NCBI GenBank assembly: GCA_030704615.1
Contig: CM060732.1
Coordinates: 63,302,001-63,366,000, forward strand
DNA length: 64,000 nucleotides
Source of the DNA: Takakia lepidozioides
Lineage: Eukaryota > Plantae > Bryophyta
Direction: 5' to 3'
The translations under genes and the position numbers were made by a program. The notes under the pieces are model-generated. The model did not search any database. It was not told the origin of the DNA and saw nothing but the letters and a program-made list of their open reading frames with translations. Of the stretch, positions 1 through 64,000 are shown piece after piece. Each line of letters opens with the position of its first letter. The first letter of the stretch is position 1.

Positions 1-27
1 ATTTCAAGATGTATCACACAGGCTTGA

Positions 28-182
28 AACCACACAAAGAACTTAGAACAATGCAAGGAGCTTCAAGCACACAAAGGACTTGTAAACAAATTCAATGAGC
101 TTCAGACACACAAAGGACTTAGAACAAATTCAAGGGGCTTCAAGCACACAAGTACATAAGGGACTTAGACAAATTCAGGGGT
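28..182. repeat. ~38-40 bp tandem repeat (CACACAAAGGACTTAGAACAAATTCAAGGAGCTTCAAG-like), about 4 copies
   Basis: The unit recurs at ~30, ~69, ~108 and ~145 with a few substitutions. Confidence 0.75.
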
Positions 183-1410
183 TCCTACAGTTTGACATTC
201 AAAACTGTTTGGAAACATCCCGATAAAGTCAAAAATCCGGGATGTATTTCCGGTGAAATCACCTTCATCTGCAAAACCCGGGATGCATTTCGGGTTAGGG
301 GTAGGCCATATATATGTGGGGTGGCAAAGTCCAAAACCCCTCATTATGAGGGGGTGGGCCGAACCTGGGGCAGGGGTTTCATAGGGTTGAGGGTGGAGTG
401 GGCCCCCAAGAAAGTAGGGGCCGGCTAGCGAGAGGAGCTCCCAAACCATCTACCCTTGTGGGCTATGGTTCCAAATATCCTAGGCCTGCTGGCTATAACA
501 TAGGTGTGCCATTTGAAGTCTTGGGCAGGGAACCTAAAGATGCGATGACAGTTACTGATTGGTCTCAAAAAATTTGGGGACCTCACATGGATGCCTTTGA
601 CACTTCAACCGGAGGGATTAGGAATTGAACGGCTGAATTTTTTTTGTAGAATATTTGGAAGAGAGATTTTGGTCTGCCCAAAGAAAATGGCATAATTTGA
701 CCCCCCCCTTTGTCACTACAAAGGAGCTCACTTGAGAACATTTCAGAAAAAACTGAAAACTTCTGAGGATGTGTGTTATCAGGTATAGAACAACATTCTT
801 GAGACTGTAAAATTTAAAAAAAAAACCTGCCCCGGGTATTGGCTAAAAAACTGCTTTTTTTGGCACCTAGTTCTTAGTGGAGATTTGTTTTTGTCCCAAC
901 TCTACACTTTATAATCTTCAGATCTGGCCGTTGGATTTTGGTGAAACTTTTTGTGGTAGGAGGTGGGGTAGGTGGGAAGTAATTCCAACGGTCAGTTTTA
1001 CATGGACATAGAAAATTTCAAGATAAAAAAGTTTTTGTGGGCTAGGGTCAAGTTTTTCCACCAAAGGGTGAAAATGAGCTTGGGCCCACTTAAGGGTTAA
1101 TATGATAAATAGGAAGAGTTGCATTACTCACTATATGAAACCTTTTTATAAACAGGAAGACATATAGAGCTTTTATGTAGATTTGTTTCAATGTCTTGTC
1201 TTCTTGTCTTTAATGCTTGAGTACAAATTTATCAGATTTTGCAAATGACAGGTAGAGATTGGAGAAGACAAGCATTGCAGAGGAACAGATTCCACGTCGT
1301 CCACGACCAGTGAATCCAAGCAGGGATGGTTTTAGCTCAGGCTTTACTCCTTTCAGACAGCCACTCCCTGAGCTCAAGAATATTGGAGCTCCTCTTGCAG
1401 CGTCAGTTCC

Positions 1411-1591
1411 GGCTCTGCCAAGGCAACAAACGCCGGAGGACTGCCCGAGCTTCAAGGTGGTCATCGTCGGAGACAGTGCCACAGGTACTTCGGGTACTAC
1501 GGGTTCTTTGCTCCCGGCGGTCGTAGCGGAGCTGCAAGCAGCAACGCTGCAGCCCATTCCCGACGACGACGAGGACAAGTTCGAGAGCTAG
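1411..1591 (+). pseudogene. RAN: Ran GTPase remnant: N-terminal segment joined to the acidic C-terminal tail
   Basis: ALPRQQTPEDCPSFKVVIVGDSATG resembles the plant Ran N-terminus ([24 protein letters not shown]). AELQAATLQPIPDDDEDKFES* resembles the Ran C-terminus. The GTPase core between them is absent. Confidence 0.75.
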
Positions 1592-2874
1592 GTCGTGAGT
1601 GGGATGTGGGGGTAGTCGCCCATTTTCCTGTCTGGCTATTATCATTGTGGCAGTGGGAAATGGCGGTGGATACGTGGGCGTCGGTGTGGACGTGTGTGTT
1701 CGTTAGAGATGGTCAGTGATGGTGACTTGAGCTTTTTCGAGACAGTCTCTGGCACTAATTAGGTTAGGTGCATGGTGGATGGGCGTGCTGGTCGATGGGA
1801 ATGGTACATAAGAATGAACGCTCGAGACATTGAGAATGTATATGTGATCGGCCGAAGCTTCTTCCAGTGGAGTGGATGGTTAGACGCTGAGTTCTATTGT
1901 AGAGACAATGTGGGGTTCTAGTGTATGGTGTTCATTGTACTCTGGGACGGGTGGAGTTTTTTTGGGGAGTTTTAGTAGTGGTGATGCTACCTGTGGAAAT
2001 GTGAACCGGAAATTTGCTCGGATTGATACCATTTTCATGTAAGTAGAACTGCTTGTTTGTGACATTGTGACTCCGTGTGTCTCTGGATCGTGAGTGTCTT
2101 GTTTCCAATTAATTTTTGTGCTTGCATGTAAGGCAGACGGATTTGACACAAAAGACGTTCCTCAGATACAGCCCCGTACAGCTGCATCAGAGGAACGTTC
2201 ACGGAGCGAATGAACGTCTACAAACTACATCAGGCACGGCGGTCTAAATCATACAACGGCACGTACATCTAGAAATGGAATAATAATAACGCAGGGACTG
2301 CTGCACCAGTTGATATTACAGTTACAGTTATTACAGTATTGCAATATACTTGCATTCAGCTCACAAGCGAACCACAATGCAATTTCTGCCAGACTACCAG
2401 AATATAATTTAGAAGACCACTCTGAAACCCTGTGACCACTATTCTAAGACTACTCTGTCCACACAAGGCAAGCTGGAGTTTACAATTCAAGTTCACTGCA
2501 GACTTTATGTGCTAGCCTAGTACTCCAAGTTATCCAAGACTATGCGAGGTACCGTTCGCAACGCCAGTTTTCCAGAACCCCGTTAAGGGAAGCGTGCATG
2601 AGCAACGCCATTTCAACATGAGTGGGAGCCTCCTCGACAAAAGTAGCGTTCATTGCAAACGGCTGGCCTCCGATAAGTGAAGTAGGGGGGGTCTTCACAT
2701 GCTTCCTCTCTCTCTCTGCCCCTTGATCATCTTTCAGGAATTTCACCTGAACGACTTCGTTAAAATCAATGCCACTATCTTACTCTTCCGTTGTGGATAG
2801 GGCAAAATGTGTGATCGTTTAAACTGCGAGAAATCTTATTTCCGCAATCTGGAGGGAATGATGATGGTCTTGCG

Positions 2875-3271
2875 AGGGCAAAGCTTGCTGTCTTCGTCTC
2901 AGGAGGGGGTTCCAACTTTCGAGCTATTCATGCTGGATGTCTGAAGAACGCAATATTTACATGGCGATGTTGCCTTCGTGGTTTCATACAAGCCTGGTAT
3001 TTTTCTTTCTCTTCCGATGGCCTTCGATTGTTCCTTCGATTTGAGGCAGTTGCTAGTAGCCTTTGGTTTACTTCTTCAGTTGCTCAAGTGTATGCGGCTT
3101 ACAAAATGAGGTACAGGTCGGAGTTCCGTTAATTGTCGTGCATATTTTTTTAAATTCAGGTTGCAAAGGCTGTGAATATGCAGTCGATAACAACTTTCCC
3201 GTCCTGGCTTATCCAAAGGGCAAGAATGCGCCAGAGGGAATCTCTCCGACTGAGCTTGTAGAGAATCTGAG
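2875..3271 (+). pseudogene. PUR3: Phosphoribosylglycinamide formyltransferase (PurN/PUR3) 5' fragment, two exons, frameshifted
   Basis: Exon ~2875-2996 reads RAKLAVFVSGGGSNFRAIHAGC, then a frameshift at ~2956 to LHGDVAFVVSYKP|GT. Exon ~3160-3271 reads GCKGCEYAVDNNFPVLAYPKGKNAPEGISPTELVENLR|GT. No downstream NIHP catalytic exons found. Confidence 0.8.
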
Positions 3272-5038
3272 GTGAATATAAAATATTGTTTTACTTGTTT
3301 GGTAAGTGCACTTACCATGGTATGTCAATTTTGTCTAGATTTATATTACAGTAGCCAGCTAGACTTCCATTTCTCTAGGCTGAAATGCTAGATAGGACTT
3401 GTGCTCGCTGATCTTTCTTCTGTCAAATTGCTTTGGACGTGGTAAGATTTGCTGGAGTGAAAATCACATTGTTTTGTAGGAGTGTTTTTCGGCTTGATAT
3501 GAGGCTTTCCTGTATGTTATCTAGTTTTTGCATCATCGACCGGGAAATTGCTGCTCATTCGTAGTGCTGCTCATTGGAAAACTAGATAATGCTGTGAGAA
3601 GGGTTTTCCTGCTCGAATGAGACCTTCCAACTGTGTTTTCTCTCGAGCCTGTTGTGTGTAGGGCGTATTACCGACCTTTTTGACAGGACTGTTTCCTTCT
3701 CGCAGGATGGTTCACTGCTGCGCACGGTGCTTCCAGGAATAAATAATGTGCTGATCACCTTGGCTGTTTGCCCGTGTGCACCTGTGATTGCGTTGCATCT
3801 GTTGGGGACAGAAACTGATTCCAGGTGCAGGCACAGACAGCACAAGTTAATTTCAGCCAGCGCTCTGAGGAGTTCGGGTCCCGTAAGTCAGAAAATGGAC
3901 CTACGTCAAGAATAAAAATACAGGGAGATGAACGCTCAACTTTCGAAGAGCTTTATTTGTTTGTTTGTTTTGTTTTATTCTCAAGCCTGGGCCTCTTTTC
4001 AGATCCACAGAAAAAATTACAGATAATGTTGAGATCTTAGTTCTTTGTATATCCTATTCTACTTGACGTTCAAGATGCTTGTCCAAAAAACAAGAGGACG
4101 CCTCTCCAAGGAAGCTTGACTATAGCGTCTCTTCATCCCCAGGTGCTTCCATTTCCTTGTGGGCTGTGCCCTTGAGCCTCGTGCTTGACGTTCATGTGAG
4201 GTTACTTAGAGGAAGTATCGGATCTCTTAACAGAGGCAGAAAGGAAGACATGTATGTGCAAGAAGATCTCGAACTTGTTGTGGTTGAACTTGGAAGAGGC
4301 AGAACGTTGTCCACTTGTGCAATGGCGGCCATGAGGAAAGGTAGTTGGTCGAGAAGTGGCTGCAGCAACCAAAGCCCGAGAACATAGTGTGGCCGCTCCG
4401 CCCTTCCAAACGGAGGGGCTAGCCACGACTGGTCACAAGTGAGGATAAGGGAATCGTATACTCAAAGTCTCTGTAGCCGCCAAGTGGCTTCTTACTGGGG
4501 ACCGGCCCTGGGGAACCCGGGAACACGGTCCCAGAGGAAGAGAACGTAGCTTAAGAACCCGGGATTCACAGAAAGAGAAAGAGAAAGAGAGACAGAAGTG
4601 TAGGCACAGCTAAGCAGAAAGAGATTGTGTGACTGATCTCTGTAGGCAGTCTTCGCCGTCTGATTGATTGCTGATTAAGTTGATCTACAATTGTCTTTTT
4701 ATCGTGTGCATCACTGAGGAAGCTCAGCTCAGAGAGTTGCAGTAAGTAGGTTGCAGATTGCGAGAGAGAAGTATACCTGTACAGGAGTTGGGTGGAAACA
4801 GGCAGAATCTATCAACTTTGAATGGGGAGTGTAGGGAATTTGTTACTTGCATCCGCCTCCAGAAGGACCACGTACCTGTCTCTGCAATCCATATCTCGAT
4901 TTCATCTTTCCCGCCAAATAGATCGCTGAGAACACCGTGTCATATTGGGGCAAACTCCTCAATCTGTGATGTAAGGGAGTCTCGACGTTCCACAAGCAGA
5001 TCGGTATTGATTTCTGATGGCACGACGCTGTCATTTAG

Positions 5039-6837
5039 GGGCCATTACCTGTCTCTGAGGTTGTCCAGGGACTGGCAATCGACCTGACCGCTGTCATTGT
5101 CTTTGCTCTCTTGTACCGGTCTGAGTCCAAAGCAGGTGATGCTTCGCTGGCAAAGGTATCAAGGGAAGAAAACCTAGCTACCTTGCGTTTACAGCTTAGT
5201 AACAAAAAGGTTGTTACCCTTGGTCAGTTGCGGGGAACATCCCGCATTGTCATTCTTGCCGGCCCAGGCTCGTACATTGAGGAGGCTCTTCGTCAGAGTG
5301 AGCCCTTCAGGGCAGACCTTTTGGAGCGAGGGGTATTGGTGGCAGCCTATGCAACTGATGGAGGTGTGCCGCCCGTCAGTGAAAGCCCAGAAGCTGCACC
5401 TGCCACACCAGCTGGTATGGCAAGGTTTCAGGGTTAGAAACTGCCTTGCATCGCCACAAATGAGGAATGCCAGCTCTTGCGATTGCTAAGTTTTAGTTTA
5501 GAAGTAGTTCCCTTAAGTGAAATTTTTGGTCCTTGAACTTGAATATAATGCATAAATGACGCCTAAACCCCTTGTGTTACAGTATTTCTCCTTTGTCCAA
5601 CACAAAGCTGAATGCTTTTCTGCTTGAGACTGGTATTCCTTTGATAGCCTGCAACTTTGATGCAACTTTCTTCATTTGGTGCAGGAAGGGCCCAAGGGAC
5701 CACTGACGGTCCAGCAGCTAAAGATGTGCAGAGCCCGGACATGATGGCTGTGGCTGATGCAGATAGAAGGTGGAGAGCAACAGCAATCTACACCTCGGAG
5801 TGGGCAAGGCAAGAATCTGACTTCCCTCTCCCCTACTGTACATCTCTCTGCCTCCAAAATATTGCTGGAAGTCTCGTTCTTCTTTGGTGACTAGGCAATA
5901 CATTGGCCTGATCCCTTGTATCACTGCCACACTGGATTCCAATACTCTCGTGACAATTGTTCGCCATACAGAAACACTGTGTCTGACTCCCACACTGATA
6001 GCTTGATTTTCGCAGCATGTCTTAGAACCCGCAGATGTATTAAATGAGTGATTTTTAACTCTCTAAAATTCCAAGTCTTACAAGAACATGTCATCAGAAA
6101 TAGCCACACTGGCATCATGCCTCCTACCTCTCCACTAAGTTTTCCACATCCCTCTTGGGCAACTTCCTAGACAGGAAGTCGGAATATTGAACACATTTTT
6201 GTTGAGTATGTAACACCAAGACAGACATCATTTCTTCTTCTCAGATGAAGATATTATTCTTCATTGCTAAAAGTTGCTTATCTGCATGAGGCAATCTGTG
6301 TGACGCCTATAGGTGGCTTAATGAGCAGAAGAAGCTAGCGAATGTTCAACAAGATAAACCAGTGTGAGTGGTCTACCGTACTTTCCGATGTCTTTACTGT
6401 GTGTGAATGTTCATTTTGTATTGTGCATTTAGCAAGGCAGTGACCAAGTATCTGTTGAGATTTGTATTACTGGTCAGAATGCTGGGCTCACTGAGGTGCA
6501 GGGTATGTGTACCAAGTGTACGTAGAATACTTGAACATGAACTGCGTATATTACCTGTGTACACCTATCTAATTCAAGTTGTGCCTTGGAGCTCCACTTG
6601 AAATTCAAATTTTTTTGCATGGTTACTGAAGGAAAAATGGTAGGGGTTCTAATTGAAAAACGAGGCACACATACTGAACTGTGACTTCAATTTCTTAGGT
6701 ACATATCCCTGCGACTAGACGGTCGAGTACGGGGAAGTGGGGTAGGCTTCCCTCCATGGGGGGCAATGGCTTTGCAATTACCTCCTCTTCAGGGCATATG
6801 GGGGGTTGCTCTGGACGGCATGGATGGCAGAGTCTGA
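5039..6837 (+). CDS. LOW PSII ACCUMULATION 1-family protein (DUF3493), 3' exons 5039-5414, 5685-5808, 6313-6363, 6699-6837; 5' exons not identified
   Basis: Motifs AKVSREENLATLRL, LRGTSRIVILAGP, LLERGVLVAAYATDG, WLNEQKKLANV and YISLRLDGRVRGSGVGFPPW...GLLDGMDGRV*. Splice phases are consistent, with one GC-AG intron. Cannot tell LPA1 itself from its TPR-less paralogue. Confidence 0.85.
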
Positions 6838-7544
6838 CACTGCTTTGGAACTTGCACTATTCCAGGTACAGAGGATAGTAGACATGTTAGAAACTCAGTT
6901 TTCACAGTCCTCCTTTTTCTTGAAATTATGTAGATTAATCTTTGCTCCCTGCCACATAGGAATTTCCTTTTGGAAGTCGGTCAGTTTGCAAGATCAGTCT
7001 AAGGATAAATCTGCTATCAAGCTAACATTGCACTGTGAGATAAACATGAAACATGAACAAACGTTCAATACTTCATATATCTGGATGAAAACTCATTTCA
7101 TTTATTGCATTAATTCAATCTGAATTATCAGAGATCGCGGGATGTTACCTAACATCATAGCCTTGGTGCCAGGTGACACATTACCTCTGGAAGTAAATTG
7201 TATTCCATGTGAGATGAAGTGAAGGAAAAAACAAATAAGGCTCTCAGCTGGTATGGTGGGCCCCTTTCCAAGGTGGACCCTTCTATCCATGACATTAGAT
7301 ACTCATTTTGCCCTCTATGTTTGGCAACATGTGCTTCATGTACGACGAGGTATCTGTCAGGAAAAATGGCAGAGATAGCTTTGAAAGGATATGCTTATAT
7401 CAACATGAACAAGACTACCTGAATAGAATTCACAAATAAACACTACTAAACGGACCAGGAAAGCTATAAACAAAAGGAGAAACAGTCATATAAACAAAAA
7501 GAATAATGATGATTGAGAGCATCCCTCCTTGAACAGAGTAAGGT

Positions 7545-10500
7545 TTAATGATGATTGGAAGCGTCCTCCCTTGATGGCGGTAATGACAGTGAGCAACGTT
7601 GGTCGACATCTCCTTCTGTCAACTCTCGGACATTGCGCACTGGCAACCTGATGCCCAACCCAGCCTTGTGCATCAAAGACTTTGTGTTCTCCAGCTCATC
7701 CTTGAGTGCCTGAAGCAAGTTGAGAATACGAAAACATGGATTAGTCCACACTCCACACCCCTCGTACAAGAGTGTGTTGATGAGAAAGCCATGGGAGTGC
7801 CCCAAAACTCACACTGCAACACCACCGTCACCCTGACCACATTATATCCAAAGCGTGGATCTGATTATTGGAATTGGCATGGCCATGGTACTGCAAGCCT
7901 CTGACCCTAGAGAGACCTCTGAGTGAAACTTGGTTTTTGTTTCAACCACCACAACATGTAACAGGCAAAGCTACACCTGGAGTGTGATGCAGGTTACATC
8001 ATACCTGGTGATCCTTCTCCAGCTGCTCATGCTTGCTAAGGAACACAGTTACTCGTGCCTCAAACACCCGGCGTTCCACCTCCCAAGTCTGACGCTCCCC
8101 TCGCACCTTGTTTTCCATTGACTGCGGCCACCACAACCTTTGATCAAAGCCTGTAACTGTATAACTAGACTGCGTAAGTTGAAGGTGCTCCCCGAGCAAA
8201 AGCATATGAAACTATAATAAGTTCTTCCAATATGAGAGGACAATAACGGTGAACTGTGGAAATTCACGTTGTTATGATGAGTAGTGGAATTTTATTTTTA
8301 GTTCTACTTTTTGAGAAACAAACACACATTACTTGCCAATGGGACAGTAGAGAGCCCAAGACTCCCACCCATCTCAGCAACAACACCTAACCAATTGCTA
8401 AGGGGGATGCATATGTCAAGTTGTGGTATTTGAAGCAGTAAGCCATCTACTGACAATTGTTACTGCTTACTCATGCTGGCATTGAAGCTAGTTAGAAATA
8501 AATCCTACATCCCACTAATCAAACATGCATCTGTCTCTTGGCAAAGGCTACTGGCAGTCAGTTGGGACTTGAAGGGATAATATTGCTCTGCTGCAACTAA
8601 AAATTCCTTTGCAACACAGCATATTGGAACTCCAAATCTTTGACTCAGCCAAGTTACAGCCACTTACGAACCAGCACAACATCTGTTGGCTCATCCATGA
8701 GGGACTGTGACAAACGTGTCTGAGCCCACCCTTCTGTCAGTCACTGTAGGAGGCAGTGATGTTGTTTCTGCAGTCATAGCAGTTGAACTTTTTAATAAGT
8801 CTTAAATGCTTTTGGTATGGTATACCTGCTTTTCGTTGTCCCAGGCAGTGATCATTTCACGAAGCTTGCGCTTGAGGTTGCGGTTACTCTGCTTGTAATA
8901 CACATTGTCTTTATCCAGAGCCTCAATCTTTTGGTTCATATCTGGGGGTACCTTCTCCTCAACTTCTTCCTTAGGCACCCCTGCTTCATAGTCTTGAAGT
9001 TGGAAGTCGGCAAGTGTTTTGGTTATCATGTCATCTGACCTGCAAGGATCCAGTTGGCCAGGCTTTGGATATGCTATGGTCTTAGTCCTTCCTGGCCAGT
9101 GGTACAAGTATAGATTGGAAAGGACTACAGACCTAATGGCCTATATTGGGAGTGTAGCAAAGTTCAATATTCTTTTGCTTCCATGGAATTAGGGTTTCTT
9201 GACATCCTAATAACTGTTCAGACATTGGGGACATCTCAAATGGTTCAGTAGAAAATGGTTCGAAGAATTTTGTGAACTTTCTTTGCAACTGGTTTAAAAA
9301 ATAAGCAGGAAAGGTCACTAAAGAGCCTGTAGAACAAAACCAATATGGCCAAATATGTGATGATCACCCCAAAAAAGTTGCAATGCCTGCACCCACATTA
9401 TTGCACATTAATCAGTGGTAAACTTCACTCAAGTATCCAGCTCAAACTTCCGTCTGTGTGTATGGGTAAGCGGAGCCATCCAGAGAGAAATTCAAGACAA
9501 ACACTTGGTTTGTTGTTGGGTTGCTACTATAGACTGCAAATCTGGAGTAGAAAGGAGGGAATAGGAAGGAGGGCCGATCCAAGACGGGAGCATCTGGGAT
9601 ATTGCCAATGCCAATGCTGGAGGCTGATGGCTCCAGTAGTGGACTTACCTTGCGAAGTATATGTAAGATAGAGTGTACTGAGTGAACATTCCGGGTGGCT
9701 ATGACATATCCTTGAGGGAATAATCCCCACGGGATACTAATAAGTCTCCTGGAGCTGGACACTCGGTCTTAGCCCACCAGGGTATGAAAGTAAGCATGAA
9801 ACTGCCAAAGTGCTCACGCATAGCGCTAGACAAGCTGATTTCACGGAATTCAGGGGCTGCAGTAGGTTTGTTGGACTAAAAGTAGTGCTTTCTAGGATGC
9901 TATCACTGCAACCTTTTACAGGTGTGAAAGAAGTAGCTGGGTTGCATTGCTGGGTTACACTGTCAGCAGAAAAGGGCAACATGAAAAGAAATCGATCTAT
10001 TACATATACAGGGCCTGCAGGCAAAACTGACCTCTCAAGAACTGGAGTTGTGGACACAGTCTCGACCTGCTTCAACAAGTACTGAACATTCTTTGCATGC
10101 TGTGTTTGCAATTCTGTCAACCTGTCGACAGACACAATCCACATGTTGAATACAATTCCTGCTCAGTCATTGACATGATGTGGTTCTGAGTTCCAGACGA
10201 AGATGGCATCTAAGAAGAATCAGTTAAGCCAACACCACAGTTCCAATGTAAAGTTCCAGGCAGGACCGCTAATGGAGGCAAGGAGACTACCTAAGAGAAT
10301 CTACATCAATTGTCCTTCCCTACTCTCCACCCAAAAAGCTCCTCACTCCGTTCCTTCCTCTTATCCTTCTTTAATCCCAGTGGCTATGCCTCCTCGCTAG
10401 TCCACAAGTTCTTCTCTCTCAATCCCTCGAGCAGTACTTTTTTTTGGCTCTGGTTTTGTTTCCTCTCTCATGTTTTTTTCCATTTTGTCCCTCAAGCTCT

Positions 10501-13500
10501 TTGAGCTTTCCGCGGACGTTATAAAGTATCACTTCATTTCATTTCATTTCATTTCTCATCCCCTGTCCCGGGCCCTCATGGCCCCTGTGGATGCTACAAA
10601 GTTCCTTTCTTTCGCAAAGGACTCTCCGTTGCTTCCCTAACGCCAAAAAATATGGAGGGGTGGAAATTCCGTCCAATAGGATCGCAATAGACGCATCAGA
10701 AGAGAACTAATGAAATTCACATCAGGTGGCAATGAAAACCAGCCACTCTAACAGCAAAACTGCAGTTCTATCGGGAGACATTATTGGGGCTCCGTGACAG
10801 TAGAATCTTGTGGCCCAATTACCTCTCTGCAGCTCCATCTCCCTCTCTTCTGAGGGCATTGGGGAGGTTCAGGGTCGGCTCCCACGGTCTGCAGATAGAG
10901 ACTGGTAGGTGGGAAAGCCTGCAAGGTGAGGACCGCCTATGCCCCACTTGCGCTGGGAACAACAGGTAAACAAAAGTGAAGAACATTTCTTCTTATACAG
11001 CCCTTCCTATTATGAGATCCACGGGAGATTCAACTGTCTATTCTGGGAGACCAATCTCTCATGGAGGTCTTCCATTACGAGGATCATATATGCTTTGGCA
11101 GCTTACCTGCATGCAGCATTGACTCTTAGACAATCCCTAGAGCAATAGTTGGGGTACTTGTGGCCCCTCCCTTTCTTGTTTCTTGCTTCCTCTTGTCCCA
11201 TAAGCTCTCTGAGCTTCCTCGGACATTATAAAGTACACCATTTCATTTCATGTCTTTCTCATAAATTGCTATCTTACAATAAACTGTGTCAAACAAAACC
11301 ATAAATATACCTGCGATCAAACTCCAATTCTTTCATTCGGGAGTTACGCTCCACTTCATCAAGTGCTTGCGCTTTCTCCTTGAGATGCAGCTCCAAGTTG
11401 GCCACTTTCTTGGCATCTTGCCGCTGCTTTTCCTTCACTTCCACAAACTTATCCAAATATTTTCGCAGTATCACCTTTGCCTCCTGTGGGGCAACCATCT
11501 CTAGCTGTGTACTCATGCCCTCCCTGCATCCACACTAGTCCAAGATCAGTAAGGAGAGAGAGAAGAGTGTTGTAGTCATTGACATGCATTGACAAGCTAG
11601 GTTCTAGGTTTGAATTGCATGTGTGGTGGGTGCTTTGAACCCACGACCGCTTGCAAGGCGACCTTTAGTCTTCGAAAAGCATGACAGTGTGACTGAATTG
11701 TCATTGGACTATGGCACAATGTAAAAGGGGGTCACTCAGTCAAGCGGTCGCCTAATGTGTAGGTGCCTGGGGGGTTTAAAATCCTTGCGGGAGGTTGGTT
11801 ACGGCCATCGGAAGGTGTCCACCTTTCTGAAGACTTCAATTTCACTTCTCATAAAATCCATGGGTTTATTCTGGCTTTTGCACTGAGTACGAGATTGATT
11901 CCAGCACTGCTCCTCTTGCAACAGATTTGCAGTCATCCTGGCATGTGGAAAGGCCACACTCAAGAGGAAATGAAATGAAATGAAATAGTGCTTTATAACG
12001 TCCGCGGAAAGCTCATAGAGCTTATGGGACAAAATGGAAAGAAAAACATGAGAGAAAACAGGAAACCAGAGTCAAAGATAAGAACTATTGTTCGAGTGAC
12101 TGTCTAAGGGTGAATGCCTCGTGCAGGTAGGCTGCCAAGCATTTCTGATCGTCATAGTGAAATGAAATGAAATGAAATGAAATGGTGCTTTATAACGTCC
12201 ACGGAAAGCTCATAGAGCTTATGGGACAAAATGGAAGAAAACATGAGAGAGGAACAAATCCAGAAACCAAGAATCACAATTAATGTTCTAGCGATTGTCT
12301 AAGGGTGAAGGCCTCGTGCAGGTAGGCTGCCAAGCATTTTTTATCCTCATAGTGGAAGACATCAGTGAGAGTTTGGGTTCCACTGAATAAACAGTGGAAT
12401 CTCCCACGGATCTCGTAGTATAGAGGGCAGTAGAAGAAGAAGTGTTCTTCAGTTTCAATTTCCTGGCTGCGCCCTATGCAAGCTGGACATAGGCGGTCCT
12501 CCCGTTGCAGGTTTTCCCATCTGCCAGTCTCTATCCGTAGGTTGTGGGAACCCACCCTGAACCGCCCCAATGCCCTCAGGAGGGAAGGAGATAAGGATAC
12601 TGAAAGGTAATTTGGTCTCAAGATTCTATCATCGCGGAGCACCAAGAATGTCTCTCGATAGAAGTGGAGTTTTGTCGTGAGATTGGGTAGCTTCCAAGTT
12701 CTCTTGACATGTAATTCCATAAGCTCTCTCCTAATGAGTCTGAAAGAAAGGAAACTTTAGTATCCATTCAAAAGCGTATGCAACAGAGGTAAAGAAAGTA
12801 GTGGGGCCCCCAACAACCAGGCATCACAACTAGAAAACTACAGTTTAACTTCGAGTGGTTTCCTAATGTGGAGAAAGAAGAAACCAAGTTCATGACATTC
12901 GAGAGCCAATGGAACGAAGTGAACAACAGGAAGACCACATAAAAGACTCCCAACATCCCGTGCCTCAAAGAAATATAGAAATTTACAACGCCTACAGGAT
13001 GCCTGGAGGGCCTATGGGACATATGGAAAGGGAGAATTGTGGTTTGATCGAGTAATCTGAGGACATACTTGGTGCTAACACCTTCTTGGATTTCACGCTC
13101 GTGTTCGGCTATGGACAGGGTCATGTACTCTGCCTGTGCATCCAGAGCCTCAATCCGCTCATCCAAATCTCCAAATAGAGACTCCTCTCCCTGTGTTAGC
13201 AACTTGTGTGGTTTTTGACGGCATTCGAAGGCTATGCAAGCTTGCTTCTCATGTTCACATTGTTCCCTCATTGCCAAGACCTGTCCAAAGAATGTAACCA
13301 TATCAGAATCAGTACTTACAGATCTGACTAGGAGCTAAAGATAAGAAACAGCAAGAGCAATGACTCAGCTAAAAACCTCCTATATTCACTTAGTCCCCCA
13401 GTCAGGTTTCTGGAAATGGTCCATTGTTACAATGAGACACATTTAACAAATCCTGAACCATCTAGATAATTCATTGACAGTGAGCACTTCCAATATTGTT

Positions 13501-16500
13501 TCTCAAAAAGTGCAGCATGATCAAACTCTGCCTCCAACTCATGAAGAGCGCAGTTAACTACCAATATGGTCAATACGGCTTACAAATTGTAGCCTCCAAA
13601 ACCACTCTCTTGAGGGCAGATCACAAGTCTCAAGCCACTGGTCAGAGACTTACTGTTGTTTGCTGCGATGCTAGAATTGCTTACAAATAGATCTCAACTT
13701 TGTGCCTTCCTCTACCACTCTGATACCAGTGAGATGAAAGTCTTTGTATTAGCTGAAGGCACTACTTTTAAGGTGCAGTAACATAGCCCAGAGGACCAAT
13801 TACTGTATCTCTTCTATTTTGCACAATTAAATGCCGGGGTTATGTCCTACAAAGGAAGTTTGCAAGTCGCTCATCAATCAACAGTAATCAAGGCAAGCAA
13901 AAGAGGAAAGACTTGAGATTCTTAAGTTAAACCTCTCCAAGCAGTTCAGTCGCTACAGCAATTTTCCCAAGGGATTTTGCTTCCTCAGCTTTGCTCTGCT
14001 TATAGGGGATCTCTTTCTCTAGCTTCTGGATAAATGCCGTCTTTTTCTCCAATTCTTGTGCTATGTCATTGACTGCACGCGCATGCTTCAGCTCCAACTT
14101 TGACCTCTCATTCAAACAATCGTCCTTCTCTGACAAGATCTCTTCCTTTTTAGCCTCCTGGTGCGGGTTTTGGAAAATGTCAGTTGGAAACCTAGTAGAA
14201 ATACTGGGTAAAAATAAAACCAAGTATATCAGGACAACAGGGCAGCTCAATTTTAAGCCTCTGGTTTCAGGCTTCTTGCTGACAATTGAAGAGATATATC
14301 CCAAACTGCCGTACACAGAATGGGGCACTCTTCCAACTCATGTAGATTGCATGATAAGAAACTATCTGTCGACACTCGACACATCAGATCATTCAAACAA
14401 TGGATAGATCTAAGAGACGGCTACACAGCCTGAGGCTCGAGCCTCAGAGGACATATTCTTATGATTATCCAAACGAATATTGGAGTACTCTCATCAAAAT
14501 ATTACTTCCTAGATAATTTTCCTTACGACCAAGAGAAGAAGACGGCTGGACAGCCTGAGGTTCATGCCTTGGAGGCCATACCCGTATGTTTATCCACCTG
14601 AATATTGGAGTACTCTGTCAAAATATTACTTCCTAGATAATTTTCCAACCAAGCTAAGTTTTTTAACATCACAGAGGGCCCATGTGACACTATATAAGAA
14701 CGTAGTAGAATCACTGAAACCAAAGAACAAATCAAACCCCAAGCATTGCACAGAATGAAGTGAAATGAAATGAAATGGTACTTCATAACGAATGAATGAA
14801 TGGAAGCTGAAAGAGCTTCTGGGACAAAAGAAAGTGCGAGACAAAACAATGTGGGGCCCTCATCAAGTAGCCAAGAAAGAACTCTTTTAACATCAAGAGT
14901 TCTCTAAAATGTCGAGCCTTATGTAGATATGCTGCCAGGCATCCCTGGTCCTTGCAATGAAAGACCCAGTGAGGGATTGGCTGTCTTGGGAAGCATGATA
15001 CAAGGAAGACAAAGATGAGAAGAAAGAAGGAAATTACTTCCATAGGAGGCCCAACGGCCCACGGGACAAAGTAGAACTACAAAAGGAGACATCAAGAAGA
15101 AATGAAATGAAATGGTACTTTATAAGAATGTACTCATAAGACTTTGCTGTAGCCTTGTGGCCATTGACCCCCCCCCCCAACTTTGAGCGGAACACAAAGG
15201 GACAGAAACTACCTTTGTCAGGGGCTGACACCGGTAGTATGACTTAACTTGAAACACCCATTGAACCAAGTTTTCCAGATATCCTCTGGAAATCCCTTCA
15301 CACAAACATCAATCTGCTGTGCATGTGAGTTGCCCAATAACTAGACCCACAAAAGCGCCTGGGCTTTTGGCTCTGCCACGAGATTTTCGAAGTTGGTGAG
15401 CCACAGGAACAATTCCCTTGATGAATTTGAAGAGGGTGTCTCTCTGGTGAGAGTACCCAGGACACTGCATCAGGAAGTGGATATTGTCTTCAGGTTGCCC
15501 ACACAAAGGGCACTTACAATTCCCCTTTCCTCTCTGCGTCTGTTTGCTGTTCAAAGGTAGGCTACCCGCCCTGAGTTTGAATTTAAGTCTAGTGCCGAGA
15601 GTGGGTAAAACCCTTGAGGTCATCTATGATGGCCTCACCCATAACACAGACTGGAAACAGGTTCAGGGAAGTTTTTTGCCTAACTTTATTTTCATCAGAC
15701 AATTTGCTGGCAACAGACAGGCTTTGGAAACTTCAGCATCCAAGTCACAATTATCCAGCAGGGCTTGCCGACTTAGATTCAGATGCTTGAAAATCTCTTC
15801 TACCCTCTTCCACCAGGGCTTAGCCTGTTTGACAGGGCGCTCCTGCTTCCAAGATATAGAGTCGATTAACTTAGGATATATGGTATTAGTCATACGTTGC
15901 AGCTGACCCACCATCAGACATTGAATTCATCACATCGACAGCTTAAGGGAGGAATGCCAAACTCACCCCGAACAGCCACATTAGCTGTTTTGGAGCATGC
16001 TGACATGCACTCCTTGGGCACCCCCACTTGAATGAATTCTAGAGACTTAGCCTGGTTGGAGTTATCATCCCACACAGCAGATGCGTACTCCAAGGTAGGC
16101 CTAATACCGCAGCAAAGCATGGTTTTTTTTCTACTTCAGTGGAAAAATTTAGTGAGACCCAACGCTTTATAAGAGTAAGAGCAAAAGAAAAAAGTGCTAT
16201 AATGTTCACGGGAAGGTCAAAAGCTGATGACATAAAGTAAAGTATGATCCAAGGGTGAAAAGGAAAAAAAGGAAGAATCAAAGTTTTGAATGCACACAGA
16301 TCACCCTGAGGGCTCAATGGACAAGACAGAACAACAAGAGATGAACATTAAAATACACCAAACGTTGCCCGGAGAAAGACAGAAAGACAGAAAGGAAATG
16401 AGAATAGAAGACTGAAATGAGATGGTACTTTATAATGTCCGTGAGAAGAGCTCATGGCACAAGAGGAAGGAAAATACAAGAAAGAGAGGGGCCACAAACC

Positions 16501-19500
16501 CCAAAAGAAATTAAAGCTCAAGGGATCATCTAAGAGCCAACGCTCCATGCAGGTAAGCTGCCAAGCATTTCTGATCCTTGTAATGTAAGACCTCCATGAG
16601 AGATTGAATATCCCAAAATAGACAATTGAATCTCCCACGGACCTCTTAGTATAAAGTGCAGTCAAACAAGAAATGTTCTTCACTCTCAATTTCCCTGTAG
16701 TTTCCCATGCAAGCAGGGCATAGTCGGTCTTCACATTCAAGATTTTCCCACCTACCAGACAGAAACAAACAGAAAAGAGAGGGACAAGAGAATGAAATTT
16801 ACTGCGTCTATGGAACCACTGAAAACAAACGAAGTGACGCACCTGTTTGTCTTTTAAGGCCCGAGCCTCCTTCATCTTCAGAAGCTTGTCAATCTCCAGG
16901 TCAAGAATGGCCTCCATCCGTTCCACATTGTTCACCATGCTACCCGGTGATGGCATCTCAGATAATGAAGTTAGCATCATCAGTCCCCTTTTAGAAGTAC
17001 TTTTGAGGGAGTGGTCATAAGCTAGGCTTCGCTCACGATTGCTTATTTTAGGACCTCCGACATCTGAATCCAGCATGCCAAGCTCCTTCAGCTTTTTATT
17101 GGCCACAGCTCGTTCTTCATTCTTTCTCCTTACCACAAGGCGTTGCTTCTGGTTCTCAATCTGCCATCATAGTCACACTTGTTTTACTGATTATTCAGGA
17201 ATTGTAACTAGAAGACTTGGGTGCGCAACCTGAATGGCAGAGGCACTTGTTTTCCTATGGTACTGATTTACTTCAAAAATGTCTAGCAACCACACCTGCA
17301 AACATGGGACTCCTCATGCACCTGGCTTGCCTAAACCACACTTAACTAGACAACAGCATTTGCTGTGGGTACAAAATGTCAGCCAGAGACCGGAAAGAAG
17401 TGAAATGATACTTTATAACATTCGATCAAAGCTCAAAAAGCTTATGGGACAAGAGAAAGCATGAACAAGAAAGAGAGTGGGGCAACCAGTAAGCAGCCCA
17501 ATGACAACTATTGATCAAGGGATGTCTAGGATTTAATGCTTTGTGCAGATATGCTGCCAGGATTTCTGATCCCCATAGTAGAACACCTCAGAGAGATTGG
17601 CTATCTGGGAATAGACAATAGTATCTCCATTGGTGTAGTAGAAAGGACGGTGAAAGAAGAAATGTTCTTCAGAAATGAAATGAAATGAAATGGTACTTTA
17701 TAACGTCCGTGGAAAGCTCAACGAGCTTATGGACAAAAGGAAACAAGAAAACGAGAAAGAGAATAAAGACAAAGAGTGAAGCCAGATGCAGCCCAAAAGC
17801 AACTACTGCACAGGGATTGCCTAAGCGTCAAAGCTTCGTGCAGATAAGCTGCCAAGAATTTCTGATCCTCATAGTGGAAGATAGAAAGAAATAATCATGA
17901 TAATGCCCTGTGGAAAGCCCCAAGAGCTTATGGGACAGTATGCATACAATTCTTGTACCATACCTCAAGATCACGCACTCTCTTAAGTTGGTTTTCAGAT
18001 TCACGCTTGAGAGTGGCCATGCTCTTCTGATGGATATCATGTTGGTCGTCATATTTCTCAGTTGTTTCCTTTATCTTCTTTTTCAGTGAATCCTGCTGTG
18101 CTCGCATCCGAGTGATTTCATGATGTAGCTGTTGCACCTGCCCAACCAGTGCCTAGCATTCAGATACTTACACTCTTACATCGACTAAGTCTATGTGCTT
18201 GAAAAGAGCAGGCCATCAAGAAGATATTGCTATCTGTCAAAAACACCCAATTTGCTTGCATCATTGGCTATAGCCTACCAGGTAAGAAACTCAATCTATA
18301 ACAGGGGTTATTGACTTACAATGGGAGTCTGCCTGCAAAGAAAGGGTGAACTTTCTTCATCACCATGAAAGTTGCACATGATTAACAGTCAACGAATTTA
18401 CAGTCAAGTGATGACTCCTAAGACTTGATAAATCTTTGAATACATTTTGAGCTACTGAGGCATACCTTAACATCGGATTTTGCCTTTTGACGCTCCAGAC
18501 GTTGGGACTCCTGCTCCCACCGCTGCTTTTTGAGCGCTATCAACTGGCCTGTAATTTTCTTCACTTTCTCTTCATACTGTTCACGTAACCGTTTCTTCTC
18601 CTCGACCCCCCGGACAACATTTTTGTCAATAGCATCTAGCTCCTTCTTCAATGCTTCAACCTCGTCCTCTTTCCGTCTCATCTGTGGCACATTGATGACA
18701 AGGCAAAGGAACAATGGGCATTGTTTACATAACATCAAAGCTCTACCATCACCACAGTAGCAAAAGTTGTGTGAATCTTTCCCTGCAAACCTGCTATCAC
18801 ACCATACCTTCTAAAGTTCACTGCTAGAACTAAGTTTCTTGTACCAGTCAAAAAATTCAAGTCTTCAATGGATTCCAAAATATTTATTAACTTCTTTTAG
18901 CGCATGGAGACATGCATATGCGACGCAGATTATGATAAAGGATGAAGGTAATAAAGTGTGAACCTCTGCTTCAAGCTCAAGCATGCGGGATTCATACTGC
19001 TGTGTCAAGTGCTTGGCCTCAGATTCATTGCGAGCAAGCTCCTGGATCAGCTCCTCCTTCTGTTGTATGCTGAATGCCAGCTCATGCAGTTGCTTATCCA
19101 TCACCTGTGTGCCCCACAGTGCTTCCCAACCCACACATCAACACAAAGTTAAGAGAACCCCAATCAGGGAGTTTATAAACAAGCCTTGACCCATTGGACT
19201 CCAGCAAAATACCAATAAATCCCTGCAGCAGTTTTGTTCACACTGTAAAAACTAGATCACAGCAAGTTTTTGGCCTACACTCAAAGCACCTAAGGCCCAC
19301 TTCTGTCCCTGGGCTTGTTTACAGTAATTGGGTAACTAGAGAGGATGGACAACAACATAAATGGATAACGACAAGCTCTGGTTCAAATTGCCAGAGAACC
19401 TGTTTACTCCGTTTGAACTCTCGCGTTTGAAAGCGCACATCTTCTTCTAAACGCAATTTTTGTTCTTCGATGGCCTTCTTCTCGGAGAGCAGCCTCTCCT

Positions 19501-22500
19501 TTTCCTCCTCTTCTGCCTGTTGATAGCCATCCATATGGAAAGAGTAAGAACTTTTTTCAAAAATGTTGAAGAGCCTGCTAGCTAGAATCCCTAAAACTTC
19601 AGCCATCTACCAAATTAACTCATCAAATGGAGGGGATTCCCAAATTCTTCTCTCATTGGGATTTCTCAAGATTTACATATGTATAAAAAGGGCTGGTCTC
19701 TAAAGGCAAAACTAATGATACAGAACTGATTTATAGAACCTATTTACAGCAGGAGCCTTGCCCTCATATGTATAATATTGTACTTTGTATTGGAAAATGG
19801 CCTGACCTAGCAAAACCACTTTATCCGTCTGTAAGCCTGTCTAGAATCTCTCTGGCCTTCTGTGGATATGGATTATATATATATATATATATATAGTTCC
19901 CCTTCAGTGTATTAAAACAAAGTAAGATCTAGGCTCAGAAAAAGGGACCTTCATCCTCTCTGTCAGCTCCTCAAGGCGTGTCTGGCCATCAGTATCAAAG
20001 CCTGCCATCAAAGCTGCATCTCCACCTTCGCTCATGTCACATCTCGACTGTCATTTTGCCAACATGTGTGTGAAAACACTTCCATCCCAGCTTATAGTTT
20101 TGGAAGAAATTAGGTAGCATGGAGCAGGGAGCGATCAAGACTCCAGATTTTTGGGTGTAAGAGAGAGGCGGAAGACATGTTGATTGACTCTCTCGTGTGA
20201 ACATGTACAGTTCCTGTGGGGGTTACTGGCCTCACTCACAACAATTTTACCCAGCTCTTGCACAGCCAACAACAAACTGTTTAGAAAGTTGAGAGTTCAT
20301 TAAACGACTGTCATTGACAAGATACTGAAAAATGAGGAGAAATGAAATGAAATGGTACTTTATAGCGAAAGAAAGGTAAGGAAAGATTTCAAAAAATCCA
20401 AGGAAGCTCAAAGAGCTTATGGGACAAAACCCAAGAATGCTGCGGTATTTCTGGTCCTTGTAATGAAAGACCTCAGTGAGAGATTGGCTGTCCCAGAATA
20501 AGCCAAAGAATTGACTCCGGATCTCGTAGTAGAGGACAGTGAAAGAAGAAATATTCCTAATTCTCTGGCACAAACTGGGCACAAGCAGTCAGCGTCCTCC
20601 AGGTTGTCCCCTCTACCAGTCTGTATCCGCCCAGCCTGAATCTTCCCAATGCCTGTAGAAGAGATAGAGATAGAGTTGCAGTTGGGCTGTCAAATTCTAC
20701 TGACACGGAGGAAGGGGTATGCCTCTTTGTGGAGCTGCGGCATTGTTGTAAGAAAGTCAGAAAGAAAGCAAGATAGACAGGAACTTAACAAACCAGATTA
20801 GAAGAGAAATTCATTACAAGATCTGCTCATTAGTCCCAGTAGTCTCATGGCTAGACCTGCAGCAAAAGACAGATATACATAAACTTTATACGTCCACGGA
20901 CGAGCCCTGAGGTCCCATGGGACAGTAAAACCACATCAAGAGACTCACATGCTGACCAGGAAACACAGTTACTCATGCAGGTAAGCAAACATGTTTGGTC
21001 CTCGAGACACCATCCTACCGGGGACCCTGAAGGCCCATGGGATTGGAGTAGGAAACTTGAAACCCTCAGCGCAGAGAACTAGGGGATAGGGAAGAAAAAG
21101 TAAAGCTCGTGATACCTCATCAATGGCATCAGTGCACTCGCCAAGATCATTAGAGACCTCTGGCTTCAACCTTGATTTGAAGCCAGGCACACTGGCACCG
21201 TTAATGATGGTAGCATCCGGGCGTCCAGACTGCCAAGCTTCTAGTGACAACCGAAGCATGGCCAACTCATCTTCCTTGGCAAAGGCCTCCTGAGACATTC
21301 TTGCAATAATTGTAGCATCTTTCTCCGCCTTTTGCAACAAGGCCTCTTTCTCGTTTGCCAAATCTCTTGCCAGCTTCTTCAGGGCCTTGATCTCCTTCAT
21401 CTGTACACATAACCACCATATGATGCTTCATACATGGGCACTGTCTGCCCACGTGTCATTGGTTTCTACCTGCGTCAGCAGTTGTCCTACACAGGAGAAC
21501 AGAAAACAGTGCCAACAGCAAACAGAAGAAGGAAGCGGGTAGGAGAAACTAAGAAGATAATGAACTCCTAACACGACATAGATAGTGCACTCATAACATT
21601 GTGCTGTCAATCGCAAACACGCAGACTATCATCTTTCATCATGTGTGGACTCCCTACTGACTACATCAGCTCACAACAGTGGATGTGAATCACATATAAT
21701 ACTATGCTTGAATTCATGGTCATATCGTCAGACAAATCTTTGAACAGAGTTTTGGAAGGTTGACAACCAGTCAAACAGACAGGCATATTAATCTCAGCTG
21801 CTCATCCTTGACAACTCAACTGCATACTCAAATATACAAGATATGTCAAGAGTCACCTTCTCAGCAAAAATACGCTCATCTCTTGCAAGATCTTCAGTAG
21901 CTTCCTTGAGGGCCTCATCTTTTCCTTTTACATCAATTTCCTTGACTGCAAGACACTCTTCCAACACACGAATCGTGCGTAGATGTTGGTTTATTATGTT
22001 CCGTGTGCCTCTACTGGTCCTCCCAGAGAGACAATTGATTCCCTGCATTGAGAGCCCATCAAGTATCTCAGAGAGGGGTGAACTAGAGCCAGCATAGCGT
22101 AGCAGCCATGCCTCGTACCACAAAGAAATCAACCTGAGCCCCAGCAGGGAGTGGAATCGCCAACTTGATAAAAATACGTTTCACCTACAACAGCCTCTCA
22201 AGTAAATTCACAGAGCTTGACTAGAAGCCTAAGGGAAATTGTGATGATTTGACCAACCCTGGTATCTGCCTTTGCCGGGGACAGTAGAAAGTCCCTCACA
22301 GTTGCGACAGCTTGGCTATCATCAGGCTGAGACTTGGGCCTCCCATTTGAGACACCACATTTCTCTCGTGTACTTCCTCTGTCTGTGAGTAGATTCAAAT
22401 CTTTCTGCAAAGTCCCTCTTCTTGGAGCCGCATCAGCACTAGCAGGTCTGTCAATACTACACGGTGAAAGTGAGTGCGTCCCAGATCCATTACTCTCCCC

Positions 22501-25500
22501 GTCGATCTCCCCCATAACCCTTGTAGTCATATCCAGTAAATAGATCTTAGCCGTCGTGTTGATGTCTTTACAACCTTCCCATTGGGGAACAACTTGCATT
22601 AGTGACAACATCTCCGCATTGACCTCATCCAATTTCATCTGCAGGGAGTACGTACATTGGCTAGTCAAAGTAGGGCCTCTGACAGGCACAAAAAGAGTAC
22701 TACCACTGTCATCTGTAGTATAAGCTATAAGACATGTGATTACTTTCAAAGGGAGACGCCTGTGGACCCAGGTTGCATCTGTCTCTGTAACACATGGCTC
22801 TTGAGCTTCTTGAGCATGGTGATGCGGGCTTTGTTTGTACTTCAGCTTTGCTTTCTCTCACGAAGATCATGCTGGGATATGCTCTGTCTCCTACGGACTA
22901 TAATGGGCATCAGTTTGCACTGAACAGAGACTCGTCATATCTTTGTCTCAGAATCTGGAGGAGAGAAAGAGGAAGACAGGTGGGGTAGGGATGGACAAAA
23001 ACAGCTGAATGAGGACCACCAAAGTAGAGAAAACTGTGTGTGACGGGCATTGTATGACCTGATAGTGGTCACGCTCAGTGCGCAGCTCCAACATGTCCTC
23101 TTGCAGCTTGCTAACCAAAGAGCGTGACACCTGCATCCCTCTCCAGCACACATTTTGTTGTATTGATTTCTCTGAAAAGAGGGAAAAAGGGCTGGGGGGC
23201 TTCAGAAAGACGACATTGGCTGTAGCCTTGTGGCATCCACGCTGCTCGAAAAGAATGTATTCATAAGAAGTTGTTTGCACGTCACTTGAAAAGAGAAATG
23301 AAAAGAAATGGTGCTTTTTAGAGAGTGAGAGAAAGAAAAGCACGAAAGAAAGGAACTGCAGAAAGAAACATGCAGGGCTGCAAAGGCCCACAGAGCAAGG
23401 TACAACATACCAAGAACTACATAGGAAAAAACTTCTTTTGATCAGGGGTCCCTGACAGCCCATTGGATTAACTAGCAATATGAGGAGACATTAATAATGG
23501 TAAGGCTCGTGAATGCACACATCTATGTCTTGCATCAATTTCAGGCACTCCTGCTCCCTTTCTCGGCTTTTACGACGCACAGTCTGAAGCTCAGCTGTCA
23601 CATCCACTGAGATATCTGCCCTTGCCCTTCCGACCACACAAGAAGAAAGTCAGCATCCTCAACCTTACATACAGTAGGGAAAACATGGCAATATCCTGTG
23701 ACCCCTTCTCCTTCAGTGGACATAACAAATTTCTTTTATGAAGTACATTCCATTCCATTCCATCTTACGCCCCTCTCATGCTCTATGCCAACTAGGCTAG
23801 GGTCTGTGGCTGCAACATTACAGCAAGTGAGCCACTTTTCCCTTGTTTCACTCACTCATGAGGGCCTGTTAGCAGTGATAGGGATTTGACTAGCAGTTCT
23901 GAGGGAACCCAGTACTACAATCTACACAAAAGTCACAGATAGAAGATGCACATTACACTCATAATTATGATGCAGTATAAAAGTCTATTAAAAGACATGA
24001 AATGAAATGAAATGAAATGGTGCTTTATAACGTCCGCAGAAAGCTCGTAGAGCTTATGGGACAAAATGGAAGAAAACATGAGAGAGGAACAAATCCAGAA
24101 ACCAAGAATCACAATTAATGTTCTAGCGATTGTCTAAGGGTGAAGGCCTCGTGTAGGTAGGCTGCCACGCATTTTTGATCCTCAGTGTGAAAGACATCAG
24201 TGAGAGTTTGGGTTCCACTGAATAAACAGTGAAATCTCCCACGGATCTCGTAGTATAGAGGGCAGTAGAAGAAGAAGTGTTCTTCAGTTTCAATTTCCTT
24301 GCTGCGCCCTATGCAAGCTGGACATAGGCGGTCCTCCCATTGCAGGTTTTCCCATCTGCCAGTCTCTATCCGTAGGTTGTGGGAACCCACCCTGAACCGC
24401 CCCAATGCCCTCAAGAGGGAAGGAGATAAGGGTGCTGAAAGGTAATTTGGTCTCAAGATTCTATCATCGCGGAGCACCAAGAATGTCTCTCGATAGAAGT
24501 GGAGCTTTGTCGTGAGATTGGGTAGCATCCAAGTTCTCTTGACATGTAATTCCATAAGCTCTCTCCGAATGAGTCTGTTGCGGTCATGTCTGGATGTGAT
24601 GTCCACCTCATCTGGGTTCATTGGTAATAGGAAAGCAGTAGAAAGTCCGTTACGTTGAAATAAACTGTCCACTCGAGCATACCAGGAGTTCCTGAAACCT
24701 GCAGCTTTGAGCCTCATAGATGTTGTGAGGGCCCTTGCCACTAGCCCTTTGGGTGGAAGGGCCTGCAATCTATGGAGAAAGATTGTAAGCCTGAAGAGGG
24801 CCTCGGATTGCAATGGTACACATGCGAACTCTGCACCTAGGATCTGAGATGGAGTTGTGCTCCTGGCGCCAAGCATTGCTTGGAGAAAAGATGACTGTAA
24901 TGGTTCCAAATTCTTTTCCCACCAGGAGACAGGGACACCAGGTGCCCAGAACTCACAACCATAGATGGTAGCAGGGCTGACGACGGTGTCAAACAGCCAC
25001 TTTTTGGTCGGGGATGCTGCAGATGTATTTGCTTGCATTTGGCCTGAAGGCGGGCGGAGGCCGCCTTACCTTTAGTCAACCTGTCCAAGGCAGTGGCTGC
25101 AAAGTGAAACTTGGGGAGTGGATAACCAGACCTAGGTACCGGTATGATTTCACAATCTCAATTTCCTGCTGGTTGAAGATGAATCTACGATCAGCCTGGC
25201 CATTGAAGACCATGATCTTGGTCTTGCTAAGATTGACCTGCATCCCATAGTCTTTGCAGAACTGTTCCAAAATTTTGAGATGGCGTTGCAGAAAGACCGG
25301 GGATTGTGCCAAAAGGGCAACATCATCAGCATAGAGGAGATCTGATTGGGTTGGTCCCCCATCCAATGGGACCCCAACCCCATGGTTTTTTGATATGTAA
25401 TTCTCCAAGGCGTCAATGTAGATCCCGAACAGGGTAGGTGAAAGGGGCAGCCCTGTTTGACTCCAATGTTGCTGTGGATCTCGGCTGAGAATTCACCAGC

Positions 25501-28500
25501 GACGTTGACCATGCCAGTGACAATCTCATACATAGAAGAGATGGCACAAAGGACGTCTGGAGGGACTTCCACTCTATGGAGCCGTTGGAAGAGAAGGTCC
25601 CGAGGAACTGAATCAAAGGCTTTGTGAAAGTCCACGAAGCAAACATAGACCATTCTTTTGTCATAGCGTGCACTTTCCACCATAACTTGAAGAGTGAAGA
25701 TGTGGTCAATAGTGGATCGGTTTCGACGGAAACCAGCCTGTCCCTCAGCACGAATGCGAGAGTACTCAGCCCAATCATCCAGTTCCATGGCCACTACTGC
25801 CCCAAACAGTTTAGCAAGTAATGAGGACACCATGATAGTACGATAGTTTGTCGGTGCGAGCCTGTCACCGCTCTTAAAAAGTGGGTGGATGATGCTCTTT
25901 GTCCACTCTGTTGGAAAGCCCCGTTGCACCACCTCATTGAAGAGGTTAACTATAAAAGGGGCTAAAGTAGGTGCAGCATGCTTGATGAATCCACTCTGAA
26001 GTCCTGAAATGTCCACCGCTCTGCCATTTTGCAGCTTCTTGATTGCCTTACTGACATTGGCTGTAGTAAAGAGAGAGAAGTAAAGGATCCACCAGAGAAA
26101 TGAAATGAAATGAAATGGTGCTTTATAACGTCCACGGAAAGCTCATAGAGAGAAAGAAAGCCCTTGGGTTGTTGTGTTGGGGCACAGTAGGTGCAGGGTT
26201 ATGAATCTACACACGCCAAGGGCACTAGCAGAAATAGCATGCCTGATATCAGCCAAAAATTGCTGATGTGATTCATCTTGGAGAAGTGTTTCCAAGCTTT
26301 GGGGCCCACTAACTGGTTCCAGCCCCATGCTGCTCATCCGCATGTTCAACAATTCCACTTGTAACACCTGCCCCAAAGAAGTCCTTTGCCAAAATGTTAG
26401 TGGGTTGAGAAAGATCTTTGTGTTTCTTCCTAAAGTGCTTCCACACTCTTGGCTCAAAAGCTCTGTGGGCTTCACGTGGCCGTTGTTCATTTCCTTCCTT
26501 CCATTTCTTTACCTCTTCATTTGTTTACCTCTTTTGTCCCCAGTCAACTCCCCTAGTCAACTCCTCCTTCCACCCCTTCATCTTCTCGTCAACTACCCCT
26601 CAATATTTTGTAATCCTCTTGGGCAAATCTACCACCACTACTAAGAGGATTCTGGGTTCTGTGTTAGGCTTTCTTTCTAGTAAACTGAGGAAGGAACACC
26701 ACGCACCCGCACTTCTTGGCGCAGCTGATTAAGCATGACAGCCTGAGGGTCACGGTTGATGACTGGCTTGTTGCGAATGTTGCGAGCCCGGTTAGCATAC
26801 TTTAAAGTGTTCAATGTCTCCTCAAAATTTGTGTCCGCTGTGCTGTTTCACATGGCAATGATGAAGATAACTGATTATGAGATGCATGTATGATCAAGCA
26901 TCAAGGCTCTACAACCTAGGAGATGGAGAAAAATGCATAGTTTACATCATCATTTCAGTTTCAATTGCTTTGACTGCAGAACTCCCATCAGCCATACTTA
27001 AGAGCAACTTCAGCCTTCTCAAAGGCCAGATGTGGTGGTGAAGCAGTTACTAGGAACATAGACTCTGGCTAAGTCCGAGAAGGTGGCTAGATATATGGAA
27101 GTACCCCCTTCAAAATCATGCTACCCTAACAACAAGGTACATTTTTCTTCTTTTCCTGTTAGGAAAAGAGAAAATGCTTCTTGCAGATGCACAGAAGAGT
27201 AAGGCCAGAGCTATCTAGAGATTTCTCGATTCTATCCAGGGGAAGTACCACGATAAAACCCCTGATATCTGAAGAGATAATTGGTCCTCAGAAGAAAGTA
27301 ATCAGGTGCATCACCCACCTTCACCATACAACACACAAGACCGCCCATGGAAATGTTCTTTATAGATACAAGTTATAGCGTTCAGGTAAAGGCATGAGAA
27401 AGAATAATTAACTGGTGTGATGGTACCTAATGCAAGCGATCATGCATGTCCTGCTGTTTCCACCAAGTGAGTCCTGCCACATTGCCACTATCCAGCATCT
27501 GTTATGGATGGTCCAAGAAAATGTTATCAATGGAACGCTTTAGGCCAGCACTGAATACACTACCCTCAATAATCTCATACTCCTAACTGTCCAAAATCTA
27601 CAAAAACATTGCCTTCAAGAAGAGCCCGTAGAAGTAACAATGTACTCATAAGACGTCGTTTGCCGTAGCGTTGTGGCTACAGACCCCGCAGACACTACCT
27701 TTGTGAGGGGCTCACTCCAGTAGTGGGACTTACCTTGGTATAACAAATGGTTTGGGCTTTCCAGATTTCCTCTAGAAAGCCCTTCACATAAGCATCAGTC
27801 TGTTTTGTGTGAACTGCCCAGCAATTAGACCCCAACAGGGCCAGGGCTTTAGGCTTAGCCTTGGGATCTTGACAGTTGCTGAACAGAGGTGCAGGGACTA
27901 TGTTCTTGATGATCCTGAAGGTGGTCGCTCTCTGATGAGAATACCCCCCTTTGCATCTATTTACTGTTCAATGCTGAATTTAAATTTCAGCATGGTGACG
28001 AGGGTAGGTAGGTCCTTAAGGTCCTCACCCATGTCAAGTTTAGGGAAGTTTTATGCCTAACTTTGTTTTATTTTACCGTTGTTCGTGCTGCCAACATCAA
28101 GTCAGCTTCATCTATATATAGTCGATTATTTTAGGGTATCTGGTATTAGGCATGCGATTCAACTGACCCTACCATCTGACCTTGAACTCATTACGTTGAG
28201 AACTTACACGTTAACTATTCTATAGCACGCTGATGTGCTATCTTTGAGCACCGAAAGCTGAATGGATTCTGAAGTTTTAGAGTTGCCAACGCACACAGCA
28301 GATGTGTCCAAGGTAGTCCTAATAACGTAGCAAAGCATGGTCTTTCACTATTAATCCCTCTGCAGTGGAAAATTTAGCAGGACCCAAGCCTTGTGTTCAG
28401 CTGTTTGCACCACTTTCTGTATATGCACATCCCAGTTACAACTGAAGGAAAACTCAAGATATGGGATCTCTTCGCTGACCCACATCCATTTTACATCCCT

Positions 28501-31500
28501 CATCCCTCCCCACAACCATTGAAGGCCACCACTGCGCATATCCGTAGAAGTAAGAAAAAATCCATCAAGCCAATGTAATGAAGTGCCATAATCCATTCTA
28601 AGGTAGTTTTGACTTTTGAGGATTCAATATCTTTAGGGAAGAATTGAAGTAAAACTAACCACTTCATATTGACACATGCAGATAGGTTCAGATTGATTGC
28701 AAACCTGTAACATGCGTGTGAGCTTTGACTCTCTGTAAGGCACGTGTTGTCCCCTTTTCCGCTCATCACCCAACGCACTTAAACATCATCACACATCAGG
28801 AAACCAATCAGCTTCATGCACGTGGGATCTTCACAACTTTGGGATGTGTCGGTTTACCAATTCTCTCCTGATGAGCACTTATACTGCACTGAAGAATGAC
28901 CCTGCTAAAAGGAGGAATCAAGTATATTGTACGAATGTTAATTTCCAGGGAAGCATTGAGATGACAAATCCCTTAGAAAATAGCCCTGCAGTATCCTAAT
29001 GCTCAAGAAGCAGGTCTTCCAGTTTTTGTCCTCCAAGGTATGACCCTCACCAGGAATTGCTAGACACTGATACACAGCTGATAACAGTCTGTTTCAGGGC
29101 TGGCTTGATATGATACTAGCAAGTATAAAACTGTTGTTGACTTCACTATTACATGAACAAGGCCGCCTTACAAGTGGTTGTGGGTTCAAAGTCACATAGG
29201 TGTATGTTGGATGTCACCCATTATAGCCAACCCAGCCATAAAAGGGGGGTTACTGGATCGACCTCACACCCAACTATGGGTACATGGGGACTTTTGAGTC
29301 CTTTGGGGGAGGTAGTTGCAGCCGTGAAAAGGTGTCCACCTTCCAAACAGAAGGCAGTAGCCATGAGACATGAGATACGCTTGCTTTGGCAGGAGTCAAC
29401 TTCTTCTTACGGGTTGCAGGTCAACCTCAGCAAAACCAAAATCATGGTTGTAAATGGCCATGCGGATCGGAGATTCCTCTTCAACCAGCAAGAGATTGAG
29501 GTCGTGAAATCATGACATCGGTCTGGTTATCCACTCACCCAGATTTTAATTTGCATCAACTGGCATGGACAGGTTGACGAAGGGCAAGGCAACGTCCATG
29601 CACCTTCAGGCTAAATGCAAGCAAATACACATACTCCACCCCTCCCACCAAGAAGTGGCTCATCGTTATACCCAATCTCCCACGGAGGTCCATTAGGAGG
29701 ATCAGAAATGCTTGGCAGATTACATGAATGAGGTGTTGACTCTTAGACAATTGAACAATGGTTGCTTTTGGATTGCTTGTGGAGGGCACCTCTCTCTTTC
29801 TTGTGTGATGCTTTCTCTTGTCCAATAAGCTCTCTGAGCTTTCCACAGACGATATAAAGTATCAATTCATTTCCTTCATTTCTATCAGCTGGTTGCCTTC
29901 CTTTAGTCATACTTAGCCTGTCTGTCCTTCACTCCTCCAAGGCTTAGTTTCTTAAATTCTTAGACAGTGTTGTGTAAAAGCTCTTTGGGTTTCCTGTGGA
30001 TGTTATAAATATGCTTTATTTCTCTCCTTCCTGTCACTCTCATCCCTACTGGGTCATCAGGATCACTAACCTGATGACATTGCCCAATGCAAGCAGGCCG
30101 CAATTGATAGTGACCGATTCCTTAAAGCGCATGCCCACAGCCCCTGTGCGCTTAGCTCTCTCTGAACCTGCCAAGTCCACCTGGAAAATCCATATACCCA
30201 TGTGGCAAGCTTTATGCTACATGCTCATCTCAGAGGTACCTTAGCAGTCATGTATTTGTGTTGTCACTTGATTTAGAATTAGGTAGACACTTCAGAAAGT
30301 AGTTCACAGCCAAACAACCCAGTGACTGCCTCAACACCATTTGCAACTGGGAATCTTTGTAGATTAGATGGCTAACCAAGTGAAACTTTGCAGTGATGAC
30401 ATCATTGCTACTAGAACCCTCCTGCAAGGATCGTTGCTCCACGATGATGGTGAAGATGGCATGGGACCTGCTTGAATGCTGGTTCATCAGTGTGCTCCCT
30501 GTTGTTCGAAACACAGATCCATGCTCCAAGCACCTGCCACAACTAGCTGTCCTGACAAGACGGAACAAATCCACGGGAACTCCCAGGGAAAAACAAGCAG
30601 CAAACAAATAAACTTTATAGAGTCCCAATGAGAGACTCGAGAAAGTAAGAAAGGATATTACTACGCCCATGGTAGGCCAAAGACACGGTAGAACCTGTGA
30701 ACCCAAAGACCAAATCAGATCCCAAATGTTGCACTAGCAGAATGACTTATTTAGGCAAGCTGCTAAGCACATTGGATACTCACAACTGAAGGCAAGCCCA
30801 GGGATGAGCAAGAAGAAAACATACGAGGAAAGAGAAAGGAACAAGGAAACGAAATGAAATGAAATGAAATGAAATGAAATGATACTTTATAACATGAATA
30901 ACAGTGATTGAGTTGTATCATATGTCATCGGAGAGGACCAGGAAGAAAGCATGATAGAACTGCAGCTTGGTTGTAAGTGTTATGATTGCCAGGTCTGCTT
31001 AACATGGAGTTCCATCAGCTCTTGCCTAATGAGCTTGTTGCAGTCAAGCTTGGAAATGAAATGAAATGAAATGGTACTTTATAACATATGTTCTCATCAA
31101 AAGTTTCCTGCACACGTGGGCTATTAAATACCCTTAAGGAAATAATCCCGGCTTTTGGGTTTCAGCAAAGACTGAGCTGAAACTCGGTTAGTAATTGATG
31201 CATGGCATGGACATCATACAAGAAACCCCTGATGCTCTGGCCTTCTTACGGGTGAAGAGGAGGAAAGAGAAATGAAATGAATCGAAAGAAAGAAAGAGGA
31301 GCCAGCTGGCCCTATCAAGGCCAGAATGCTGGGCTTGCCAAGATTGTCATCGGAGGTTTTGGAAGATTCCAGTTTGATCTGGTGTGTTTACTCCTTCCTC
31401 CCCACAACAGAGGTTGCAAACTGAGTGTTGACATAAGGGATGACAATGGACATTATACTAGCGACACATAGTTCATACCAACTGTTGCAACATCCCACGT

Positions 31501-33535
31501 GATATTTATTAGTGTGGCTGCTGAACATAGCTAAAGAAACTCCCATCCATGGGCACCAAAATCTATCTACCCATCAGTGTAATGCTCGGCCACAACACAG
31601 GTATCATAGCTTTTGTAGCCATTCGTCTCACAGAGTACCTTCTCCAGGTTTAATGATAGTCCCAGTACAGAAACTCCATGGCTCTCTCATAGTCAGTGAC
31701 ATCCCATCTGGAAGAGTTCAATCTAGCTGGACTCAAAGATGGATCAACATTAAACAGCATGGGGAGGTGAGAAGTATGAAAGAGAGTGAAAGAAGACTCA
31801 CACGCCTCTCAGAATCCCCAAAAAGTAAGAATTGAAAACAAGAAAGAGGGGAGACCTGATCATGTTCTCAAAGCTTGTGACCACTTCTTCCTTGACGCCA
31901 GCAAGAATAATGTCTCCGTTCGCATCTTCACGAATGGAGATGGACTTGGAGGGTGTGTCAGGATGTAGCAGATCCTTTATTTCCTCATTGTAAATTTCAA
32001 CAAATGCACACTTGACCTGCTCACCCAGTTGTCATGCACAGAAAGTGACAATACCTCAACACCCTTTTAACCTAAGGCTCATCAGTTGAACTTATCAAGA
32101 TCAGTAGTATCTGCGTGACCGCCCAAAGAGATCTACCAGCTTTATATCACCGACATGAAGACTACTTCAAAAACCCAAGCCTTCAAAATCAAGAGACTGC
32201 TGTGCAGAATCTATAGATGCAGTACAAATTAATAAACTGGTCATACAGAGAGTTTCTTTAGGGGCATTAGCTCAGTAATATTTGTAGGAGAGAAAGGCCC
32301 CTCGAGGCCTGACTCAGAGAAAACCTTCAAACTCCCATTCAAACGGGAATTGCTACATCCAATCTTTGTCGAATTTAGACTCTCCACTTACAGGTACAAA
32401 CGTATGGAGTACTCTTTGCTGATACACATGCTTACAATTATGGCTCGCTGTGAGTCAGCAGATCAGAAGTTTGACGGCTTGGCATCCCTTTATCACACAG
32501 TGATGGATTGTGATATTTCAATCATATCACAAAAATAGTGGATTTCTAATTGCAGGGAATGCCATGGTCCGATTCATCGCCCTGAAGTCGAACTTACCAG
32601 GAACTCAGCCTGACTAGTGCGTTCCTCAATACTTTCATAGAGCTGGCGGATAGCACGTGGTAGAATGCCAAGCTCCTCTTCTAGGAGTGACACGTTGTTG
32701 CCACAGCCCATCGTGAAGGTTTTTCCTGATCCTGTCTGTCCATATGCCAACACAGTTGCATTGTACCTGGCCCCACCAGTTTTTCTCCTTTCAGCTCCAG
32801 GTTACCTACATCTATCTGTCTCTCAAACAAAACAAACGACAAATGTACCTTCAAACTGGAGCATGCATCCCATCCCGTGATATCCTTCATGCTCAGATCT
32901 CCTTGCCTTAACCGCAACCTCCAATTGCACTATGCATGTGGCGAAAGGAACCGACTCGCTTCTCTACATTATTTAAGGGGCAGCAGACTGGTGGATTGGG
33001 TAACACACAAGAGTGTAAGCATAACTGAAAAAATCGCAAACATCTGCGTGCGGGCCAGTAATCCTTTACTGTGCACCACACATGGAGGCAAGACATATCA
33101 GCATCGATGACTACTGAGATTCCCTTCCTTTTCATAATTGCAGTCGTTAAATTATTTTCCAATCTCATCCATATGCATCCCTGACACAACACTTCGTTTT
33201 CTTGCTTTCTTGATTCAGAACCTGCTCCCTCATTCATGGATCTATGTGACAGATTACCCGGCACAGCAGCTGTCAACGAGAGGTTTGACACAGTCGAGGT
33301 AGACGTCCTCCTGGCCGATCATGGGGCCAAACACATGGTCAAACGTGAAGCGTCGATCTTTGCCTAGGACCACCTGGCGGCCGTCAGTGGAGTATGAGAC
33401 ACATTCTTTGCATTTCTCAACAATCTCCTTCTCGATCAGAGGGCGGGCCCGCACTGCCACTCTCACGGAAGAGCCATCGTCGGAGAGGCTAAGTGGCACT
33501 GGCAGGTCATGCGTAGGCGAGAGCGGAATGGTCAT
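7545..33535 (-). CDS. Kinesin-4 family motor, KIF27/KIF7-like, more than 20 exons
   Basis: Motor exons: [21 protein letters not shown] (33535-33258), [20 protein letters not shown] (32766-32598), [13 protein letters not shown] (32016-31856), [16 protein letters not shown] (~30533-30377), [13 protein letters not shown] (30180-30071), [14 protein letters not shown] (~28778-28704), [14 protein letters not shown] (~27473-27427), [15 protein letters not shown] (~26843-26706). Coiled-coil exons include [19 protein letters not shown] and [20 protein letters not shown]. Stop TAA at 7547-7545. The start codon and several stalk exon borders are approximate. Confidence 0.9.
10380..10557 (+). mobile_element. 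RTE/RTEX-like LINE 3' end fragment with (TTTCA)n tail
   Basis: Reverse complement of the 3' UTR of the 24-26 kb LINE (AAGCTC..GAGCTTTCCGCGGACGTTATAAAG), ending in ttcatttcatttc. Confidence 0.75.
10685..11250 (+). mobile_element. 5'-truncated RTE/RTEX-like LINE
   Basis: [30 protein letters not shown] and [25 protein letters not shown], followed by the family 3' UTR and a TTTCA tail. Confidence 0.85.
11620..11720 (-). repeat. Possible tRNA-derived SINE head; related copy at ~29158-29195 on the + strand
   Basis: The minus strand has an A-box-like TAGTCCAATG and a B-box-like GTGGGTTCAAAGC. AAGGTCGCCTTGCAAGCGGTCGTGGGTTCAAAG recurs as AAGGCCGCCTTACAAGTGGTTGTGGGTTCAAAG at 29158. Confidence 0.4.
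11967..12741 (-). mobile_element. Two adjacent 5'-truncated RTE/RTEX-like LINE copies (~11967-12157 and ~12158-12741)
   Basis: ORF 12280-12720 is nearly identical to the C-terminus of ORF 24115-25038. Both copies end in (GAAAT)n on the + strand. Confidence 0.9.
14415..14652. repeat. ~125-bp tandem duplication in a kinesin intron
   Basis: GACGGCT..CAGCCTGAGG..GAATATTGGAGTACTCT..CAAAATATTACTTCCTAGATAATTTTCC occurs at ~14416 and ~14541. Confidence 0.7.
15100..16310 (-). mobile_element. Second LINE family, 3' part, degenerate
   Basis: [14 protein letters not shown] (post-RT thumb region) and [33 protein letters not shown] (CCHC finger). Related copy at ~27635-28620. Confidence 0.75.
16415..16740 (-). 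mobile_element. RTE/RTEX-like LINE 3' fragment
   Basis: Family 3' UTR plus degenerate sequence encoding EHF..CLAAYLH. Confidence 0.7.
17397..17880 (-). mobile_element. Two tandem RTE/RTEX-like LINE 3' fragments
   Basis: GAAATGATACTTTATAAC..AAGCTC..GCTTATGGGAC at ~17400 and (GAAAT)4GGTACTTTATAACGTCCGTGGAAAGCTC at ~17672. Confidence 0.7.
20339..20780 (-). mobile_element. RTE/RTEX-like LINE 3' fragment
   Basis: [28 protein letters not shown] and a (GAAAT)n tail. Confidence 0.7.
23998..26070 (-). mobile_element. RTE/RTEX-like non-LTR retrotransposon, 5'-truncated, frameshifted ORF2 (RT plus C-terminal CCHC)
   Basis: [58 protein letters not shown] and [16 protein letters not shown]. The 3' tail is (TTTCA)n. 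Another short 3' end lies at 26097-26149. Confidence 0.92.
27635..28620 (-). mobile_element. Degenerate copy of the second LINE family
   Basis: Collinear similarity to 15120-16200 (TGTACTCATAAGAC..GTAGC.TTGTGGC, ACTACCTTTGT..GGGGCT, CCAAGGTAG.CCTAATA..GCAAAGCATGG). Confidence 0.65.
29400..29885 (+). mobile_element. Internally deleted RTE/RTEX-like LINE fragment
   Basis: [35 protein letters not shown] matches the 25076-25408 ORF and is joined to the family 3' UTR. Confidence 0.75.
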
Positions 33536-33891
33536 GGCTACGATATTGCGATTATCCTGTCACTGTATTTGCAAATTGACTGCACGGTTCAACTCCTTCC
33601 CAACTTCAGCCCCACCGTCTCTTCTTCTTTCTCATACACCCCTCTTCGTCTGACTCTTGCTACTGGCTCTGCCTTTCTATGTCTCTTCTCTCCCAGGAGC
33701 TGACCCAGCAGACCAGAAACCGAAATTGCAGGGAGGCAGAGCTGTGAAGGGACATTGGTGGGCACAAGAGGTGTGATGCCTGTGTCGAGGGCAGTTAGAC
33801 ACTCCCCCTCCATGGATTCTGCACTCCCCAGCTCGGGACCCCTCTCTTCCTGTTTCGGTGGGCCCTCACCGTCACAAAAACAGTAATCAGG

Positions 33892-33911
33892 CCCTAACCC
33901 TAACCCTAAAT
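33892..33911. promoter_or_regulatory. Telomere-like (CCCTAA)3 / telo-box-like motif upstream of the kinesin gene
   Basis: GCCCTAACCCTAACCCTAAA lies ~360 bp upstream of the kinesin ATG, near ACGCGT and CACGTG motifs. Confidence 0.3.
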
Positions 33912-35259
33912 AGCTTACACGCGTCCAAGTACCCTAGATTTCGGTCGCCATATTAGGGGACGCGTGGGATTTAACCTGGACGATCACGTGTCCCGAGATG
34001 ACTGCATACAATGACACGACAGTAATCGTCCTTTATTCCTTCCTTACACTTACCGGTATCTATCTTATCTTACATTTATTGCACATCACGCATCCTGTGG
34101 GGCTGGGGTTCAAAGTTCAAACCCCTGTGTGCTGTCTCTCTCTGCCTTCTGGCTGGGGCTCTGCCTTCTCTGCCTTCTTGCTGGTGTTTCCTTGGAAACA
34201 AAAAACTGAAATAAAAATAAGAGCAACTAATGAGATAGAATTATCTGACTCAGGAAACTGATTTTTTAAAGTAATGCTGTAATCGAGGGTTTTTTTTTTT
34301 TTAATTGAAGGAAAGGGGACAGAGGCGGCTGTTTACATAAAACAGTTTTCACAAGAGGTGGGAAAAATAACCACCAGGGAGGCTGTAAAGGCTCACTGAG
34401 GGGGAACTTCCCCGAAAAAATTTTCCCTCCATCCCAAATAAAATTAATCTCAGGGCCACTGTCCCCTGTTTTAAATAAATAAATAAATATAACTTAATGG
34501 AATTGGATGTTACTGATAAAACTTTTTTTTTTTTTTTAAACTAAGTATCAATATAGGTTGTTTGTTTGTTGGCCCTGCCTTTCTAAGGCAAGACTACGCA
34601 AAGGGTTTGAGTTGCTTTAGCACCGATACTTTCGATTAGACTACCAATTTCATCGAGACAGTTGTCAAAAGAATATTTTTTTTAAATGAATGATATCCGT
34701 TCGTTGGTCAAGAAGAGAAGCGATGGCAAAATGGAGCGCCCGTGCACCCATGGAGAGCATGCTTTGGTTGAGAACAGAAGTGAGGGTGGCAGAACATTTC
34801 TTCCTTCATCGTCCTTTCTACTATGAGGATGAGATCCGTTGGAGATTAAATGTCTATTGTATGATACCCAATCTCTCAGAGCTCGACTTCGGTCATTACG
34901 AGTATCAGAAATGCGAAGGAAACGCGATGGCAGAATGGAGTGCCCGTGTCATTTTAAAGGCCTTGCCATCATAAGTTGATTTCATTATGGGCAACTGCAT
35001 CACACACATCAGTAATATATCTTATCTTTTCAGTCTTGAAATTATGGTTGTCCATCAATGAGATACAGTGTATGGAAGGCCTTGATAACCTCCACTTAAA
35101 GAGCTGAGTGTGGGAAGTCTCGCTGTACTTTTGTGAGTGTGCATATGATTTTGCAGGAGGGTGCAATAAGTTTTCTTTGATTGCTTTTCAATTCAGAATT
35201 GGAATTATTGTAATAAGTAGGGTTGGGGTGTTTGCAAGGATGTATGCATGATTGTCCAG

Positions 35260-38110
35260 CGCATGGATAGCTGAAGGAGCAGGGGTAGAGTGTGGGTTCA
35301 GATTCATCCAAGAAGGCTGGATTTTAAGCTCAAGATTAGCTATGGTTTCATGTGCATCGATAGCTGGAAGAAACCTGCATGGGTAGATGATGAACTGGAA
35401 GCTGCAGCAGCAGCGGCACAGTTGATAAAATCAGGCAGAGTTAATGAAGGCACTTTTTTCAACACATTTCATCCTGTTTTTTTCTCTTATTAGGACCAGC
35501 CCTAATTCCATGTTGAATTCTGCAATGGTGACTTTGACATGCTATTGCCAATGTGACAACATGAAAGTATCCAGATACATGTAACAAAGACGAGGAGAGG
35601 CTGTGGAAAGAATAATTTTTTGACCCCAGTCAATGGTGGGACAACCGAGGCCAAAAGGTGAACGCCTGTTAGATTACAGAGAGTAGCAGATGCAATTCAA
35701 CATAGGAACTAGTGTGATAAGCTGAGTTGGGTGTTTCGTAGAACAAATCTAGGCTATCATTGTCAGCTGCTAGCAGCAAGGCAAGGATGAACGCATGATT
35801 TGTGCAGAGGCATGGATAGTTGAAAGGAACAGGGGTAAAGTGTGGGTACAGAATTATCGAAGAGGAACAGATTTCAAGCAGAAGAATACCTATGATTCCC
35901 TGTGGATCAATAGCTACAAGAAACCTACATGGTAGATGGTCAACTAAAGGCAGCAGCTGCAGCGGCATAGTTGATAAAATCAGGCACCTCATCCATGACC
36001 ACAGCTTCCGGAAGAGGATCAAGAGAGGGACTCCACAATGCTTTGTGAGGCAGGTAGACTGAAAGAGGCTCTACAGACTTTAAACCAATGAGGCATTTTA
36101 GCAGATTCAGGTACGTATGTCTGTTTCTTGTACACTCACATTATCCAAAGTGGATTCACGCCAAGTGTTTTTTCTCCTCAACACTCTTGTTAAGATATAT
36201 GTTAAGTGTGGGAGCATCATGGATGCTCACTATGTGTTCAACGGAAAGCCTCAACGATCTTTAAGCACGTGGAATATAATGTTGGCAGGATTTAATGCTT
36301 TGGAGACCTATGAGCAAATGATGGGAGAAGGGGTAAAGCCCAATTGTGCGTGTTGCAGGGGTAGAGTGTGGGTTCAGATTCATCCAAGAAGGCTGGATTT
36401 TAAGCTCAAGATTAGCTATGGCTTCCTGTGCATCGATAGTTGGAAGAAATCTGCATGCGTAGATGGTGAACTGGAAGCCGCAGCAGCAGCGATAAAATCA
36501 GGCACTGTTAATGAAGGCACTTTTTTCAACACATTTCACCCTGTTTTTTTCTCTTATTAGAACCAGTCCTAACTCCATATTGAATTTTGCAATGGTGACT
36601 TTGGCATGATACTGCCAATGTGACATGATACTTTTCTGACCCCAGTCAACGGTGGGACAATCGAGGCCAAAAAGTTAATGTCTATTAGATTACAGAGAGT
36701 AGCTGATGCAATTCAACATATGAACTAGTGTGATAAGCTGAGTTGGGTATTTCCTAGAACAAATCTAGGCTGTCATTGTCAGCTGCTAACAGCAAGGCAA
36801 GGATGAACGCATGATTTGTGCAGAGGCATGGATAGCTGAAGGAGCAGGGGTAAAGTGTGGGTACAGATTCATCTAAGAGAACCAGACTTCAAGCAGAAGA
36901 ATACATATGATTCCATGTGGATCAATAGCTACAAGAAACCTACATGGTAGATGGTCAATTAAAGGTAGCAGTTGCAGCGGCACAGTTGATAAAATCAAGC
37001 ACCTCAACCATGATCATAGCTTCCGGAAGAGTATCAAGAGAGGGACTCCACAATGCTTTGTGAGGCAGGTAGACCAAGGAGGCATTTTAGCAGATTCAGA
37101 TACGTATGTCAGTCTCTTGTACACTCACAGTATCCAAAGTGGATTCACGCCAAGTGTTTTTCTCCTCAACATTCTTGTCAAGATGTATGTTAAGAGCGGG
37201 GGCATCATGGATGCTCACCAAGTGTTCAACGGAATGCCTCAACGATCTTTAATCACGTGGAATATAATGTTGGCAGGATTTACCAAGCATAGGTGTGGTA
37301 GGAATGCTTTGGAGACCTATGAGCAAACATTGGGGGAAGGGGTGAAGCCCAACCCCATCACGTTTGTGTGCGTTTGCAATTGTGTGCAAGCCTGGCAGCT
37401 CTGGAAAATGGCAAAGAGGTCCATGGTGACATTGTCAAAGCTGGAATTGTACCCAATGTCATTCTGAACTTTGCCCAGTGGATATGTATGCCAAATGTGG
37501 GAGAATTGAGGATACAAAAGGAGTGTTCAACACTATGGCTGAACGAGATGCGGTGTTGTGGAACGTGATGCTTGCAGGGTATGCATAGCAGAGGCGCACC
37601 AGGTGTTCAACGGAATGCGATCTTTAATCATGTGGAATATAATGTTGGCAGGATTTACCAAGCATAGGTGTGGTAGGAATGCTTTGGAGAACTATGAGCA
37701 AATCATGGGAGAATGGGTGAAGCCCAACCACATCACGTTTGTGCGTGTTTGCAGTATATGTGCAAGCCTGGCAACCCTGGAAAAGGGCAAAGAGGTGCAT
37801 GACAATATCGTCAGAGCTGGAATTGTAGTAGATGTGGTTCTCAACAATGCCCTAGTGGACATGTATGCCAAATGTGGGAGCATCGAGGATGCAAAGGGAG
37901 CGTTCGACCATATGGTTGATCGAGATGTGGTGTTCCACGTGATGTTGGTAGGGTATGCACAGTAGGGATGCGGTATGAAGGCTTTGGAGACGTATGAGCA
38001 AATGATGTAAGAAGGGGTGAAGCCCAACCACATCACGTTTGTGTGCGTTTGTAGTGTGTGTGCAAGGTAGCCTTGGAAAAGGGGAAATAGGTGCATGGTT
38101 GCATCGTGAA
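35260..38110 (+). pseudogene. PLS-class pentatricopeptide repeat pseudogene cluster with a ~1.08-kb tandem duplication
   Basis: NTLVKIYVKCGSIMDAHYVFN, TWNIMLAGF, GVKPNHITFV..CASLATLEKGKEVH and NALVDMYAKCGSIEDA, with many stops and frameshifts. 35278-36345 is repeated at 36355-37352. Confidence 0.85.
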
Positions 38111-39916
38111 AGCAAATTTCTTCACAGGTCCCATCCCAGGGATCATTTAATATACTGAGTGGTGCAATCCCAGACAATCTGGCAGACTTGAGTGCCTTGG
38201 GGTTAGCACAAGTAGTCATTTGGGTATGCTTTCTTTGGAGATTGGTACAGGGGAACAGGGATGTCCACAACATTGAGCTTGACAGGTTAGCCATGGCAAC
38301 ATCGTTTCCATCATGTGTCAGGAAGTGTTGTATGCGTATATTCACTCTAGGCCTTCTTATCCCAGTAATTGCAAGTACATTCCAAGATCCGGAACTACAG
38401 TGAGACAGCTGCTAGTATGATCCTTTGGTGAGTAACAAGAAGAGTTCTTCGTCCAAAAGCTAGATCACAGAATCAGTGCACCTTCAAGTGCTAGACTGGG
38501 CTAATGCACAAGGATGAAGCAAAAGATGTTTACCTGAGAGGTATTTTCTATATGTTGGCAACTGGAATGTCAAACTTGTTCTCCTACCCTTAGCCTCATG
38601 CACCTCAGCCTCATGCACTTCCCCATGAGGATCTCCATGCTGGAAAATTCATTGATGTGGAGTAGTTGTTTTTGGGCTACTGGTCGAGGGCCCAAATTCT
38701 GTCTTGTATCCTGCTTTCATTTGTTGGCCCTGCCTTCTCGAGGCAGGACTACGCAAAGGGTTCAGCCGCTTTTGACACATTGCCGCTTTTTCTTTCTTTT
38801 CTTTTTTCTTCGATTTACTTTTCAATTCGAAAAACGTGTAATGTTAATATTCCATCCGCATTTATGATGAATAAAATGCCTTGGATGAATAGTTTTGCGT
38901 ACACGTGAGGTCGTGCTGGGTAGTTATATTGTATGCAGCTCGTTCACATAGCAGGAAAATCTTCTCAGTGATTGAGAAAGAGTGGAAATTCATTTTGGAC
39001 GGGAGTGATTTAGATCTCCAAAGGAGGGAGATCTCCGAGAACATCAGTACCCACAATTCTGGAAGCGTCTGTTGCTGGTTCAAAGGAATTTGCAGGAACA
39101 GTTGTCTGCACAGGCCCTTCCCGAAATAGGAAGGGACGTTGCCCTGCGCGTTGTGTGTTGTTTATCTTCCGATTGTTCGCTCTTCTTCATCTTGATGTTA
39201 GGTATGGGTTTGTGTTTGTTCAGAGGTTGTGTTTTCTTGTTGCCACCAACAGGATGTGCGTATGTTCCTTAAGTAATCGCAATTTGGATTCCAGTGCATG
39301 AGAACAAGCAAGTGAAAAAGCTTGGGAGGTTGCAGTAAACTATATTTGTCAAATTATTAGAAGCATGATTGCAACGGCCAGAGGTGGTGCCTCCTGGCAC
39401 AGTTCAAGGGAAGGAGCTCGGAGTCAGTCGATCCACGAACCCGCACAGCGTTTTGCTGATTTTGATGGTGTGTTTTCTTTCCTCGTCTCTGTGCTTCGTG
39501 ACTGAGAATTTCGCTTATTTTAAGGGTTATGGAAAGCAGCTATGGACGTGGGACCTTGTTCACGTCTATGTGAGAATAATAGAGCCATATCAAACCCCAT
39601 GTGGCGGGGTGAAAGCCTACGTTGATTCATAGACACTTGCCCGTCATGGCACTTGCAGAGGATGAGTCCGTCATCTCCAGAAATGTCTGAAGCAGTGTCT
39701 GATATCAAATGATGTACTCCAGTTTTGTAGGGTACAAATGTTGTGCGGATGGACCCTTTGCACAGGTGCTGAAGCCTTAAGGTTAATTACAAATGTTTAG
39801 TGCCAATTCACTATAGCCACTGATTCCTGGTATCTATTTGACATCACTATTCATAGTGTGAGCTTTTGCCACCATTTGTCCATCCCTCCATAACATTCAT
39901 TTCACATTGCTTGCTA

Positions 39917-41349
39917 TGTCATGGTTTTAGTCATGGTTATCTAGAATTACCTACTTCTAGTTAACTAGGACATTTTGGATATTTATATTTATATTTTGTG
40001 TGTTGGAACTTCATTGGGTCTCACATACCAAGTGAGGTGTCGAGCCTCACTTGGGACATGGAGATAGGCTTTCCCCTTCTGGGGATGGAGGAGGCTCATC
40101 TTCTTGTAGTTGAGCCTCTATGAGCTTCTCTTACCTCCATGGCTCTAGGTATTGAGAGGGAGTGTGTTGAGGGCTTTGTAGGATGGATTCTCTTAGCAAG
40201 GGTGCCCTTGACTTGACTTAGTTTATGTGATAGAGTGGATTTCACTTGGAAGGACTAGGACTTGTTCTTACACTACTACATTTAGGGGGGGTTAGCGACG
40301 CCAGGACCCCGGGCACGCCGGACGCGCCGACCCCCTGCGACTGCAGCGTCGCACAGACGCCCAGCTCGTTGGGGCGTCGTAACGCCGGCGCTCAGACGAC
40401 GTTGTGGCATCTTGCGATGCCATGTCGTCGCCGGAAAGGGGCCTGACCCCATTCCCCTGCCAACGCACTGGGGGGGGTTGCGACGCCCCCGGATGTTGCG
40501 ACACCGGGGAATCGCAACGAGACGTCGCAATGCCGCAGCCTAGCGACGCTTTTGCGACGGCCGGGCGCTCCTGCGACGGCGGGGAATCGCAATACCCAAG
40601 ACCAAAAAAAAAAAAAAAAAAAAAAAAAAACCCTGGTTTTTTTTTTTTTTTTTTTTTTTTTTCGCGATTCCCCGCCGTCGCAAAAGCGTCGCTGGGGCTG
40701 CAGCGATGCGATTCCCCAGCGTCTTGGGGGCGTCGTGAAAAATTGATTTTGGGAGTAGATTGTAGAGCATAATGGGCTTGGCATCTTCAGACTATAGCCA
40801 TTGTCCAACAATAAGTTGCAATGCAGCTTTACAAAACTTAGGCCATTGATAGATATTTGTTCTTGAAGAATTCTGGGGACAAGTCTAGGTGCAAGTTCCA
40901 GCTGTGAGAGCTCCTGTAGAGTACGCATAATCTGCAACACAATGATAGGATTGCGATAGTGGTAGGAGCTAACTCTTGATATGTATATATATATATTTGG
41001 ACTGCTTTTGTGATACATAGATGTATTGTAGATTTGTTGGTTAGTGTGCAGTGTCTTAGAAATGTTATAATGTGGAGGTCCTAGATTCAAATATGCATTG
41101 CCTAATATATGTAGAACAATGCATGAATTGTCATTGGACAAAACCGGAGTCAATGGTCAACGTCGAGTAAATGGTCAACTAGTTTTTGAAATTCAAATTC
41201 AAATTCAAATTCAAATTTTCCCACCTAAATTCAGATATACCCCCCTACTGTGATGTCTGGGGGTCGCATGTACGACCCTCGGACTCAGGAATCGCAAACC
41301 CCCCGGGACCACCCGGCCGCGGCGCCAGCGCGATGACGTCCAGGCATCG

Positions 41350-41380
<31 letters not shown>

Positions 41381-41624
41381 AACCAACGTCTTTTTCTGCG
41401 ACGTTTTTTCTTCGACGTCACTATTTAGCGACGTTCCGGGAGCGACGTCGCAAATGCCCCCGGCGCGCCCCGGGCGCCGTAGAGTATTTTCGTCGCTAAT
41501 CGCGGCGGTTGGAGGTCGCTGGGGCATTGCTAAACCCCCCCAATCGTAGTAGTGTTAGTGTGGTTGCTTCATGCTTTGAGAGTTTTCATTGTTTTCCACT
41601 TCTTTCATTTCTCATCTCTTATCA
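39917..41624 (+). repeat. Terminal repeat A1 (421 bp after removing the CACTA insertion and one TSD copy)
   Basis: 39917-40270 plus 41558-41624 aligns without gaps to 51761-52181, with about 21 mismatches by eye, mostly transitions. Confidence 0.9.
40271..41554. mobile_element. Non-autonomous CACTA (En/Spm) element inserted in the 5' terminal repeat
   Basis: Termini CACTACTAC...GTAGTAGTG, 3-bp TSD TTA, and CpG-rich GCGACG/CGTCGC subterminal repeats. The empty site is visible in A2 (..GTTCTTAGTGTG..). Confidence 0.92.
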
Positions 41625-42924
41625 CTACAAGAAGATCACCTTATGCTTGTGAATGCGGAGTGTAAGGATTAGTTTTGCACTTGTATGTTAAAGAGGTTGA
41701 GCTAGGAGAATTCAGCTCTTGTATCACAAGGCTTGCAAGGGGTTGCAAGGAAAAATGCTCGAGTGTTGCATGCACCAAGGAGTTGGAGAGCTTGAGAAGA
41801 AAGCTCGAGTCACAAGATTTTGCAAGGATTGCAAGGATGAAGTCTTGTGTGGGTAGAAGCATGGATTCTAGGGTTTGAGAATCCTTTGTATGCATTATGG
41901 AGTCAATGGTGTGTGCCATGGCTTGTGGAGAGTGACTAAAGGCTTGTTAGTGCTCATTTCACTATCAAGCTAGGGTTAAGCAAGTTCAAAGTGTGGATGT
42001 TGTGGAAGAGAAGCCAAGGAGCTACATAGGCTTGGGCTTGAAGACAACAAGGGCAAGCACTTGGAGAGCACTAAGAAGATCAAGAGGTTTTGAAAGGGAG
42101 CATGTGAAGAAATCTTCCAATCATGGTGGTGTGGAGCCAAGCTTAGGACGCCATTGGAAGGGCTTGGAGAACATATGGTGGGAAATCCTTGAGGGGAAAT
42201 CATTATTCAATGTATGCATAGCTTCACCCTAACTATGTAATGTGACAAGAGGGGGAGGCAATACTTGGCTATTCATGCTCTTGGTAGTGCGAGCTTTGTG
42301 GTGGATAGTTGACCAAGCAAGTGGTGCATATATGGAGCATGCTCTCTTGAGTTTGTAAGTTCAAGTTTGAGAAGGGGAGCTCTTGAACTAGCAAGAGGTG
42401 AAGGCCTTGAGATCCATTTGTGTGTGAAGTGGAGAGGTGTTGATTCATGTTATGATGAAGGAGAGCAACACATAGGCCAAGAGGTCATGGAACATGCATT
42501 CAAATGACCAAGGGGAGCACATGGATGATGGATTGGTGCAAGACCCCAAATGAGGCATATGGCGTGAGAGTGGGATCCAAGGCGGATTGCTTGGGAGCAT
42601 TATTGTAAGTGACAAGCATTGCTCCTACACATTGAGATAATTTGTGTTGATTTGGAACAATTGTCAAGTGATGAGGAGACAAATGCATGATTGTTCGGCA
42701 ATGGAGATATGGTAGTTTGCAATCAAATCCCAAGGACTAGAAGGAGGATTGATTTGGTGGACAATGACTTGCAAGTTGAGTTGGACCACTCTTGGTTGCA
42801 CGGGGTGGAAGAGAGCAAGAAGATGCCTCTTATGTCCACCTAGAGACCATATTTTTGCTTGAGTAGAAGCATAGAAGACTTGCATTCTAGCTCTTCATTA
42901 CAAACCCTAGTAGTGTATGCTTAG

Positions 42925-43314
42925 ACTATACCTCTGTTAGTATACCAAACATGAGCTTGTCCCTTTGACTATACCTCTGTTGAGGTATCACCATATGTAA
43001 ACCCTAATGTGAGACTATACCTATGTTAGTATACCAAACAGGAGTTTTTCCATTTTACTATACCTCTATTGAGGTATCACAATATGTGAACCCTAATCAG
43101 CTCAAACTATACCTCTGTTAGTATACCAAACAGGAGCTTGTCCCTTTTACTATATCTCTGTTGAGGTATCACCATATGTGGACCCTAATCAGCTCAGACT
43201 ATACCTCTGTTAGTATACCAAATAGAACCCTCATTTTCAGACTATACCTCTGTAAAGGTATCATCAACATAAGGGACCATAGCAACCTCAGACTATACCT
43301 CTGTTAAGGTATCA
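42925..43314. repeat. Nine-unit hairpin tandem array (core ACTATACCTCTGTT) with alternating A/B units
   Basis: Cores start at 42925, 42968, 43014, 43057, 43106, 43149, 43198, 43241 and 43292. Confidence 0.9.
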
Positions 43315-44132
43315 ACATTGAAAGGACTTAGTGAAATTTAAGCGCCTTTGGAGGATTGTTTGGAAGATATTTGAGGGCCCTTGGAGGAGTGTTTGGAGGA
43401 TCTTTGGGGTCATTGGAGGATTGTTTGGAGGATCTTTGGGGTCCTTGGAGGAGTATTGGAGGACCTTTCGAAGAGCTTTGGTGAACAATGTTGAAGAGCT
43501 CTTGAAGGATTGATTAAAGGAGATACTTGCCACGGTCATACAAGCGAGTGGATAGAGATAGGAGGGAGAGTGGTGGGATGAGAGCATTCTGGGGTTAGGA
43601 ATTGCTTTAGTTTCTCTTCTCCATAGTCTTTCACCATCTTTGTAGGCCAAAACCTTTCCGTAGGTGGAGGCAAGAGTCAGTTCGGGTTTGGGCTGGGGTG
43701 TCCTTGCAGGAGCGACACTGTGGAGTGTTTTTGGTGTGGGGGAGTTGCTGTCTTGATTTTCTTGTGTTTGGACCCTCTCCACACCTGCATGCTTGACTGT
43801 GCGCCATGTTAGCTTTGTGTGGGCACTTGTTTTCATAGGAGGTTGGTCCGGATTTGATCACCGGCCAATCCTAGAGTATGCTGTCGGTGGTGAGGCTGGA
43901 GTAATGACCAGCAAGACCACCAGTGTTTCTTCTATGGTGAGGCTAGGTTGATGACCAACAGACCATAAGAGTACTTGCGGTGGATGCAGGTGCAGGTATA
44001 GGTCTATGTTAGAAACCTATTATTCGTGCTTGAACCAGTAGCCGCAACAGGTTCTCTACCCGGTTACCTTGTGGAAAGTGGGGATTAGAGACAGGTTGAC
44101 AACCGGTTGGGTTATGAGTTTTCATCACGGAG

Positions 44133-45652
44133 GTGCCACCAGTTGCTGAGGGGAGTGTCGATACGAGCACCAGCGATACTAGTGGGTACACAAGACAAGG
44201 TGTGCGGTTTAGGCCACCTTCACTTTCAGTGTCTTCTGATGAAGGTTTAGACTCGGAATCAGGAGGATTCTCGCCGAGGGTGCAAGTCATTTCCGTGCCA
44301 TTGTTGTGGAACACGATGGAGGAGATGTATGGAGCTACCAAGGGGCCACGTAGGTACTCTGGAGCTGTGGGCACCATCGAGCTTGATGACTTCATACAAG
44401 AGTTTGACAGTTGGTGTGATTTGCAGCAAATGCGCAATCCACAACTGTTTACGCCCTTTATGGCATGGAAGGGCCTATTCCAGCACCTTGAGGGGCCGCC
44501 CATGGATGATTACCATGAATTTAGGCAGGGACATGCGGTGGAGATTGAGGAGTGGCGAGAGTATTGGTCACCTAACTATGTCTCCATCACTAGAGGCACA
44601 AGGGCAGCGGCGACACCAGCAGCTACACAAACATCTCCAACTACAAGCAGTAGTAGTGGGACAAGTGGTACATGAGCTGGGAAATCCACTCAAGCTCATG
44701 CTGGAGCACCAGCACCCGTGCCTACCTTTCACCCAGTTGTGGAGTTCTTCGAGGAGTTGAGGAGAAACTACCAAGGGATAAAGACAGAGAAGTTGCGGAG
44801 CTTGCAAGAGTTCCAACGAAGGTCTACTGAGAGTTTGAGGGAGGCTTACACTCGCATGAGGCGCTTGATAAACGTAACCCAAGGGGTTACAGACACTCAC
44901 GCAGTCCAGTTCTGATATGGGATCCTGGACAAAGAGTTGAGGAAAAGGGTGCGGGATACAACTCTCCTACAAGTGGACCAACCCACCTTAGCAAATGTGT
45001 TTTGCTGGCAGAACGGGTAGAGCTCAATATGGTGGAAGAGCGAGTGATTATGGTGGGGTTTGGCAAGGAGACACAACGAAGTGGGGCTCCTAGCCAACAA
45101 CAACCACTATCCCAACGTGTTCAAGGCAACAAGAGGGCTCAGGTGAAGCCGAGGGAAGGACACAGAGGATCTCAGATGCAGAGGTCTCTTCCTTCATTCT
45201 CAGGCCAACAACAGTCGGATGTGACTTGTTGGGATCGTGGAGGACCCCATATCAAGAAGGATTGCCCGGAGAGAGGCAAAGGGCCGGCACAGGCACAGCC
45301 TACACAACTACAGTGTGGGCATTATGGAAAGTATAGGCATGAGGAGGCCCATTGTTATGCCTTGCATCCTGAGCTACGGCCAGGCCAGTTCCAAGGGAAC
45401 AATGGTGGCCGAGGACGAGGCAATGTAGTCCAGAGAGGTAGAGGAGGCAGAGGACGGGGTGGAGGTCATAACCAAAACCAAGGAGCACAGGGTCAGGGTC
45501 AAGGTCATGACCAAGGCATGGTGGATAGACTTGCCCAGCTAGAGCAACGTCTTGCTGTCATGGCCACTACTCATGTTGCGCCAGCTCCAAGGCTTGAGGT
45601 TCAAGCCCCACCTGCACAACCTCCTATGCCTAAGGAAGATCAGATTGGTTAG
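44133..45652 (+). pseudogene. gag (capsid-like region plus two degenerate CCHC zinc knuckles), disrupted
   Basis: LDDFIQEFDSWC, FQRRSTESLREAYTRMRRL, CWDRGGPHIKKDC and CGHYGKYRHEEAHC, followed by an RGG-rich tail. Frameshifts and a TGA at 44913. Confidence 0.8.
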
Positions 45653-46239
45653 GGCTTCATGTGTGGAACCGCACTTGCAGGGCCATTACATGTATTGGAC
45701 TCTGCTGCTGCTGTCACTCAAGCAGCAACGCGTGCTCCTGAGCCAAGAGGAGCGGATGTGGATTTTGATCCACAAAGGGGGGAAAACAAGTCGTCAGACA
45801 AGGCTTCCACAGTCCTTTACATTGGCTGAGACAGTGCCACCTACGCCATCAATGGCACCCGCTCGCCCAAGTGTGTCAGAGGTAGAGCCACAAGTGTCAT
45901 TGGGGAGAGTTGGTGTGGCTCGGGAAATGCCAGTGGGTGGTGCTGCAAAGCAAGGTGCAGCCAATACATTGTTGGGGGCGGCTACGGCGGTTTGCCAAGC
46001 TCCATTATTTTTTGCAATGACCATTACAATGTCGGGGATTCGGCCAACTGTTGTGTTCAAACTAGCAGCTAGACTCTGTGAGAGTGGTGATGCATCGACA
46101 CTATCTGCGGAGATAGCAAATAAGGTGCAGTCTATGGATGCTTTGGATTCGAGGGTGAAATCAGCCACAGCTGCGCCATGGCAAGCGGCAGCTGCAAGGT
46201 TGCAGGAGTTGCCATCTAGGCCAGCCATTGAGCGCAGCA

Positions 46240-46610
46240 TGGTGACTCCTGGGGTAGTCCTGGTGGACAATCGGGATGGAGTGTTTCAATTGGGTGGCCC
46301 AACTAGGAGGTGGTATAGGCATTGTCCTTTCCAAATTCAAACATCTTTGGGTGGTTCAGAGAAGGCACGAGGGATTACACGCCATGAGCTCTTCATTTGA
46401 TTGCAGCCAGATCATCCTACAGATGGCTCTGTCATGAGAGCTAAAGCCATTGTTACGGACGCGATATCTTATGATGTGCTTGTCAGTGGGGCTGTGTTAT
46501 ACCCGATGGGCTGTACTTTGGACTTTTGGGAAGAAATGACATCCTACATGCCGGAATGGCAGTCAGGGGATGGTCGACGTGCACTGCTCCCAGTGCGGTT
46601 TATTGGGAAT
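46240..46610 (+). pseudogene. Aspartic protease-like region of pol, partial
   Basis: AIVTDAISYDVLVSGAVLYPMGCTLDFW resembles the C-terminal half of a retropepsin, and the position after gag fits. No clear DT/SG active site is seen. Confidence 0.45.
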
Positions 46611-46949
46611 GTAGTGGTGGATCATAGGAACATGATGCCCATATTGGTTGCATTCTCAGGTATGGTTGCTTGGGGTGGTGAGCTCTTGGAGGGCAATAAT
46701 CATGCAGATGATAGGCCACCACCTGATGAGGACAAACAATTGGCATACAAGGCTGATTTGCTTCCTCATGTATTTGTTCATATTCCATTGTGGGGTACAT
46801 TTGGGAATTTGCATCGAGTAGCAGGCGAATATGTGCACCAAGCATGGCAAGAGCCCTATCCATTGGTGAGTGAGGGGAGTTCAGTGACATCACCCGGACC
46901 TCCTCAGTTAGCTCCTTTGGACACAATGCCCATTACCTGGCAACCACTT

Positions 46950-47895
46950 GACTCAGGGATTTGTTTGCTAGACATGTTTGGAGGCATGAGCACTGGGCTT
47001 GCAGGAGTGTTGCAAGCAGGGATTAAAGTACGCAAGTACTTGTATGTGGAGAAGGATGAGATAGCTTGGCGTATTTTTATGCGTCACATTGCCTTGCTCA
47101 CACACCGATATCCTGAGTTGTTGCCTCTCTCAGCAATTCAAGGGTATCAAAAGGCCTTGCCAGCAGACATTACCTTGCTGGGTGGGATGATTTAGACCGG
47201 CATGGTGCCATTGACTTGGTGATAGCTGGATGGCCTTGCCAAGGATACTCTCCCGCAGATCATTGGAATGGCTTGCATGATGCACGATCGCATTTGTTTT
47301 GGGAGATGTTGGGAGTGTTGTGTGACTTGCAGATGAGGCAAGTGCAACCTCTAGCCTATATCTTGGAGAATGTTCATCTTATGGGGGACTCTCGGGCCAG
47401 GGTTATGGCCAGTGTGCATCAGGTGCGGTCTTGGATTGGATCGGCAGTGCTATTGGATGCAGCAGCGGTGGGATCACGAGCGCATCGACCTCGATTGTGG
47501 TGGACCAATCTTGCACCACCAGAGCTGCTCAAGAGAGCATACGATTCTATTCAACGGCCACCCAATCTCACAGTTGAGAGCATTTTGGACCAAGGGAGGC
47601 AACCACAGAGGGTGCGACATGATGACCGTCCACCTCTAGTAGTGGTAAATCGAGCGGGGCAGCCACGTGCAGCCTTGCCTACGCTCATGAGCTTTCCCTC
47701 GTCTCATGCTTTTCAAGACAATGGTCCTGGGTTGATTTGGGACTATGTGCTACAGCAATTGGTGGAGCCCAATGCGGATGAGCGAGAGCGGGCAATGTGA
47801 TTTGACACGGGCACTACAGCTGTGCCAGCTCTGTTAGAGGCATCACGACGCCAGGTGTTGGGTCAGGCAATGGATCTCAATTGCTTGACATGGGT
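46950..47895 (+). pseudogene. C5-cytosine DNA methyltransferase domain (DNMT3/DRM-like signatures) within retrotransposon pol
   Basis: Motif I LLDMFGGMSTG, II YVEKD, III ADI, IV DLVIAGWPCQG, VI YILENV, VIII AHRPRLWWTNL, IX ERERAM*FDTGTT, X RRQVLGQAM. One frameshift (~47190) and one stop (47798). Confidence 0.92.
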
Positions 47896-48479
47896 CATTG
47901 GCTTGTGCATGGCTGAGCAACGGAGATTGCAAGCATTGGTAGCTACTTCTGCACTTCCATTGGATATTGCACCATCTCTGCCAACCGGGACGGTGGAGGC
48001 AGTGAGTAGGGGCGAGCATAGGATCATGGGGTGCAAACACCCATGGCAGATGTGGGATGAGATGCTCAAAGAGAGAATCATTGGATCTCTCAAGCAGCAG
48101 TATGAGGAGTGGGGAGAGCCATATATTGAGGATCAGTTGGAGGCCAAGGTGGCCAATGTTTTGGAAGAGGTTGAGAATGTTTCTTCCCCAGAGGATGTTC
48201 TCAAGGTGGCTATGGTGGAGCAAGTGGAGGCCACGGTCAAGGTGGGCGAATAATGCCCAAGAGGTTGCTATCTAGCAACCAAAGGATGCGTCTCCTACTT
48301 CCAAGCCTGGTGTACCCAAGGTTGTAGTCATTGAGGACAACTGGGAACCAGATGTTGGACCTATAGTCACCAGAGGAGAGAGGCGGAGGATCTAGCGATT
48401 TCTAAGGGCTTATAGAAATTGCTTTGCCTTCGGTTTGAAGGATTTGGGGAGTTTGAAGGGCCAGTAGATTCGTATTGAT

Positions 48480-49842
48480 TTGGCAAGTGACACGCCAATT
48501 TTTCAAAGGCCCTACAGGTATAATGATATGGAGAAATCTTTGATCCAATCACGGACTACGGAGTTGTTCAAAGCTGGATTGGTGGAGTTGTCAAGCGGGG
48601 AGTATGCCTCGGCAACGGTGATGCCAACTAAGAAGGATATCTATGGCAATTGGACAGAAAGGAGGATGTGTGGGGACTACCGTCCTGTGAACCGTCAGAC
48701 TAAGTCCGATAGATATGCCATGCCAACTCCAGAGGAGATCTTTGATACCATTGGGCATGCAAAGGTGTTTAGCACATTGGACTTGCGATCCGATTACCAC
48801 CAGTTGCCAATCAAAGAGGCTGACAAGCAAAAGACGGCATTCTGGGGGATTGACCAACATGGGGAGGATTGTTTGTAGCAATGGCGGTTCCTACCGTTTG
48901 GGTTGAAGAATGCTCCTGCAGAGTTTCAGAGGGTCATGGATAGGATTCTTGCGGGGCTAGACTTTTCCCGGTGCTACATTGATGACATCATCATCTTTAG
49001 TGCTACGATTGAGGAGCACGAGAGATACATTCAGATGGTGTTTGAGCGCTTGAGAGCGCATGGGTTGAAATTGCACCTGGGAAGTGCAAGTTCTTCCACA
49101 ACCAAATTGAGTATCTGGGCCACATGATATACCCTGGAGGTTTGGGTGTTCAAAAGACGAAGGTGGAGGCCATTGCACGCATTCCACGCCCCATCGATGT
49201 TAGCAGTGTTTGTGCTTTCATGGGGTTGGCAAACTACTATCAACGGTTTGTCAAGGGATTTAGCAGCATTGCAAAGGCTCTTATCAACTGACCAAGGTCG
49301 GTCAGGAGTGGCAGTGGGATGAGGAGCAGGAGGAAGCCTTTGAGGACCTCAAGGCTCGATTGACTTCTGCGCCTATTCTGAGTCGGCCTATTCGGGGGCG
49401 GTCTTTCCAACTACATACAGATTGGAGTATGTTAGGGATTGGAGCAGTGCTCACACAGATGGATGATGAGGGAAGAGAGTTCATAGTGGCATATGCTAGC
49501 CACTCGAACAATGATGCCGAGGCAAAGTATAGTTCCTATGAAGGGGAGTGTCTAGCTGCAGTATGGGCAGTGGCACATTTTAGATGCTACCTCTATGACA
49601 ATCTCTTCACCCTTGTCACGGATCACCAACCATTGAAGTGGTTGATGGAGTCAGACAAGCTTACAGGGAAGCTTGCACGGTGGGCACTTATGCTTCAAGA
49701 GTACGACTTCCAGGTGGTGCATCGAACTGGAATAGTGAACCGGGATGCGGATGGATTGAGTCGCAATCCATGCACAAGTGAGCTTGATGATACAGGAGCT
49801 CGTTGGCATAGTGAGATGGACAAAGAGATGGTGCCAGGATGA
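48480..49842 (+). pseudogene. Reverse transcriptase and RNase H (Ty3/Gypsy type), disrupted
   Basis: RMCGDYRPVN, FSTLDLRSDYHQL, PFGLKNAPAEFQ and YIDDIII for RT. FQLHTDWS, YSSYEGECLA, VTDHQPL and DADGLSR for RNase H. Confidence 0.95.
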
Positions 49843-50149
49843 CACGCATCTGCCTTTTTATGCATTCTAGCAATGGGAACTCAAGCTGGTCCATCCCATG
49901 TGATTGGTCATAGAGATAGTATGCATGACGATCCAGAGATCAGTGAGGAGCTTGGTGGTGCTAAAGATGTACATGAAGATGCAGCAGTGTTGGCCTACCT
50001 TCGTACTAAAGAGATAGCAGCCAGTGTGACTGCTAAGGAGAGAGATCGGATCCTACAACGAGCCAAGAGGTTCAAGTGGGAGGGGACTCACCTACTCCGA
50101 GTATGGGAGGATGGACGAGTGAGGATTGTGCCTCATCCAACACAACGAG

Positions 50150-51200
50150 CGCGATTGGTACGCCATGCCCATGAGGAGTTGGGACATTTTGGGGTGCGGC
50201 GCACTCATAGTTTGCTGCAAGGACAGTATTGGTGGCAGGGCATGCACACGGATGTGCAATAGTTAGTGGCAAGATGCATGGTGTGTGATAGAGTGCGGGC
50301 TTCTTTTAATGCCCCTATTCCACAATTGCATCCTTTACCCATTATGGGTTTGGGCTATCGTTGGAGTCTTGACTTCGCAAGCTCATTGCCACTAACTATT
50401 CGCCATAACAAGTATGTGCTGGTGATGGTGGAACATTTCTCCAAATGGATTGAACTGGTGGAATTGCCTGACAAGGCAAGTGAGGGGGCTGCGTATGCAT
50501 TCTTAGATCGAGTGCTTAGCCAATTTGGTGCTCCAGCCGCGGTACTCATGGACTAGGGGAGAGAGTTCTTGGGGGAGTTTCAGGCTTTGTGTGAGCAAGC
50601 CTTGATAGATCACCGCACTACTTCTCGGGATCATCCCGAGGCTGATGGCTTGGCCGATAGGGTTGTGCAAACAGTCAAGCGAGGCTTGCGCAAGTATGGC
50701 TTGAAGAAGGGACACTTGGGAGATCTGGACCTTCGGCTACCTTGGTTGGCCATGGGTTACAGGTTTAGCAAGCAAGCATCACTTGCCTCATTCTCGCCTT
50801 ATTTCTTTCTCTTTGGCCGAGAGCCAGATTTGTCTGCATCTATTTGCAGGGAGACTGAAGTAGTCCTCAACCTTGATAATCCGGATGTGTGGACACAAGC
50901 ATGTGCCTAACGGGCAGAGTTGTTCAAGAGAGTCATGCCTATGGCTTTTGAAAACCTTGCTATTGCCCAACACCGAGACACATTGAGGTACATCACTATA
51001 CATAGAGGGGATATCGGCAAGGTGTTCGGCGTTTCCATCCTGGGGACTATGTGTATCTGCAGCAGACAGCGCCTACGACCTTGGATGTCACAACAGGTCG
51101 TGTGATTCTAAGGGTCCGGGAGGTGTTACCTTCAGGAGTGTTGATTCTGGAGGGTCAAGATGATATGATATGGAATGACCATGTGCGCAATTGTGCGCCA
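50150..51200 (+). pseudogene. DDE integrase (HHCC zinc domain plus rve core), disrupted
   Basis: HEELGHFG..CMVC, WSLDF, VEHFSKW, VLMD*GREF, HPEADGLADR and FSPYFFLFGREP. Confidence 0.92.
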
Positions 51201-51266
51201 TGTCACCTTCCACATGTGGATGAGAGGATAGATCCCAACCTTGCAGTGGTACCTGCAGGGTTGCGT

Positions 51267-51401
51267 TGCATGCTATGTGGGCATGCTGGTGGTGCCGTGA
51301 CCATGTTGGTGTGTGACAAATGCTCAAGGGGGTGGCACATGGGATGCTTGATACCGCCACTTGAGGAGGTTCCTAGTGGAGAATGGTTGTGTCCACGATG
51401 C
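51267..51401 (+). other. PHD finger (C4HC3) at the pol C-terminus
   Basis: CMLC...LVCDKCSRGWHMGCLIPPLEEVPSGEWLCPRC, followed by a stop at 51414-51416. Confidence 0.93.
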
Positions 51402-51672
51402 CTTAGACAGAGGTAGTGGGGCATGTCAGTGGCGAGATTGACAAGTGATCCAAGGTCTAGCTAACGGGAGTTCGATGCCATGGACACCCAATTGAAGCCA
51501 TGGATTGCAGGAAGGCGAGTAACGATGGGGCTACTTTTGCACCCGGCCTCTTGATCTATTGACTTCAGATAGTGGGACTTGAGCGATTGATGAGCAAGCG
51601 ATGATCTTATTGGGATGGATACTTGTCAGCTATCTGGTGTTAGATGGACCTAATCACCGGCTAGGGGGGCGA

Positions 51673-52267
51673 TTGTGGTATAGCTTTCTAGGATTGTGTG
51701 CTTAGATTGTGGTGTGGACAACAATGTATGTTGTGGCACGATGCTTAGGTGCACGACAACTGTGATGGTTTTAGTCGTGGTTATCTAGAATTACCTACTT
51801 CTAGTTAACTAGGACATTTTAGATATTTATATTTATATTTTGTGTGTTGGGACTTCATTGGGTCTCACATGCCAAGTGAGGTGTCGAGCCTCACTTGGGA
51901 CATGGAGATAGGTTTTCCCCTTGTGAGGATGGAGGAGGCTCATCTTCTTGTAGTTGAGCCTCCATGAGCTTCTCTCACCTCCATAGCTCTAGGTATTGAG
52001 AGGGAGTGTGTTGAGGGCTTTGTAGGGTGGATTCCCTTAGCAAGGGTGCCCTTGGCTTGACTTAGTTTATATGATAGAATGGATTTCACTTGGAAAGACT
52101 AGGGCTTGTTCTTAGTGTGATTGCTTCATGCTTTGAGAGTTTTCATTGTCTTCCACTTCTCTCATTTCTCATCTCTTATCATTGTGGTATAGCTTTCTAG
52201 GATTGTGTGCTTAGATTGTGTGGTGGACAGCGATGTATGTTGTGGCACGATGCTTAGGTGCACGACA
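51673..52267 (+). repeat. 3' terminal repeat block: B1 (51673-51758), AC, A2 (51761-52181), B2 (52182-52267)
   Basis: The 86-bp B unit (TTGTGGTATAGC...GTGCACGACA) occurs twice around A2 and is absent from the 5' end. Confidence 0.9.
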
Positions 52268-53402
52268 GCTATATACATTCAGATTCAGATTCGGAATCGA
52301 TGAAACTGGCAGGGCCCAACCCTAAGGAAAAAAAAGAGGATTGGCAGACGGATGGGGATCCTGGAAGAACAGTACACCTGGAGACAGATGAGCTTACTCA
52401 GCTGCTAGATGACGGCAATCTGTATGGGGAACTAAGGCATGAAGATGCTGGGGATGATCAAGATTACCAGCAAACACATAGTTGTTGGAAGTTTACCACG
52501 AGGATGGACACCAATGTGATGTTGAGGAAGAAAGAGCTTCAGAATCAGGCAGGGTAGATCTTCCTCCTAGAGGCAATCCTCACTGCCCTAGAGGTAAAAT
52601 ACTCCGAATTACTCTCGATTCTTTGTGTATGAAACCCTCTCTATTCTATAAATTACATGACTGGCATCAAGTGTGTATCATGAAGAGAGACTGTCTCCTC
52701 AATGGCGCATCTTCTGTGTCAATACCACTGATGCTTTTGTTTGTGAGCTTGTACAACGAGTATTTAATTGTTGTACTTATACTGTTACCAACTAGCTGTC
52801 ATGGATGCTCACCACAAACATTTTCCTAGTAATGAATTTTAGCTTCCTATGCACCTGCCTAAGTTGCTGATTCACCACAAGTTGTTCAAGTGTACATAGT
52901 GGTTCCTTCTATTGTTCTTGTGAACATAAACCTAGTTTATTTCCCTCATGTTCCAAAACTCCATGGCTTCATTGGGAGAGGAATCTGGCAGGTATTGAGG
53001 ATTTTCAACCAGATACTGCGGATGAAGATGTTGACACTGGGGATGGCAAGGATGAACCGATGGAGAATGAATTACCCGTTGTAGATTCAGATGCAACCAC
53101 GTGGCATCATATGAGGGGTTTGTTAAATGTATTTAACAGTCAGAACCACGACTATGCTTATAAGAACTCGTTGCCAGGTGTTTTATGGTCGATATGACAC
53201 GTGTCAATGCATGATTGAAGGTTGTTTAGTGATATTAAAGTGATATTGCTTACTACCTATAGTAGAACCCTAGTCATGCACACGTTTCTGTAATCTATAC
53301 TTCTATTGCTATAGTGATTCTACCTACTGCAGCTTACTACCTATACTAAAACAAATCAATGCTTCATTCACAGGCAAGAATCACAGAAAAGAACAAAGTG
53401 AG

Positions 53403-53645
53403 AAAGTGCAAAGGACATAACATAGGCACTTAAGATGTAAAAAGAGCTTGTCTTAAACAACTGCCAGTCAAATTTACAAAATAGCACAGGAGTCCCAAAA
53501 TCTAGCTCCTCAAACAACAGTTTGACAAAGTGCAAATGACACTATATAGGCACTGAAGATAGAAGCAGAGACAAGATATTGTCTTAAACAACTGTCACTC
53601 AGATTTACAAAATTGCAGTACAGTCCCAAAATCAGGCTCCTCAAA
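53403..53645. repeat. ~124-bp tandem duplication
   Basis: AAAGTGCAAA..ATAGGCACT..CTTAAACAACTG..ATTTACAAAAT..GTCCCAAAATC..GCTCCTCAAA occurs twice. Confidence 0.65.
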
Positions 53646-53799
53646 ACAGTCTAAGGGGGGCAGCATAACATACATGTTGCCCTCATGTTGCCCTCACAGT
53701 GGCTTTATTTAAAATTCACTCATTCTCTGAACGACATATGAACCTATGGATTTCCCTCTCCAGCCTTGCTCTGCCCTGCACTCTCTCTCCCTCTCTCTC

Positions 53800-56700
53800 T
53801 TGGCATGGATAGCTGAAGGAACAGGGGTGGACTAGTGTGGGTTCAGATTCGTCCGACAGAGCTGGATTTGAGGCACAAAGCTACGTAATATGTCGATTCG
53901 CTGCCCTGCCCCCGTTAATTAAACCGATGAGACATTTTAGCATAAAGATGAAAAAGCGTGGAAGCTTGTGGGCAGGTGCACGTTCACCTTATCCAAACTG
54001 GATTTAAGCCAAACATTTTTTTATGCAATGCCTGCCTCGTCAACATGTATGTTAAGTGCGGGAGCATCGCTGAATACTCACCAAATGCGGGAGCTCTCTG
54101 CTGGTGGCTGACTGGCTACTGCGGCGGCGGCAGCCTGCTTGCTCTAGCTCGTGAGCGACTTGCCAGCCACCCCCCCCCCCCCCCCCCCAAATAGTGAGCA
54201 CACCACTGACTACCCTCTCCCTGTCCTTGCCTCTCCCTCTCCCTGTCGCACCCTCCCTCTCCCTTTCTCTTGGCAGGAATAGCTGAAGGAGCAGGGATGG
54301 AATGTGGGTTCAGATTCATGCAAGAGGGTTTCATTTCAAGCACAAAACTACCTATGGTTCTTTGCCCTGCCCCCTATAAACCAAGGAAACAATTCAGCAG
54401 ATTCAGATACTTAGCTTTGTCTCTTGCATGAGTAGCTTGGAATCTGGTGGGCAAGTTAAGTGAAGGAGCATTGTTGCTGCGGCTTCCAGTTGACCATCTA
54501 CCCATGCAGGTTTCTTGTAGCTATCCTTCCATAGGGAATGATAGGTAATCTGGAGCTTGAAATCCGGCCCTCTTGGATGAATCTGGACCCACACTCTATG
54601 CCTGTTCCTTCAGCTATCCATGCCTCTGCACAAATCATGCATACATCTTGTCTTGTTGCTAGCAGCTAGCAATGACAGCCTAGAACTCTTCCAGCAAACA
54701 CCGCAACCATACTTATCACACGAGTTCCTATGCTGACTGGCGTCTGCTTCCAAGAGGCATTCACCTTTTTGCCTCGATTGTTCTACCATTGACTTGGGTC
54801 GGAAACGTGTTCATTTTAGAGCTTCTCCTTGTCTCTGTTATCTATTTTTCGATACTTTCCTATTGCCACATTGGTAGTAACATGTCAAAATCACTCCAAA
54901 ACCACCATAGATCCACCAACAAGCTAACTTGCATAATTCAATATGAAAATTTAGGGACGACTCTGATAACAGGGAAAACATGCTGAAATGTGTTGAAGAA
55001 GGTGCCTTTGTTAGCGGTGCCTGGTTCTATCAATTGTGCTGTTGCCGCTACTGTTTCCAGTTGACCATGGAGGTTTCTTGTAGCTATTGATCCACGGGGA
55101 ATCAGAAGTAATCTTGTGTTTGAAATCCGGCCCTCTTGGATGAATTTGGACCCACACTCTATCCCTGGTCCTTCAGCTATCCCTGCATGTGTACAAATCA
55201 GGCATACATCCTTGCCTTGGTGCTAGCAGCTGACACTGACGGTGTGGAGTTCTTCCAGAAAACACCCCAACCCTACTTACCACACTAGTTCCAAATCTGA
55301 ATGCACCTGCTTCTCTCTGTAATCCAATAGGCATTCACCTTTTCTGGAGCTGCCAGGCTTGCACATGCATTGCAAATACAAACAAACGTAATGTGGTTGG
55401 GCTTCACCCCATCCTGCATCTTTTGCTCATATGTCTCCAAAGCCTCCATCCTGCAACCCTGCTGTGCATGTCTTACGACCATTGCGTGCCACAACACCAC
55501 ATCACATTCAGCCATAATGTCAAACACCCCCTTTTCATATTCAATACTCCCACATTTGGCATACATATCCAGCAAGGCAGTGTTCCGAATGACATTTGGT
55601 ACAATTCCAGCTTTGACAATGTGACCATGGACCTCTTTGCCATTTTCCGGGGCTGTCAGGCTTGCACATGCATTGCGAACGCCAACAAAGGTGATCTGGT
55701 TGGGCTTCGCCCCTTCCTGCATCATTTGCTCATAGGTCTCCAAAGCCTCCATCCCACGACCTTGCTGTGCATATCCTACGATCATCGCGCTTCACGACAC
55801 CACATCACGTTCAGCCATTTTGTCAAACACTGCATTTGCATCTTCAATGCACCCAAATTTGGCAACATGTCCACCAGGGCAGTGTTCAGAATGACATCTG
55901 GTACAATTCAAGCTTTGACGATGTGAGCATGGACCTCTTTACCCTTTTCCAGGGCTGCCAGGCTCGCACACGCATTGCAAACACAAATGTCAAATGTGAT
56001 GCGGTCGGGCTTCACCCCTTCCAACATCATTTGCTCATAGGTCTCCAAAGCATTCCTACCACACCCATGCTTGGTAAATCCTCCCAACATTATATTCCAC
56101 GTGATCAAAGATCGTTGAGGGATTCTGTTGAACACTTGGTGAGCATAGATGGACACTAGGGGAATGTTCAGAATGACATCTGGTACAATTCCAGCTTTGA
56201 TAATGTCAACCATGAACCTCTTTGACCATTCCCAGGGCTGCTAGGCTTGCATATGCATATTATAAACACAAATGAACATGACCTGGTCTGGCTTCATCCC
56301 TTCCCACATCATTTGCTCTTAGGTTTCCAAAGCCTTAATCCCATACGCATGCTGCACATACCTTACAATCATGGCACTCCAAAACACCACATCTCGTTCA
56401 GCCATAATGTCGAACTCTCCCTTCGCATTAGGCTTGCTGCACCCACATTTGGCATACTGCATGTCCACCAGGTCAATGTTCAGAATGACATCTGGTACAA
56501 ATCCAGCTTTGATGATGTCACCATGGACCTCTTTCCCTCCAGAGCTCCCAAGCTTGCACACGCATTGCAAACACAAACAAACGTGATGTGGTTGGGCTTC
56601 ACCCCTTTGCGCGCAGTTGCTCATAGGTCTCCAAAGCATTCCTACCACACCCATGCTTGGTAACTCCTGCCAACATTATATTCCACGTGATCAAAGATCG

Positions 56701-57190
56701 TTGAGGCATTCTGTTGAACACTTGGTGAGCATCCATGATGCTCCCGCACTTGACATACATGGAGACAAGGGTGTTGAGTAGAAAAACATTTGGCGTGCAT
56801 CCACTTTGGATAATGTGAGTGAGCACCTGCTTTCCAGCGTCCAGACCTTCCATCTTGATGCACTTAAGCAAGGGACAGACATACGTACCTGAATCTGCTG
56901 AAATGCCTCATTGGCTCCCTCTCTTGATCCTCTTTCAGAAGTTGTGGTCATGGTTGCGGTGCCTGGTTTTATGAACTATGTCGCTGCAGCTGCAGCCTTT
57001 AGTTGGCCATCTACCCATGCAGGTTTCTTGTAGCTATTGATCCACAGGGAATCACATCTGGTACAATTCCAGCTTTGGCGATGCAACCATGCACCTCTTC
57101 GCCCTTTTCCAGGGCTGCCAGGCTTGCACACGTACTGCAAACGCACACAAACCTGTGGTCGGGCTTCACCCTTCCCCAATCATTTGCTCG
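53800..57190 (-). pseudogene. PLS-class PPR pseudogene cluster, mostly inverted relative to the 35-38 kb cluster
   Basis: ORFs 55285-55785, 55908-56213 and 56599-56871 encode PPR motifs nearly identical to those at 36-38 kb. Short + strand copies lie at 53800-54360. Confidence 0.85.
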
Positions 57191-58000
57191 TAGGCAGGAA
57201 TTTCATGTATGCAGGGGGGAGCATATTCAAGTGTAGCAGGTGGGTTTCAGGCCCCAAGTAGTGCTCTCCATTCGCCCCTTGTTGTGCCATTATCTCCATC
57301 CAATTCTCCAAGGGCATCTCCTATACAAGTCCTAAGTGGTCTATCAACTCCTATGTCACATACTGGTAGTGCCACAGGAGTGAAATTTACGTTGCAGAAC
57401 TCCAAAGTGGGTGAGGATGACCATCATCCATCCTGAACACAAATCATTGAAATCCATGAGTCAGTTTCAAAGGTCCAGCCTGTGCCCGTCGATGTCAAGG
57501 TCCAAGCAATACCTGATGTACAAGTACATTTAGAGGTCGAACAGTTGGAGAAGTTAGCGTGTTCTGCACTTATTCACAAGAACAATGCTAAAGAGACACA
57601 TAGCCCATATGATCTTGATATACCCCGAGGTGTTATCCCAAGACGTCCACCCACCCATGAGCCGCCAAGTAACACACTTCGAATTTCGGCAGATTTTTTA
57701 CGGGCCCAAAACTGTAAAATAATCGAAAGTAGTATAAGAAGAGAAGGTTTTCGAAGATATCCGCGCTCATGCTGGAAGCACTCCGCTCATAAGTACCAGT
57801 GTCCGCTCATGACTTGGAGCCCAAGCTCAAGGACCGCCAGGCCAGGTCATAGAAAAACTGAATTATGGGCAATAACGGCACTGAAATTACCCCAGAGGAA
57901 GGGACGCAAGCGGAATTAGGATCCGGGTTTGCAGACTTCGAAAACGCAATGGTGACCTATAACCGTGGAAGTACTATTGCAGAAGTGCAGGATGGTTGGG

Positions 58001-58300
58001 TATAACGGCGCCGTAATTGGGCAGAGGAAAAGAAATAGCCGGCTGAAGGCTCGGGAGTGAAGCCAATAACGGTGCCGAAATTGGGCTCCGCCAACCAAAT
58101 ACCCGGCTGAAGCCTCCGGAATGCAGCCAATAATGGCGCCGAAATTGGGCCCCGGAAACCAAATACCCAGCTGAAGCCACCGGAGTGCAGCCGATAACGA
58201 CGCCAAAATTGGGCTCCGGAAACAAAATTCTCGGCTGAAGCTTCCGCAGTCCATCCAATAACGGCGCCGAAATTGGGCTCCGGAGAGCAAATACCCGCCT
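58001..58300. repeat. 64-bp period subterminal tandem array
   Basis: ATAACGGCGCCGAAATTGGG-like cores at 58002, 58066, 58130, 58194 and 58258. Confidence 0.85.
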
Positions 58301-58363
58301 TACGGTGAGGGAGTTTTGCAAACTGTCCTGAAACTGGTGCGGATTTGTCTAATAAAAGCACCC

Positions 58364-59674
58364 ATGTCGGAGGAAATAGAAGTTCTGTTGCATACGACAT
58401 TGGCAGTGCAGCAATGATATATCCCTCTTCCGCCGGCCTCGCTCTGACCTGTCTCCCCAGACAATCCCGGAGCTGAAATGACCGGCCAACTGAGCTCGTC
58501 TGTGCAGTCGGATGTGGTGTCTGAAGTGGAGGTTGCTACTGCAAAGACTACACTCGTTTCTTCAGACAAACCTCAAGCTGATTTGATTGGCACAGAAATC
58601 GTTTCTGTCTCTCCTGACTGTCTGAGCATTGATTGGCCCAGTGCTAAGAGCCTGGCAGGAACAGAGAGCCCATTCCATGAGCCTGGATCTGAAGAGCAAG
58701 AGCTGGCACATCCTTCCTCTGCAAATGCTATGGATTTGCTACGGATGGTGTATGACTCTGTATCTGATACAATTCCTGAATCATCTACTCTCTCAATAGA
58801 TGTGGCTGCGAAGCCTCTGGTGTCGGAGCCTCCTGCAGCTTCATCACCATCCCCATCATCTGCTTTGGAGGCTTTCATACCTGCAGGACCAGTGGTGGAC
58901 ATTCCTTCCCAAGGGGATACCTCTCATCAAGTCACAGAGGGACTTGATCATTCCAACACCCAACAGCTTTCCTTGCATGTGGAGATGGAAGCAGATGTCA
59001 GTGAACGGCCTCAGGAAGTAGATGTTAATGGAGGGAATGGGGATGACAGGCAAGATCGTCGTCTATCTTCTCTATTGTGCCCATCTCCTCCCTGCTCTAT
59101 GTTCTTGATGTGTCGTGAGGCCATGTCGTGCCCGAATCACATCTATCGATGCCAGACGGGAGTCATTGTCCCGAAAGCAGACGACATCATTGTCTTCCTA
59201 GATGTTTACAGGGACGATCCTCGACTTGTCCAGCTGAGAGCAATGGAGTTTCTTCCAGGATTGCACGATTCTCCTGGACCCTGGTTGGGGAGCAGGTGGT
59301 TCCTGCGCATCATGGACCTGGACTTTCCGCTTGAGTGGGAACTGAACAGATTACGCACAACGTTGTTGTATCGCTGGAACTGTTGCGAGTAGACGTATGA
59401 TGAGTGCATAGGTGAAAACTTCACGCGTGGACGGACTGGCTCGGAAAGTGGGGACATTCTCTTCAGTTATGAGGATGAGGAGGAGGGGAACACAGGGCCC
59501 ACTGTGAAAATGTCCTTCTACAAAGAGGGCGCTATCGATAAACACGACATCCTCGTTAGTTTCAACCGGGCGACAGAAACCGCTGACATTTTGTTCAAAT
59601 ATCGACACCTGGTCACTCAGGAGGTCCTTGAGAGGCTAGTTCGAGTTCCTTCTTCTTGGGCGAGGGGACCATAG
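58364..59674 (+). pseudogene. Accessory ORF of the MULE-like element, function unknown, two in-frame stops
   Basis: One reading frame from ATG 58364 to TAG 59674, broken only by TGA at ~58415 and TAG at 59390. Ser/Pro/acidic N-terminal half and an apparently globular C-terminal half. Confidence 0.55.
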
Positions 59675-60333
59675 GTCTTGCATGCTAGAGTAGACATGTT
59701 TTGACTCGCTGACACTCATGGCACATACATTTTGCTTCAGAAATCAAGTAGCTTCCCTGTGCCATATGGGGAATATACATGCTTGGATAATCTTCTGTTA
59801 AGGTTTTTTGCAATTCACTGCCAGTATGTTGGGACGTGTCCTTTGTCGTATGGATTGATGTGTGCACAAGGTGCAGTATGCAAATGCTGGAATGTGCAGT
59901 AGGACCCTTCCCACTGGGACACAGAACTAGCAATCTTGTAAAGGCATCACATTTGCAGAACACTGACAATGTATTGGTAGCAAATCGGAGTCTTCTCATA
60001 AAGGTGGACGAAAACGCCAGGATGGGCTGCGAAATCACCACAAATTGAATGAAGAGCAGTAACAAGGAAGCACTATGCAGTATACAAACCAATAACGGCG
60101 CTGAAATATGCCACAATGCCCGTGTATCTCCACACAATGTATGCTTTCCTCGGATCAATTTATAGACATAACCAAAATAAAAAAAACATGCCCATGCCAT
60201 TCACGGCCAAAAACCACATTCTCATGTATTGCGGCACCGAAATGCACCTGGAGTATAATTCCTCACAAAAAAATAGGGTGCAAGAAGATGAATGTAATAT
60301 AATTGCCACTTTCTCCTTCCCGAATGTGGAATG

Positions 60334-63300
60334 TCAAGCAGTCCGACCTGTATCCTGCCGTAGGGCCTTGTGCAGCTCGTTGAAGCTCAGTGTTGGAGCA
60401 TGGATGAAGACGTCCACTGCGGATATGCAACTCATGTGCTTCAGAAAAATGTAATAAAGGTGTTTGCAGGGGACATATGTTGCATTCTTCGATTCCATAA
60501 CAAAGAAGTCCTCATTGTTGCAAGCTGGGTACTGAGAAACCGTGATTGCATACACGACACTGCGCGCAGCAGACCCGGCTGTTGACAATTGAAATATGCG
60601 CCATGCAGGGCATTGCAAGAGCGTTGGCCATCCTGGTGTCGTTCGCCTTTGTTGGTGGCCGCCGTCTTTTCAGTTTCTCCCACCGATGGGTGGGCCAAGC
60701 TGCGGGGTCACCCACCCGTATGCGGGGTGAAGAGCTTCTCGTGGGAGGAGGATGACGACTGGGAATTGGATTTCGTGGAACGTCTGTCCTCTCCACCAGT
60801 CGAAAGCACTTCCTAGAGCGTCTGCCTCCTCCAGGGTAAGATCTGTACCAGTTGCCACAGGCCAGACTGCTGGTGGTTCAGGCATGCTTTGTACACCATA
60901 TTTGGGCTTGCCAAACACACACTACATGATATCGTGTTTGCAGAACCAAAACTCCTTCAGTGTGGCCTCCACAAACTTTGCGCACAAAAATCTCCCTGTG
61001 AAGCAAGGGGCAGGCACACCGCCCTGCGGGCTCCTCCGAATCATCTCATTGCATCTCTGGTTGGTGTCCACACGAACAGCACAACATTTGCCACAAAATG
61101 ACGGACGGGTCCGTGCAATTCTCCACTGCGAGGCCGACACATCTCGCTCCACGATTGGAATGTTGTATTGGGTAACGATAATAGGAGTAGCATGCTCATC
61201 CTGGGCATGTTGTCCCAAGTTTGGCAGTGATTCCATGGATGCTGCAGGAGAGGGGGTACGAGTCCTGCTGGGAGGAGGCGTGGGTCGCAATATCGTTGCG
61301 CCCCGAGGTTGAGTGCGGATGTTCATATCTGATTTCCATGAATCGCCGTCGCCTCCGGGCATGTCCTCAATTCTTCTCTTCACCGCTCGGCTGCGGACAT
61401 CGCCCTCCAGGCAGTTCCCCCGACTGTGTAACGGGGTTGATCTTATTGTTTCCCGCAATGCAGCAGTCCATTTTTTGGGATCGGTCAAACGATGCGCCGC
61501 CCTCATCAGCATCTCCTGCCTGTCTGGTCCGATACCCCATTGCTTTCCTCCCAGAAACTGGTAGTAACGAGATTGTTGCATGATGGCCCTCACAATATCT
61601 TCTGTTGTTGCTGTCAACATGTCAACAAGATATGCCGCAGAGGTAGCATGCCAGGAAGAGTGCACCGATTCGGCCATGTTCGTCGTCGGCATATCCGTGT
61701 CATCCTCCAAGCTCATGTCCTGTTGAAGGAAATTAGAAATGTCACTCATTGTGGAGAATGTCGAAGCACAAAACAGAACAATTGTCAAGTACAGAAATGT
61801 GTTACCTGTCTCATGCAGTCTCCAAACTGGCGGAATCTATAGTGCCACCACGCAAGCCACATTTGCAGTTCTGGCTGATCTTTCACATCCACTGCCCCTG
61901 AAGACACCCACCAGACGCGTATGGTTGCAAACTCAGTCTCCGCCTTGTCGATGGAATTCGCATTTTTCCACGCAAGGCACATACTGATATGATCCTGCCG
62001 GTGGCGTGACCAAATCAACACCGCTCCCCGGTCCGCACGTTGACATCTTAAATATGAAGCATCTGTCCGTCTCTGAGCCTTGACCAGGAAAAAAGCTGCC
62101 CTGGATGAAGTCGTAGCCGCATGTGCGCTTCACTTCCAAGATGGAGTGCATGTCTGATCCTCTTCCGATTCGTTTCTTGCAGCCGACAATGTGGTTCCTG
62201 ACATTGGGGCTGCACACATGGGAGACAGCTTCCAACAGCTCCTTCATGTCCCCCTCGCCCAGCTTCTCTCTTGTGCTTCCGTCCTCCGACATTATTCTGC
62301 CAATTGCAATTCTATGTGCGGATGTGAGCTGTATCTGCTTTGGTTTTGCTCCCGGCCTCAACCTCACCTCCTCCTTGATAATATCGTGGGCTTGTTGAAA
62401 AGCAACTCTGCAATTGCCTCTGGCAACGAGGTGGTCATGCTTTCCGATGTGAATGCATGCTCTAGTGCACGTTGGGTTGACGGTCCCGACGTAGTACTGC
62501 TTGGCGTTGCACACTGCCATACACGTAGGGGTTGCATTGCAATGGGCACACTTGAACGTCCCTGCAAGAACTCTACCTTGAGGCCAAAATGGGGTCGACG
62601 AATTGCCAATCCAGTCTGTCTCATTCCGGGTGTCTTTGCTCGTGTAGTGGTAACATGTGCTCGAGAAACATTTAAGATGCCCAGCACACAGTACATATCT
62701 CACTCGAACTCCATCACCCAGGTTGGACGATGAAGTTTTGGTGACACACCAAGGGTGGCCGTCATGTTTCCTGTTCATTCCAGCCAGCATGCCGTCTGGG
62801 CCTGCGCCTGCCGGCACTGGAGGGAACTCGTAGATAGCATTTCCATCCACAACTTCAGGCAAAGTTTCCAAAGAATGGATTGGAGCTTTGTCGTAATCAA
62901 GCCTAAGAAGGTCACTGGAGCAAGAACCCGCTGTCTTCATCCTCCGCAATATGTCGATTACTGAGCGGACGGAAGTTGAGTCGGAGGGTGTGTGCTCATT
63001 GTTTGCCGACATCTGAACACTCCTAGTGACGGAGGACTTCGAAACATACGGTGGAAGGACCATACAGTCTTCATCGTCACTGGATAAGTCGTGGACGACT
63101 GTTTCCCTGTTTTCCTCGATTTCCCTTTTCACATGTTTGGGCTTCTCTGCTTATGAAGAGGTGCCCACATCCTTCATGGCAGACTTCACATCTTGCACGC
63201 CAGACCCTCTTGTGGAAGGAGGATCAACCAAGTTCCAGTGTGGGAACTCTTTAGGCACGATTTCACCAATTGCACTGTAGCGGATGGATTCAGAAGCTGG

Positions 63301-63531
63301 GAGCCGCCACTCTTTGCCCTTTCCAAAATCTGCATGCAGAATGATGGCACTTTCCAGAAAATTTCCATAAGCATCCTTCGTCTCCTCTTCCAAAAACACC
63401 GTTCCAGGGCGGAGCCCGAACTTCACACACAAGTACTGCTCAGTGACAATCGCAAATCCTTGGTCACAGGGTATTTTAGCTTTCAGAGAATTAGGATGGA
63501 AGTACACGTTTACCCAAACACGGGAGTCCAT
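60334..63531 (-). pseudogene. MULE-type transposase with GCM/WRKY-like zinc domain and C-terminal SWIM finger, catalytic core apparently deleted
   Basis: DGHPW..CAGHLKC..FKCAHC..CIHIGKHDH, MWLAWWHYRFRQF, an intron at ~61805-61720, PTTNMAESVHSSW, and YAITVSQYPAC..DF..VPCKHLYYIF. Stops at 63151 and 60922. Confidence 0.7.
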
Positions 63532-64000
63532 GTTGAAGACGACAACTCTCGGTACACTCCGCAGCGAAGTCCTACAATGAGAAGAGTGTGTCCTACATAA
63601 TACCACAATCATTTTCTGGAGGATTCTGTATCCAACAGGATGGGTGATCAGTGCACGTATGGATGGAGGTGTGTAACGTACGTTACAAATACGGACGACC
63701 ACAACAAATTCAGAGGTTTACTATTTCATGAGCGCATGAGCCCATGAGCCTATGAGCCTATGAGCTCATGAGCGGGCATCCGCGGAATTGGAATTTTCCT
63801 GCCTTTATTGACGGTATTATGTCCTCTTACCTCGGTAATAGGGTCTGTTTCTCCTGGTCCAGGATGCGGAATGAGGAATTTCGGCGCCGTTATTCCCAAG
63901 AGCAGTGTGCTAAAATGGTGTTTTGAAGACATCCACCGGGGTATTTCGGCACCGAAATTACCTCTTAAAATGTGATATAGTGCGGTATTTAAAGGCGCAG

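Follow-up and report, generated by a model that had tools for sequence, protein, structure and literature searches.

The 64,000-nt stretch of Takakia lepidozioides DNA analysed here (the window) contains a decayed Ty3/Gypsy element of 12.35 kb in which a DNMT3-type C5 cytosine methyltransferase (DNMT) sits between protease (PR) and reverse transcriptase (RT). Comparison of the reading frames indicates that the DNMT is the last part of a first open reading frame (ORF1, Gag-PR-DNMT) and that a stop codon divides it from a second frame for RT, RNase H (RH), integrase (INT) and a PHD finger. We judge it rather probable that in this family the stop would be read through for RT-integrase, and that the enzyme, placed at the end of the Gag-PR frame, would be packaged in Gag-like amounts and methylate the element's own cDNA before insertion.

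Structure and decay of the element

The element spans positions 39917–52267, starts with TG, ends with CA and is bordered on each side by GCTA (39913–39916 and 52268–52271), a 4-bp target site duplication; its features lie on the forward strand, except for one nested insertion to which no strand was assigned. A Pfam scan of 15 ORFs of the window placed Gag (weak, below the cut-off), RVT_1, RT_RNaseH, Integrase_H2C2, rve and PHD around the DNMT in Gypsy order, and the domain set RT-RH-INT with a DDE integrase, seen in this order and in the 4-bp duplication, assigns the element to Gypsy. ORF1 (44316–48272) aligns in four collinear segments (32–65% identity) with P0349, a Marchantia protein of 1,281 aa that is itself unbroken, and is interrupted by several stops and frameshifts. 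It includes the DNMT (46950–47914) and a remnant of the aspartic protease (46200–46580), from which a 31-residue stretch with the catalytic motif is missing in the alignment to P0349. ORF2 (48276–51416), likewise broken by stops and frameshifts, has an unbroken counterpart of 1,047 aa in the related element L081. At the C-terminus of its integrase it encodes a PHD finger (51267–51401; PF00628, E 5.4e-11), to which the fingers of CHD4, KDM5B and KDM5A are the nearest solved structures. With frameshifts and stops across the whole coding region and the protease motif gone, the window copy is dead.

The terminal repeats of the window copy differ by a K2P distance of 0.05–0.06. The coding region is depleted in CpG (observed/expected 0.45) and CHG (0.81), which fits self-methylation and host methylation alike and does not separate the two. 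The leader (41637–43330) is longer than those of the sister loci, is without match to them and contains tandem repeats of about 90 bp (42919–43306); it possibly holds another insertion. Parts of the element are covered by contigs from two sequencing runs, which we take for RNA by guess and do not count as evidence here.

In the surrounding DNA, decayed clusters of PPR-gene repeats flank the element in opposite orientations (35200–38100 and 54200–57200); these PPR fragments and the nearest relatives of the element suggest a land plant, probably a bryophyte, as host. An apparent multi-exon kinesin-like gene, labelled by eye, with an exon at 30248–30733 on the minus strand, contains some 14 short repeats (11960–31100), each with (GAAAT)n at its head, together with LINE RT fragments at 24115–26142 and 12280–12756 (minus strand). 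A 405-codon open frame with Cys/His clusters at 61933–63150 (minus strand) is transposase-like by eye.

The methyltransferase domain is of the DNMT3 type

The first-pass annotation, made from the letters of the window, had placed C5-methyltransferase motifs in canonical order between protease and RT. Every motif that it named was located: DMFGGM (46971–46988), GWPCQG (47228–47245), ILENV (47360–47374), AHRPRLWWTNL (47480–47512), ERERAM (47780–47797) and RRQVLGQAMD (47846–47875). The canonical order, from motif I to motif X, also agrees with its statement that the domain is not circularly permuted as in DRM. Within the window the DNMT carries a frameshift at about 47150–47195 and a stop at 47798–47800, and the ORF at 47117–47797 matches PF00145 with an E value of 1.9e-10 (41 bits versus a cut-off of 22). 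The ESM Atlas added nothing beyond PF00145.

The likeness to DNMT3, noted earlier from the wording of the motifs, is corroborated by a profile search and by the predicted fold of a relative, both of which put DNMT3A/B nearest. When a profile of 18 relatives was compared with PDB sequences, DNMT3A came first (E 1.4e-22), followed by DNMT3B/C; DRM-type enzymes (4.5e-10 and less), HaeIII/HhaI (1e-6 to 5e-6) and DNMT2 matched more weakly, and DNMT1 and CMT are missing from the 57 PDB matches of this profile. When the structure of relative P0001 was modelled (mean pLDDT 70) and its fold compared with solved ones, DNMT3A/B/C occupied all listed ranks, with a best E value of 1.9e-15. By these comparisons the domain is a DNMT3-type enzyme, unrearranged and intronless, which lies in unbroken ORFs in L081 and P0349. 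A C-terminal DUF3444 is described as a mark of cellular plant DNMT3 (PMC6453930); it was absent from Pfam scans of P0349 and P0225 (E 0.01) and of the window ORFs (E 0.1).

The methyltransferase occupies the same position in hundreds of relatives

Protein searches returned 76, 53 and 525 proteins, and a further one 1,225 cluster representatives. Among the matches listed (120 of the 525 proteins and 150 of the representatives), the DNMT stands ahead of RT or ends Gag-PR in Marchantia, Calypogeia, Sphagnum and Closterium, shorter DNMT pieces come from M. paleacea and Riccia, three Sphagnum species are named, and the name Klebsormidium is absent. A search for intact copies, suggested in the first-pass annotation, found five unbroken Gag-PR-DNMT proteins in Marchantia polymorpha (Mp4g09160, Mp5g06330, Mp5g06860, MpVg00370 and MpVg00540; 1,278–1,281 aa, annotated as hypothetical and 95–98% identical in a comparison of the proteins alone) and one unbroken element, L081, with a DNMT of about 50% identity. 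Among 42 long Gag/PR-DNMT proteins PCQ is found in 41 and ENV in all 42, and 36 end 69–168 aa past the domain.

The sister loci used below are the best 80 of 115 metagenome loci (65 distinct insertions); all of them were fetched by a DNMT match, so that sisters devoid of the domain lie outside the set. Most belong to one family, whose linker is like that of the Sphagnum fallax protein P0065. One of 31 pattern matches in genome contigs is a relative, namely L081, and none of 120 pattern matches in viral contigs is. The contig with L081 (positions 1–9285) is assigned to a cyanobacterial genome bin, in which it is probably a contaminant of plant or algal origin, and P0037 is similarly labelled bacterial. 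The apparent circularity of L081, a 127-nt end overlap, was rejected as evidence for a circle since assemblers collapse repeats in this way. In L031, the first element ends in a B repeat, right behind which a second related RNase H-integrase-PHD fragment (14739–16598) starts.

A second domain order, RT-RH-DNMT-INT-PHD, occurs in 50 of 157 proteins of at least 900 aa, with the chlorophytes Haematococcus and Cymbomonas among the members named. These 50 polyproteins include P0044, P0046, P0053, P0236 and P0242, and several of the 50 have a final segment that by eye resembles an adenine/N4-cytosine methyltransferase, with no Pfam match in P0044. In a quick, unrooted tree (midpoint only) of 65 element domains hand-picked from 387 proteins and the 80 loci, the DNMT splits by domain position (29 versus 36 rows, SH-aLRT 95), and the window stands beside Calypogeia, Marchantia and Sphagnum-like loci.

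In one DNA run of the host species, which may be the source of the window itself, 40,316 contigs fall on the element. Their summed depth, which is not a copy number, is about 100,000–170,000 over the DNMT, similar to the protease region and below the 190,000–540,000 over RT and integrase. The stop that interrupts the DNMT of the window is a position at which almost all of this depth differs, so that this break is not common to the host copies; the stop at 48273 is outside the 40 of 1,073 window-versus-host differences listed, which is uninformative on the host copies.

These data bear on the origin of the domain, which the first-pass annotation regarded as a feature of a family and which a one-off capture would have contradicted. 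A host DNMT3 fragment taken up once by the window copy and now decaying neutrally would be in keeping with a copy that is dead and has lost its protease motif. The presence of the DNMT at the same position in hundreds of relatives refutes this. The missing DUF3444 in P0349 and P0225 and the host-species contig depth, which is about equal over DNMT and protease region, also speak against it, and we give a single capture virtually no weight.

Constraint on the methyltransferase

Of the 80 sister loci, 73 retain the catalytic Cys, three have it altered and four do not cover it, and the Glu of ENV is likewise retained in 73, so that a loss of the catalytic residues in all copies, raised earlier as a possible outcome, is not what is seen. 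The two Arg of motif VIII are kept in 50 and 63 of the 80 loci; where they are lost, the codon mostly encodes His, Cys or Gln or is a stop, the outcomes that CpG decay would be expected to give. Between the window and 71 loci the DNMT has a dN of 0.33 and a dS of about 2.6 (14 saturated), and between the window and 40 loci RT has a dN of 0.19 and a dS of 2.1. The DNMT Ka/Ks is about 0.13 between families, at a dS near saturation, and 0.61 among the mostly dead copies of the main sister family, in which RT has a dN/dS of 0.38 and RNase H of 0.43. The rates across copies suggest purifying selection between families, and a weaker constraint than on RT within the main sister family. As far as these substitution rates tell, the DNMT is constrained, but less so than RT, in mostly dead copies, and decay explains part of the gap.

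A conserved stop codon closes the Gag-PR-DNMT frame

The first-pass annotation had the motifs follow the pol frame barring decay. The DNMT of the sister copies does lie in the RT frame, but a conserved stop stands between the two, so that the domain closes the Gag-PR frame instead. Both the end of the DNMT and the start of RT are present in 51 loci, and their spacing is divisible by three in 35 of these. With one in-frame locus that has a long insertion left out, the linker contains a stop in all 34 in-frame loci (30 distinct), the codon being identical in 32. At the stop position, 45 of 53 loci have TAG or TAA with CAA as the next codon (the other eight are shifted, deleted or different), and TAA is used in 15 loci. 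L081 has a single stop between its two long ORFs, after which 1,047 codons stay open for RT-RH-INT-PHD. The length of the linker is a multiple of three in each of three families, with 420, 462 and 540 nt.

The sequence UAG CAR YYA is the type I readthrough signal of tobamoviruses (PMC3542737). TAG CAA CCA in the window (48273–48281) and in L026, as well as TAG CAA TCA in L081, fit it, whereas the main sister family mostly has CAA CCC, and the strict CAR YYA follows the stop in three of 53 loci. We consider it likely that the stop is read through to yield RT-integrase; a literature search that reached few subscription journals returned no paper on readthrough in retrotransposons like that proposed here, nor on a stop after a DNMT. 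The stop is not universal: in P0102, P0142, P0230, P0384, P0385, P0072 and P0172 a single record includes both DNMT and RT, without the bryophyte-type gap, and a separate subclade of relatives has one ORF for the two.

Six bryophyte gene models (P0005, P0014, P0015, P0026, P0040 and P0065) bridge the linker from the DNMT to the pol domains and skip part of it, as if the stop were bypassed by splicing or by a separate RNA, a difference that would affect the expression step alone. In Ogre elements, an intron separates protease from RT. However, the skipped stretches differ among the models, as is typical of gene predictors meeting a stop, and splicing sits poorly with linkers that are multiples of three in three families, with CAA after the stop in most loci and with the full CAR YYA context that the window shares with L026 and L081. 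We therefore regard a bypass as very doubtful and readthrough as the likely route.

Terminal repeats, priming site and insertion ends

The repeats of the element are arranged as A1, coding region, B1, a 2-nt spacer, A2 and B2, that is, A-coding-B-A-B. A1 (39917–41624, TG...CA) is split by a nested non-coding CACTA-like insertion (40271–41554) with imperfect inverted ends, a TTA duplication and long A/T runs, and shares 95% identity with A2 (51761–52181) over 354 + 70 nt (K2P about 0.05). B1 (51673–51758, with a GACA end) is 94% identical over 90 nt to B2 (52182–52267), the CA of which is the right end of the element. The spacer between B1 and A2 (51759–51760) marks the B/A junction, which in L003, L011, L061 and L081 is the palindrome GACAGCTGTC. 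Five sister loci (L011, L036, L053, L061 and L074) have a complete B-A-B, and L036, L053 and L061 have A1 too. The 4-bp duplication is exact in five of six testable loci and holds at three of four positions in the sixth (L003 is without a right end and the left end of L053 was not located); it borders long and short forms alike, exactly at the palindrome halves.

The 12 nt behind A1 (41625–41636) are the perfect complement of a segment of A (40098–40109), while 2,000 random starts reach at most 9 nt. This pairing and the sister loci mark the 12 nt as a primer-binding site, likely of the self-priming type, and the segment of A is likely the RNA 5′ end and self-primer. The pairing covaries: the window, the main sister family and L081 each maintain it with a sequence of their own. 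It extends over 12 nt in L081 as in the window and over 9–16 nt in 11 of 27 sister rows, and is shorter or missing in the remaining 16. That a second CACTA insertion begins at 41625 was rejected, as the sister loci show the primer site there. On the other side of the coding region, a polypurine-tract-like site (51663–51672) adjoins the 5′ end of B1 and is found in the same place before B in sister loci and L081.

With a polypurine tract before B1 and a primer site after A1, reverse transcription should give an LTR that consists of B+A. The insertions nevertheless start and stop at the B/A junction. Such ends, at a palindrome inside the LTR, suggest the integration of an end-joined circle, and the simplest account suggested by these sequences would be a single cut, at the palindrome, in a 2-LTR circle. 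The mirror form A-B-A-coding-B, which is also expected from a circle with two equal palindromes, was seen at none of 20 5′ ends. The short form A-coding-B is represented by 10 rows versus six of the long form (the 10 include a duplicate and a row cut off by the contig edge) and could stem from one-LTR circles, from cutting of linear DNA or from B-B recombination.

The missing second permutation, and short forms that are at least as frequent as long ones, would also suit A-B-A-B ends made independently of a circle, either by template jumps, as proposed for split-repeat tyrosine-recombinase elements, or by rearrangement after insertion. The duplication at the palindrome halves in long and short forms, the tract and primer site that set the LTR as B+A, and the A2/B2 junctions, which look end-joined, are variable and contain remnants of primer site or tract (L044 and L045 retain primer-site bases and L036 has extra bases), speak against such an origin, and we hold it to be unlikely. 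The repeat A2 itself (51761–52181) has on both strands no CHG and four CG cytosines versus about 29 and 37 expected, and the sister repeats are less depleted; the depletion would protect the promoter against methylation, be it by the element or by the host, or may reflect decay.

A possible life cycle and its meaning

In the scheme favoured here, ribosomes would yield mainly Gag-PR-DNMT and only occasionally read on past the stop to make RT and integrase. As the DNMT ends ORF1 before the stop, the enzyme is expected at Gag level, with many copies per particle, and this number points to the cDNA as its substrate. Gag-PR-DNMT would likely fill the particle, within which the protease would free the DNMT. 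Self-primed reverse transcription would then produce linear DNA with an LTR of B+A, the two cDNA ends would be joined to a circle, and the DDE integrase would cut the palindrome between B and A and insert the circle, with the PHD finger likely choosing the chromatin. The DNMT would likely methylate the cDNA, which would be methylated already on arrival. More tentatively, and with a low probability in our estimation, one may propose a Gypsy lineage from green algae to liverworts and mosses that self-primes, joins its ends and is inserted as a circle via the palindrome, and in which the Gag-level DNMT methylates the cDNA first and maybe decides which palindrome is cut.

The DNMT could instead be retained for other work, either methylation or binding of the target site after integration, together with the PHD-integrase, or service as a DNA/RNA-binding module of little catalysis. 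A constraint below that on RT would agree with this, and so would a PHD finger nearest to fingers of the CHD4/KDM5 type, which read unmethylated H3K4. The Klebsormidium relative, moreover, showed no methylation in yeast, where human DNMT3B failed too and which its authors call inconclusive (PMC5890265). Against these points, the catalytic Cys, Glu and Arg are retained across families that are about 50% identical, and co-expression with Gag, not with integrase, is more in line with an action within the particle than with one single event at the target. Other work of this kind appears quite unlikely to us, and methylation of the cDNA in the particle is the reading that we retain.

Why retrotransposons bear an enzyme that their hosts use for silencing has been an open question since 2018, when the sole Gypsy example was algal and inactive in yeast. 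The unbroken Gag-PR-DNMT frames of Marchantia make this question testable in a land plant that serves as a model and for which methylation mutants exist. The insertion ends concern a second matter, as 2-LTR circles are usually viewed as dead ends; contrary to that view, they suggest that circles are cut at an internal site and inserted by a DDE integrase. Elements with such permuted ends would escape LTR finders or be mis-bounded by them, and counts of bryophyte DNMT3 genes may include element copies of this kind.

Comparison with known methyltransferase-bearing elements

According to the first-pass annotation the concept was known, but no characterised land-plant family was. This holds: the precedent is KnitGypsy-Dnmt3 of Klebsormidium nitens, a Gypsy element with a Dnmt3-like domain described in 2018 (de Mendoza et al., PMC5890265), and a literature search, with most subscription journals outside its reach, returned neither a report from a land plant nor a paper on the priming or integration route or the split repeats of land-plant Gypsy-DNMT3 elements. 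A Marchantia methylation preprint discusses, in the part available, the cellular DNMT3b alone.

KnitGypsy-Dnmt3 resembles the window element in its intronless, unrearranged Dnmt3-like domain within a Gypsy polyprotein and in its A-coding-B-A-B repeats, and its DNMT is under purifying selection with a Ka/Ks under 0.2 (PMC5890265). It differs in being described from one alga as a lineage-specific acquisition with DNMT and RT in a single ORF, whereas the relatives of the window element are from land plants and have the DNMT before a conserved stop. The PHD finger, the self-priming site and the palindromic junction of the window family are unmentioned in the available text on KnitGypsy-Dnmt3, and the words 'Marchantia' and 'PHD' do not occur in the main text of that article (PMC5890265). 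Because the single-ORF feature fails, the window element is not filed as KnitGypsy-Dnmt3, a separation made by description and not on a shared tree; it is nevertheless likely that it works like KnitGypsy-Dnmt3 and shares its origin.

SymbioDIRS-Dnmt3 and SymbioLINE-Dnmt of Symbiodinium are likewise retrotransposons with a DNMT, with split repeats in the DIRS element, the enzyme of which performs de novo CG methylation in yeast (PMC5890265). Unlike the window element, which has a DDE integrase and a 4-bp duplication, they use a tyrosine recombinase or are LINEs. The EpiLTRs of Euglena and Cymbomonas share with it the combination of an LTR element, a DNMT and a chromatin-reading domain, but they contain DAM, DNMT and a chromodomain, have a DNMT that is sister to DNMT4, and are called distinct from streptophyte Gypsy-DNMT3 by their authors (bioRxiv 10.64898/2026.05.21.726589). 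The main text of that preprint is without the words 'land plant', 'Marchantia' and 'bryophyte'. The 15 window ORFs gave no Pfam match to DAM or chromodomain and contain a PHD finger instead. Gypsy elements of the Tf1/Sushi and Tcn1 groups also have a primer site with no tRNA complement, are predicted to self-prime and occur in mosses; they are chromoviruses, the window ORFs have no chromodomain match, and the article on them, as far as its text was available, has no occurrence of 'methyltransferase' or 'PHD' (PMC6317226). Taken together, the window element is of a kind already described, the range of which is wider, and the build odder, than reported before.
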